The notes beneath the pieces are model-generated. The model saw only the letters and a list, made by a program, of their open reading frames with translations. It searched no databases and had not been told where the DNA came from. A program made the position numbers and the translations under genes. A DNA stretch of 63,389 bases, counting the filler, from Craspedostauros australis (lineage: Eukaryota): assembly GCA_030167865.1 (NCBI GenBank). It is 7 parts of 7 records of this genome, joined end to end, with 100 filler letters (N's around TTAATTAATTAA, not from the genome) between each part and the next. Parts side by side here need not be neighbours in the genome. Positions count along the whole stretch, not along the records: positions 1 to 28,714 come from JALAGF010005897.1; 6 more parts are not named here. One strand, given 5' to 3'. This document shows positions 1 through 63,389 of this stretch, piece by piece. Position 1 is the first letter of the stretch. Each line of letters starts with the position of its first letter.

Positions 1-2635
1 TGAGACTGGTCAACGTGGAGTGTTGTTGGCTGTCCTGGCATGGCAAATTTTGTTGTTGCCGCGCGCAGTCATCATCGTGTCTTGTGGAGGAGGAGTCACA
101 CGATGTCTCTTCCTCTGTTGTGACTCGTTTTTCATGACGTGGAATCCGTTCCATGTGACGTAGAAGACGGATCAGCGAGAGTAAACACGAAATAGCTCTA
201 AATATCCAATCGCCGTTTCTCCCAAAAGCAAGCAAACCAGTGGCAACAAGGGGCCAAAACTCCACAACTAGTGATATCGCGACACCGTTTTACATTGAGT
301 GCAGCTAGTAGGGAGAAGCAAGGTGCGCACAAGTGCACTATACAAGGACCAACACGGTACTCGCATGCCCGGAGGGGCGTGTTGATAAACGATACAAACT
401 CAATCGAAATGAGTTCTTCAATAGCCTTGAAATAGCTCTTTGTGAACCAGAATCACTACGCATCGCTCGTACTCAACTCCACGAACAGGCTGGCACCGGC
501 TTCACTCAGCGACCAACTGTACCTTGCAGCTTGGGGTACTTGACGCGACCTTCTTCATGTCCGTTCGAAGTGGAGTAATCCTGTATGCAGATGTCCAAAG
601 GCCAGAACATCACCACCACCGCAACCACGTCAACGGTTGGTGCTGCCCAACCATTCGCAAGTCGAAAATGAGTGCAGGAGTGGAGCCCAGAACCACAGCA
701 GGGAGATGCCTAGTCGTATGACGATGGCATCAGCACCACGTCAAGCAATACTATCCCGAAAGTGGGTGGAGTTGTGTTGGCCTGCTGCGAGATCCTTGAA
801 GGGAGATTGGTTGGTGGATCAGGTTGGGACGCGAGCTCCTTGGTTCGGTGTTCTGTTGCCCAGGCACTGTTGTTGTTTGGTATCCAGCGACAAAAATTCG
901 ACCCTGAATCTGCGCGGGTCTCTGTTCCTTTGTACTCGACGCGACTCATCCAGCTTCGTACTATTCTTATTTGTGATGATACAATACTAGTCGACCCTCC
1001 AAATCGAACATGAAAATGTCTACTGCGGCGTGTTGCGACTCACAGGAGTACCAAAGAAGTAGATAGCATACCCACACTGGCCTTGACTTGTTCGTTGGGC
1101 GCCATTAACAGACGCAACAGACAAATAGCCACCAGGTTAAATGCACTGGGCGGCGCTGCGCATTCGTTTGTTGGTGCCGCTGTCTCGAGGCCATAATCGT
1201 TCTTTTTGCGCACACACGGACAGGTCCCACTACTCTTCCTCGTTCCATGTGCGCAGCGAGCATGTCGCCGCGGCGGCGTTCCGTGGGATTTCTTTGGCGA
1301 CAGATGGGCACGGGCGGGAGTAACATTGTGACGCCATCTGCGCCAACTCGGATCCCCCAATGCGAGCATCAGCATAAGTGTCAAATTCTTGGTTTCCAGA
1401 GACATTTCGCTACTCGGTGTTTGGGTGGTGGCATTGCGCACATCTGTGACTTTGTACGCTCACCGTCGACCTTGTGATATTTGCGCTTTGAGCGGTTGGC
1501 GTGATCGTGAGTGCGTTACCGTTGCCAGATTCATCCTTACTCCTTGTCTTTGTGGCTATTTCTTGTTTCACAACAAGCACGACCACGACCTCCATTCCAC
1601 CCCAATGGTTTCTGTTGGATTGAATTCGCATTGGAGCTGATACTTCATTGGGGCGCGCAAACGTGTCGCATCGCGAAGGCCAACGAACGGCACCGCCCAC
1701 CAACGACACACAAAGTCGACATCCGAACCCGCCAGGCGAAAAGGCGCTTTCTATTCTGGGCAATACTTGTGCGTAATATGGGTATCACATAGATCACGTT
1801 CGCTCCCTTGGCCCAAAGCGCGATAGTGTACCGAGTTTGTGTCTGTTGAAGCGCGGACTGCTTGCTTTTTGTCAGCGATTTCGAATTCGCTCTCGTGAGG
1901 TCCACCGAGTAACAATGCGTCATGTGCCCGAACATTGCACCACGCAGGTGTGGTGGCTTTCGTGCGCAAGAACTGCGTGGACGCGTCCAACAAGTACTTC
2001 CGAAAGCGAAAAGGAGAGACGTGGTAGCAGGAACAGGTAGAGTAAAGGAGAGTGGAGTATTCGTAAGGACAATTACTACGGGTACGACACGGGGCAACAG
2101 ATGCGCCGCCGTTTGTGGCGCTTCCTTGCGCTTCTACGAGTGTGTTCGTACCAATTGTACGAGGACACCAAGTGAGGAATAACGCACAACCCACACGCGA
2201 GAATTACTCCTGTGCCGTTCGTTGAACGGGCGTGTGAATGGGCAGAACTGTATGCTGTGTGCCTCCCAGTGCGAGTACGAGTACGGGCAACACGACAACG
2301 CGATCTCATGGGGTAGAGAAAGCACAACGCACCAAGAAACACCGTGACAACTCATGCCGAAATGCAGTCATCGCGTTTTCGTGTTATTGTTCCGACGACA
2401 GATCCACGCCGAGACCACAATCTCCGTCCACTTGCGACTTCGCTGCGCAGGACAAGCTGATCGCAGAGGAGGATAACCAACAAGACACCCACCATACGCG
2501 TACACGCAGCACATACACGCACAGGCACAGGAGTCATATGCGCAAGAGTCATACTCAAGAACACTGACGAGTATACGAGGAGGACAGAAGGAGACAAGCT
2601 GGCAAGAAACCAAGACAAGAAGACAACACAACACC

Positions 2636-5600
2636 ATGAACGGCCAAGGCAATCATGGAGAGGCGCAACGCCCTGGCAGCGCCACCCACGAGCAACAACA
2701 GCAACAACAGCAGCACCAGCAACAGCAACAGCAGCACCTGTCCTCGCTCCTGCTGGGAGGATCGGGCAACCCAGCGGCTGCTGCGGCGGCCGGCTTCATG
2801 GGATATCCAGGGGCTGCGGCGCTCTTTGGCGGGGCGGCAGCATCGGCAGGTCGGTTCGGAATGGCGGATGCCAGCCTCGAGGAGCAGCTACTGCAGGTGA
2901 GCAAACAGGCATGAGTTCATATGTCTCTGTGAGGTGGCTGCGAGGCGTCCGTGAGAGCCTACTCATTGTCGACCAAGACTGTGCGATGCGAGGCAAGCCG
3001 ATATAGGTGCTCCATCTCGAACTTGATGCTTCTGCGACATGCTTGAATGCACTTTGACACGAGCGGCGCATCTCACCTTCGGTTTCTCTCACTGCAAATC
3101 TCCATTTTCCCTCATATCCCACCTGCATACGTACACGTACCTACATTGACACACAGCGTGCATCTGCCTTGCGAGCCGAAGCCTTGATGCAGCAACAGCA
3201 GCAACAACAACAACAGCAACAACAGCAGCAACAACAGCAACAACTCAATGCGGCGTTGGCAGCCATCCAACAGCAGCAGCAGCTGTCAAGCCTGGGCCTC
3301 AACCCCAGCCTTGCGGCGCTCATGGACGCCCGAAGCGTGCAGGAGCTTGAGAGAATCGCTGCTCTGCGCGACCTCGGTCTGGCGGGAGGGGCAGCTGCTG
3401 CACAGGCACCAGGACCTTCCTCCGCATCCACAGCTCCCACCCCATCGGCCCCCACCAGCTCGGCGGCAGTCGCTGCTGCGAGCCTGGACCGATTCCAGCA
3501 GCTGGAACTCAGCAGGTTGGAAGAGCTGGAGCGGCGTCGGCAGCAGCTTGCGGCCCTGGCGAGCATCCGTCCTGACGCGCAAGCAAGTGCGCCGGGTGCT
3601 CACAATCCTGCCTTCTCGGCTGCTGCTGCGGCAGCCGCTGTCGCATCGTCCCAGGCAGCCAATCTTGCGGCCGCCGAAAAGCAGCAACAGCAGCAGTTGC
3701 AGCAGCAGTTCCATCAACAACAGCAACGCCAACAACAGCAACAGCAACAGCAGCAACAATCTCAGTTGCAGCAACAACAACAGCAACAGCAAGCTCAGTT
3801 GCAGATGCAGATGCAGATGCAATCCAACAAGGCCGTCAAGAGCGACGCGGCGAGCACAACCAACGCCAGCGTCGGAGGCGCGTCCATCGCAGGGTCTTCT
3901 GCTGCTGGCGGCGGCGCTGCTCGAAGTGGCGACAGTGTTGCAGGAACGGGGAAAGGCAAGACCAAAGACAACTTCCGCCGCAACCCCGGCACTGTCATCG
4001 TACCATGCCGGGCACGAGGCATGCCGATGGATCACAACTTCAAGGTAAGCAAAGGTGACCTGGCGTGCCTACGCCGCAAGCAAAGCACAATACAATACAA
4101 TACGACCAATCGCACTGCTAATGGACAATCCATGTCACTCGCTCACTCATATGCACTCACACAACATCCAACTTCATGCCACTCTGTCTTCGAACATTGC
4201 AATGTCGCTTCGCATGCTCTGTGTGCAATGTAACGCGTGCAATCACTGTTGCGCCGTTCCTCCTTCGATTGATTGACTGATTGATCGACTGACCGACCGA
4301 TAGACTGCGTACTTCGTCATCTCTGAAGATGTGAAGCACGGCGATGATCTCGTCTGCTCCTACTTCTCGTGTCACAACGGCGGGGTCAAGTTCCGGTAAG
4401 CAAACCAACGTGTTGTGTGGGCCACCGCATGACACATATTACACATTTTGCACAATCTGCATTGTCGTACCTTTTCCACGTCCTGTGCATTGTCATGTGG
4501 GGCGGCGAATAGCACACGGCGATTCCACTCGTATGACGCTGACTTTGACTGGATATCGACATGAATACCTACAATCATGCCCTGCCTCTTCCATTACCTC
4601 ACACGCTGGTCCCATCTTGCATTGCACTCTCTCGCGTTGCGTTGCGTTGTATTGCATCATTGATGCCAAACAACTTCTCACACCCTCCCTATCTATTCGC
4701 AACCGTCCATTCGGTTTCTCATCACAGCTACTGTGCCCACTGCATGGCCCCAGTCGCCAAGCGCAATTTCTGCCGTCGTCACGACCACGGCCTGGCCAAC
4801 ACGAAGGACAAGGATAAGGATAATGCGTCTGTGGTCAAGCAAGAAGAGGAAGAGGAGGCCGAGTCCATGGATGGTAGCACACGTGCCGGAAGCACCAGCA
4901 AAGCACCGAAATCGGTTGCGACTTCAGGGCCAAGCGCAACATCGTCCAAAAGCAGGAAATCCAAATCCGTCGATCCCGACACCTCCGTCGCAACCACCAA
5001 GTCGCAAGGCGCCCGCGGAGGCGAAAAACCCAACGGCAGCACGTCTGGTAGCAAACGCAAGAAGGCAGCATCATCATCTGCCTCGTCTGTGTCGTCAGCC
5101 CCGCCAACGCCTGCTGCTGCTGCTGCCGCTGCCACGAAGCAGGTAGATTCGGATGCACAAGGCCCGGAGGAACCAACAGCCCCCGTCGACATCGAAAGCA
5201 TCGATCCAGAGCGCCGCAACATGTGGAACGCTCTTCTGTTGAAACGCCCACGCTCCAAGGACCCACGTTACATGTCATCGTGGCTCAACGAAGTCGTCGC
5301 GGTCAGCGATTTGGACGCGCCTCTCGAACAGCTCGACAGCAAGGAGGGCGGGACGGTGATCAGCGAATCGTCAAATGAAAAGCTCGACGAAGGCGGCGCC
5401 AATGCAAATGACAAGGCCAAGCCCAAATCGGCGTCGCTGCGTGCCTCCCCCGCCGCATCACCGATGGCGCAGCCACCGCGAACGGCCGCAAATACAGCAG
5501 CATCTACCAAGGCAGTCTCATCGTCTCCGTCTCCGAGTGCCGCATCCCAGCAGCCGAAAAAGAAGCGCAAGGTAGACAGGAAAGCCGCCCAAGATTCGGC

Positions 5601-6015
5601 AAGCGATGGCAAGCTCGGGGGAACAGGTACATCCATGGCCTTCGCCAGCAGCAGCGCCAAGTCCAAGAAAGAGGAAAAGCAGGCAAAGAAGGAAGAAAAG
5701 CAAGCGAAGAAGAAGGAGGACCTGAAGAGAAAAGAAGACGCCAAGAGAAAGGAGGAAGCAAAGAAGAAGGAGGACAAGTCTTCATCGTTGTCGTCTTCCA
5801 GCACCAGCAAGAAGGCCAAGATCGTGAAGGGGACATCATCATCGCCAACACCACCAGCTCCCCCGAAGAAGCAGGCTGCAAAGACATCCAATCGTTACGG
5901 TGGCAGCGATGATGATGACGACGACGATGATGACTATGCCGGAAGCTACGCCGACTGGAAAGATCGCAAGAAGGAAAAGGCGCTGAAGAAGGGAGTCACA
6001 TCGCTCAAGAAGTAG
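2636..6015 (+). CDS. Q-rich protein with uncharacterised Cys/His 'CRARG' domain (putative zinc-binding nuclear regulator), paralog 1; 4 exons
   Basis: Exons 2636-2896, 3157-4044, 4304-4395 and 4728-6015 join in frame across GT..AG introns. They give PCRARGMPMDHNFK|TAYFVISEDVKHGDDLVCSYFSCHNGGVKFR|YCAHCMAPVAKRNFCRRHDH, a polyQ N-terminus, basic NLS-like stretches (PKKKRKV) and a K/E-rich tail. The same domain is present in the neighbouring paralog. Confidence 0.88.
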
Positions 6016-6835
6016 ACTCGTGAGGCACGCGGTTGCTCTACTCTCTGGCCACATGAGCATGGGGGCTCACATGAGACCATGTTGTGTTCGGTGCAAGAGC
6101 TGCGATTCATCGCGAGTGAATGACGACTTCACGCACTCGTTATTAACAGGATGGAGGAAACAATATTAACGCAAGATGATGCAGGTATACTATTCTACAA
6201 TACAACAGTATGTCTTCCTTCAGCATTCCGCACATTCGAAGTGCTCGCGTAGCACGAGTGTGTCGAGTGAAGCAGCACCCGCGCACACTCCACAAGGAGT
6301 GGTGCTGATGACAAATGCGATTGCACTCATAATTCGCTGTTGCACGATGAGAGAGCAATGGCAATGCGATCGCTGTCTGCGATGTTGAAATATCGCAGCG
6401 TTTGGGCAACGTTTGGGGACGCAACAGCGTCGGGTCACGCAGACACTACCAATACAACCTACTCTTCGTACTCGAACTCGCACTCATGAACGTCACGCAG
6501 GCATCGTTCGTTCTCTTTCTCTAGAAAGAGAGAGCACGATCTACTCTCTAGTTGAAAGGAGTCTCCAGTCTACTCGTGACGAACCGCGTTGCACAAAGGC
6601 AATTGAATGGAACAGTGATTCCGTGTCACGTCAAATTGCATGACATCGCATCATCCGGTCTAACCTGCTCGATTGAAGGGACTCTGTGGTGTGCTGCAAT
6701 CGTAGTCGTACTCGTATGGTGCAATATCTACATTGGCATTGGTATGATGCTACATTGACATACCTGCTGAGGTCTTTGCATGTCTAAGCGCTTCCCGTTG
6801 TGTGCTCGGATTGAAATGGATGGCACTGTCTCCAA

Positions 6836-9800
6836 TCAATCTCCATGCACCTTCTTTCGACGCTTCGCATCTCGTTCCCTCACCTCCTTTTCGTCTTCGT
6901 CAGTGGCTGGCGCAGCATGAGCCGCCGCCACATCCATATTAGCATCATCTTCTTCGTTGTCCTCATCGGAATCGTCATCGTCATCGTTGGTATTGACATC
7001 GCTGCCATTGCCCTCCCCATCCTCACTGCCGTCTACACCGGGATCTTCATCATTGGCGCCATCATCATTATCAACTTTATCATCGTGGTCCTTGCCGTCG
7101 CCATCCTCGCCATCGTAGTCTTCGGTGCTGGAGGGTGGATCCGCAACCGTATCGCCCTGCGATTCTGACTTGGCCTCGTTGTTGACCGTTTCGTTCTTGC
7201 GTTCACTCGTGCCGCCTGAATCTTTGCCAAGTTCTTTGGGTTTGCATTGAGAAGGATACTCTCCTCGAGTTGGATCCTGCGTTCCTGATGTCCGTTGATC
7301 TGTAGCCTCTTCCGACTGTCTGTCCGAATCATCGTTGGGGGAACCATCATGCGGAGACGTCGACAGCGAGTCGTTGGAGGTGGATTCTTCGTACCTCGTC
7401 GACGTGCCGCTGTGCGATGAGTAGTTCTGGTCGGGCTCCTTTTGTACGGCGGGTTCGCCGTTTCCGGTTTCGTTGGCATTGGCATTAGCGTTCGAATTTG
7501 CGTTGGCACTGCCGGAGCTGTCAGGGATGGAGAATGGGCCATTGGGCGGGATGACGTTGGCGTCGCTGACGGAGAGCACCTTCATCAACCATGCCGATAC
7601 CTCATCGCCATTGTCCATCGAAGGCCTCTCATCGAGCAGCGTGGCCCATGCCTTTTGTCTTCGGCTTCGAATGGAATCCACAGCATGTTTTCCATCGCTT
7701 GGCGCGCCTGCACCCGCAGTCGTAGCAGAGAGTTGTTGCGGCTGCTTGGCATCGTTCCCATCGTCGCCATCGTCCCCATTGTCCCCATCGCCCACATCTT
7801 TCACATCTTCCACGTCGCCAGCACCGTCGTCGTCGTCATCATCATCATCCTCTTCAGCATGATCGATGCCATCATCTTCGCCCCCGAGCTGTTGACCATT
7901 GCCGCGCTCGCCAACATCATTCCCTTCATCCGTCGGGTGTTGGTTTTGGTGAGCCTTAGTTCTGTTGCCGGTGGGGACGGCATCGGGCAGCTCACCACGA
8001 GGAGGCTGCGCCCATTGGTTGGCGCTGGAAACATGGACACCTTGCTGCTCTTGCATTTGCTGTTGCTGCTGGCGGACAACCGGTCTGCCTTCGTTGGCTT
8101 GTATGGTTGCATCCGTAGAGGAAATGGTCTTGATCGTGTGCGAGCTCGAGGACTTTGCCATGCGACCGTCGTTGTGGTGATCACCTTCGTGGTCGTGGCG
8201 ATTGCGGAAGTTGCGCTTGGCGACGGCGGCCTTGCAGGAGTTGCACCAGCGAAACTTGACGCCGCTGTTGCGGCATGCCGGGTAGTTGCAGACGAGGTGC
8301 TCCCCGTGCTTGATGTCGTGCGGAATGATGAAGTAGGCCGTCTTCAGGAACGAGTTTGATAATGGCGTTGCATCGTATGTACAAGAGCCGCGTTATCATT
8401 GTGCAAGTGAGAAACGAAAGCATGAAGTTCAACGGAGATGGAAAGCTGCATGCATGATGCAAGAAAGGCAGCTAATCAAGAAGAAAGACAGCAGCACCGT
8501 GGCACTCAGCTCCCCGTCGACTAGTTTGAAGGAGACATGGCCGCTCGATGATCATTGATCCTCAGAATGCGCGATAGCACGATACATGTAGCTTGGAGTA
8601 GAGCAGTTGACTGACCTTGAAGTTGTGATCCAACGGCATCCCTCTTGCTCGACACGGGATGAAGTTGTCACTGACAGAAGTGTCGGGCTTGCTGGCCTTG
8701 TCCGCGATGGATGATGATTCGTTTTGAGACATGTCGGGAGGTTGAGGGTTAGATGGCATCTTTTCCATGATGTCCTTCGAAGGTTGGCGGAAGGAAAGAC
8801 CCTGGTGGTGCAGAGCGGTCATCAGCGCCGGTGGTGGGGGATTGCTTGGCCCATCGGGGGATGCCGCTGACTTTGTCTGGGACACGATAGACGGTGGCTG
8901 TGCTGCTGCGGCTGCTGGGGGCATCGCCATGTGCAGTGCCGCTACACCAGTGCCTGGCTTGTTGGAAAGAAGCTGCATTGCCCTCTGAATGTGCGTGCTA
9001 AGTTCTTCATTCTTCGAGGGCGCGGTCCCCAGTCCACCGCTTGCCTGTTGTTGTTGTTGTTGTTGTTGCTGCTGCTGCTGTTGTTGTTGTAGGTTCTGGT
9101 GCTGTGCTATCGGAGGCTGCGATTGCTGTTGCTGTTGCTGGTGTTGTTGTTGCTGTTGTAGGTTCTGGTGCTGTGCTATCGGAGGCTGCGACTGCTGTTG
9201 CTGTGGTTGTGGTTGTGGTTGCGGTGGTTGCTGTGGTTGCGGCTGTTGCGGTGGCATCATCGGTTGCCTCTGGTGCTGTTGGTGTTGCATCTGACCGAGT
9301 ATGGAAAGAATCTGGCCCAGGGCCATCATTGGCTGATTCTGCTGTGGTTGCTGCTGCTGTTGTGGCAGTTGCTGTGGTTGCTGATTGTGTTGTTGGCTTT
9401 CAAACATCATCCTGAGGTTCTGCGGAGCGACCTGAGTCGCAGCAGTCGGTGCGGTTGTCCCAGGTGCGGAAGGCGGTCCTGCTGCAGCCTGAAGGAATTG
9501 ACCCGCTGCATTGTTGGCACCACCGCCTGCAGAAACAGTTCCAGGAGCCGCAGGCTGGCCGGCAAGGAGCTTGGCCATGACCTGATTGCGCAGCGCTGCG
9601 AGGAATGGATTGTTCGCCACGTTGGGCTGGTTCTGACCAAAGGCAAGGCCTGAGAAGTTGGCTTGCTGCAGCTGCTGTCCCTGCACATCGGTGGAAACCG
9701 AGGTGGGTGCAACTGGTGCTCCAGGTCCTGCTCCTGCAGCCTCTCCTGCTGCTGAGGCTGCGGCTTCATTGCTCCCATGATCAGGCCGCTGTCCCTGTCC

Positions 9801-9866
9801 TTGCTGCCCTTGCTGCGAAGAAGGTGGCGCCATCGGCCGGTTGCCCCCCGGCTGATCGAGCGCCAT
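6836..9866 (-). CDS. Q/P-rich protein with uncharacterised Cys/His 'CRARG' domain, paralog 2; 2 exons
   Basis: Exon 9866-8616 (start ATG uncertain, frame open to 9983), intron 8615-8342 (GTCAGT..GAAG), exon 8341-6836. The splice gives PCRARGMPLDHNFK|TAYFIIPHDIKHGEHLVCNYPACRNSGVKFRWCNSCKAAVAKRNFRNRHDH, followed by an acidic C-terminus ending in KRRKK. Confidence 0.87.
9040..9250. repeat. PolyQ tracts with a ~69-bp internal tandem duplication (SQPPIAQHQNLQQQQ twice) inside paralog 2
   Basis: AGGTTCTGGTGCTGTGCTATCGGAGGCTGCGA occurs at 9091 and 9160, flanked by (TTG/CTG)n runs. Confidence 0.85.
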
Positions 9867-11029
9867 CACCACAGGCAACCTCCTTCGCTCCAGATGTTGG
9901 TGCCTAGGGCACAGAGTATGAGTGGGATGCCCCGAACTGGTGTGCCCAACTGCTGCCCCTGTTGCCGTTGAGTTGGTATGCACGTGTGCAAGTCCGTGGA
10001 CGAGGATGCGGTCGAGTCACTGTATCTGTATCTGCGTCTGTTGTGCCATGGAACATTGCGTTGCCATTCACGGGCAGTGTTGATGTTGGTGTTGGTGCCT
10101 GCAGCGTGTGCACTTCCTTCCGCTTGTTGCAAAAGTTGTGGTGGCCTGTGTGGATACGAACACTGTGTCCTGTTCCGCTCTGCGTCTCGGAGCCTTGCTG
10201 TCCGACGCTGTTGCCTTGTGTTCATTGTGCATGCACAACACCAAAAGTCATTGGACACAATGTGCTGTTGTGCTGCACAAATGCAAAGCCAATCTGCAAT
10301 ACTGGATGGTGCGGGCCACATCACTTCGCGAATGGGTTCCGAGCCGAACGACCATCTGTTCGCATCCAGCAACAGCCAACCAAAACCAACGATTTTGTTC
10401 AGCGCTCCGCTGTCAGCTTGTCACACCCACGTCCTTTGTGCCACTGGCTTCAACATGACACGTTTCTCCCTTGCGCGTCGCACTCCCCAAATTCCGAACT
10501 GCCAAAAATGGAATCCGACACAACACTACTACGCGCAACACGCGGCTACCACTACAGAAGTCCATCCGTGTAGCCTCGCAGACGAGAGTAGAGGATAAAC
10601 TGTCCTGCAATTGGATACACTACTATTATATAATATTATACATGCGAGTACACACCATACTTACATGCTGGTGATTATGTACAAGAAGCTGTGCAAGATT
10701 GAGTCAAGAGTTGTCGGTATCTGCATACATACAATAGATTGAACTAATACAGCACCGCAGTTCAGCCCTTCAGCCAACTATCCACGGATGCAGCGACAAT
10801 AGCCGCTACTACACTGGGCTTCATGAGATTCCTGTAGAGCGTGTTTTCAAAGACTCTGCCTTAAACATGATGTTATATGAAGGTGAGAGTATGAGTATGA
10901 GTACAAGTGCGAGTGCTTGTACATGCACGAGCTGTGGTACGTACTCGTATGGTATAGTACCATACTCTCCCGATACTACTTGTTGACATGGAAATCGCAC
11001 GAACTGCGGCAACATAGCGAGGCACCTCG

Positions 11030-13648
11030 TCAACAGCGATTGTGTTGTTCCTCCTCAGATTCGGCAAGCAGGAAGCTCACAATGATTCTGTCTCCGCTCG
11101 AAAGGACTGTGGAATAGGCTCGACCTCTGCGGTGGGAGTGGATCGTCTGCCAACGTGCGTCGGCTTCCTCCGAACCATCATTCTGGACCTGGGTGTGGAG
11201 GGCATCCATGGCGGCCTTGTATTCGTCATCAGATGAAATGGACTGATCTTGATCCGTATCCCTCTCCTCAACTTCGACATGCATGACGCCGGGGGCAGCG
11301 CTGCGTCTCGATCTGAGGCTGCGTCTGGTGCCGATGGGACCGTAGATGTCCAGCAGCTTGTCATAGTTGACCTTGCCCGGATGGAGGTTGTTCTCCGGAT
11401 GTGACGAATAGTCGAGGCAGTTGCCCGTATCCTTGTTGCGGAAGTCTTCGTCGGTGTGCGGCAGACCGAAGCCATGCCCGACCTCATGGCACATGGTGTA
11501 CTGCCGAGCAGCGTCGCCCGTGGACAGATAGTGCTCGTTGAGCTTGGCGGTGCTGCTTTGGATGATGCCACGTCTTTTCACGTGGAGCTCGTTGATGCCA
11601 AGCCATCCTGTCTTGCCGTAGTTGCCGTTGCACACCTTCATCGCGCCGCCAACGTGGGAGCACGCCTTCTCGACGTCCACTCGCTTGGTGCGCAGGGAGA
11701 GGGCGTCAGGGTCGCCCTTGTCCCACTCATCGATGGCCGTGTAGAACTCTTTCTGCCACGTGCTGTCGAGGGCGTTCTGGATCTCCAGGCTCAACCCGTG
11801 TTTGCCGACGCCGTTGTCCCAGATCGTAGTCACGTTGATGCCCTCGAATGGATCCTCGCGCCACCCATCGATCCACTCTCGAAAGTCGCCGATGGAATCG
11901 CTCGCATCGTCGTAGGCATCGTCGAGCTCGTCGGCGTACGGCTTCTCCGCCCACACCCAGACTCCGTAGATGGCCAGTGCAAGGATGATGATGCATGCGA
12001 TGCGTCGACACCAGTCGGCGCAGCATTGCTTTCGATCGTCGCGGCGTTGCTTCTTTCGCTTCTTGGCTTTGTTCGGCGCACCGTGCTTTCGCCCAGCCTC
12101 AGGGTCCATGCCGTTGTCCGTGTGGGTGTACGATGAGGAGGCTCGCAGCGTATCCAACGTTTCGAAGCTCAGCGATGATGCGATGTCGAAACTGCGGATC
12201 GCGCCGCACGCCTCGCAGCACCGGGTCCTAGTGGGGTGGTTCTCGGCATTGTTGATGAAAGTGCAGTCGTCGCAGACCCAGCTGTAGGATTCGTCTCCAT
12301 TCAGCAAGTTCGACGTGGGGATTGCAGAATTGTTGCGCTTGATTGGGGTGACGGCTTCGGCGGACAGCGACGGGCGGCGTTCTAACCATGTCGATGCGCG
12401 ACCGTGACCTTGATTCGCATTGGCATTGGCGGACATGGCGCGCTTGGTGGGTGCCTTGCTTCGGGAGCGGCTTGTGGATCGCCCGCGTGCTACACTGTTG
12501 GCGCATGTGAGCGGCGGGCGGCTGCGAGATCGGCTCCTGGCTCTGGCCCTTGCAGATACGATGGTTGGTACCGCGCCATGTTGCGATGTGGGAGTGGACA
12601 TAGAGGATCGACGCAGTGGCGGTCGGCTGCCTGAGCGATGGCTTTTAGAGCTCCGTGCGCTGTGGACGCTTCGGACGCTGCCGGCATCTTGCTTGCTTGG
12701 GATCATCTTGGCACGCACGAGGCCACCTTCGAAATCGAAGTACGGATTTGCACCGTTGTCGTTTTGAATGGTGCCAACATCCTGGCTCTTCTTGGCTAGC
12801 TGACTCTGAACCCGCTGTTCAAGGGCACGGACTTTGGCCTCCAAGCCTTGGCGTTCGTTGCGCTCTCGGTTGAGCTCCTTCATCACCTTCTCGAACACCT
12901 CCGTGCTTGGCTCCATCTTGGTGGGGACGCTGTTGACGGATTTGGTACGCTTGGTCCTGCTCTTGGTCCTGCTCTTGGTCCTGCGTTCGCCCTTGGAGGT
13001 CTTGGACGTGCGGGTCTTGCTGGTGCGTGCCGATGAGATGGAGCGAGTTGAAGATGGCGCACGTTGGATCAAACTCTTTGCAGATGTTCCTGATGTGGAC
13101 ACCTTGAGGCGTCCGGAGGATGAGGCTGAAGAGGATCGCACCTTCTTTGGTCGTGGGGCCTGCAGCAACTGCAACGATTGCGATGCAGCTGCCGATGTTG
13201 ATGAAGACGAAGACGAAGGTGGTACCGGTGGTGGTAGTCCAGAACTTGATGACTGAGACGAAGATCTCTTGCTCTTGGCTTTTTCCGGTGAGGGCGGCAC
13301 GCTCTGGGCGCGCTTGTGCGTTGCATCGTTGCTGTTAGGATCGTTGCGGGACACTGTTTCCTTGTGCGCCTTCAGGCTCTTCGTCGAGGAAGGTCGACGC
13401 GGCGGCTTAGCGGATCGGGATCGGCCACGGCGTGGCGGCTTGGCGGGTTCTGCCGCTCCAGCAGCCGTGACGATTGGTGTAATCGCAGATGATGCGATGG
13501 GCGCAGGTGGGGCGCTTGGTGAGGCGAGAGGAGATGCGTCGGCATGCTTCATTGCGGAGAGGCGTGGGGCAGCCTCCGCTGTTGCTTTTGCGATGGGGTG
13601 ACCCTCCGATGCTGTGGGCGAGGAGAGAGGTTCTGCCGGTGATGACAT
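11030..13648 (-). CDS. Type II membrane metzincin-like zinc metallopeptidase with N-terminal S/R-rich region and RanBP2-type zinc finger
   Basis: Single long ORF. WVCDDCTFIN...CEACG is a RanBP2-type ZnF (~12195-12280). IACIIILALAIYGVWVWA is a hydrophobic TM segment (~11950-12005). HEVGHGFGLPH matches HEXXHXXGXXH (11456-11488). Start taken at MSSPAEP. Confidence 0.85.
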   Translation of the reverse strand: MSSPAEPLSSPTASEGHPIAKATAEAAPRLSAMKHADASPLASPSAPPAPIASSAITPIVTAAGAAEPAKPPRRGRSRSAKPPRRPSSTKSLKAHKETVSRNDPNSNDATHKRAQSVPPSPEKAKSKRSSSQSSSSGLPPPVPPSSSSSSTSAAASQSLQLLQAPRPKKVRSSSASSSGRLKVSTSGTSAKSLIQRAPSSTRSISSARTSKTRTSKTSKGERRTKSRTKSRTKRTKSVNSVPTKMEPSTEVFEKVMKELNRERNERQGLEAKVRALEQRVQSQLAKKSQDVGTIQNDNGANPYFDFEGGLVRAKMIPSKQDAGSVRSVHSARSSKSHRSGSRPPLRRSSMSTPTSQHGAVPTIVSARARARSRSRSRPPLTCANSVARGRSTSRSRSKAPTKRAMSANANANQGHGRASTWLERRPSLSAEAVTPIKRNNSAIPTSNLLNGDESYSWVCDDCTFINNAENHPTRTRCCEACGAIRSFDIASSLSFETLDTLRASSSYTHTDNGMDPEAGRKHGAPNKAKKRKKQRRDDRKQCCADWCRRIACIIILALAIYGVWVWAEKPYADELDDAYDDASDSIGDFREWIDGWREDPFEGINVTTIWDNGVGKHGLSLEIQNALDSTWQKEFYTAIDEWDKGDPDALSLRTKRVDVEKACSHVGGAMKVCNGNYGKTGWLGINELHVKRRGIIQSSTAKLNEHYLSTGDAARQYTMCHEVGHGFGLPHTDEDFRNKDTGNCLDYSSHPENNLHPGKVNYDKLLDIYGPIGTRRSLRSRRSAAPGVMHVEVEERDTDQDQSISSDDEYKAAMDALHTQVQNDGSEEADARWQTIHSHRRGRAYSTVLSSGDRIIVSFLLAESEEEQHNRC

Positions 13649-13844
13649 GGTGGTAATGAGCTGTTGCCGACGGGGCGCAATGATATACGAGCTGTGCAAT
13701 GGTGTTGGTGTTGTTGTTGTTGTTCACGTTGTTCGTGTATGAGATGATGTTGGTCTCCTCGCTTTGCTGTGCTTTGCAGCCGATTTATGAAGAGATGTCG
13801 ATCAGCTTTCGTTTGAAATGGTCGAAGATGAACTTGGTGCCTGC

Positions 13845-13896
13845 TCTGAAGATGTGTTCTGAAGATGTGTTCTGAAGATGTGTTCTGAAGATGTGT
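13845..13896. repeat. 13-bp tandem repeat (TCTGAAGATGTGT) x4
   Basis: Directly visible upstream of the protease gene. Confidence 0.85.
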
Positions 13897-14931
13897 GCCG
13901 AATCGTACATTAGTGCGAGAGGAGGAGCGCTTGCTGTGGTGAATGTGTGTGATTTGATACGAATGCGAAGTCTATCGGATCACTCAATGCCAAGCCTGTC
14001 GGTCAGTTTGGATGCTTGCTGGCTTACTTACTTACTTGCCGTCTTGATTTCCCGCGGGACGTTGCTCGAGTGCCTCGTGATGCTTTGCTTGTGTGATGCT
14101 TTGCTTGTGTGATGATCATTGGAGGTGGAGCTGGAGGTGGAGGCGCCGTTGCAACGACAAGTGCAATCGTGAGAGTGTCGGATTCTGTTGGCACACACAC
14201 ACACACGTGAACACTTGTGATGTGATTGACCCAGCAACGGAATTTGAAAAGATGCCACCCACACAGTTCTGGGCTGGTGTGAACTGGCATGTACTGGCAC
14301 AGCACAGTCTGGTACAACCAGACCATGGCCTTGGGTGTCGTCAACAAGGCACGGTTGCTGTTGCCATTTTTTCCCAGGACTGCACTCCCAACGAAAGTGT
14401 GCGGTTCTGCTTGTGTGGCTGTTTCCGTGCGCAAATGTGTGAGACCATTTGTGGTCCCACCCGTCCAAAATGTGAGATGGATTATCCGTTCAAAATGAAC
14501 ATGATCTCCTTCATGGCTGAATACTTCCAATGCTCATTTTGCTCCAATGGGTCGACTTGAAGATACCTTCCTGACAACAATATACATCGTGTTTGGTACC
14601 TCGATAGATAGGCTGTTATTGTGGTACCACGCCGTGGAGCGAACGAGAATCCTTTTGTGGGATTGGTCTTGGTGGGTGTTGACGCTGGTGGTTGCCTCTT
14701 GGATCTGTGTTGCCTCCGGCGCTGTTCTGTTGACCAAGAAGTCATCCATCATGTGTGGCGCCATCTCCATGCGAGCATCACCTGCCAGCCCATTGCCCAG
14801 AGAGAGGCTCACAAAGACACTCACAGGAACAGAGAGCATCGTGCACCGACGCACAGCCCCCATAGGAGTGCTCTCAAAGGAGGAATCACGGCCACGTGCA
14901 GCGTTGTTTGCTTGGCAAGAAGCGCCCAAGA

Positions 14932-16680
14932 ATGGAGCTGGTCGAAGCCACGCCAGTTGGTGCAGCGGATGATGTCGTGAAGGTTGCCACGGCCGTGCCT
15001 GTCTTCCCCCCAAGACCGGATGCCATCGTTACGTTGATTACCTCTGACGACCAGCTCGCCGGAGCGCAGACGTTGATGTACTCAATCAAGGTCCGTTCAA
15101 TCACTCTCGTGTGGATGAGTGTTCGTATTGTTGGATGTGGGGATTCGTGCTGAGAGTTGCTTTTGTTTGCTCTTCCCCAGTTTCGGTGGAAGCGGACGAA
15201 ACTTCCACCNNNNNNNNNNNNNNNNNNNNNNNNNNNNNNNNNNNNNNNNNNNNNNNNNNCCACCGGCTTCTGCAGGATCAGGGCGGCGGCGAAAACTCGC
15301 AGCGCCGTGTCGCCATGGTGGAGGTCGTCCCAATGCTTCCTGGCACCATGATACCTGTGGCGAGGTTTGCATCGCCTCTATCACACACTGCTTGCTCGTG
15401 TGGTTGGACGATTATCCACCAGATGAAGAGGATACCATGCAGCCACGCTAGTATATTTGCTACACCAACCAGCCTGCTCACTCGCGCTGCCTCCTCCATG
15501 AACTCCAACATATAATATTTTACACTTTCACCATGCGACACCCGGTTGTTGCCATTCCATCCATTGCATCGTTTATTCGAAGAAAAACAACAAGTCAATT
15601 CCCAAGTATCCGCCCGAGCTGGTGGTCCTCGCGACTCCCAATGTCTCGATTCAGCGGATAGAGGATGCCTTGATCCCCGATTTCTGCACCCGCGTCACTC
15701 CAGTCCCAACCCACGGTTTTCCGTCCAACTCGAAGCAACACCAGATCCATCCTGCTGCATCATCGCAAGCAGGAGGCGAAAGTGGCGTCGGCGACCTGAC
15801 CTTGATCAATGTGTTTGGACTATGCGAGTACGACACGGTGGTGTACATCGGGGTCAACTGCTTGGTTGTCAAGGACGTGCACGATCTCCTGGATCTGGGC
15901 AAGGTGTACACGATCAGCGATGCATTGATCGCAGCCGCACCGGACATCGTGCCACCCGACAAGTTCAACTGTGGCGTGATGGTCATTCGGCCCGACGATC
16001 AGACGCATGCCGCATTGATCGCTCAGCGAGGCGAGCTTGTGTCGCACGATGGTTGCGTTGGTGGTTATTTGAATGCCTACTTTCCGAACTGGTTCCGCGA
16101 CATGCCACCGATGGCACGGCTGGGCGTCGAGTACAATGCGCAGACGATGCTGTATGATTTGGCGGCAAGGAATGCAGCAGTTGATGCTGGGGATGGCGAC
16201 GACACCAACGCGATGGCATCATTTTGGGAGGTACATGTTGCGTCCAAACTGTGCATCATTCAGTACTCCAACTACAACGGGATGGGACAGCCATGGAAGA
16301 TCCCGAGCGGTGCAAAGGATGACAGGCCTCAGAAGGTGCATCCGCTGACTGCGCTTTGGAGAACCTGGAACCGGAAATCCATGAACTACCAAGCCCGTGT
16401 CATCAAAGAACGCAAGGACGACGAGCGCAAGATGGCGCAGCAGCAACAGCAGCAGCAGCAGCAAGATCGAAAGAGACAAGCCCAGACCGCAGCGCCGACG
16501 TCCGCAGCGCCCAACGATCCCAAACGACTGCACAAACTCATCTCTCGGCGGTTCAAGGAACTGCGATCGCAAGGTGTACCGAGCAAGGAAGCCATGGTGC
16601 AGGCGCAGGCGCAATATCAAGATCAGCAGACGCACATGGATGCGGGATCGCAGGTGGCCGCGATGTTCGGAATGAGATGA
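14932..16680 (+). CDS. Glycosyltransferase family 8 (glycogenin-like) protein with degenerate catalytic motifs; 2 exons
   Basis: Exon 14932-15090 (AIVTLITSDDQLAGAQTLMYSIK) joins exon 15583-16680; the intron contains an N gap. GT8 blocks present: FGLCEYDTVVYI..CLV, AAAPDIVPPDKFNCGVMVIRP, GYLNAYFPNW, RLGVEYNAQ, QPW. Confidence 0.82.
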
Positions 16681-17412
16681 TGTCGTTGGTTCGTCAACTA
16701 GGGGTGCCCGGATGCTATTATTAGTACAGTTGGTCATACAGTACGATCGTATTTCAGACAGACAGACACACACAGAGAGCAAGACTCGTTCAGACAGTTC
16801 TTGTTCGATTCTTTCCAAACCTGTCGCCGTTACATGTGCATCTTCCGCTGCGAAGGTTTGCGGATGTGAGTGCTATGTCTGCAATCGTACTTTGCTCTGC
16901 TGTGCCAATACTCTTTGCAATTGTGCTCTCAGTTTGCATTTGAAACTACAAACACTATTCCTCTCCATTGCTCTTGCTTCGAAAGAGAGAGAGAGAGAGA
17001 GACGGAATGCTTGTATGATATTCTATAATACATCTCCAGAGTATGTATAATGCGAGCGACTTGTATGGATCGCTGACGAGTAGTCTGGGATGGTATCGAC
17101 ACGTCAACCAATCCCCACGGAACGAAGGGCAGACCAAGAGGATTCTCACACAATCGCGGCCGGATCTTTGTCCACGCCAACGCAAACACCAACCGACAAT
17201 GGCACAACGCTTCGCCAACGGAGCGTCCTTGCGCCCACGCTGGAGTACCCGTACCACATATTCTAGTACATTGATCATATTGTAATAAATCGTATTCCAT
17301 TATACTCCAGAGTAACAGACGTGGTTGCTCCCCTTACTTTGCAATTGCGCACTGCGGACCACAAGCAAGGCTACAAGCAAGGCCACAAGCAAGAGCCACT
17401 CGCACGAGCACG

Positions 17413-19863
17413 ATGCTGTGGGCCGATGCCGCGCTGAAGACCGTGGCCTTCGCGGCCTCCATCATAGCCACGTTGCAGGCGTCCTCCCGCGGACTGTACC
17501 TCCTGCAGCATGATGCGATCGGCGTGATGGACGGCCCCTTGATCCAGAACAGATCGACGTCGCTCTTCGAGCTCTCCGAAATGTTCCGTCATGCGGTGTG
17601 GCTTTCCATGACCGATGGCGCAATATATGATGCCAATGTCACCATTCGCGACGCTTCGTCGACCTTCTTGGTGGGTGATGCCGATGAAAAGCAAGCAGGA
17701 GGCAGCAGCGGCAGCAGCAGCAAGAAGGCGACGATCAGAGAGCCCTATTCGTTGTACCCACGGCCTTTCCTCGAAGATCCAGCCGCGTCGTCATCTTCCG
17801 CGACAGGACGCAAGGCCGGAGATAGCGCAACTTCGGCACAGCAGGAAGACACCAGTCCGAACGATTCGGTTGTTCCATTTGATGCCGAGAAGAGCAGTCT
17901 GGACGCATTCCTCGACGCGCAGGTGAATCAGTTTCTGGAGGATGCCGACAGGGACATGGCGGCCGCAGACGAAGGTGGGGATGGGAATGCGGACGATGTC
18001 AAAGGCTCCGCTGATTCCAGCAGTCACGCGGCCAGCAGCGACAGAGGCAACAACCCTGACGGTAGAGGTTGGCGACATTTGGGATCGGCATTCAAGCAGG
18101 CTGCTCAACCGACCTGGGGGGCCACGAGCCATTTCGTGCAGGAATCGCCAAAGGTCGTTTCGTACTGGACGAAATGGGCATGGTACAAGGCCCAAGGCAA
18201 ACGCATGGTGCCCACCAACGCAACAAGCGAAGCGAGTGGTCTTGATCTGGATGGTTCAGGTGAGTAAGAAAGCAGCTGCGCACATGCATGCATACTCATA
18301 CCTGGGTTTGGGCCTGACACATCCACTTGATCTCTGCGTCGCCTCCTGTATCTGCTTCTTCCTCTTCCCTCCTCTGTCTTCCCGCGTCTCACCGCTTGCA
18401 ATGTCAACCCTCCACAACCCCTTTGGCTGACTCATGCAATCACTTATCCGTGCGTCCACTCATCCATGCGTCAATAATGTCACCAATAATGCCGTCAACA
18501 ATGCCGTCAACAATCAATCAATGATCGCGCCACTACGATGATGAACGACGACGACGCCATACTTGTACTTGTACTTGTACTTGTACTCGTACCATGCGAA
18601 ACAGACAGCGACTACAATCTCATGCGCCAAATCCAACTCAGCTTCAATTCCTCAGTCACCAATGAGGACACGACATACACCATATCCGCATACGCACCCA
18701 AGACATTCCAATTCCTGCGCAATCTGTTCGGGATTCGGGACATCGATTACAACTTCTCCATGTCGTCCGATGCATTCGTTTCATTCCAGAGCAATTCCAA
18801 GGGCGCGGCACGAGCTGGCGGCGTTTTCTTCTTCACTCGCGACGGTGCTTACATGATCAAGACAATCAAGAAGGAGGAAGTTGGGGCCTTGCTTCGCATG
18901 CTGCCGAAGTACCGCACGCACATGAAACGATTTGGACGCAGTTCGTTGCTCACGCGATTCTGCGGCATGTACTCCATCCAAATGGACGGCGGCACGCAGC
19001 AAACCATCGTGGTCATGAACTCCGTTTTCCCCGCAGAGGCATCCAAGTTCGTTGCGGAGCGATATGATCTCAAGGGATCGACAGTGGGACGCGAGGTTTC
19101 CGAGGAGGAAAAGCAAAAGAAGGGAAGGAACGCCGTGCTCAAGGATCTCGATCTCGCCAGAGAGGTGAACTTGGTCAAGGCTGTGGGAAGAGGCAGACAC
19201 ACCACGATGCACACACATTCACAACAACCGTCGTATGGCTTCCACATTGGCGCTACGGCCAAGGCGGCGCTGTTGTCGCAGTTGCGACAGGATGTCAAGC
19301 TACTGGTCGACTGCCAGGTCATGGATTACAGCTTGCTCGTCGGCGTGGTGCTCATGGATGAGCACCTGCTGAGATTGGATGCGACGGAGCAACGCGCACT
19401 GGATGTCACCCAGCAGAATCAGGGGGCGCTGGTGCTCGCGGATGCAGCGTCTATTAGCCTGGCGCGTATGCGGGGTAAACGGAAGGTGGATACGGAGCTG
19501 TTCATGGCGCTGGCGACCCCAGTCCGTCTGCTGCTTTCGCCGACGGTCTATTTGTCGCGGAAAATCTGGCAACGGGCCCGGCGCACCGTGTCGTCCATCC
19601 TCACGCTGCCAATGCCATACTACGGCGCCGATCGGTGTGTCGTCGATGGAGGGTCGTTGGCCACCCTGCACGGAACGCGGCGTGGGCAACGCGCGGTGTA
19701 CTTCATGGGACTGATCGACTTCCTGCAGCCGTGGTCGACGAGAAAAGTCTGGGAACGCAAGCTCAAGGGATGGATAGGCCAAGACATCAACGCCGTCAGC
19801 TGTGTGGCGCCGGAGGAGTACGCGGATCGGTTTCTCAGATTTATGGATGAGAACATCAGCTAG
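17413..19863 (+). CDS. PIP5K: Phosphatidylinositol-phosphate kinase (PIP5K family); 2 exons
   Basis: Exons 17413-18259 and 18605-19863 (phase-1 GTGAGT..ACAG). Motifs YAPKTFQFLRNLFGI, FFFTRDGAYMIKTI, RYDLKGS, LKDLD, MDYSLLVG, GLIDFLQ, YADRF. Confidence 0.9.
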
Positions 19864-20380
19864 TTTGTGCACTCGGAGAGTATCGGCCAGCCAGCCAGCC
19901 AGCCAAATGAAACACCATGGAGTAGAGCCGAAGGTGGCGTGGGAAGGAGCTGCATCCTGCAACCATCCCATGTTTTCACATTCGTATGCATGCAACACTA
20001 CACTTGGAATCTACCACGGCAATACTGATTACTTTACTCTTGAGTATGTCGCCCTCTGCCACGCGGATGACTCTACCAGCTGGATGGTATTGCCGCTGAA
20101 GCATTGCACTCTACTCTAATTCTATGCATGTGCTGCGGTCATTGGCTCTCTCGCAGCCACAACTACTAAATCTTCCAAATGCACCAAGTCTATGTTCGCA
20201 AGCCGTTCATTGCCCCATCGTGACCCACTGTACGAGTAGAGTCGAGCTGCAATGAATGATCTCCGCTCTTTGGACGGATAATCACATCACACACAACTAT
20301 GGTAGAGCCGCTTGCTGCCACAGGAGTGGATCTTGTGCGTACTCATAGCGCACGAGTTGTATGATGCAGAAACTGTATCC

Positions 20381-23371
20381 CTATTGGTCCTTCTTGAATT
20401 CGCTCGACGCCAAGTCATTCTCGCTGTGCACGGCTTCGAGCAGCTTGGCCTCGAGCTCCTCGTTGCGTGATTTCTCGATGATCTCCTTCCAGTTCAACTC
20501 GCTGCTGTAGTAGAGATCGCCCATGGCAGGTCCGAGCTTCTTGATGAAGGCACGGATTTCGACTTGCAGCTGACTTCGCATCGCCGGCAACTTCTTCAGC
20601 CGCCGGCGGCTGGATGGGAACAGGCGCATGAGGTACGGTCGCAAATCCTTGAATTCAACGATGCCCGCCTCGCTGACGATGATCCCAACGTACGCAAACA
20701 GCGGCAATGAGAATATGCACAGTGCGATGGTCGGTGCGTCGAAGTCTGTGCCGAAGTACATCAAGAGAAAGTACATGAACCACATGCTCGGGATGGCGAC
20801 CATGCAGAACAGAATCTTCTCCGTCAGCATCACATCGAATGCTCTGATCTTCACCTTGCTCCTTGCCAATGCTCGTTTGCGTCGACGTTCCGCGTACAAG
20901 CCAGCCAGGATGCCGACTGGTAAATTCAAAAAGAGCGTCGGGATGGCCGCCAGCACAAGCAGCACCAGCATATGCACGATTTGATATGGCAGACGGATTT
21001 CGGCGAGCACGGTGTCACCGTCGATGTCCTTTATCTTTGAGTCCTCGCTCAACGTACGGTCCAATCCAGGTACCTGGTAATCACGGATCCCCAGATCGCG
21101 CAGCTCCTTGCGGTATGCGATGATGCGTGTTTGCAAATCCAACCAACTGTCAAATGGCAAAAATATAGGATTGGCAATTGTATTGGCGATCGCATGTGGA
21201 CGAGTGCAATCATGAATTAAGAACGAGAGCGCGAAATGTGAGATATTGACGATCAGATTTCCTCCCCTTCTGCTTTCCTTTTCTCTCTTTCTCTCTCTCA
21301 CTCGTCCTCGGCATGTATCGAACCAACAGCAACAACAGCAACAATAATCAAACAAATGAACAGTGTGCGTCTCAAATTGCAGCCACCACTGTGGAGCACG
21401 ACACATCGATTGCGCGGTTGTAGTTTCAGAGAAGATGATTCGGAAAACGAGAGACAACAACAAGCACTTACGCTTGTGGCGGATCTCCGTTGGTGACAGT
21501 CAGCAATCGCCTGTATCCTTCGGCAAACCGCCGACTGAGGTCTTGCCGTTCCTCAGCGCTGCGTTGCAATCCTCTGCGTTGGTACAGACGTCTGGCCGTG
21601 TGGATCATTTGCAACGTGTCGAAATCGGGTGCTGAAACGATGACGGACTTCATGGAATCCTGGATGCGATCGAGCAAGGTGTTGCAAGTCTCGCGTCGCT
21701 TCATGCCACCGGCCATGTAGTCATCGAGCGTGGTTGGGTCGAGGTAGATGGGGCGTCCGTACTCCACGACCGCGCGTCCGCGCCAACGATGCGCATGGAA
21801 GTAGTTGAGACCGACGGGCACGATGGGGACATTCAGCGCATCGTGTTCCAAAGCCGAATACGCGATCAACGCAACGCCGACCTTCAAGGGCAGGAGGTCG
21901 GTGCGATCGTGGCTTCCGCCTTCGGGGAAGATGCACATGCAACCGCCGCTCGCCATCTTGTCCAGGACCTTTTCGTAGACGACCTTTTGGTCCACGCGTC
22001 TGAGGATGTCGAAGGGAACGGGCGAGTCTTGGGTGGCCTTGAATGCGCCGATTTCGTCTCCCACGATGAGAATGCCCTCGATCTTGACGTTGCTATCGTC
22101 GATGATTTCAATGACTTTGGCAGCGACCGGCGTGCCAGGCGGCCTGATCTTGTCTCCGAGACCAAGCTCCTTGGTGAAGATGGTGCCCTTGCCGCGCACC
22201 GACCAAGTGGAAGGAGACGCCGCCGCTACAGTCGTGTCCTCGCCTGCATTATCGCCGAGTGACATCCCCACGCTTTGGTCGTTGCCGTTGCCTTCTGTGT
22301 TTGTTGTGTTTGTTGCAGTTGTTGTGTTGGGAGCGATATTCTCATGGAATTCCACGAGACCCGTACCCCTCTTGGCAGCATCCTGCGCGCGTTTGACAGG
22401 GACGGCATCCAACGCCCATGCCACGTCACCAACGATGCGGCGATTCCAGCTGGCCTCCGCAATGAGATGGGAGAGCTTGTGCTGGCACGTGCACAAGACC
22501 ATGAGGCCGTCAACGAATTGGTTTGCATGGTTGACGCTGAAGATGATGGGACCGTGCCTGGGGATGTTCTGCAGGCCGATGATTTCCACCTCGCGGAAGA
22601 AGATACTGAGGACCGATTGGAAGAAGGTTTTGACGCAGAAATACATGAGGCTTTTGAATTCGGACAGCCAGATGTAGGATGACATGCAGGCGCAGATGCT
22701 CACGATGTGCCATGGCACGATCCATGGAAAGACATGGATAATGATCTTGACAGGGCTGCCGAATGTAAGTGAAGAGGGGACGAACGCCAGGATCGCAAGA
22801 GCGGCACATTGGGTGAGATGGGATGGCATTGATTGGCATTGAATGGCATGGAATGACATGAGAGATCGTGAAGGGAGCCGGAAGGATGCCGTGAGTATCA
22901 AGATAGATGAAATGAGGTGAGGTGGTGTAGAGTGTGGGCAATGCGGGATGGGAACAACAAATATTTCAAGAGAATACTGTACGCAACGGATGCCCTGCAC
23001 GATACGTATTGATGCATTGACGTATTGACGTATTGATGTATTGACGTATTGATGCAGAGTAACAAGAGCTTGACTCACTTGATGGCGTCCACGGTCAAAA
23101 GCACTGTGACGAGCAAGACGCCCAGCTGCGTCTTGGTGAAGTCAATGTCGGTTTCGGATCTTCCTTCGAGCCTGCGGACGTTGATGAGGCATGAATGTGG
23201 ATGAGATGCAGAGAGAGAGAGGTAGAGACAAGGGAGAAGAAGCGGTCGTGTGAGCGGCTGGTTGATTTGGCATCGCTCGCACAGAGAGAATCGAATGCCT
23301 TCAGCGGTTTGCATTCCACACCGCAGCGTATCCACCATGTGCTTCATTGATGGCTGAATGCCGTACCTCAT
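20381..23371 (-). CDS. GPAT: Glycerol-3-phosphate/dihydroxyacetone-phosphate O-acyltransferase (Sct1/Gpt2-type membrane GPAT); 4 exons
   Basis: Exons 23371-23367, 23171-23079, 22755-21472 and 21146-20381 splice in frame. Acyltransferase motifs NHANQFVD, VPVKRAQD, IFPEGGSHDRTDLLPLKVG and IVPVGLNYF are present, with C-terminal TM helices. Confidence 0.92.
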
Positions 23372-24255
23372 GGTTGATGTTGATGTTGATGTCCGAGTTG
23401 TCCTCGATTGTTCGAATCAGCCGGAGTTCCTCAATCAGCCAAAACCGCTCCAGTTCCACGTTTCATGTGCTCGTATCGTATCTTTGTGAGAGGAAACCAA
23501 GGAGATGGAGACGAAGGGTGGAGGCAGTTGTGGTTGCTACCACACTCCAGTACCACCGCCTCTATTTTGCACGTTGCGTGTTGTCGTTCGGGTTGTCGCT
23601 GATGTTGGTTGATGTTGGTTGATGTCCGTTCGTACCTTGATGTCGACCGATGATGCTGTTCTTCGCCAAAGATCCACGAACCAAATGATAGAAAATATCC
23701 ATCACCCGGATATTCGCAATTGGATCCCGTCAAGTACGAGTCATGAACAAAGAGAGAAGACTGGATCGAATACCTGGAGCAAAACAAATTGTATTATGCG
23801 CCTATTAATGTACCTGAGACCCGGAAGGACTCACGATGACTTGGATGACCGTCGCAAAGAAGCGCACATCAAGCCGTTGGGAAAACCGAGAAAATCAGCG
23901 CAAAACCATGGTGAAACGCACCACAGAAACACCCAATGCCGACCCTCCTTGTTGGAACTACACCAAGCTGCGCTTGCACCGTTGCAAGGGTCTGTCTCAT
24001 TTCCATTCCTCGTCCACTTGACGCAACGCTATTCTGCATCGGCCCAGCTGCACGCATCGAACCTCAAGAAGCAACCGCAGAGAGAGATAGAAAGACAGAG
24101 ACGGCGGACGCAGCTGTCGATTCAAGTGGCTTGCAGCGACTTTGAAACACCATCAGAGCGGACAACATCGGAGTGCAGGACTCTGGTTGCATTCCATTCA
24201 CTCGCCTATCGCAACCGAGACCTCCAGCAGCGACGACGGCAGCGGCGAAGACATC

Positions 24256-26188
24256 ATGCAGTTCCCCAGGCCATCAAGAAAGAAGATATCACATTCTCTG
24301 TCATCTTCGAAGTATGCAAGGCAGAAGCAGGATTCGGGCACCGTGAGGATTGCCGCCATGGCAGTGGTGCTCTTCGTGGTTGGCTACATCGTGCTCGGCA
24401 ACGTGGTCCTGCTCAAGGGAGGATCCGATGCGACCGTGGCGGGGGCTGCAGCCGGGGGAGGTTCGCAACAGGCGCAGAACGCCAGACAGCAGACTCCAGT
24501 CAAACCAATGGCGGAACCATCCCAGAAGCACCATCTCATCTTCTCAACCAGCTGCCACTTCAAGCAGGACTGGCAATCCTACGTCTTCTTCCACCAGGCC
24601 ATGACTCATGGCCAACCGGGCGATGTCACGCGTATCGTGTCCGGCTGCAACGACGAGGACAGAGCGGCGCTGGAGGCATTCCATGCAGAAAAGATCAAGG
24701 TCATGTCCGATCGTTTCCACGTGCACTTCACGCCGGACTTCAGCCAGCGCACGGGGGCCAACTTCCAGCTGACCAAGTACTGGAACAAGGTGGGTTTCAG
24801 CAATGTTGGCAGAAGTGGCAGACAGAGAGGGATGCCTTGGCATGGCTTGTCATGATGCCACGTAACGTGATACATCTTCACTTGGTTTGCGTACTCGTTC
24901 ATGGATGTGGTTTGGTTTCGTCTGTCTTGACGCGCCATGTGAGGTGATCGTGCGCTGTGCTGCTTCGTTGTGTTGGAGCGCAGCAGACTTTCAATGGTTG
25001 TGCGTGAAGCTTCCACCCTGTTGCATTGCTTCGCAAACTTTGTCTCAAAAAGGGGTCGTGCATGTGTTTGCAATCCTTGATCCTCTACTTACAAATGACG
25101 CCATACACCACACACCATGCTTGTGGCTTTGAAATCACCGCAACTGCGAACGATGTCACCATCGCAACCATCATCATGGCCGTTGCACGCAGCCATTCGG
25201 AGTCCGACATTGGCTGGAAAACGTCTTTGGCTACTCCCCAGAAACTATGAACACAGATGCCGATGACGACATTATCATTCTGGTGGATCCAGACATGCTC
25301 CTGCAGAGGGCGATCGTCAATGACTTCAGCGACGTTCCCTTGAATACATGGACGACTTACTTTCAGAAAAATCCCAGCGTCGTTCACCCGAAGGTGGAGC
25401 AGGGCAAGCCAATCTCGCAGATTTATGGATTCGGAAAGAGCTGGTTTTCCAGCGTCAAGAAGGATTTGAAGCATGTTGTGGGAGATGATTCGCCAGTCCA
25501 CTCGCTGTCGATGGAGGATGCGGCCCGTTTCTACCCCGCCGGACCACCCTACATGGCCACGGGACGCGACATGTACAACATCGCCCTGCACTGGACGCAA
25601 TTCACACCGCGAATCTTCGATCTCACACCAGTCTTCATGTCGGAAATGCACGGCTACTCCATGGCGGCGGCACATCTCAAGCTGCCGCATCAGATGGCCA
25701 GGGGTTTCATGGCATCCAACGTCGCGCTCAGCAGCCTCGAGGGATGGGACTTCCTCGACACCATCGATCCTCTGGACATCTGCGACATGGGCAAGGATCT
25801 GCCCGACCGACCACTCGTCATCCACTTCTGTCAGCGGTACGCCTTGGGTGAATTCTTCCAGAGCAAGTACAAGACGCACCATGAAATCCTCACTTGCGAC
25901 CATCCCCTGCTGGAGCAGCCGCCCAAGGACGCTGTCGCTACCACCAACTATTCCCACTATGGTAACGGTGACATTAAGAAATGGTCCGCCGGCCAGCTGC
26001 AGACGAAGAAACGCCACGGCTTCATGGTCTGCCATATCATGGATGCGCTCAACGGTGCAGCGACGTGGTTCAAGGATCATCACTGCCCCGATGGCGCCAA
26101 CTATGAAAAGGTGTGGAACTTCTTCCGCGACGAAGGCGACGATCTCGTCAAGAAGCAACGCAAACTGGAAAGCAAGCGACAGCACTGA
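24256..26188 (+). CDS. Type II Golgi glycosyltransferase of the hydroxyproline O-arabinosyltransferase / peptidyl-serine galactosyltransferase-like family; 2 exons
   Basis: Exons 24256-24789 and 25193-26188 join as YWNK|PFGVRHWLE. N-terminal TM (IAAMAVVLFVVGYIVLG). Motifs FSTSC...DWQS, GDVTRIVSGC, HFTPDF, LVDPDM (DxD), GPPY, SEMHGYSMAAAHLKLPH, IHFCQRY. Confidence 0.85.
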
Positions 26189-26603
26189 ATCAGCGACGTG
26201 GCATGCCTATCCAGCATTTCATCCTGTGAGCTTTGCACAGTACTGGACAAATATGTTTACGAGTGCGTGCACGAATGTGTGCACGAATGTGAACAACATA
26301 CTGTACTCCATGCCATTTGGAACACAATGCAACGCACTCCAAAAAAGTATGTAAATACTCTACTCTACTATACGCTGTACTCTCGTACTCTCACCCACAC
26401 TGATCTGTTCTTGTGGTCGAGTGCAAGCCGTTGACTGTCCAAGTATCCAAACCATCATGTGGTCTTGTGTCGAATTGAGTGCCGTCGTCTCCTTGCCAAG
26501 CTGTGAACAATCGAATCGGGCACCACCTATTGCTTATCAGGGCCAGACCTATACCAGTTTGTACATAGTCGAATAACCTTTCCTCTCTCTCTCTGTGGTG
26601 AGG

Positions 26604-27851
26604 TCAACCTTCGCCGACATGCTTCAACGCTTCGCGCTTGCTGAGCGATGCCATGCCATACTTGTGCTCTCGAACAAACTGCTGCACCCAGTGAGGTTCG
26701 AACCTGGCATAATCCCTCAACGCCCACCCCACCGCCTTTTCGATGAAGAAGTCGCGTTCCGGCAACAGCATAATGAGGGTTTCTTCGAACAATGCCAAAT
26801 TCACACGCTTCCCATGCTTCAGATGTGCCAGCAACGACGCCCGTCGCACCCACTTCGAGGAAGGATTGGTGCGCCATTCGATGAGATATGGTTCCACATC
26901 GTCGCGGTGTTCCAAGAGCATCCGCCCCACCAACATTGCGACGGGGTCCAGCGTATCCCACCAATCCGCCGTATGCACCATGTGTGAAACCAACGGCAGC
27001 ATGTCGGGAGTGGCAAAGGTCCGGAACAGCTTGGCTTCGCGGCTGGCGTATCCGGCGATATCCACAGCCGCGTACATCTCTTCTCGTCCGCCGAGCGGGT
27101 TTGTCCACAGTTCGTGCACGATGAATGCGTAGTCCTTCGATGTGGTGATGGGATGCTGAGCCAGCGATCGTTTGAGCATCTCTCTGCGAGGTTGCGACTT
27201 GATACCGTACATTGGATTGGTGGTCTTGAGGTAGCTTTGCATCTTCGCGGCATAGGCATCTTCGCGGTTTGACTCCAGCTGATCACGAAAGTGCCGTAGG
27301 AACGCCAAGGATGACTCAGATGATGAGACAGCCATCGTATGTGTCAGCGCCAGCGGTCGGTCATTGGAAGCTGCTGCGTCGTTGCCGTCGCTATCGCCAT
27401 CGCCGCCGCTCTTCCTTGCCATGGTTGTGATGGTGCTCATCCTTGCGCTTCGACGATGGCACGCAATATTGTTGCCATACGTGCATGAGTGCGAGTACCC
27501 CAAAGAGGACCCCTGTGCGAAGTCAAATTGATCAGCAAGCACCATTGATGATGTCGCTGCGGGCGTGGACTGCAGCGTGGAGACTGACGCGATGCTTCTG
27601 CTGCAGACAGGAGGACAGCTGAAGGCCTCAGGCACGCCGACTGCTGCGGCAACCGGAACTAGCGTTCGAGTCCAAGGAAGAGGAGTGGGCAGGTCTCTGT
27701 TGGTGGTGGTGAAGGCAAACGCAACCAACGTCCGGGAAAACGAGGAAAGCGAGGGTGACGCGCAGTTGATGTGTTGGAATGAAGTTTTGACGCTATGTCG
27801 TCCCCATCGCTTCGCTTGGGCGGTTGCGGAAAGATGGCGCAACCAAATCAT
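26604..27851 (-). CDS. alkD: DNA alkylation repair protein (AlkD-like HEAT-repeat DNA glycosylase) with long N-terminal extension
   Basis: Motifs AAKMQSYLK..MYGIKSQPRR, REEMYAAV, WWDTLD, WVRRASL, FFIEKAVGWALRDY and REALK are typical of AlkD. Intronless. Start codon uncertain (27851 or downstream Mets). Confidence 0.85.
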   Translation of the reverse strand: MIWLRHLSATAQAKRWGRHSVKTSFQHINCASPSLSSFSRTLVAFAFTTTNRDLPTPLPWTRTLVPVAAAVGVPEAFSCPPVCSRSIASVSTLQSTPAATSSMVLADQFDFAQGSSLGYSHSCTYGNNIACHRRSARMSTITTMARKSGGDGDSDGNDAAASNDRPLALTHTMAVSSSESSLAFLRHFRDQLESNREDAYAAKMQSYLKTTNPMYGIKSQPRREMLKRSLAQHPITTSKDYAFIVHELWTNPLGGREEMYAAVDIAGYASREAKLFRTFATPDMLPLVSHMVHTADWWDTLDPVAMLVGRMLLEHRDDVEPYLIEWRTNPSSKWVRRASLLAHLKHGKRVNLALFEETLIMLLPERDFFIEKAVGWALRDYARFEPHWVQQFVREHKYGMASLSKREALKHVGEG

Positions 27852-28512
27852 GAAGGATGTGTCGGAGATGTACTGTCGACGGCTGACCCTTCTTGATCTC
27901 GATAACAATCGTGACGTCTTTGGGATGGATGTTGTACCCGTGTTCTCGATACGGCATTGCAACTTTCGTGAGTTGACGACAGACCGAAGCTCGTCCCTTG
28001 TTGTCGAAGCTTTCTCTCCGCAGCGAGCAGCAACGACTGTCGTGGTGAGACACGCCGAGTGACGGGTTGGGAGTGCTTGTGCTGTTCTGTCCCAAAGAGA
28101 GGCAGTCGTGCTGTCCGCTGCATCCGTCCTCTCGTGTTCGCTCTCTCTTTCTCTCTCTCCCTGTTTGCGTGTGTGTGCGTGAGTATCGCAGGTACCGATA
28201 CTCGCGCGTTCGCGAGGCGTGAACCGTCCACGGCACGATGTTTGTTGGTCGCTGTTGATGTTCGCTACTTGGCTTGGCTCCTGTCCGCGATTGTCTTCTT
28301 GTTCCGTGGAGGTTCCACGCTGGAATCGCGTTCTCATTTCATAACTGGAACACCCAACATTTTGTCCGATTTTCACTTTTCTAGCTCGTGACCTAATTTA
28401 CCGGGACTTAATAAACTGCGTTGAGACAGAAAAGTGAATCGCCTGAAATCCTGAAAATCGTAGATAGGGTTACGCTATTGTTCTTAATTGTCGTTGGTCC
28501 AGGCACGAGAGA

Positions 28513-28700
28513 GACCGGACAAAACCGGAGAAACTAGGTCAGACCGGACAGACCGGACAAAACGACCGGACAGACCGGACAAAATGACCGGACAAACCGG
28601 ACAAACCGGACAAAACGACCGGACAGACCAGACAAACCGGACAAAATGACCGGACAGACCGGACAAAACAAACGAATCAACCGGACAGACCGGACAAAAC
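28513..28700. repeat. Irregular minisatellite of ACCGGAC cores (14 exact copies plus variants, mostly 9-13 bp spacing)
   Basis: ACCGGAC repeated with AG/AA/AAAATG/AAAACG spacers up to the contig end. Confidence 0.9.
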
Positions 28701-28714
28701 TCAAGAATTTATCG

Positions 28715-28814
28715 NNNNNNNNNNNNNNNNNNNNNNNNNNNNNNNNNNNNNNNNNNNNTTAATTAATTAANNNNNNNNNNNNNNNNNNNNNNNNNNNNNN
28801 NNNNNNNNNNNNNN
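28715..28814. other. Artificial contig linker (44 N + TTAATTAATTAA + 44 N); identical linkers at 33162-33261, 44760-44859, 49458-49557, 58803-58902 and 60206-60305
   Basis: Six identical 100-nt blocks. The 12-mer gives stop codons in all six frames. Confidence 0.95.
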
Positions 28815-29541
28815 GGAGCTTGTTGATGCGCTTGTTTGACTGGAATAGCTTTGCCAAGCTATCACAAGTGATATAGGTGCGGAAAAAGGATACTTCGGCG
28901 ATTCTGCAATTGTTTGGAGACAGCCATCTGCACAAATCAGCGCCCCCATTGGCGAGCTCACAGAAACTAAACGAAACGTATTTCGAGTTTTGGGAGATGT
29001 TGAACATGAGCTTGTCGCAATCAACAAGATCACATGACCACAAATCCACACAATGTGTCACAAGAGGGATATCGTGGAGCTGCTTCATCTCCACGAAGCT
29101 TTGAGGCAAGTGGATGCCTTCGTCGGATGAAGATTCGGGTGGGTGTTCGACAGCCAATCGAACTACGAAGCGAATCGCTTGCTTGTCTTCTTCTCCGAAT
29201 TGGTCCTTGGTGTCGAATTCCAGATTCAGGGATCGAATGCCCATCCACCACCAGCCCCTGCGAGACGAATCGCTCAGCAGAACATGAGGTGCTAAAGCAA
29301 TGTGCTTGTGCCGCTCCACCATCGATTCCAAGTCAGCAAAGGTGAATCCTGCTTTGATGGCCATGTCCCAGTATTCCATCCGCTTGGGTGTGACGCTGCA
29401 GCATTCAACCTGCTGTCTTGGATGACTCTGCACATTGAACACAGTCTTCGGTGACAGCTTTTCTTGATGGAGTTGTTTCCAGAAAATGTTGAAGTCTGGA
29501 TCATGATCGCTGTTGGTATTGGTGTTGGCGACATCATCCAT
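28815..29541 (-). CDS. RNI/LRR-like hypothetical protein, N-terminal part (runs off contig B)
   Basis: The ORF is closely similar to 48612-49457 (HDPDF..FWKQLH, KRMEYWDMAI.AGFTF, LVDCDKLMFNISQN, GGADLCRWLSPNNC). Periodic LxxLxL-like pattern toward the C-terminus. Confidence 0.65.
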
Positions 29542-30819
29542 GTTGCGGTTCGTCCTTTTCTTGTCGTTGCTGCTTATTGCTGTTGGTGGTACAATCGTAC
29601 GAGTAGAGTAGGTAGAGTAGGCAGAGCTGGTAGAGTATGTAGTCCCAAATCAGTTGAGCCTGGATGTCGATTGTGAGCTCATCTGCTCAAGTTGTCCTCC
29701 GTTCCATGATCCTGTGCGTTGATCACGAAGCAACGTGTCGTCAGTCAACACGCCTTCATGGACTTGCGCAGTTCCACCATGGCATGGTACGATCGTGGAC
29801 AGCCACATCATGATCGGAAGCTGGCTAACTCGCTCGCTCGCGCACACGATACGACCTTCGATGGTGCCCGACTTGGCCACGCTGCGGAGTTGGGGGAGTC
29901 AACCACGATACCATACGAATGCATACTATGTGCTTCGGCATTTGGATGTTGAACGGCTTCGATGGGCGGATCCGCGATGTGCAAAACTCACCACGATGAT
30001 TCCTTCCGTGGACATCAGAGGCGTTTCTCACGTTTTGTCCAGAACGCGGCGATGGCGATGATGGTGACACCACTCGTGTTTCAATCGACAACAAACGTAT
30101 CCAGGACTCATCTCGCTTCACCCAATCGTTGCGAACTCTGTGGCGATGATGATGGCCATGGTGGTGGCGCTGTTGCAGAGATCGCTGCAGAATACTGATA
30201 CAGATCGTCACAACCGCAATGCTCACATGATGATCACCGTTGCCATCAAGTGTCTATCCACCGAGTACGATACCAACACTCTCTCTCTCGCTTCTCTCTC
30301 TCTCTGCTTCGAGAGAGAGACTTCGAACGATGCCGGCATTTTGACTTGGTTCCTCACTCATTGATCGCCCAACCACAGAGACAGCCGCAACCAGAAGAAT
30401 CACAGCAATGGCACCAATGGCGCCAATGGCATCGTTGATGCATCAAAAGAGGATGCTTGATGTCATCTGCATTGCGTGCATGTTGGTGGCAACGAACTCA
30501 TGGTCATCGCCATCACCGACACTTTTCTTCCGTTATAGATTGAGGACCACCGACGGCCATTTCCTCTGGCAGGCCCAGCAATGGCAGCAACGACACCATC
30601 ATCAACATCAACCACATTGTGTATCCCATCGCATCGCATCAGCCCATTGCCTCAGTATGATCACTGGAGAGAGGGAGATCAGATCCACCACTGGACATTG
30701 GACATTGGATACTGCACCATCGGCAAGTACGTTAGTCACAAACAGGCCGTCCATTGGACATTCAACATTGTGCGATTGAACGATTGAACGAAGCAACAGA
30801 GCGGATCATTCTCAAAACA

Positions 30820-30900
30820 ACACAACAGAAGACAACAGAAGACAACAGAAGACAACAGAAGACAACAGAAGACAACACAAATCGATGGAAGACAACAGAT
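30820..30900. repeat. 10-bp tandem repeat (GACAACAGAA) about 5 copies
   Basis: Directly visible immediately 5' of the ATG at 30885. Confidence 0.85.
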
Positions 30901-32513
30901 TCTCATTCACCAGCAAGGCTTCACGGTCGTCCTCCTCCACGTCTGGCATTGAACGCAAGACCGGTCACCAGTACAGCCTCAACTCTGCGCCATCACCAAG
31001 CTCCATGTCGTCATCGGCAGCATCATTGCCCACCGGCCACGCTTCCGCCTACACCTCCAAGTACATGGACGACCTGGGCAGCAAGCAGCAGACCGTGTAC
31101 AGCGATGACAATGAGGCAGAGTTCTCCATGCACTCGCAGCAGGACTTCGACGCCGACATGGTGGACTCCATCAGTGCGAGGAGGGTGGTGGACAGCGACG
31201 ACGAGCCCTTCGACGAAGGCTTCGAAGAAGGCCTGGACGACGACATTGACAGCGACAACAGCGACGACGATGAAGGTGCCGACGCCAACAGCCGCAGTCG
31301 CAGCCACAGTCGCAGCCAGAGTCACAACGTCAGCGCGGGTGCCGGCGCCAACACGCAGNNNNNNNNNNNNNNNNNNNNNNNNNNNNNNNNNNNNNNNNNN
31401 NNNNNNNNNNNNNNNNNNNNNNNNNNNNNNNNNNNNNNNNNNNNNNNNNNNNNNNNNNNNNNNNNNNNNNNNNNNNNNNNNNNNNNNGGACGACTCCATG
31501 CGAGACGACTCCTTTCATGACGAATTCCGTTCCACATCCGACCAGCACCCACGTGCGATCGGAACATCTCCAAACACCAACACCGCGACAGCCAGGACGC
31601 CCCCGCCGGCCAGAGGCAGCCCCAACGCCTCCTCCAACGGGGGGCTCGTCTTTCGGCTTCTCCTCCGCCAAGAGCATGTCCTCCATCCGCCAGGAAGGTG
31701 GACTGGAGTCTGTCGTCGAAGGCGAAGAGAGCGACAAGACGGAGCGACCGTCCACCAGAACTGTCAACAAACGCAAGCCAGGCGAATTCGGTGCCCATTC
31801 CAATGGGGATTCCGGGCTCTTCTCTTCCATGGTCTCCGCCAAAAANNNNNNNNNCCCAGCGCACGGCCGCCACCTCCAATTCATCCAACAGCAACCACGG
31901 CAACCAGGACTCCACCAACTCCCTTTCCAAGGAATCCAACCACAGCAATGTGGACATGGACATGGACATGGACATGGACGGTGAGGATCCACCTTCCACC
32001 AAAGACCCAGCCTCAACGTACATCTCCACATCCGCCAACCGCCTCATAAGCGGCAGTTCCGCTTCAGCCGGGGTGGTTTTGGACAAAAGCCAATCCACTC
32101 ATTCCGCCATCCTCCTCAACGAGACCAACGACACCAACGAGGACATGCCCACCCAGCTCGTCTCGCGCACCAACTCCATCGAAATATCCATCACTCCCAT
32201 GATACCCACAACTGATCTGACGCAAACCATCACCCAAGATCCACAAGTCAAGCAACTCACGCGAAAAGAATCCATCAGACCCTCCAAGGGATCCAGCAAG
32301 CATCTCGATCTGAAGAACGTGGTCGAGCAGGACACCGGCAACACCACAAGCATGCATTCCGTCGACATTGAGGCACAGACGGCCACCACCACCACAAAGC
32401 CGATGTTGCAGGAACCAGCACCGAACAAAAGCAACAGCATGGTCCCCGTCGTCATCGTGGCTGTCCTCATCATCGGCGGTGGCATTGCAGCAGGTGTTGT
32501 GCTGGCTGGCTGA
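30885..32513 (+). CDS. Ser/Asp-rich low-complexity protein with C-terminal transmembrane helix (interrupted by N gaps; possibly truncated)
   Basis: Coding-like codon usage in 30885-31358 and 31489-32513. Ends MVPVVIVAVLIIGGGIAAGVVLAG-stop. Frames across the gaps cannot be confirmed. Confidence 0.6.
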
Positions 32514-32817
32514 AACATCAGTTTTGTTTTGCGACTCTCGCTGCCGACGCCTCTGACTTTCGTTGACCGCAAGTCAACCATGTCGATCGTCGGAGATAGA
32601 GTATTCCAAATAGTAGTATCGTATTATAGTATCATGGTGACTCTCGTTGCTTTTTGGTGTTGACGGTGCGTGGTTTCTCGTCATCGCAGATGCATCAGTT
32701 TTGTGGTCTTTCCAGGAACGCGCACGGGCATGGACATATTCGACTCGCTTACAGTCAGTGGAGATAGACGAGAGTAGTTGTCCTACAGTTGTTTAAGGTG
32801 ATACGGCATCGCATCAA

Positions 32818-33161
32818 TCATTGACACACCTTTCTTTGNTTTGTGGACACCGAGCGCCAATCAGAAGCTCCGTCGCTGCGGCGAGATTTCTTCTGCCGTT
32901 GCTCATCGGCACGACGATCGTCCCATGTCTGTTTCAACATNTCACTGCACTGCAGCAGAATGTGAAAAGTCTCGTTCGTGGAACCCATTGGATCAAGTCT
33001 ACTCCGACGTTTGTTTGTGCTCATCAACATCTCCCCAAACAGGGCCAGTGGTCGTGACCATGTTGGAAGGGAACGTGGCATTGCTCTCACCATGTTCCGC
33101 CGCAAGGTACGTTCAACAAGTACATTGTACACATGGCCATGTTCGCCAGGCGGGAGTAGAT
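32818..33161 (-). pseudogene. C-terminal fragment of a repeated protein family, homologous to 44860-45272 (probably the LRR-like gene 3' end)
   Basis: Shares SLPTWSRPLALFG.MLM...ETFH.LLQ.S.MLKQ.WDD.RA with 44892-45272. Confidence 0.6.
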
Positions 33162-33261
33162 NNNNNNNNNNNNNNNNNNNNNNNNNNNNNNNNNNNNNNN
33201 NNNNNTTAATTAATTAANNNNNNNNNNNNNNNNNNNNNNNNNNNNNNNNNNNNNNNNNNNN

Positions 33262-33589
33262 GTGGAGTACCTCATCGAATCATGCAGGGCTGACATCAAC
33301 TGTAAAACCAACCATGGTTCCACTCCCCTTCATTGGGCATGCTACAACGGCCACCTGGAGTGCGTGGAGTACCTCACCGAATCATGTGAGGCGGACATCA
33401 ACTGCAAAGATGACGATGGTGACACTCCCCTTCATTGGGCATGCAACAATGGCAAGCTGGAGTGTATCGAGTCCCTCATTAGAGGACTTTCGCCTTCAGT
33501 TCACCCACAACTGCAACAACGCTTGCAACAAAACGAGCAAGAGAATGAACAACCACAAGAACAGTTGGGACAGCAGTTGAAGCCGAAGG

Positions 33590-33623
<34 letters not shown>

Positions 33624-33705
33624 GTCGAGACACCAGTTGAAGCGGAAGAAGCAAGAGAATGAACACAAACACAGTAACCACAAGAGGACCAACGTCAGCA
33701 TTTGA
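33262..33705 (+). CDS. Ankyrin-repeat protein, C-terminal part (5' end lost at contig edge)
   Basis: Ankyrin repeats GSTPLHWACYNGHLECVEYL and GDTPLHWACNNGKLECIESL. Q-rich tail. Paralog at 62061-62729. Confidence 0.85.
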
Positions 33706-33739
33706 GAAGACCGCCTCAGATCTTTCTAAACTGGGAACA

Positions 33740-34560
33740 GGACAGACAACATCTTCTTGTGTGGACAAGGCGACGAACAGCAACTAACCAAGGCAAACTC
33801 CGAAGTCCTCATGATCAATGTCCCACCCATTGAGACACTGATCGACAAAGGAATCCGACATCAGCACGCGAATGATGACACCGAAGACGGTGCGGCTCCA
33901 TCCAAACAACCATCCCTCTTCCCAACCTCCAACCAAGGCACGTCCGATACGTCCTCCAATGCATCTACACAGGCAAGATATCCTTGAATGACAGCGCTCG
34001 TGACAACGCTGCTGCGCATGTCGGTGCTCATGCTGATGCTCACCACAATACAGATGCCTCTCACCAGTCAACTCCCATCCTCACTGGACAGGATGATCTG
34101 CAACAGCTGATCCTTGTGGCCAACGAGTTTGGCTTCTGGCGACTCAAGCTTGTTCTTGAAGTGGAGTTGGCCCGCAAGCATTTCACAGAAGACAGCATGA
34201 TAGATGTGTTGATATTCGCTCATCAGCACAACTGCGTGGTGTTGAAGGATATGGCGATGAGAATGGCAGCTGAAAGTGAGAAGGATACGTTCACTCATCT
34301 AGATTCAAGCAAACTGATTCTACAACCTCAACTGATGGGAGGCATTCATATCCTCCGCGATGGGGGAGCGGAGAGTGATGGTATTGATGATGAGTACAGC
34401 NNNNNNNNNNNNNNNNNNNNNNNNNNNNNNNNNNNNNNNNNNNNNNNNNNNNNNNNNNNNNNNNNNNNNNNNNNNNNNNNNNNNNNNNNNNNNNNNNNNN
34501 NNNNNNNNNNNNNNNNNNNNNNNNNNNNNNNNNNAGCTCTATGAGAGCCAATTGATCCGA
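33740..34560 (+). pseudogene. Degenerate BTB/POZ-like gene
   Basis: Frameshifted pieces: IRYVLQCIYTGKIS-like, LILVANEFGFWRLKLVLE, VLIFAHQHNCVVLKDMAM. These resemble the BTB C-terminus/BACK-like helix pattern. Paralog at 61300-62030. Confidence 0.6.
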
Positions 34561-36523
34561 AGTGATTGTGGTGGACAGCACTGCCGAGGAAGAGGAGTGA
34601 AGTGTCAGATCATGCCATACCGCACCAGAAATCTTCCACAAGTGAACGCATGACAGAATTGAGTCGACGGATAAAAATAGTCGTCAGAATAGTCATTAGG
34701 ATAGTAACTATGTGAAAGGAGGTGGAGCAACTTGAGATCCAATCATTGAATGNNNNNNNNNNNNNNNNNNNNNNNNNNNNNNNNNNNNNNNNNNNNNNNN
34801 NNNNNNNNNNNNNNNNNNNNNNNNNNNNNNNNNNNNNNNNNNNNNNNNNNNNNNNNNNNNNNNNNNNNNNNNNNNNNNNNNNNNNNNNNNTGTAAGGCAC
34901 GTTGGTGTGCAGCATCAGTGGCCAATGCGACATGAAGAAGATGGTCCAGCCACCGCTGTCATCGCCGTGATCGTTGTTGCCGATTATATGGTTTCCACGT
35001 TCGTTGGTTTCGTGGGTGTGGAAGGAGGTGAGTGGGAAACGATGGCAGACCACGCTGGCGTCATGCATGGCTTGTTGGACTCGAATCCAACTTGACGAGG
35101 TGGAGCGTATTGCGACAGTTAGCTTGTTGTTGTTGTTGGTGGTGCTGCTGCTGCTGCAGTTCGTGCATGATGTCGCGCAGGGCACAAGCGCATGCCAACA
35201 GCTGCATGGTTTTCGATATGGCGGACAAAGATGACGAGCAATGGGAGAAGTTGCCAACGTCATTGTACACGATTTCAATAATGGTGGATCCAAGGAGACA
35301 GTGCCTCTGTCTCATCGTTTGCGGTTTGTGGCGGCGACGCACCGCTTTGAGCATTGGTATGAACAGGCGTGGGTGGTTGTGGTGCGTGTAGTGGGGACTG
35401 AGGAACATCTCCAAACTGATGGCTCTGTTGGTCACGGGAAAAGTCGCTGCGCCCGATCCCACAGATGCATCCGTCCAACATGTGCTGAATCTCCGTTTCA
35501 GACAACGCATCGGACGTTTCTGTGCGTGCGCGCGGCTGCTGATGACTTGAATCCAGACCGCACCATGGGCCATGACATGTCTTGCCATTGCTGTTGGTTA
35601 TGTTGTTGATTCTGTTGTTGGCGCTGCCATTGCCCATGTCCCAAGCTCTCCTCTACTCAGGAGCAGTCGGTTTGATATCTTCCTTTCTTATGTTGCTGAG
35701 CGATGCGACAAGTTTGAGACCTCTGTTCATCACCGCTCGCCATTCATCATCATCATCATCGGCATCATCATCGGCATCATCATCGGCATCATCATCGTCT
35801 CTTGCCATGGCCGCCTTCGTTGATTCTGGTTGGCGTGCCATATTTGCGCAGCCGCAGCCGCTGCTTGCTTGATTACTTCATTTCTTCGTTGCTGTTTTGC
35901 TTCATTGCTTGATGGACAATGTCTCAGTGTTGGCTGATAGCTCCATCAATGCAAACATAGTCATGCCATTTCATCACCCTCTCTTCCCTTCTCTCTTGTT
36001 GTGTTGATGTTGTTTCATGGATCACGACGCAAAATCGAAGATTCGTTGTTTTGGATGGTGTCAAGAATTGTTGGCGCGTTTGTTGAGTACTCGTCTGTCT
36101 GCCATCCGTTGTTCATTCCACCAATGACACACACAAACACGCACAACCAACATCACCAATGCGTTGTCTTCGTGCAACGCAACTCTGTTTGGCGATGACG
36201 ATGACGATGGTGCTGGCGATGGTGCTGGCGATGGTGCTGGCGATGGCAACCCCCTCCAACGGTGCCGTATCCCTCCACAATTGGTACCACCGACGCAAAC
36301 GCAAACAATCAGACAAGATGACGAGGCATCGACATCCAAGAGGAACTGTGGGAAGGCTCGCCAGTTGTTCCGTACCCTTGACCCGCCCGTCCTACGACTA
36401 TGAGTATTACTATGGAACCTTCCATGAGTACGATCTACTCTAGGAGTTGCCACAGCAAAGCGTCCAGCCTGATAGGTACTCTGTTCAAACCTTTGTGCGG
36501 TCATGCGGTCATGACGATCGAAG

Positions 36524-38691
36524 TTGCTGGAAGAGGACGATGTCAGACTGATAGCAGAGAAGCAAACGGAGACCAAGCAACCACAACCGCAGCAGGCTGA
36601 CACGAAATCGAAGGCGAGCAAGCCCACCAGCTTCGCCAATGAGGCCAAAGCAGCTGCAACATCAGGTCGTCGTGCGAGTTTCAGAACAGATACACCAAGC
36701 AGGGCCAGTAGAAACACAGCAAAAGATGCGAAAGCTTCGGCTGTGAAACGATCACGTGCGAAGAGTCTGGACATGCTCAACATGCAAGATCACGAGATGT
36801 CATTCGGCTCCTTTGATCCCAGCAAGTTCAACACCAACGAATCGATACTGGCGCCAAACATCCCAAGTAGACTCAGCTTCGCCACAGCCACAGCACTTGG
36901 CGCAACCTGCGAACGGATCAACCAAGACAAGACGAAGCTTGCCCAGAGTCGGAGATACAGGCCAAGGCCAACAACGAATTCCAACGGAATGACCAGCAGC
37001 GCCAAATCGAGGAGCAAGAGTTTGGAATTCTTGAAGGATGGACACAACATGCCAGGCACAACATACACAACAGACACACCAGGCGCGAAGATTACAGCCA
37101 GCACCCTGGCTGTATCTTGAGTTGCGACAACGGAGACGTCATGCAGTGAGAGCCTGGAGTCACGCTCCAATCTGCCAAGTCTCCACGACGACGATGATAG
37201 CAGCGTCGACGTTGCGACAAGTGCTGCTGCAACGAACAGTGGGAGAAGCTTGGCGGCCCATGTCACGCCTGGAGGTTGGAGCGCGGCATCTACACCAGCC
37301 CCCTTCAGCCGCACACATGAAGAGAGACAACAGTCTTCGTCGTTGAACAAGCGCAGGTCGACGTTGGAAAGTATCCTCAAGGCCAAACGACCACCATTAC
37401 GTGAAGTGTCGTCAACCAATCCTGCCAAATCGAAGCAACAACCATCTCTCGAATCTCGATCATCGCATTTGGCCGATCTTGCCTTGACCAAAGCATCCGC
37501 AATGGCACCATCATCGTCGCCACCGTCATCATCATCATCACAGTCCAAATCCAAACTCAATCTTCAGCAGTTCGAACGCGAACATGAACACAGAGGTGTC
37601 TCGGCCGCACCCCAAGCCTCATCCAGTCCTGGAACCTTGAGTTTGGGAATCGAATTGAAATCGAGCAAGAAGGACCGGGTGGCTCCCTCTTGCAACAGAT
37701 CCGCACGCAGTTCGTTGCACCCAAGCGAAGACTCAAAGCAACGACGTTCACACGGACGAAGCGTGGGTGTTCTGCGTGATGAGAAGCGATCAAGGAAAGG
37801 ATCTCCAAGGTGCTTGGCAATGGGCCCCGACGTCACCACTCCAGCAAAACAAGAGACGTGTCATCACCATTGATATTACCATCGGTATTACCATCGATAT
37901 CACCATCGATATCACCGTCGCCACGGCATCGGCGGAGAAGCGCACAGCACACCAGTGGCAAGCCGCACTCGACATCGCCAAGATCAAAGAGTGCGGAGCG
38001 TTCGCCATCATTGTGTCATCGTCGCGACGGAGAAATTCACACATCCTCCTCTGGAAGAAGCTGCCGCTCGCCATCGGTGCGGAGTCGTCGAAGAACTGCG
38101 CAAGTATCGATGGACTCATCGCCATCATCGTAGAGACAACGAGCATCTGGCAGCTCGGATGATATGAACGCAACCTCGCGTTCACGCGAAGCCAACTCAA
38201 ATGCGCACTCCACCGGTACTGGTTTGCAACGGCGCAAGGGTTCACCTTCCAGAAAGCATGTCCGAGGAAGTTGGCGAAGACCAAATCAACGTGGCCGCAG
38301 CCAATCGACACCACATGGCGAAGATCAGCGAAGGAAGTCCTCCGATGAACGATCACCATCGGCGCGACAACGAAACAGATCAAGAGGATATCGAAATTAC
38401 AACATCGAACGGCACAGCAATGAGCGAAGTGAAAATGGACGGCATGGCAAACAACAACATGGCAACAAACGTTCGTCATCACGCGGGGCCCTTCAATCAA
38501 ATCGCCGTGGACGAAGCAGATCGTCGACACGCGATGCTGTCTACCATGAGAAGATATCTGACACAAAGCCACTGCAACTCACGCCAAAGAAAGCGGTCAG
38601 GAGCAAGAGAGCGTCTCAGTACCGCGATCGCTTGATGAATGGTACCAAAACTCCCACCCGTGAGGCATCACGATACGATGGGAGTAAATGA
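36524..38691 (+). pseudogene. Decayed Ser/Arg-rich low-complexity coding region
   Basis: The frame 36524-37873 is open except for one TGA at 37118-37120. It continues by frame changes through 37810-38133 and 38164-38691. No recognisable domain. Confidence 0.4.
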
Positions 38692-38819
38692 GATGGATGG
38701 GCCGCTCCGTACTCGTATCATACTCATAGAGGTGTGGTAGACTCACGTCGCTGTAATTTAATACACCTACGAATGGATTGTAATGTTCTATGATATGTAG
38801 GATTGGAACAGTACCGCAT

Positions 38820-39795
38820 GCACTATATCTGCTCATGCAATAGAACGCTGTGATGAAGTCACCGGATGTGTCAAGAGATTGAAGGGCTGGATACTGCTCC
38901 CACGCTGCCTCTGCCTTGTCTGCAACTTGTCTGGTCCGCTCTCTGCGGTATAGTACATACCCACACAGGGATGTTGCCGATGTCATTCATGAGCAGATTA
39001 GACGTCCGTGGTTCCATCTACGCTCCGCCATGAGCATCATTGTTGGTTCATTGCGCAGACAAAGAACGCAAGGCAGCAGCATCTTCACAAGCCTTGCGGT
39101 CGTCACAGAGCAGTCGTCACCGTGCCACCGGATTCACACACAGAGCACTCTCCACTCCAAGTCACACACTGCCAAGCCGATTCAAAGCTACAGTGCCGAT
39201 GCCAGCCGATCCAAGTTTCTGGAAGAGACGACGAAGAGCATATGGCGAACAAGGCAGAGAGAAATGATGGGAAGCCGCGAGGGGCATGGTTGTTGCACGG
39301 TTCCATCTACCGTCCCGTATCACGCTATTGTCCTCATCGCTCCATGAGTTGCACTCCCGCCATTGCGCCAACACTGCAGTCAAGACCCTTGCCAAGTCCC
39401 AGGAGGAGCGATCACTCGCCGTTGAAGCAACAAATGCCAGGGTCACCATCAATTCCAATCTTCGAAGCGAGCAGTGCCAGCATGGCGGAAAGACAAGAAC
39501 CGACGAGACAGCGCAGTCCAAGCATCCAGAGAGCTTGACGAGCAAAAGAAGAAACCAACCAGCAACCCCGTGCAGAGTGCGAGTGCCGTATTGCGGATCA
39601 TGGTTGACACAGAGATCCATTTTGGTACAAGAAGCACACGGTCAGCGATCCATGGCCCATGGATACCGTATCTCCACATGTCCTCCTTCGTGGTGATCCC
39701 AACTTTGTTCGTGAGGCAGATGTTCCTGTCGATCGCCTCGGTTGAGCATCGATGCTCTGGAAGTCACGAGCCAAGACGGCGGTGCTCATGCCTCT
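38820..39795. repeat. ~1-kb dispersed repeat homologous to 60306-61295 (opposite orientation in the window)
   Basis: Shared strings such as AAGAGATTGAAGGGCTGGATACTGC, CAGGGATGTTGCCGATGTCATTCA and CAAGCATCCAGAGAGCTTGACGAGCAAAAGAAGAAACCAAC. Confidence 0.85.
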
Positions 39796-42401
39796 GGATA
39801 GAACGCGCATGGTATTGTATGTTGGTGGTCCGTGCGGCAGGAACAGTGGAGGCGGCACGGTATCACTCAGCTTGTTGATTGTTGAACATGCCAACTCATC
39901 CCAATACGCAATGTGGTGTTGGTTTGATGTTGGGGACTCTTGTTGCCCGCGCGGATGGTGATTGTTGCAATGTGGTGGGATGGCAACCAGTCAAATCCAA
40001 CTGAGATGGGTTGAAACCAACCAAGGCAGTCACATCGGTGGCTTCATGGTTGTTCGAGGCATTGGCTCACACCTCAAGTTGGTGCTTGCGATGGCAGGCG
40101 GACAAGCGTCAGCGGTCTTGCAGATGCCACGATGACGCAAGCAATCGTGGGTCATGGTGTACATGGTGGTGGTGATGGCAGCTCCCTCTGTCTCTCTGTC
40201 TCTCTGTATCTCTGCCTCCGAAGACTTTCACGTTGTTTGCTTCGAATTGATGTGGTGTTGATTGTGACTGAAGTCGAGTTGTCGGAGGCAGACTCAAGGC
40301 CAAAAGACCGTCCAGACCAATGAAAACACCCAACGACCATTTCGAACCACTTGGGTATGACCATCAACGATCTTTCGCATTCGTTGTGCTTCGACAGATG
40401 TCAACACAGTCATTGATCTTCTTGGGTGATCTGACTCATAGTCGTATCAGTCGAAGATTCTCGTTTTCGACAATGCCACACAACAGAACCCTGTTGTTGT
40501 CAGAACCCNNNNNNNNNNNNNNNNNNNNNNNNNNNNNNNNNNNNNNNNNNNNNNNNNNNNNNNNNNNNNNNNNNNNNNNNNNNNNNNNNNNNNNNNNNNN
40601 NNNNNNNNNNNNNNNNNNNNNNNNNNNNNNNNNNNNNNNNNNNNNNNNNNNNNNNNNNNNNNNNNNNNNNNTACAAATAATTAACCATTACATTTTTGAA
40701 TCAGATCCTATTTTAAGTTTTATGGACCGATGGATATGCGCAATTTTCGATCTCTGTCGTGTTTCGGCCTCTTGCTTCCGACTACATCGATCCAACTTAA
40801 CCCTCTGCTGTTCTTTGTTTTAGCGACTGTGTTCCGATTTTGAATTGTTTAGTCTCTTTTTCAGGTGTTCGGATGAGGCCATCCAACAGTCCATCCACGA
40901 TAGCACTAGTTGTGGAGTTTTGGGAGAAACGGTGAATGCGCGTTTACTTGCATTCAACCATGTGCTCGCCCGATCCGTCATCGACGTCACGCATCTAGAT
41001 GCTTCGTCATGAAACACCAATGACATCACGATGCGCAACATCATCAGGTCTGCTTCGTCGTGGCGAATTGGTTGAGTGTGGTTGGTACTCCTCAAGTGTT
41101 TTGTGTTGTGCTCCTTTCGGACAGTTACTACAATTGGAGGCAAACCTCCCCATCCCCCAACATGTGAGGCTGGTCGAGAGTGGCAAACTGGACACACCAA
41201 CATGACAATGGCGCAACACCAAAAAAACTCCACAATGGCCGTCCAACGGTATCCTAAGCGCTGCGCCAACCAGCGGGCCATTTCAAGATCCAAGAACATC
41301 GCCGTCACCGCCACGCAACGTTTGGTGGGTGGACGAGCGGAGGCGGGAAGCGGGGTTGATTTGGGGCCGTCGTAGGCCCCAGAAATACGGCCACAATTTG
41401 GCTCCAAATCGGCTGGTTGGTTTTTGGCCTGTGTGTGGCACACACAGGTCATATCAGCGCCTACGGATGGGCAAGACGCCTCAAGAAGGGCAAGAAGAAG
41501 GCTCCCTCAAAGTTTGAGGCTCGCGGAGCACCGGGAAGGTGTCCGCGCAGAGGAAAAGGTGGTTTTGAGGAGCTTTGGTTGCGGCTCGCCTGGCACCGGT
41601 CGCATGGCTTTGGCAGTGAGGGGCGATGGGACGACGCCCCTCAATTGCCAAGGCCCCCATACAAGATGCTTTCGAAACCGGCTGAAGATACACGTCGTGA
41701 AGTTTGCGCCACGGATATGGTCTACAAGAGGCTGCAGCTGATCATATCTGCAGAATGGTCGTTGTTGGTGGGAGAAAAAATGCACCACCACTTCATCATA
41801 TGGAGATGTATCACATCAGTCATGCACTCCCAGCCCATTCTGGATGCATCCGCGTGTCGCCATGGAGCGTGGGAATGCACGAGGATTGCTTGGAGGGGCT
41901 GAAAGGATCGAATGAATGCGGTACAGATCCAAATCTGTATCGCAACCGGATTGAAATCAATTTTTGGGAATCGCTCTGTTTCGGTGTGTGGCTGCATTGC
42001 TGCATGCAGAGCCAATGTCTGAGGCCAACCTTCCTGGAGTGGATAGCTGGGGGGTATACAGAGCGAATGGTATGCACAGTTTGCTGAAATACAAGGATTA
42101 TGATGATGATCATGTGTGCTCATTGGAGGGCAACATTGTGCCATCGACCATTTTTTTTTTTGAATCCACCACACAACACACAGCAAACCAACCTGACTTC
42201 CAAAATATTTTCTATACTCATTTAACTTCGATATTCTGTTAAAACGATAGTCAGGCGTCTGAGTGCAATGTTTAGATTTAATTTTAAGCGATGTGTTGTT
42301 GAGATATAGCATGACAAGCAGATATTGGATGTGCTTTTTGGACGGTCTCTAGACTCGTTTTAGTAGCATGGTCTGCCACCCACAAAACTCCACAACTAGT
42401 G

Positions 42402-44759
42402 TTATCGTGGCAGTTCATGCCCATCACAATTTTCCGTCTCATCATCCAACACAGCCTCACTTTCTGTGTTGGCCTTCATTGTGTGAGCATCACACCACAT
42501 CTGATGATCCAGCTCCTCTTCTTCTCTCTGCAACTCCTCCTCTCTTCGTTCCTCCTGTGTTTCAGCTGGCGCATCGTGGGTCGCCACAATTGCAGATGCT
42601 GTTGCTGTTGTGTTGCCTGTTGGGTTGGTGGTGGTTTCCGTCTTGATGAGGGCAGCCTGCTTCTTTTCTTTGCGTTGTTTGGCGTTGTACGCTGCAGACA
42701 GCGACGCTTTCACGCGCATGGGATTTGCGTGCAGTTGTACGTACCAGTCAGTTTTGGTCCTGTTGTCGTCCATCAATTGTTCGTGTGCTTCGTGTTCGGA
42801 TGGTCTGTTTTTCGAGTCCTTCGCGGACGCTTCACTGATGCCCTTCAATTTGTCCGCGATGTAGTCTGGTAGTTTCGCGTTGATCCGTACGGTTTTGCTT
42901 GCCCAGCCTGGCACTGCGAGCGGTGGGTGTTCGGTTTCTGCGGTCTTGTCCTTCAACTCCGCGGTGCGGTCAGTCGGCACGCATCCTTGTACATCTTGAA
43001 TCGCTTTGCCGAACACCAGCCCCTTGCTCTCTGCCGCTGTGCGCCCGAGTTTTCGCGTCTTGTCCGTCTTCCTGAACGATTCGGACGTTGTCGGCAGCTT
43101 GTCGGACGTGATTGTTCTGTCCTCGATGACGCCCAACTCATTGATGATCCACCCTTCCCATTCAGCGCTCTTGACCACGACGTCTTCCGTGATACCAGAT
43201 GCAGCCACCAACCGTGCCTGGTCATCATCATACTTCACCTTGTGAGTTTGACGTACCTGTTGTCCAGACGCTCGGAATCGTCTTTTTGGTGCGCCTGGAA
43301 GCGTGGTGATGTTGCCTTGGAGGGTCTTTGCGTTGACCAGTACCGTGGTGGTACCCGCGATGTTACCGGCTTTCAGTGCAAGGAAGAGTTGGAACGGGGT
43401 CTTGATGTCCTTGCCACTTTGCACGTATTTTTGCAGTACACGGGTGATGTACGCGAAGTGCGTGTCCAGCATGCTCTTACCAGTTTGGGCCTCTGTGTAG
43501 ATCCACGCGATGATTTTGGCCGCCTTTCGTGTCGCAAGGTTCTTGTTGAGTACCGATGTGATGAGCGCGATGTGCTCGTGACTGGCGAAACAACACGCGT
43601 TATCGCTCTGTAGGATGATTTCAGTCACGGATGGGTGAATGTCTTTGACCTTTTTTTGCACAATGTCAAGCAGTCCACCAACTTGAAGTGTGTCTTGTGT
43701 CGGTCTTCCGCCGACCACAATGTCGATGAACCGATAAGTAAAAATGTCATTGNNNNNNNNNNNNNNNNNNNNNNNNNNNNNNNNNNNNNNNNNNNNNNNN
43801 NNNNNNNNNNNNNNNNNNNNNNNNNNNNNNNNNNNNNNNNNNNNNNNNNNNNNNNNNNNNNNNNNNNNNNNNNTTGATAAAAAGCGATTTGTCGGAATTG
43901 CACTTTGGCACGCACTTTGTGAGCCATGTAATTAGTGATTTCATCAGCGAATCCCGGGGCCGCCGCAAGCATTGATTGCAATTCGTCTTTGTGTTCTGCG
44001 AGTTCGTTGTCCTTAAGCATTGTGACGAAAGGGACAAAACGATCATCCACAAATCGCATTGCTGCGCCACAACGGTTGCATACTTTACGTGGTTGTTCGG
44101 TCGTGGTGGTGGGAGAAGTGTCATTTGTGACGGTTGGCGTGTCGCTTTTGAGAGTGTTCTTCTTGCGTTTGTGCTTGTTGGTGCGTGATTTGCGTTGGTT
44201 GGTTGAGGTGGTTGTTGCCTTCTTCTTCTCCTTTTTGGTGGTGAGAGCGAACGCGGCCGAATGCATTGGATCGTCACACTGAAGTTGCATGTGGGAGGCG
44301 GTGAATTCCCATTTGAGGAACACAACAAGCAGTTCGAGTGCATTCAAGAGGGAATCGGCTGTGCGCACATGTGGAGAGATGACGTCATTGGGCTCATTGT
44401 TCTGGTAGCTCTCGTCATTGGCATCGTTTTGCTCCGCTCCGTCCGCTTTATACTTAGCCTTCAGCAGGTCTACTAGGCGCGAAATTGCCTGTTTGAGTTT
44501 CTCCGTCGCCATCCAGAAGTAGCTTTCGAAGGAAGAGAGGCCTGTCTTGATCTTGCTTTTGCGTGTGAGTAGGTTAGTCATGGTGGCGAACGCGGGCATT
44601 CCCACTGGGTTGTTGGTTGTTGATGTGTACATGCCGAATAGTTGTTCGATTGACGTGCTTCCACGATCGAAGACAGGGACATTTTCAAATTTGATGCCTC
44701 CGAACTGTACCGTGTGACTCAGGCCTGCCTTGTACGTAGCGGTGGTCATGAGAAACGAT
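42402..44759 (-). mobile_element. Putative DDE transposase-like ORF (Sola-like motif pattern), split by an N gap and truncated at the contig end
   Basis: ORFs 44749-43874 and 43752-42402 flank one gap. Motifs TQDTLQV, IILQSDNACCF and YTEAQTGKSMLDTHFA, an upstream CNRC, no introns, and an AT-rich 3' flank. Confidence 0.55.
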
Positions 44760-44859
44760 NNNNNNNNNNNNNNNNNNNNNNNNNNNNNNNNNNNNNNNNN
44801 NNNTTAATTAATTAANNNNNNNNNNNNNNNNNNNNNNNNNNNNNNNNNNNNNNNNNNNN

Positions 44860-45272
44860 CCACGGTTCCGCCTGAGACCCTCTCAGCACAAATGGAAGCA
44901 TTTCAGCAAGCCTTGGAGCAGACTACCCAACTCACCTATCTCCGCATTCGACCACACCCGCCTGGCAAACATGCCCATTGGTACTATGCACTTGTTAAAC
45001 GTATCTTGCGGCGAAATTATTGCAACAAGGTGAGAGCAGCACTGTGTTCCCTTCCAACATGGTCGCGGCCGCTGGCCCTGTTTGGGAAGATGCTGATGAC
45101 AAGACGCCGACGTTGGAATATATTGGGTGCAAAGGATCCCATGAGCGAGACTTTCCATCTTCTTCTGCAGGGCAGTGAGATGTTGAAGCAGGCATGGGAC
45201 GACAAGAGAGCGGGTCAGCTCGTCCAAGTTGAGAAGGATCCCACTGCCCGAGAGAAGAACCAGCAAGGCTGA
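44860..45272 (+). CDS. C-terminal part of repeated LRR-like hypothetical protein (5' end lost at contig edge)
   Basis: EAFQQALEQTTQLTYLRI...ILRRN...PLALFG..ETFHLLLQ. Homolog at 32818-33161. Confidence 0.55.
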
Positions 45273-45554
45273 GATGTCGCCTGGAATAGATCAAAGCGCT
45301 TCTGCCAGAGCATCGGAAGTGATAACGGACTGGCCATACTCGTCAAAGCGACGAAGGTTCCTCTTGACAGTTTGCAAAGCAAGGCGGAGTGCACCGATGA
45401 TTGAGATAGTACGAGTACGTTCGATGTCACGAGTACAATAGGATACTTTGCAGCCTTACTCCGAATAATTATAATGCGTTGGTCGAGCATGGGCGTACTC
45501 GATGCATGTGTGCTCGTGGTCGTGGCACAGGATAAGGGAGATGGTTGGTTGATC

Positions 45555-45572
45555 AGTTGATTGATTGATCAG

Positions 45573-45643
<71 letters not shown>
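45555..45643. repeat. (GATT)n microsatellite
   Basis: About 20 tandem GATT units, with an interruption near the 5' side. Confidence 0.95.
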
Positions 45644-45644
<1 letters not shown>

Positions 45645-45786
45645 GAGGTGTTCGCTTGTGATTATGATTGCGATTGTGTGTTGTGGTTTGTGAGAAGTAT
45701 GGAATGTCTAGATCGTACGAGTATGGCTAGTCCATCAACAACAAGCGAAAGCCGTCCATAGAACCTATCTGCACCACATCGCGATT

Positions 45787-47585
45787 TCACATCGCCATTT
45801 CACACAGCTCCATACATTCTCGTATCCTCAGAATGGCAGCATCCAGAAAGATCTTCTTCGCAACGCCCATCTTGTCCGTGATGAAGAAGAACACATCCCG
45901 GAACTTGGCAAACGATCCCAACGAGGTCTCTCGGTACCCCAATACACCAGCCTTGGCCATGATGCCGATGATGGCCATGATCTCGTGGTGGTGGACCGTC
46001 GCTTGTCCTTGGATTCTGTCTGCAGGATGTCTTCGAGGCTGTTCCCGCCATTGGCTTGTTCATCGTACTGCATGGTATGCTGCTGAATGGCGTTGACCAG
46101 GAAGCATGCGTCTTGGATGGCCTGATTGGCGCTCTGTCCAAGGAATGGTGGCATGGCGTGCGCCGCATCACCGCAGACAGTCAGGATGGCGACCTTGTCT
46201 GCGCCGGTGCTTCCATTACAGTCACAGTTGCGATTTCCGTTGGTGGCCATCATCGATCTGGTCCATCGCGCAAAGGTATTGTGGAGCTAGACCCCCAACT
46301 CGAAGAAACGATCGGCCTTGTCGATGAGTCGATCGATGATGGTCCTTGTGGCGTGCGTGGAGGTCTTGGCATCATCGATCTGCTGTCACATCTGTTGCTG
46401 GATGCGCTCGGCCTTGGATGATACCTTCCAAGTGACGTTCTCGTCATCCTTGCTGACGGCGGGCTTGGAGAAGAGCAAGGCGTTGCGGAAAATGATGAAG
46501 CAGCATCNNNNNNNNNNNNNNNNNNNNNNNNNNNNNNNNNNNNNNNNNNNNNNNNNNNNNNNNNNNNNNNNNNNNNNNNNNNNNNNNNNNNNNNNNNNNN
46601 NNNNNNNNNNNNNNNNNNNNNNNNNNNNNNNNNNNNNNNNNNNNNNNNNNNNNNNNNNNNNNNNNNNNNNNNNNNNNNNNNNNNNNNNNNNNNNNNNNNN
46701 NNNNNNNNNNNNNNNNNNNNNNNNNNNNNNNNNNNNNNGCGGATGCCAGAGTTCACAGCTGGCGAATTGCGTTGATTGTCTGATGGCGACCGCGCATCGC
46801 CGTTGATGTACTGCTTGACGACGTTGTTGGCACCATCAAAGCCCACCACCATATCGTACCAGTACGACCCTTCTCTCGTTCCATCTTCAAACGCGAGATG
46901 GATGGCATCTCGCTTCTCCATCTTTTCATATTCCACATTCATCACTTGCTTTGCCAAGATGCACGGGCGTCACCTCCACCTCCTCAAGCAGCGCCTCCTG
47001 CAACGCTCCTCGCATGATGGAGGACGGTACGCCATGACCTCGCCTTCCTCCTGGATCAGCGCTTTCGTCGTGGCGTCACTCCGCATCCATGGTCATCTGT
47101 CTGAGATTGAAGTGCAGCAGCTGGAACTCCTCGTTGGATGAGATCCAGTTGGTGGTCTTGCATCGCACGGTCGTCAACGGCAGCGTGACATTGGCCGCCG
47201 CACGCTGCAGGGACGGATAGATCTGCTTCAGCACCGCCATGCTGCCGTTAAGCTGCACACCCGCACCTGCGACGACGTCCAATTCTGGTTTCGCATCGAA
47301 GCATGTCACGTCGAAGCATGTCACATCGAAGCATATCACATCAATGTTGTGTGCATCGTTGATTTTGTTGTTGTCGAAGGCATGCGCCAAGGAGAGACCG
47401 GCGATGCCACCGCCGATCACGGCAATCTTCCGCATTGGTTGGTGATTCTCATTCCCGTTGCTTCTGCTACTGCGACTCCTGCTGCTGCATTGGAGCGAGG
47501 ATGACAGGGATGGCGATGACAGTGAGGTCGTTGCCACCACCATGCACACGATGCAGATGGCACCAATCATCCTCTTTTGATGCAT
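45787..47585 (-). pseudogene. FAD-dependent monooxygenase (zeaxanthin epoxidase/salicylate hydroxylase-like) pseudogene
   Basis: All three flavoprotein fingerprints are present: KIAVIGGGIAGLSLAHA, DMVVGFDGANNVVK and GDAAHAMPPFLGQSANQAIQDA. There is an N-terminal signal-like segment. The gene is broken by a stop at 47076-47078, by frameshifts and by an N gap. Confidence 0.82.
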
Positions 47586-48611
47586 CAACCACGTCGTTGG
47601 TGCCATTGCTGCCAATGTTGTGATTCTTCTGGTTGTGGCTGTCTCTGTGGTTGGGCGATCAATGAGTGAGGAACCAAGTTAACCAGCTGGCATTGTTCGA
47701 AGTCTCTCTCCAGAAACAGAGAGAGTGTTGGTATCGTACTCTGTGGATAGACGCTTGATGGCAACGGTGATCATCAGTGACCGTTGTGGTTGTGACGATC
47801 TGTATCAGTCTTCTGCAGCGATGTCTGCACCACCACCATGGCCATCGTCGTCACCACAAGTTCCATCGTTTCTCGATCGTTCCATGTTGATCACGGGACT
47901 GATAGTTGATTCATTCACTCGTGACGATTGTGCGAGGCGAGATGAGTCCTGGATACGTTTGCTGTCGATTGAAACACGAATGGTGTCACCATCATCATCA
48001 CCATCGTCATGTTCTCGACAAAACGCGGGAAACGCCTCTGATTTCCACCGAAGAAGTCGTCGTGGTGGATTCGTCACATCGTGGATCCGCCCATTACGGT
48101 CGTTCAATGACATCCAACCGCCGAAGTACATAGTATGCATTCGTATGGCATACTGGTTGACTCCCCCAAGACCATCACAGAGGGATGTACTCATATTACA
48201 CGAACTATGGTATCACATGAAGAAGCGCGACTGCGCGGCGTGGCGAAGTTGGGCACGATCGAAGGTCGTATCGTGCAAGCGAGCGAGCTAGCCTGCTTCG
48301 GATCATGATGTAGCTGTCCACGGTCGTACCATACCATACCATCGCATGGGATGCCATACACCGTGGTGGAACTGCGCAAGTCCATGCAAGCGTGTTGACT
48401 GACGACACGTTGCTTCATGATCAATGCACAGGATCATGAAATGGAGGACAGCAAACTTGATCAGATGAGCTCACAATCGCCATCCAAGCGCAACTGATTT
48501 GGGACCACATACGCTACCAGCACTACTCGTACGAGTGTACCGCCAATATCAACAATCACCAGCAGCACGGACAACAGCGACGACAGCAACGACAGCGACA
48601 ACAAGAAAAGG

Positions 48612-49457
48612 ATGAAGCGCAACATGTATGGTGACGCCAACACCAACACCAACAGCCATCATGATCCAGACTTCAAGACTTTCTGGAAACAGCTCCATGG
48701 AAAAGAGCTGCCACCGAAGACCGTGTTCGCTCCGCAGTACCCACACGCAGAGCAGACCGACTGCTACAGTGTCACATCCAAGCGGATGGAATACTGGGAC
48801 ATGGCCATCGAAGCAGGATTCACCTTTGTTGACTTGAAATCGATGCAGCGGCGGCACGAATACATTGCTTTATCACCTCATGTTCTGTTGAGAGGTGGTT
48901 TTGACATGGGCTACGCGCAGATGTACATTCGATCTCTGAAACTGGAATTTGGCACCATTGACCAATTCGGAGAAGAAGACAAGCAAGCAATTCGCTTCGT
49001 ACTTCGATTGGCTGCTAAACATCCACTCAAATCTTCATTCGACGGAGGCATCTGCTTGAGTCCACCCTTTCCGAAGATGAAACAGCTCCACGACATCCCT
49101 CTTGTGACACATCGTGTAAAATTGTTGCATTGTGATCTTGTTGATTGCGACAAACTCATGTTCAACATCTCCCAAAACCCGAAATACGTTAAGTTTGAAT
49201 GCTGTAAGCTCGCCAATGGGGGCGCTGATTTGTGCAGATGGCTGTCTCCAAACAATTGCAGCGTCACCGAAGTATCCTTTAAAATCACCCTTATCACTCG
49301 CGATAGCTTGGCAACGCTATTCCAGTCAAACAAGCACATCAACAAGCTCGGAATCAGTTTCTTTGGGGACTACAACCGGCAACGAACCTACTCACGACAA
49401 GAAATCGACCAGATCATCCAACTCCTTTCAGATGCATCGCACCTGAAGAGCCTAGAG
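48612..49457 (+). CDS. RNI/LRR-like hypothetical protein, N-terminal part (runs off contig D)
   Basis: Open ORF paralogous to 28815-29541. LATLFQSNKHINKLGI and LLSDASHLKSLE resemble RNI-type repeats. Confidence 0.68.
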
Positions 49458-49557
49458 NNNNNNNNNNNNNNNNNNNNNNNNNNNNNNNNNNNNNNNNNNN
49501 NTTAATTAATTAANNNNNNNNNNNNNNNNNNNNNNNNNNNNNNNNNNNNNNNNNNNN

Positions 49558-51104
49558 TTCTGGATCCGGCCCACCTTGCGCTGCCACTGCACTGTCCTTT
49601 GTCCTTGGACATACTTGCGAATCATCACCGTGGCATTCGTGCAGACCTTCCTTTCGTCGAGCCATATCGCCCACTCGGCCTCGTATCCCTCTTCGTCGGC
49701 ATACTCCATATCAACCGAGTGTGCTGCCCCTGCCGCCTTGTCAACGTCGTCATTCCATTCCGCAAACTCGTCCCTCGCCACTCCTCGGTCTCGCTCCAGC
49801 TGATGGCCGTACACATGCCGATACTCCAGAGTCACCGTCAGCCGCCTTTGGATTCGTCGTATCTCGCGAATAACGTCAAAGTGCTGCACTGCCGTGCTGA
49901 CGTCCCGCGTGTACTGCACCGCGTGAATTCCAGCCATCTTATTGTCGCAAGCGATCACGATGACCTTCCCCGTCACTGCGTATTTCATGTCGTGGCGTTG
50001 AATGACGTCTTCCACTTTGCGGAGAGCCTGTAGAATGCCACCAAGTTCTGCGCGATATGCGCTCTGCACTTCGGCCCGGCCCGGCACTGGTCCTGCTGCT
50101 GACACTCTGCCTTTTCGCCGCCCTCGCACGTTGAGCGAGTACGCCGCAGTACTCTTGCCGTTCTTGAACGACCTGTCGGTGCTCACCACTGCCTTCCCTT
50201 GTACCACTGCCTCCAGCCACAACTTCTCCGCATGACTTGAATTCGTGCGGCTTTTTGTCCTGTGCTTCCTCACTCTTCCCCCGATGCCTACCACTCGTAA
50301 GCAACCTCCTCGCTCTCGCACGTGGACCACTCTCCAATCTGTCGGCGGGTCCTTCGTCACATTCGTCGTGCCTGCGTACTCTTCCATGCCCGGCACCGCT
50401 CCTGCTTTAGCACCCCACTGTCTCCATTCTCGCACGTTCTCTCGAAGCCATATCACCTTGCGGTTGTCGCTCATCATGGCGCTGACTTGGTCCACGTCCC
50501 ATGCCGTACTTGTCCGTGCTGTCTTCGCCACTTTTCGTAACGCCTGCCTCCACAGCGCCCAGTCCTTCTTGGGGACGTTACCCTGCCTTGGCCAGCCAAC
50601 ATGTTGCCGTCCTCGCCATGTGCCTTCATCGCAAGTCCGTTGATGCGCCACCACTCCACCGTGCCTCTCGTCCACCACATCCGCCACGCTGACCACTTTC
50701 ATGATCACTCGGCATCTGTTCAGTCGAGCTCGTTGGTCCCGGCTGTATCCTGCTGCTTGGAATGCCACCGATAGCCACTCATCCTTGTCGTGGACGAGCG
50801 CTGCTGTCTCGGTCTTCTCTCGGATCCGGATATTGCATTCATTGGCCTCTCGCCACACCGTTTTCACCCAGCATGCCGTAGCCAGGAATTCCCATTCGTT
50901 GTACTTTACTTCGAACATGGACGTTCCGGCCCCGACCTCCGTCTTCATCGCTTGTATGCATCCCCGCATCAGTTTGCCCGTCATGGTCGCTCTGTCGCCG
51001 TGCTCGAGTATCATCTTCATATGTTCCACCACTTGTGTGGTATGAAGCTCGTGAAGATTCGCCCCTAGCCACTCGTCCGTCGCGTAGGGATAGAAGTGTA
51101 CCAT
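49558..51104 (-). mobile_element. Non-LTR retrotransposon fragment (Ambal-like LINE): post-RT region and RNase H
   Basis: RNase H motifs VSTDRSF, SAYRAELGGI, IACDN, HVYGHQ and NDDVDKAA. Upstream TGKLMRGCIQAMKTEVG and RLNRCRV blocks resemble diatom LINE ORF2. No RT core is present upstream. Confidence 0.85.
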
Positions 51105-51840
51105 ACTCTATAGCAGCTCCTTCCTCTCTCCTGCATGTGCAAGTTGTGTGGGGGAAGTTGTGATCGTGTCCATGTGGACGCGGGTGTTGTACGACGACTA
51201 ATATGAGCTATTCGTAGGAATGGTTTGGGGCTGCACTTTGCAATAGGTAACCAGCATGCGAAGAGACGCAGTCTCGAGGCCCAAAGCTCGACAAATCAAC
51301 ATCAGCAACAACTTGGCACCCGATAAGATCGTAGCCCGTGTGCATGTTAGAGTATCTGTTCTCCACGAAGTGGACAACTCTTACTGCGACAAGCACCACT
51401 CTCTCACTTTGCTATCGTCTCTCTTTCGCAGTTGCGCATATTTGCACTTGTCGAATCTGTGCAACCTTGGGCGTGCGTCATCCAACTATCGGATGGTTGT
51501 GTGGAATTGGCAGTGGTCTTTCTGCACAATGACAACACCCACATGCGACCTAGGCTTTCAATGTGACAATGCAATCTTGTGTGGTTATGCAACTGATTAC
51601 CACGATGTTGTGTCATCACTGCCAGTTCCCATGTTCCACTATACCAATGCAGCATAGACCAGAATAGATTTGAATACAGAAGACCACTATTCTATTCCAC
51701 GGTCAGCCACATTGAATCAAATCAAGCCACAGAGTGGCGTAGAGTGGCCCAGAGCAGCTCGCATTGATGGATTGGTTCCAGCTGCCAGCCTTCAGGATCC
51801 ATGCTGGCACTTATCGAAAGCAAATGCCACTGCATATTCC

Positions 51841-52461
51841 CTACAGCTTCCACATCTTCAGAAACAACTGCGCTTCTCCAATGGAGGCCTTGCCGGCAGC
51901 CTTCGGGCGAATCAGCGACTCATGCCCGCCCCCAGATGCTTCGCCACTGCTCTTTTCTTCCAATCCTTCACGCCTTGCGCTTAACATGGCAGGATACGGT
52001 GCGTGTCCTCGACGATTCTTCAGCTTGCGCACTTTGCCACCGCCTCTGCTATTCTCCATCAATCGCGCAGCATTCACTTTTCGTTGCGCTTCCTTGATTT
52101 CGTCGCCACCGCCCATCTTGGTGCTGCGGCTTGTGGTGTCATCTTCCTCGTCATTCAGAAGGCTCGCGATTGCGGCGAGATGGGGATTGCTGGCAAAATC
52201 ACTGGGTAGTGTCTCCATGAACAGCGGGCAAAAATCCGCGTTGTTGTTGGCATTGCTGCTGCTGCCGCAATCATTCTCGTCATTGTCGTCGCCATCTTGC
52301 ATGCCGCTGGTCATGTTCTGCAACGTCAAGCTTCTAGTTGCCACAACCGCTGCCGTCATCGCTTGATCGTCCTTTGTCGCCGTTGCTGTGCCTGCTGCTG
52401 TGCCTGTCATTATATTCGAATTGCCATGGCCAATGCCGTCTTCCATGTTGCCGCACTCCAT
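51841..52461 (-). CDS. Small hypothetical protein (FCPLFM..LPSDFASNPHLAAIASLL motif)
   Basis: Intact ORF divergent from the DOT1-like gene, with two ordered motifs (above and SIGEAQLFLKMWKL). Start uncertain (52461/52446). Confidence 0.6.
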   Translation of the reverse strand: MECGNMEDGIGHGNSNIMTGTAAGTATATKDDQAMTAAVVATRSLTLQNMTSGMQDGDDNDENDCGSSSNANNNADFCPLFMETLPSDFASNPHLAAIASLLNDEEDDTTSRSTKMGGGDEIKEAQRKVNAARLMENSRGGGKVRKLKNRRGHAPYPAMLSARREGLEEKSSGEASGGGHESLIRPKAAGKASIGEAQLFLKMWKL

Positions 52462-53161
52462 GAATGATGCCACCAGCAAAGTGTTCTCTTCGGTTGGCGG
52501 ATAGAGCAAAGAGACCAAAGATGCATGTCCGTGTGGGACGTGCCACGACAGTTGGATGCTGATGTTGGTGTTGGTGTTGGTGGTGGTATTACCTTTGTTG
52601 ATGTCGCCGTTGAGGTCAACTTGTTCTGTGCAACACGTTCAGCATCTCTTTGTTGTTCACGATTGTGTTGCCGTTTGTTGTGATGGTTGGCAGGCTCGTT
52701 TCTCGTGTCACGTTCCTTCTTCAGACACGATTGACCATTGAAATGTAGTGCCAAATAAATACAATTAGCGTCGGAGAGTTCGGGGTTTGAAATTTGAATT
52801 TGCTTTTTGGGACAAGATCGTTTCAACACATCTCAGACAACGGGAAAACAGACATCATCTCGGTTCTCTCGCACATCCACATCCACATCCACCACCGCCG
52901 TTGCCACCGCTTGACAACAACAAGAACAATGAAAACAACGCCAAGAACAACACGAGCAGCCCTGGGTGGAGCATCACTCTCACCACCTTCGCCGCCGCAT
53001 GCATCCCTCATAATCAACGAAACTGGAGCACGAACCGTACCCACACCCAATCACTTCGCAAGGCTGCATCATCTTTCCGCAACACCAAAACACTCCGGTC
53101 TCCGCCTCTTCTTTGCGCTGACCATCTCTCCGTCACCTTCCACTCTCTGTCAATTGGAACC

Positions 53162-54673
53162 ATGGTCCAACGAATTGCCAAGCGCCCATCCAACTTGGAC
53201 TCCATCTCGGAGACCAAGCAACTCATCACGAACGATGATGCGATCAAGAACGCCATGGCATCAGATGCCGTCTCGAAGATCTCGCCAACAGCGGCCGATA
53301 CCGCAGGCAACGGAGGCTTCATCATCACGCCATCTAGTTCCATATCGAGCCCCAACTCGAGCGACAGTGACGACGACACAGGCAGCCATGATGCAACGGT
53401 GACAAGAGCACGCAGATCACTGTTCGTCCCCGTTCGAAAGGCCGTCGCAAGCTCGGCGAAGGAGGACGAGGCAGCTGCATCCAAGGAAGCCCCGCCAACA
53501 CCAAAGGGAGTCAAGACCAAAGCCCAGACTCCAGGTTCCTCCGTCATCACACCAGACCGCAGAAGAAAGCGCAAGCTGCGGCTCGATTCGGACGACGATG
53601 ATGCCAGCGCAGACGCCATGCGGCCCGCACCCAAGCGCCGTCTGCTGTTCGGACGCATGGTCAAGTCGACCTACTGCCAACCAAATGTCAAGAGCGTCTA
53701 CTCCATCGTCAAGAAGCTGACGGGTGCCATCGGCGGCAACGGATACTCCGGGCCCATCTACGGTGAGCTCACCATGGCATCCATGCAAAAGATGATCGAT
53801 CACATGATGGAGTACGCCGAGCTCGACTCCTCCAGCCGTTTCCTCGACGTCGGCAGCGGCATCGGCAAGCCCAACCTGCACGTCGCGCAGTATCCCGGAG
53901 TCGAATTCAGCTGTGGTGTGGAGCTGGAACATGTGCGCTGGAATTTGGGCATGGTCTGCCTCAAGGCTATCCTGAACCGCGCCATGAATCAGCGTGACGA
54001 GCCGGATTTCGATCGATTGACCGACGAAGAGATCGTCAAGGGCAACACCGCATTCCTGCATCGCAACATCATGGAGGCCAATTCCTTCGATCCCTTCACG
54101 CACGTGTACATGTTCAGCATTGGTAAGTCGACGTGTGCGCAGCTTTTGTGGGTTGATTCGGCGTGTGACCTGCACGTGGCATGGTAATGTCACACTCACC
54201 CACACACCCACTCACTCGACGCATCATCCATAACAACAAAACAAACAACATTGCAAATAGGCTTCCCACCGGACCTATGGGATCACCTTTCGACCATGTG
54301 GAACACGAGCTCCGCCAAGTACCTCATCTGCTACTTGAATCCACGCGATCTCATCGAAACCTACGACTTCGACGTCGAGCTGGTGTCCCGCATGCCAACT
54401 TCCATGCATGGCTCGAAGGAGGGACATCTGGGATACGTCTACAAGCGCGTCCATGCGAGGGAAGCAGGCAACAAATCGCACGGCCATCGACGTGCCAACG
54501 CAAACAGCAACAGTGGCAACCGACGAGTCAAGTGCGACCCCATCTTCCAAGAGGCCTACGACCTGGTCTGCGATGGTTTGGAGCCATTGCACAAGGCGGT
54601 GACACAACAAACCAACTCGACCATGAACTCGGGACGCAGGACTCGTTCGCGCGGGATGAAGCTGACACGATGA
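53162..54673 (+). CDS. DOT1: DOT1-like SAM-dependent (histone H3K79-type) methyltransferase; 2 exons
   Basis: Exons 53162-54122 and 54261-54673 join as MFSIG|FPP. Motifs YGEL, FLDVGSGIGKP, GVELE and THVYMF. Basic N-terminal NLS-like RRRKRK. Confidence 0.8.
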
Positions 54674-55323
54674 ACGTGATTGATCCGGGCGCTCATTTGG
54701 GAGAGGAGAAACGCACCCATTGCAGTGTAGGTGCACGAGCATGTCGCCAGGCCGCGTCGTGTGCCAGTGTTGGACGATGTCGCGATAACAGTGGGTGTGA
54801 CCTGTGAAGGATAGCACGAGTACAGTACCGCAAAGGGAATCATATGTAGATCAGTGCAAGGTACACCATAACACACAAAGCAACACCATAGGCTGCAATA
54901 TGACGACACATGGGACGTAGCAAGCGGCATCGGTCACAATGCGGAGACTGCTAAGCTGCAAACCTAACTTGATTTCTGCTCTCGTAGGTTTGGGCGTAGC
55001 TGTGAAAGTAGTATTATGTGTATTATTTATGCGATTGTGGAGAGGGAGATGAGGTTCCCACACGAAAAGGTGCACCGATTGATATGAGTAGTTGGAGTAA
55101 TTATGTATTTGCCGCAACTCCGTGCCGTTGTTTGACAAGTATGGGAACATTGGAAGATCCATCAACAACAAAACGAAACACGGCAGATGACATCGCTTGG
55201 ATCATCACGTCAACCACACCGACACAAACGAACAGCAACACCACCGTGCACCACTGCCAGCTGCGCCATCGACTGCGAAGCCATCATCAGGTGATAGTTG
55301 CAGTCCTCCGTGAATGGTGGAGA

Positions 55324-56487
55324 ATGCGGACTTTGCGATTCGTGTCACCCATCTGTACTCTGCAACTGACTTCCGATCTGCCTCTATCGCGTGCCTTCGC
55401 TCTGCAATCGACGCAACGGATCTGCTCTCTGGCATCATCTATCCACAAGCGTTCGACGGCCGCCTTTCGCGGTTCCACCGATCCTCAGACCTTCACGGGT
55501 CGTACTTTGAAACCGTCTTCCACAAAGACCGCATTGAGCATGTCTTCCGAAACACCATCAGCGCCGCCGCATAAATTCGTGGACATTGGCGCCAACCTCC
55601 TCGACGAGCGATTCACGGAAGGCAGCTACTTTGGACGCAAGAAGCATGAACCCGACTGGGACGCCGTCATGGAACGTGCGGAATCCGTTGGCGTCTCGCA
55701 CATCATCCTGACGGCCGGCACGCTGCACGAGAGCCGCCGCGCGCTGGACCTCACGCGCGAGCTGCGCGGCAAGTCGATGCAGTTCGGGTGCACCGTGGGC
55801 GTGCATCCAACGCGGTGCCAGCAGGAGTTTGTCGATGCGGACGCCGACGCGGTGCTGTCGCAGCTCGCGGATCTGGTCCGGGACGGCATGGCGGATGGCA
55901 GCGTCGTGGCGTTGGGTGAAATTGGTCTGGATTACGATCGGTTGGAGTTCTGTTCCAAGGAGGTGCAGCAGGCCTACCTCGCGAAGCAGCTCGAGATCTT
56001 TCGGCCGTTCCATCGGCTGCCGCTGTTCTTGCACAACCGCAGCGTGAATCGCGATCTGTTGGACGTGCTCAAGAAGGAAGAGAGCACCACGAAATGGAAG
56101 GGTGTGGTCCATTCCTTCGACGACACGCTGGAATTGGCGCAGGCCTTCATCGAGATGGGATTCTACATCGGCCTCAACGGGTGCTCGTTGAAGACGGAGG
56201 ACAACTTGCAGGTCGTGCGAGAACTGCCGCTGGACAAGATCCTCCTCGAGACGGACTGTCCGTACTGCGAGATCAAGCAGACCCACGCTGGGTTCCATCA
56301 CGTTCAGACCAAGTTCCAGAAGAAGCCTGACAAGAAGTTCGAGCTTGGCAAGATGGTGAAGGGGCGCAACGAGCCATGCCAGATCATTCAGGTGGCGGAA
56401 GTCATCGCTGGCGTGAAGGGCGTGGACGTTGCGGAGGTGGCATCCATCTGTCATCGGAATTCGCTGGCTCTCTACGGCTGGTCATAG
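55324..56487 (+). CDS. tatD: TatD-family deoxyribonuclease (TATDN1-like)
   Basis: Motifs VDIGANL, TVGVHPT, GEIGLDYDRL, PLFLHNR, GVVHSF, LETDCPYC and RNEP. Start at 55324 or 55540. Confidence 0.93.
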   Translation: MRTLRFVSPICTLQLTSDLPLSRAFALQSTQRICSLASSIHKRSTAAFRGSTDPQTFTGRTLKPSSTKTALSMSSETPSAPPHKFVDIGANLLDERFTEGSYFGRKKHEPDWDAVMERAESVGVSHIILTAGTLHESRRALDLTRELRGKSMQFGCTVGVHPTRCQQEFVDADADAVLSQLADLVRDGMADGSVVALGEIGLDYDRLEFCSKEVQQAYLAKQLEIFRPFHRLPLFLHNRSVNRDLLDVLKKEESTTKWKGVVHSFDDTLELAQAFIEMGFYIGLNGCSLKTEDNLQVVRELPLDKILLETDCPYCEIKQTHAGFHHVQTKFQKKPDKKFELGKMVKGRNEPCQIIQVAEVIAGVKGVDVAEVASICHRNSLALYGWS

Positions 56488-58029
56488 CGATGGGCTCTGG
56501 AGAGAGAAAATCAATTCGAATGTATTCTATTATAATAGAATGCCATATTTTATAATACAATATTGCATGGTGTAATGTGTACGTGGAGCGCATGAATCCA
56601 ACCCGCAACACCGCTGCCTGAGCATCAGTGTCAGTGTCCAAAACCACCTGTGCTGGGACGCAGTCATGGACACAGACACTCGTGATCGGGCGTTGCACCA
56701 CAGCGCCACCGAATCTGCAGATTGTCCGGGACACCCGGCAGAAAGTCAGGATTTGCTACAACCAGCAACGCGTTAAGTAATATAATATCATGATATTCGT
56801 AATCAGTCATACACCATTGTCGTCTATTGCGTCAATTTCTCCCTTGAGAAACCGTGAGTCGCAACAGATAAACTCCCGACATTCCCGACAACGACAAATA
56901 ACAGCATGAGTTAATAAATTTTGTTGTGATGACCAATGAAATATCAACAAACACCGAAGATATTTATTTGGTTTAAGGCAAGACGGCTTTTTGATAGTGC
57001 CCGACATTATGCCGCGTGTCCCTGGCACACTTAATGGATCAACCGAGCATTGAAAAGAGAGCAGAGCAGCCAGCAGAGAACAGAGACCAGAGCATCTGGT
57101 CACTGCTGCTGAGTCAGCAGAGTGTACGACCCCATTCAGGATACGATAGTATAATCGTGCCGATTTTTAATTTGAGGACTAACATCATCCTATTATGTTG
57201 TAGAGGGTATATGAGTGGATTACTAGACTCCTGGTCCTTATATTTAAAAAGTTTATATTTTTCGCATTAGTCTAAGACTAAGAACGTTTAGCATGCGGAC
57301 GTCAAGGGGCACATGGAGTCAGCAATCGCCAGTCGTGCTTCAGGTTGATTTCCAGTCGTGTCCATCATCGACACGCTCACATTTCGCGATGGTGAGGCGG
57401 TTAGGTGCGAAGAAATGTCGAGGATTGCGCAGTGGTGGTAGGCATGATGAGGCTTCTGCTTCGTCTGGACTGTGGATCAGTTGTCAAAATCCAGAGTTGT
57501 GGGTTGGTGGGTAATCCAGATCTGGATGCCCAGCTTGACTTTCACACTGCTTTGTTCTCTCTTCTGCTGCTGTTCATGGCCATCGTTGGCTTCTGGCCGT
57601 TGTTCATCTGCTTTGCGCTTGGCTTCAAGTTTCGGTGTCAATCACTTGATTCTTCCGAATCGAACGAAGTTTCGTGTGCTTCCCTGTTTCCAAACAAGTG
57701 TCATTTTCTTGTTCTCAACGTATTTTACGTTTTGGACTAGAACAAAGAACTGACATCTTCAAATTTTGGTCCTAAACTTCTGATTTCTGACACAACTTCG
57801 GTGCGAGGTGTTCTCCACGAAACTGTTTGAATTTTCAGCGACCAATCATTTCTTCTCGACGACGCACAACATCTTTCGAAAGAGGGACAGACCTTGTATT
57901 TGGCAGCGAATACCAGCGGCGATTGGGATCTTGGTGGGAGAGAGCCCAGCTCGTCGTCCTGTTGTGTCAGGTGCAATCTCCCCAAGTTCGCCAACCTCTA
58001 TCACACCAACACACGACGCGCTACGATGC

Positions 58030-58030
58030 T

Positions 58031-58061
<31 letters not shown>

Positions 58062-58070
58062 ACAATAACG
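58030..58070. repeat. (AAC)n microsatellite
   Basis: About 9 tandem AAC units. Confidence 0.8.
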
Positions 58071-58902
58071 GCAACAGCAATCTAACAAAAAAAGCTCCTG
58101 AAGAATCTGTGTTGCAACTGCCAATTGTCATGATCGGAGATCGTTCCATGGAAGTGATCGAAAGCACAACCGGCATCCACTACTGAATTCATCGTTGGGG
58201 GCAACACGCATCTCGCACACTCAAATTTGTCACTCTGCCTGAGCAACGTTTGACCGCACAAGAATTTTTTGCGCTCCGCGCACGCGCGCGACACTTGTGA
58301 TGTTGACATCTGTCGAAGGCTGCTTTCGATTCGCATTGTCCACGTCGCGCGCTATGATTGGTAAAAACGAGTCCATCCAGTCAATGATCGTGACATGTTG
58401 GTGATTCCTTGTTCTTCGTCGGAAGTAGGAATTGAGAGTTCTCACAGGACGATTCCGAAATCTGGCGGAGNNNNNNNNNNNNNNNNNNNNNNNNNNNNNN
58501 NNNNNNNNNNNNNNNNNNNNNNNNNNNNNNNNNNNNNNNNNNNNNNNNNNNNNNNNNNNNNNNNNNNNNNNNNNNNNNNNNNNNNNNNNNNNNNNCAATG
58601 GGATTCATTCGAATTGACAACTGTGCAAACCCAAAATCGTTCCAATGACAGGCAACACGGGTCTTCTGCACAACACTTTGTTCACATACATACAACCAAT
58701 TTCTCTGCTCTGCTCTAGTCACTTAGTCTGTCTCTTTCTCTATTACCTGACTTGGCAAGGCTGGAAGAAGCCCTGATCAATAGACAGCTATGGCAACTGC
58801 CTNNNNNNNNNNNNNNNNNNNNNNNNNNNNNNNNNNNNNNNNNNNNTTAATTAATTAANNNNNNNNNNNNNNNNNNNNNNNNNNNNNNNNNNNNNNNNNN
58901 NN

Positions 58903-60205
58903 CCATCTTCAACCCGATGTCTTCCATCAGTTGAGTCAAAAAGCGGATCTCCTTTCCAGCTTCTGACAGTGCGACATACTCGGCCTTGGTCGAGCTCAGT
59001 GTCACGCTGCGTTGCGCCTTCGATCTCCAGATGATAGGCACTCCTCGCAGCAGGACCAGATGTCCTCCAACACTGATGCGGTTGTCCTTGTCTCCAGCGA
59101 ACTCGCTGTCGGTGTACACCACGATCTTCCATGNGTTGTTGTTCAACGGNTTGGNCTCCATCCTCAATCCGTANTCTCTCGTGTCCGANACGAACTTCAT
59201 CACTCTCAGCATCTCCTTGTATGCNGTGGTCGTTGGTCCATCCAACACCTTNGTNAGNTCTCGGACTGCATTCGCGATGTCTGGTCTCGAATGCTTCACC
59301 AGATATAGTAGCATACCCACTCCACTGCGGTATCTGCTGTGTCGATCCTTGTCGACCTTGGGCGCTTCACTGTTCCTCTGAATCCCTTGACCTGGTGTGC
59401 CTGGGGTTCCGTATCGTTGAAGCTTCGTCACGTCGCTCTTGAATGTATCCGTGATGTTCTTGATGNNNNNNNNNNNNNNNNNNNNNNNNNNNNNNNNNNN
59501 NNNNNNNNNNNNNNNNNNNNNNNNNNNNNNNNNNNNNNNNNNNNNGTCTTCGAGTCCATCCTCGATCTTGATTCCGAATCGTTCGCGCTTGATGTCTTGC
59601 ACCAGTCGCTTTAGCTCGAGGGTGCTTCCAATGCACAGGCAATCATCGACGTACGTCCCGATGAGAACGAGGTTCCCTTCCCGATTCCGAATTAGCAGGC
59701 ATGGGTCCACCTTGCTCTGCCGGAAGCCAAGCCTAACCAAGATGTCCACAAGCTTCTTGTTCCACTGCCTTGCGCTCTGAACCAACCCGTAGATGGTCTT
59801 CTTCAGTAGCAGGCATTCGTCCGGTTCATGCTCCATTCCCTTGGGGCATTGCATGTAGATCTCTTCCTCGAGGTCTCCGTGCAGGAAGGCGGTTTCGAAG
59901 TCGATGATGATGCTGTCNNNNTTCAACAACATCTTCATGGTCAGCATCACTCGGTACGTTGCATCGTGGATAACAGGCGCATGATGAGCGGAAAAATCCA
60001 CTCCAGCAATCTGCGAGTATCCACAGGCAACCAACCTGGCGCGAAAGACTCCATTCCTTTTCTCCTTGAAGACCCATTTCGTCTTCACACATCGCCGATC
60101 CCTTGGCATCTTGTTCTTCTGGATCTTCTGCCAGACTCCTCGTCTTGTCATGTCGTAGAACTCCTTATTGATGGCCTCCCGCCATTTCCTCCGCTTCGCT
60201 GGATC
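58903..60205 (-). mobile_element. Ty1/Copia LTR retrotransposon pol fragment (reverse transcriptase + RNase H)
   Basis: Motifs KWVFKEK, RARLVACGYSQ, TAFLHGDLEEEIYM, YGLVQSARQW, YVDD, YTDSEFAGD and SSTKAEY. Fills the whole of contig F and contains ambiguous bases. Confidence 0.95.
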
Positions 60206-60305
60206 NNNNNNNNNNNNNNNNNNNNNNNNNNNNNNNNNNNNNNNNNNNNTTAATTAATTAANNNNNNNNNNNNNNNNNNNNNNNNNNNNNNNNNNNNNNN
60301 NNNNN

Positions 60306-61295
60306 TGAGGCATGAGCACCATCGTCTTGGCTCACGACTTGCAGAGCATCGATGCTCAACCGAGGTGATTGACAGGAACATCCGCCTCATCAACAAAGTT
60401 GGGAGTACCACAAAGGAGGACATGTGGGNNNNNNNNNNNNNNNNNNNNNNNNNNNNNNNNNNNNNNNNNNNNNNNNNNNNNNNNNNNNNNNNNNNNNNNN
60501 NNNNNNNNNNNNNNGCACTCACACTCTGCATGGGGTTGCTGGTTGGTTCGTTGGTTGATTCGTTGGTTTCTTCTTTTGCTCGTCAAGCTCTCTGGATGCT
60601 TGGACTGCACTGGCTCGTCGGTTCTTGTCTTTCCGCCACACTGGCACTGGTCGCTTCGAAGATTGGAATGGATGGTGGCCCTGGAATTTGTTGCTTCAAC
60701 AACGAGTGATCGCTCCTCCTGGGGCTTGGCAAGGATCTCGACTGCAGTGTTGGCGCAATGGCGGAAGTGCAACTCCGGGAAAGATGAGAACGATAGCGTG
60801 ATACGGGACGGTCGATAGAACCGCGCAGCAACCATGCTCCTCGCGGCTTCTCATCATTTCCCTCTGCCTTGTTCGCCATGTNCTCTTCGTNGATNGNCTC
60901 TTCCANAAACTTGGATCNGCTGGCANCGGCACTGTCGCTTTGGATCTGCTTGGCAGTGTGACTTGGAGTAGANTGCTCTGTGTGCGAATCCGGCGGCACG
61001 GTGACGACCGCACCGCGACGACCGCACGGCTTGTGAAAATGGTGCTGCCATGTCTCCATTGTCTGTGCAACGAACCAACAACGATGCTCATGGCGGAGTA
61101 TGGATGGAACCACGGACGTCCAACCTGCTCGTGAATGACATCGGCAACATCCCTGTGTGCGTATGTACTGTAGAGAGCGCACCAGAGTAGTCGTAGACAA
61201 GGAGGAGGTAGCGTGGAAGCAGTATCCAGCCCTTCAATCTCTTCAAGCATCTGGTGCCTTTATCACAGCGTTCTATTGGACACGCAGATATAGCA
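60306..61295. repeat. Second copy of the ~1-kb dispersed repeat (homolog of 38820-39795)
   Basis: The reverse complement aligns by eye along its length with 38820-39795. Confidence 0.85.
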
Positions 61296-61299
61296 CTGT

Positions 61300-62030
61300 G
61301 CCCTCATCCTCATCTACAACCTTGTACAGGTCCATCATGAACATACGACTGTACTCATCATCGATACAATCACTCTCCGTTCTCCCACCGCGGAGGACAA
61401 AAATACTTATCATCAGTTGGGGGTTGTAGAATCAGTTTGCTTAAATCTAGATGAGTGAACATATCTTTCTCACTTTCAGCTGCCACTCTCATTGCTGTAT
61501 CGTTCGACACCACGCAGTTGTGTTGATCAGTGAATATCAACGCATCTATCATGGTGTCCTCTGTGAGATGCTTGTGGACCAACTCCATTTCCAGAACAAG
61601 CTTGAGTAGCCAGAAGCCGAACTCGTTGGCCACAAGGATCAGCTGTTGCAGATCGTCCTGCCNNNNNNNNNNNNNNNNNNNNNNNNNNNNNNNNNNNNNN
61701 NNNNNNNNNNNNNNNNNNNNNNNNNNNNNNNNNNNNNNNNNNNNNNNNNNNNNNNNNNNNNNNNCGACAGTTGTTAATACAGGATATCTTGCCTGTGTAG
61801 ATGCATTGGAGGACGTATCGGATGTGTTTTGGTTGAAGATTGGGAAGAAGGATGGTTGTTTGGATGGGTTCAGTTCCATCGTGAGCGTCATCATTCGTGC
61901 GGTGAAGTTGGGTTCCTTTGTCGATCAGTGTCTCAATGGATGGGAGTGTGATGATGAGGGTTTGGGCGTTTGCCTTGGTTAGTTGCTGTTGGTCGCCCTG
62001 TCCACACAAGAAGATGGTGTCTGTCCTGTC
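61300..62030 (-). pseudogene. Degenerate BTB/POZ-like gene, paralog of 33740-34560
   Basis: PNLQPKHIRYVLQCIYTGKIS, QDDLQQLILVANEFGFWLLKLVLE and DALIFTDQHNCVV. Frameshifts and an N gap. Confidence 0.6.
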
Positions 62031-62060
62031 CTCGGTTTGGAAGGATCTGAGCTAGTCTTC

Positions 62061-62729
62061 TCAAATGTTGATGTTGGTCCTCTTGTTGCTGCTGTGTTTG
62101 TGTTCATTCTCTTGCCTCTTTCGCTTCAACTGCTGTCCCAACTGTTCTTGTGATTGTTCATTTGCTTGTTCGTTTTGTTGTAAGCGCTGCTGCAGTTGTG
62201 GGTGAGCTGAAGGCGAAAGTCCTCTGATGAGGGACTCGATACACTCCAGGTGGTTGTTGTGGCATGCCCGATGAAGGGGAGTGGACCCGTCGTTGTTTTG
62301 GCAGTTGATGTTCGCCCCACATGATTCGATGAGGTACTTCACACACTCCAGCTGGCCGATGTAGCATGCGTGATGAAGGGGAGTGTCACCATAGTTGTCT
62401 TGGCAGTTGATGTTCGCGTCACATGATTCGATGAGGTACTTGACACACTCCAGGTGGCCCCAGCGGCTTGCCTCATGAAGGGGAGTGTCACCATCCCAGC
62501 CTGTAACCTTGTTGACATCAACTCCTTCATTCTGTGTCTTGTTCTGTTTCTTCCATTCCCTCAACACCGACAAGTCACCTTCCCAGGCAGCACTAATGAG
62601 TTGTCTGTGCGTAACATACTGCATTTTGAGAGGATGGTCGATGGTTGGTGGACGATTGACGTTGGACGTTGAACGATTGGCGTTGGATTGACTGTCGAGG
62701 AAGTGTGCTGTTCGAGCAACCCATGACAT
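62061..62729 (-). CDS. Ankyrin-repeat protein (3-4 repeats)
   Basis: GDTPLHEASRWGHLECVKYL, GDTPLHHACYIGQLECVKYL and GSTPLHRACHNNHLECIESL. Start codon uncertain. Confidence 0.88.
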   Translation of the reverse strand: MSWVARTAHFLDSQSNANRSTSNVNRPPTIDHPLKMQYVTHRQLISAAWEGDLSVLREWKKQNKTQNEGVDVNKVTGWDGDTPLHEASRWGHLECVKYLIESCDANINCQDNYGDTPLHHACYIGQLECVKYLIESCGANINCQNNDGSTPLHRACHNNHLECIESLIRGLSPSAHPQLQQRLQQNEQANEQSQEQLGQQLKRKRQENEHKHSSNKRTNINI

Positions 62730-63389
62730 GTGTGTTGTTGATGTGTTGGAGTGTGGGGTTGAGCGGTGCGTGCGGTTGCCTCGTTTCAATGTTCTCCCGT
62801 TTCTCTCCTCGTTTCTCTGTTTGTCCACTTCTTGATCGCACCCTGGTTTGGGAGAGGGCACCAGCGCTGTCCTGAGAGTGTGCGCATCCTTCCTTTTGCT
62901 GACTGGGAGTTGTCGGAAAAAGAGAAAATCACGTTTTTTGTGTCGGAGTCTGTTCACAAATGACAAGAAACTGCCAGTTGCCAGTTCGCCACACGTGATG
63001 GAGCGCACCCAATTCGAGATGTTCGACCCATACGACTACTACAAGAATGCCGAGTTGGTTCACGAGAGCAAACGATCATCTCTGAGTCCCGCATTGTGGC
63101 GTGTGTGGGGATGGGATTTCCTCGCTGCGGCGGTGTTTTTGTGTTGCTCATTCTCGTCACACTTTGCTGCGGTGGTCCGGAAAAAGCACCGTCTTCTTGG
63201 TTGGCAGAACAAGTCTTTTTCTTCTGGTTTGTTGGCTTGTACTACTGTTATATTGAACTCATCAAAAGCCCACCAGAGACGATCGAGTATCGTTCCTGAC
63301 CCCACGCCATGTACCTTCTTGACGATGTGATGCGTTTGATTCCCATCAGTGAGAGTTGCTTGCAGGGTAGAGTGCGAGGAATCCACCAG

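What the first reader, a model, noticed from the sequence alone, without database searches (positions are those of the whole stretch)
2636..9866. Convergent paralog pair carrying an uncharacterised Cys/His 'CRARG' domain hidden by introns
The domain is invisible in the ORF track because introns split it. After splicing, the two tail-to-tail genes share a 65-aa block that is 46/65 identical by manual alignment, with conserved C, H, H, C, C, C-x2-C and H-x-H, while most of the flanking sequence is unalignable. Both genes have an intron at the same position (after DHNFK); only paralog 1 has a further intron inside the domain. PolyQ N-termini, basic NLS-like motifs and the basic AKRNF..RH helix suggest a lineage-specific zinc-binding transcription-regulator family. 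I cannot assign it to a named domain; the function is inference.
Basis: partly seen in the sequence, partly recalled or inferred. Interest (0 to 1): 0.78.

Follow-up and report, generated by a model that had tools for sequence, protein, structure and literature searches.

The report
Unnamed diatom-wide zinc-finger-like protein domain
Two tail-to-tail, intron-split genes encode members of a large diatom-only protein family built around a strictly conserved 65-residue cysteine/histidine domain that matches no named family or solved structure and most likely binds zinc and DNA.

Summary
Gene 1 (+, 2636-6015, 4 exons, 842 aa) and gene 2 (-, 9866-6836, 2 exons, 918 aa) share a 65-66 residue block (46 identical; BLASTP E 3e-34). 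All nine Cys/His are kept, and both genes have a GT..AG intron at the same codon boundary.

The block is a real domain family:
- 629 cluster representatives match at E<=1e-3.
- All 16 named source species are diatoms, from radial centrics to raphid pennates.
- 19 positions are invariant in 31 sequences.
- The intron site recurs in 33-34 of 86 related genomic copies.

The two genes are old family members, not recent duplicates: domains are 70% identical to each other, while gene 1 is 92-94% identical to orthologues elsewhere.

Zinc binding and a transcription-regulator role remain inference. They rest on the ligand pattern, net basic charge, an SV40-type nuclear signal, and Q-rich and acidic tracts. 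Splice junctions are supported by contiguous orthologues, not by RNA reads.

The parts
2636..6015 (+). Gene 1, 842 aa. CDS exons 2636-2896, 3157-4044, 4304-4395, 4728-6015 (stop 6013-6015). Introns 2897-3156, 4045-4303, 4396-4727.
   Evidence: Splice model with GT..AG at all three introns. P0083, a 647-aa relative, runs contiguously over all three junctions.
4003..4044 (+). Gene 1 Cys5His4 domain, first piece (residues 370-383; ligand candidates C371, H380). It ends at the conserved phase-0 intron.
   Evidence: coordinates by arithmetic from the exon model.
4304..4395 (+). Gene 1 domain, middle exon (residues 384-414; H395, C401, C406). It ends in a phase-2 intron inside the Arg414 codon.
   Evidence: tblastn 4304-4396, then a stop if read through.
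4728..4788 (+). Gene 1 domain, last piece (to residue 434; C416, C419, H432, H434), with the predicted basic helix.
   Evidence: helix at model residues 63-69.
5191..5325 (+). Gene 1 second conserved module (residues 569-613), predicted helix-loop-helix.
   Evidence: W12, P20, W31 invariant in 37 sequences; pLDDT 88-96 in relative P0060.
5554..5574 (+). Gene 1 seven-residue basic stretch (residues 690-696) of the classical SV40 large-T nuclear-signal type.
   Evidence: position 690; likeness to the SV40 signal is recalled knowledge.
5935..5994 (+). Gene 1 C-terminal aromatic/basic motif (residues 817-836), shared with orthologue-like proteins.
   Evidence: alignment to P0073; the same motif read in P0022, P0024, P0030, P0047.
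6836..9866 (-). Gene 2, 918 aa. CDS exons 9866-8616 and 8341-6836 (stop 6836-6838). Intron 8342-8615.
   Evidence: GT..AG, frame kept, ORFs.
8616..8657 (-). Gene 2 domain, first piece (residues 404-417; C405, H414). It ends at the same phase-0 intron site as in gene 1.
8189..8341 (-). Gene 2 domain, second piece (residues 418-468; H429, C435, C440, C450, C453, H466, H468).
   Evidence: this piece was the query that found 629 relatives.
7547..7681 (-). Gene 2 second conserved module (residues 638-682), helix-loop-helix.
6851..6865 (-). Gene 2 C-terminal basic cluster (residues 910-914).

Best explanation
Both genes encode members of a diatom-wide family of largely disordered, Q-rich and acidic proteins.

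The family's defining part is a compact, net-basic domain of about 65 residues with five invariant Cys and four invariant His. I infer that:
- the domain holds two zinc ions;
- its core is a zinc-ribbon-like pair of knuckles (C-x4-C and C-x2-C);
- the first Cys and the His residues tie the N-terminal strand and the C-terminal basic helix to that core;
- the domain binds DNA, so the proteins act as lineage-specific transcription regulators.

The Q-rich and acidic tracts would serve as effector regions. The conserved downstream helical hairpin would be a partner-binding module.

Shown here: the family, its conservation, the shared intron, a confident predicted fold and the lack of any named relative.

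Inferred only: zinc, DNA binding, nuclear location and a regulatory role.
For: Family size and range:
- phmmer with the gene 2 exon piece finds 629 representatives at E<=1e-3 and 236 at E<=1e-10.
- All 16 named source species are diatoms.

Conservation:
- 19 columns are invariant in 31 distinct domain sequences, including all nine Cys/His.
- Both window genes keep all nine.

Predicted structure:
- The domain-only AlphaFold model has pLDDT 89.5 and pTM 0.75, with four main strands and a terminal helix at residues 63-69.
- The same domain reaches pLDDT 94-97 inside a 232-aa relative whose remainder is disordered, apart from the hairpin.

Nucleic-acid and nuclear-type features:
- The domain core carries a net charge of +7.3 on average (range +2 to +12, n=31); gene 1 is +4 and gene 2 is +8.
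- Gene 1 has an SV40-type basic heptapeptide.
- Both N-terminal regions are 23% Gln, and both proteins have acidic runs.

Tandem forms: 19 of the 150 listed relatives carry two copies of the domain. Known DNA-binding zinc-domain families also have such forms (recalled).

Age: the intron sits at the same codon boundary in 33 of 86 related copies by script, or 34 by my reading, so the gene family is old and under constraint.
Against: - No experiment or tool result shows zinc, DNA or nuclear location.
- The weak likenesses that do recur point elsewhere. One is to RBR ubiquitin-ligase zinc domains. The other is, by name only, to SET domains.
- Basic charge and Q-rich tracts also occur in RNA-binding and co-regulator proteins.
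- The models are of relatives about 70% identical to the window's domains, not of the window's own proteins.
Confidence: 0.5

Rival explanations
1. The domain is a zinc-stabilised module that binds proteins or chromatin rather than DNA. The proteins would then be co-regulators or scaffolds recruited by other factors.
For: - There is no fold likeness to known DNA-binding domains.
- The proteins are mostly disordered, with short conserved modules, which is typical of scaffolds.
- No other recognisable domain occurs in the 80 relatives scanned.
Against: - The strong net basic charge of the domain fits nucleic-acid contact better.
- So do the invariant Arg/Lys positions in the terminal helix.
- Nothing tested here tells the two readings apart.
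Confidence: 0.22
2. The domain binds RNA, and the proteins act after transcription.
For: - The domain is net basic.
- Its closest structural hit is a zinc ribbon, a fold found in many RNA-binding proteins (recalled).
Against: - No RNA-binding family matches.
- The SV40-type nuclear signal, Q-rich tracts and acidic tracts are commoner in transcription regulators (general knowledge).
Confidence: 0.1
3. The domain is a diverged IBR/RING2-type zinc domain of RBR ubiquitin ligases and acts in ubiquitin transfer.
For: Three weak signals fall on the same stretch of about 21 residues (C39-C57 in model numbering):
- Pfam IBR_2 at E 1.2e-4 and 4.3e-4 in 2 relatives, both under the cut-off.
- The domain profile against PDB gives parkin RING2 at E 0.53.
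Against: - Every score is below significance.
- No RING1 or any other RBR part is found in the 80 relatives or in the window genes.
- The ligand pattern differs from the IBR pattern (recalled).
Confidence: 0.05
4. The domain derives from, or is related to, the C-terminal part of SET methyltransferase domains.
For: - UniRef names three two-domain relatives (P0178, P0197, P0204) 'SET domain-containing protein'.
- The protein-atlas feature search puts short SET-named clusters first, at scores 0.85-0.86 with SET on 38-49% of members. It had given 0.83 with SET on 16% for the exon piece.
Against: - Pfam's SET model matches none of the relatives, including those three, at E<=1 or E<=10, and none of 80 at E<=1e-3.
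- Atlas scores under 0.9 count only as leads by the tool's own figures.
- The domain is far shorter than a SET domain (recalled).
Confidence: 0.05
5. The shared block is chance similarity, or an artefact of a wrong splice model.
For: No RNA read was seen across any junction.
Against: - BLASTP gives E 3e-34.
- There are 629 relatives.
- Orthologue sequences run contiguously across all junctions.
- The same intron site occurs in 33-34 of 86 related copies.
Confidence: 0.01

Closest known systems
RBR ubiquitin-ligase IBR / RING2 (Rcat) zinc domains, such as parkin RING2 and RNF216
   Same: - Both are small domains with two zinc-binding knuckles.
   Different: - All scores are below significance.
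- There is no RING1 and no other RBR part.
- The domain has His-rich outer ligands, an N-terminal strand carrying the first Cys, and a basic C-terminal helix.
Zinc ribbons, such as the carrier protein LysW
   Different: - LysW has one zinc site and an unrelated role.
Plant SBP-box DNA-binding domain
   Same: It is a functional analogue in kind (recalled): a lineage-restricted domain of about 70-80 residues with eight Cys/His ligands for two zinc ions and a basic end. Three SBP entries appear in the Foldseek list.
   Different: - Those hits have E about 7 and probability 0.04-0.12.
- Pfam's SBP model does not match.
- The ligand order and spacing differ.
WRKY-GCM1 and classical C2H2 zinc fingers
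   Same: - The spacings C-x4-C-x25-H-x-H and C-x2-C-x12-H resemble the WRKY and C2H2 patterns (recalled).
- Tandem two-domain forms exist, as in some WRKY proteins (recalled).
   Different: - No Pfam match and no listed fold match.
- The last two His are one residue apart, not three to five.
- The end of the domain is helical in the model.

Membership tests
Any Pfam-A family | Match to a curated family model above its cut-off | tested here: not met
   - 0 families for the 4 window exon products at E<=1.
- Among relatives, 0 matches above cut-off in 10, 7 and 4.
- In the 80 members of A1, only one sub-threshold IBR_2 hit.
IBR / RING2 of RBR ligases | Pfam IBR-type model above cut-off | tested here: not met
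   IBR_2 scores 22.6 and 20.8 bits against a cut-off of 27, in P0017 and P0208 only.
IBR / RING2 of RBR ligases | RING1-IBR-RING2 architecture | tested here: not met
   No RING or second IBR in the 80 relatives or in the window genes.
IBR / RING2 of RBR ligases | Fold likeness | tested here: inconclusive
   [not shown]
SET domain | Match to Pfam PF00856 | tested here: not met
   No SET hit in P0178, P0197, P0204 at E<=1, in P0237, P0163, P0168, P0169 at E<=10, or in 80 relatives at E<=1e-3.
SET domain | Fold likeness to solved SET domains | tested here: inconclusive
   [not shown]
SET domain | PROSITE SET profile or profile-profile match | not testable with these tools
   No PROSITE or HH-suite library is on hand. 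An attempt to fetch SET sequences for hhalign failed.
SBP-box | Pfam SBP model, and fold likeness to SBP structures | tested here: not met
   - No Pfam hit.
- Foldseek E 6.8-7.6 for 8j4b_B, 8pfc_H and 1ul5.
WRKY-GCM1 zinc finger | C-x4-5-C-x22-23-H-x-H spacing (recalled) and the beta-sheet fold | tested here: inconclusive
   - The observed spacing is C-x4-C-x25-H-x-H, which is near but not equal.
- There is no Pfam WRKY hit.
- No WRKY or GCM chain is listed by VIA or Foldseek.
Classical C2H2 zinc finger | C-x2-4-C-x12-H-x3-5-H (recalled) | tested here: not met
   C-x2-C-x12-H is present, but the last two His are separated by a single residue. There is no zf-C2H2 Pfam hit at E<=10 on the domain piece P0169.

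The most novel reading that the evidence does not exclude
The domain is a DNA-binding zinc module with a fold unlike any solved structure. It would define a major transcription-factor family invented in the diatom lineage, comparable in standing to SBP or WRKY in plants, and absent from every current census of diatom regulators.
Probability: 0.4. Interest if true: 0.75.

Novelty: new variant of a known kind. Interest (0 to 1): 0.6.

Why it matters
Diatoms carry out a large share of marine primary production, yet their catalogues of regulators rest on domain families defined in animals, plants and fungi.

A strictly conserved, diatom-wide Cys/His domain with hundreds of members and no name would be missed by all such catalogues. 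If it binds DNA, it adds a whole family of candidate regulators. Members exist in model species: Phaeodactylum tricornutum B7FY69 is one. Knock-out, localisation and DAP-seq would therefore be directly feasible.

If the predicted fold is right, it may also be a new zinc-binding architecture.

Tried and rejected
- **RNA support for the junctions.** No RNA holder was listed. The one run offered (X1, kind only guessed as RNA, kept as contigs) gave exact contigs at 5392-6285 and 6793-7174. No contig lay on or across any of the four introns. The junctions are therefore neither confirmed nor denied by reads.\n- **Self-association of the helical hairpin.** Two copies of window:5191-5340 were sent. 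The result was no verdict (score 0.02, mark 0.32), which is no evidence either way.\n- **Word-index protein searches.** The exon piece shared too few words. The 'longer' setting searched only proteins of 1790-5000 aa and found nothing.\n- **Whole-genome tools.** No genome is held for this window. SET sequences for a profile-profile test could not be fetched.\n- **WRKY idea.** It was raised from the C-x4-C ... H-x-H spacing. No WRKY, GCM, SBP or SET chain was listed by VIA, and Foldseek listed no WRKY, GCM or SET chain and SBP only at E about 7.\n- **Protein atlas.** Only sub-0.9 leads came back.\n- **Earlier findings of this scan.** Nothing was shown.\n- **Conserved tail-to-tail pairing.** None of the 114 tblastn rows over 80 related loci lay on the opposite strand. 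Most of those loci are short, so this is weak.\n- **Literature.** Seven searches returned no paper on this domain: motif strings, the accessions of the Phaeodactylum member and descriptive terms. I saw search listings only and read no paper. I worked the coordinates out by hand from earlier outputs instead.
Full report
**1. What is in the sequence**

The stretch is eukaryotic and holds two convergent genes whose stop codons lie 820 bases apart.

| | Gene 1 | Gene 2 |
|---|---|---|
| Strand | + | - |
| Start codon | 2636 | 9866 |
| Exons | 2636-2896, 3157-4044, 4304-4395, 4728-6015 | 9866-8616, 8341-6836 |
| Product | 842 aa | 918 aa |

All four introns begin with GT and end with AG, and they keep the frame. 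Reading through the two introns inside gene 1's domain runs into stops.

BLASTP of the two spliced products gives one strong block: 49/77 identities with an 8-residue gap, E 3e-34. It also gives a second, weaker block of 15/40, E 2e-5.

Without gaps, 46 of 66 positions are identical, or 46 of 65 counted from the proline before the first Cys.

The shared Cys/His pattern is C-x8-H-x14-H-x5-C-x4-C-x9-C-x2-C-x12-H-x-H:
- Gene 1: C371, H380, H395, C401, C406, C416, C419, H432, H434.
- Gene 2: C405, H414, H429, C435, C440, C450, C453, H466, H468.

Both genes have a phase-0 intron after the same Lys codon. Only gene 1 has a further phase-2 intron, inside the Arg414 codon. tblastn finds no third copy in the 63-kb window.

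**2. It is a real and large family**

phmmer with the 59-residue exon-2 piece of gene 2 was run against 1.84 billion cluster representatives. It found 629 proteins at E<=1e-3, 236 at E<=1e-10 and 14 at E<=1e-30. Of the 150 listed, 19 carry the domain twice.

Every relative that carries a species name is a diatom:
- Raphid pennates: Phaeodactylum tricornutum (B7FY69 / XP_002179884.1, 'predicted protein'), Pseudo-nitzschia multiseries and P. pungens.
- Araphid pennate: Grammatophora oceanica.
- Polar centrics: two Skeletonema species, four Thalassiosira species or strains, Cyclotella cryptica, Cyclostephanos tholiformis, Stephanodiscus triporus and Conticribra weissflogii.
- Radial centrics: Proboscia inermis and P. 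alata.

That is 16 named species, spanning radial centrics, polar centrics and pennates. Most hits are unnamed, so members outside diatoms are not excluded. From this I infer that the window comes from a diatom.

**3. Conservation**

In 31 distinct domain sequences taken from metagenome loci, 19 columns are invariant. In the numbering of the modelled piece they are C9, R12, H18, H33, G34, C39, S40, C44, G48, F51, C54, C57, P60, V61, A62, F66, R69, H70 and H72.

Both window genes keep all nine Cys/His. They depart at a few other conserved positions (read):
- Gene 2 has Asn for S40 and Ala for P60.
- Gene 1 has His407 where more than 90% of relatives have Arg.

**4. Splice junctions**

No RNA read supports them directly. 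The support is comparative.

P0083, a 647-aa relative, aligns to gene 1 contiguously across all three junctions. Gene-1-like metagenome or metatranscriptome pieces (L017, L023, L029) run uninterrupted through both in-domain junctions.

In 80 related loci a script found 86 domain starts:
- 50 run on without a break.
- 33 have a GT..AG intron of 67-223 bases at exactly the same codon boundary.
- 3 were left unresolved. By my reading, two of these (L001, L003) are uninterrupted and one (L074) is split.

The shared intron is therefore an old family trait. Gene 1's second intron is not seen in gene-1-like genomic pieces (L079, L080). One relative (L039) has an intron at a different place in the domain.

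**5. The pair is not a recent duplication**

The two domains are 70% identical. Gene 1's domain is 92-94% identical to those of P0079, P0076 and P0111. Gene 2's nearest relative reaches 77%.

Gene 1 also shares an N-terminal motif, the hairpin module and a C-terminal motif with orthologue-like proteins such as P0073 and P0083. No opposite-strand second copy was seen in the 80 related loci, though most are short.

**6. A second module**

The second module lies 134 (gene 1) and 169 (gene 2) residues after the domain, at 5191-5325 and 7681-7547. The same block follows the domain in 35 further distinct related loci sequences aligned with the two window copies. W12, P20 and W31 are invariant and two Leu are nearly so.

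In the model of relative P0060 it forms a helix-loop-helix with pLDDT 88-96.

**7. Comparison with known families**

Pfam:
- No family for the window's four exon products.
- No match above cut-off in the relatives scanned.
- The only repeated weak hit is IBR_2, at 22.6 and 20.8 bits against a cut-off of 27, in two proteins.

PDB by sequence:
- The single piece finds nothing.
- The full-length profile finds only low-complexity matches.
- The domain profile's best hit is parkin RING2 at E 0.53, over 21 residues.

AlphaFold models of relatives:

| Model | Input | Result |
|---|---|---|
| | 232-aa P0060 with an 80-sequence alignment | Domain pLDDT 94-97; rest disordered except the hairpin |
| | 79-residue domain piece L016:1784-2020 with 31 sequences | pLDDT 89.5, pTM 0.75; strands 4-8, 24-28, 51-54, 59-62; helices 42-46 and 63-69 |

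The window's own spliced products could not be handed to the fold tool. The modelled pieces are about 70% identical to them.

Fold searches:
- Foldseek against PDB: no hit at E<=1e-3.

The domain therefore has no significant relative by sequence or predicted fold. The only recurring faint likeness is to zinc-ribbon / RBR-type zinc knuckles.

A separate lead points to SET domains. UniRef names three relatives 'SET domain-containing protein', and the protein atlas places short SET-named clusters nearest (scores 0.83-0.86). Pfam's SET model does not back this up. I could not run a PROSITE or profile-profile test.

**8. How it most likely works**

Shown here:
- A compact, strictly conserved Cys5His4 module.
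- Its net basic charge: mean +7.3, range +2 to +12 in 31 sequences; +4 in gene 1 and +8 in gene 2.
- A predicted terminal helix rich in invariant Arg and Lys.
- N-terminal regions with 23% Gln and runs of up to 18 Gln.
- Acidic runs, and in gene 1 a seven-residue basic stretch of the SV40 nuclear-signal type.
- Tandem two-domain forms in relatives.

Inferred:
- The nine ligand candidates hold two zinc ions. Either the four central Cys form one ribbon-type site and C9, H18, H33 and a terminal His form the other, or the C-x2-C pairs with the terminal His residues. I could not read model coordinates to decide.
- The basic face and helix contact DNA.
- The proteins are nuclear regulators whose low-complexity tracts act as effector regions.
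- The hairpin is a partner-binding module.

I put this reading at about 0.5. The rivals are a protein- or chromatin-binding zinc module (0.22), RNA binding (0.10), an RBR-like ubiquitin module (0.05) and a SET-related module (0.05).

**9. Novelty**

Members sit in public databases as hypothetical or predicted proteins, so the sequences are not new. I found no family name, no structure and no paper for the domain. That rests on eight literature searches seen as listings only, which do not cover subscription journals or supplements.

Lineage-restricted Cys/His zinc domains in regulators are a known kind of thing. This one appears to be a new family, possibly with a new fold. I score interest at 0.6.

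Noticed in passing
window 9054-9222 (-, inside gene 2): A 69-base unit repeated 2.4 times (88% matches, score 254) duplicates a 23-residue Q-rich segment of gene 2. Many shorter CAG/CAA-type arrays lie in both genes.
   Followed up: partly
window 4373-4375 (gene 1 residue 407); gene 2 residues 436 and 456: The window's genes depart from otherwise conserved non-ligand positions. Gene 1 has His for a >90% conserved Arg; gene 2 has Asn for the invariant Ser and Ala for the invariant Pro. All nine Cys/His are kept.
   Followed up: partly
relatives P0001-P0018, P0044; loci L001-L009: A subfamily carries two copies of the domain in tandem, separated by an acidic linker. Named members are Thalassiosirales. 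UniRef calls three of them 'SET domain-containing protein', although Pfam's SET model does not match.
   Followed up: partly
L039:1735-2079: One relative has an intron at a different place inside the domain, between the C-x2-C knuckle and the terminal helix.
   Followed up: no
window 5392-6285 and 6793-7174: Contigs of the one public run offered (kind only guessed as RNA) match the 3' parts of both genes and the sequence just past their stop codons without a difference.
   Followed up: partly
window 58847-60253 (-): An ORF has a copia-type reverse transcriptase domain (RVT_2, E 6e-38). It lies in a lower-GC part of the window.
   Followed up: no
window 18490-19863 (+), 21468-23141 (-), 26604-28397 (-), 52769-54187 (+), 55012-56487 (+), 62061-63035 (-): Neighbouring ORFs match PIP5K, an acyltransferase, a DNA alkylation repair protein, DOT1 (weak, 35 bits), a TatD DNase and ankyrin repeats. 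None shows an evident link to the two genes.
   Followed up: no
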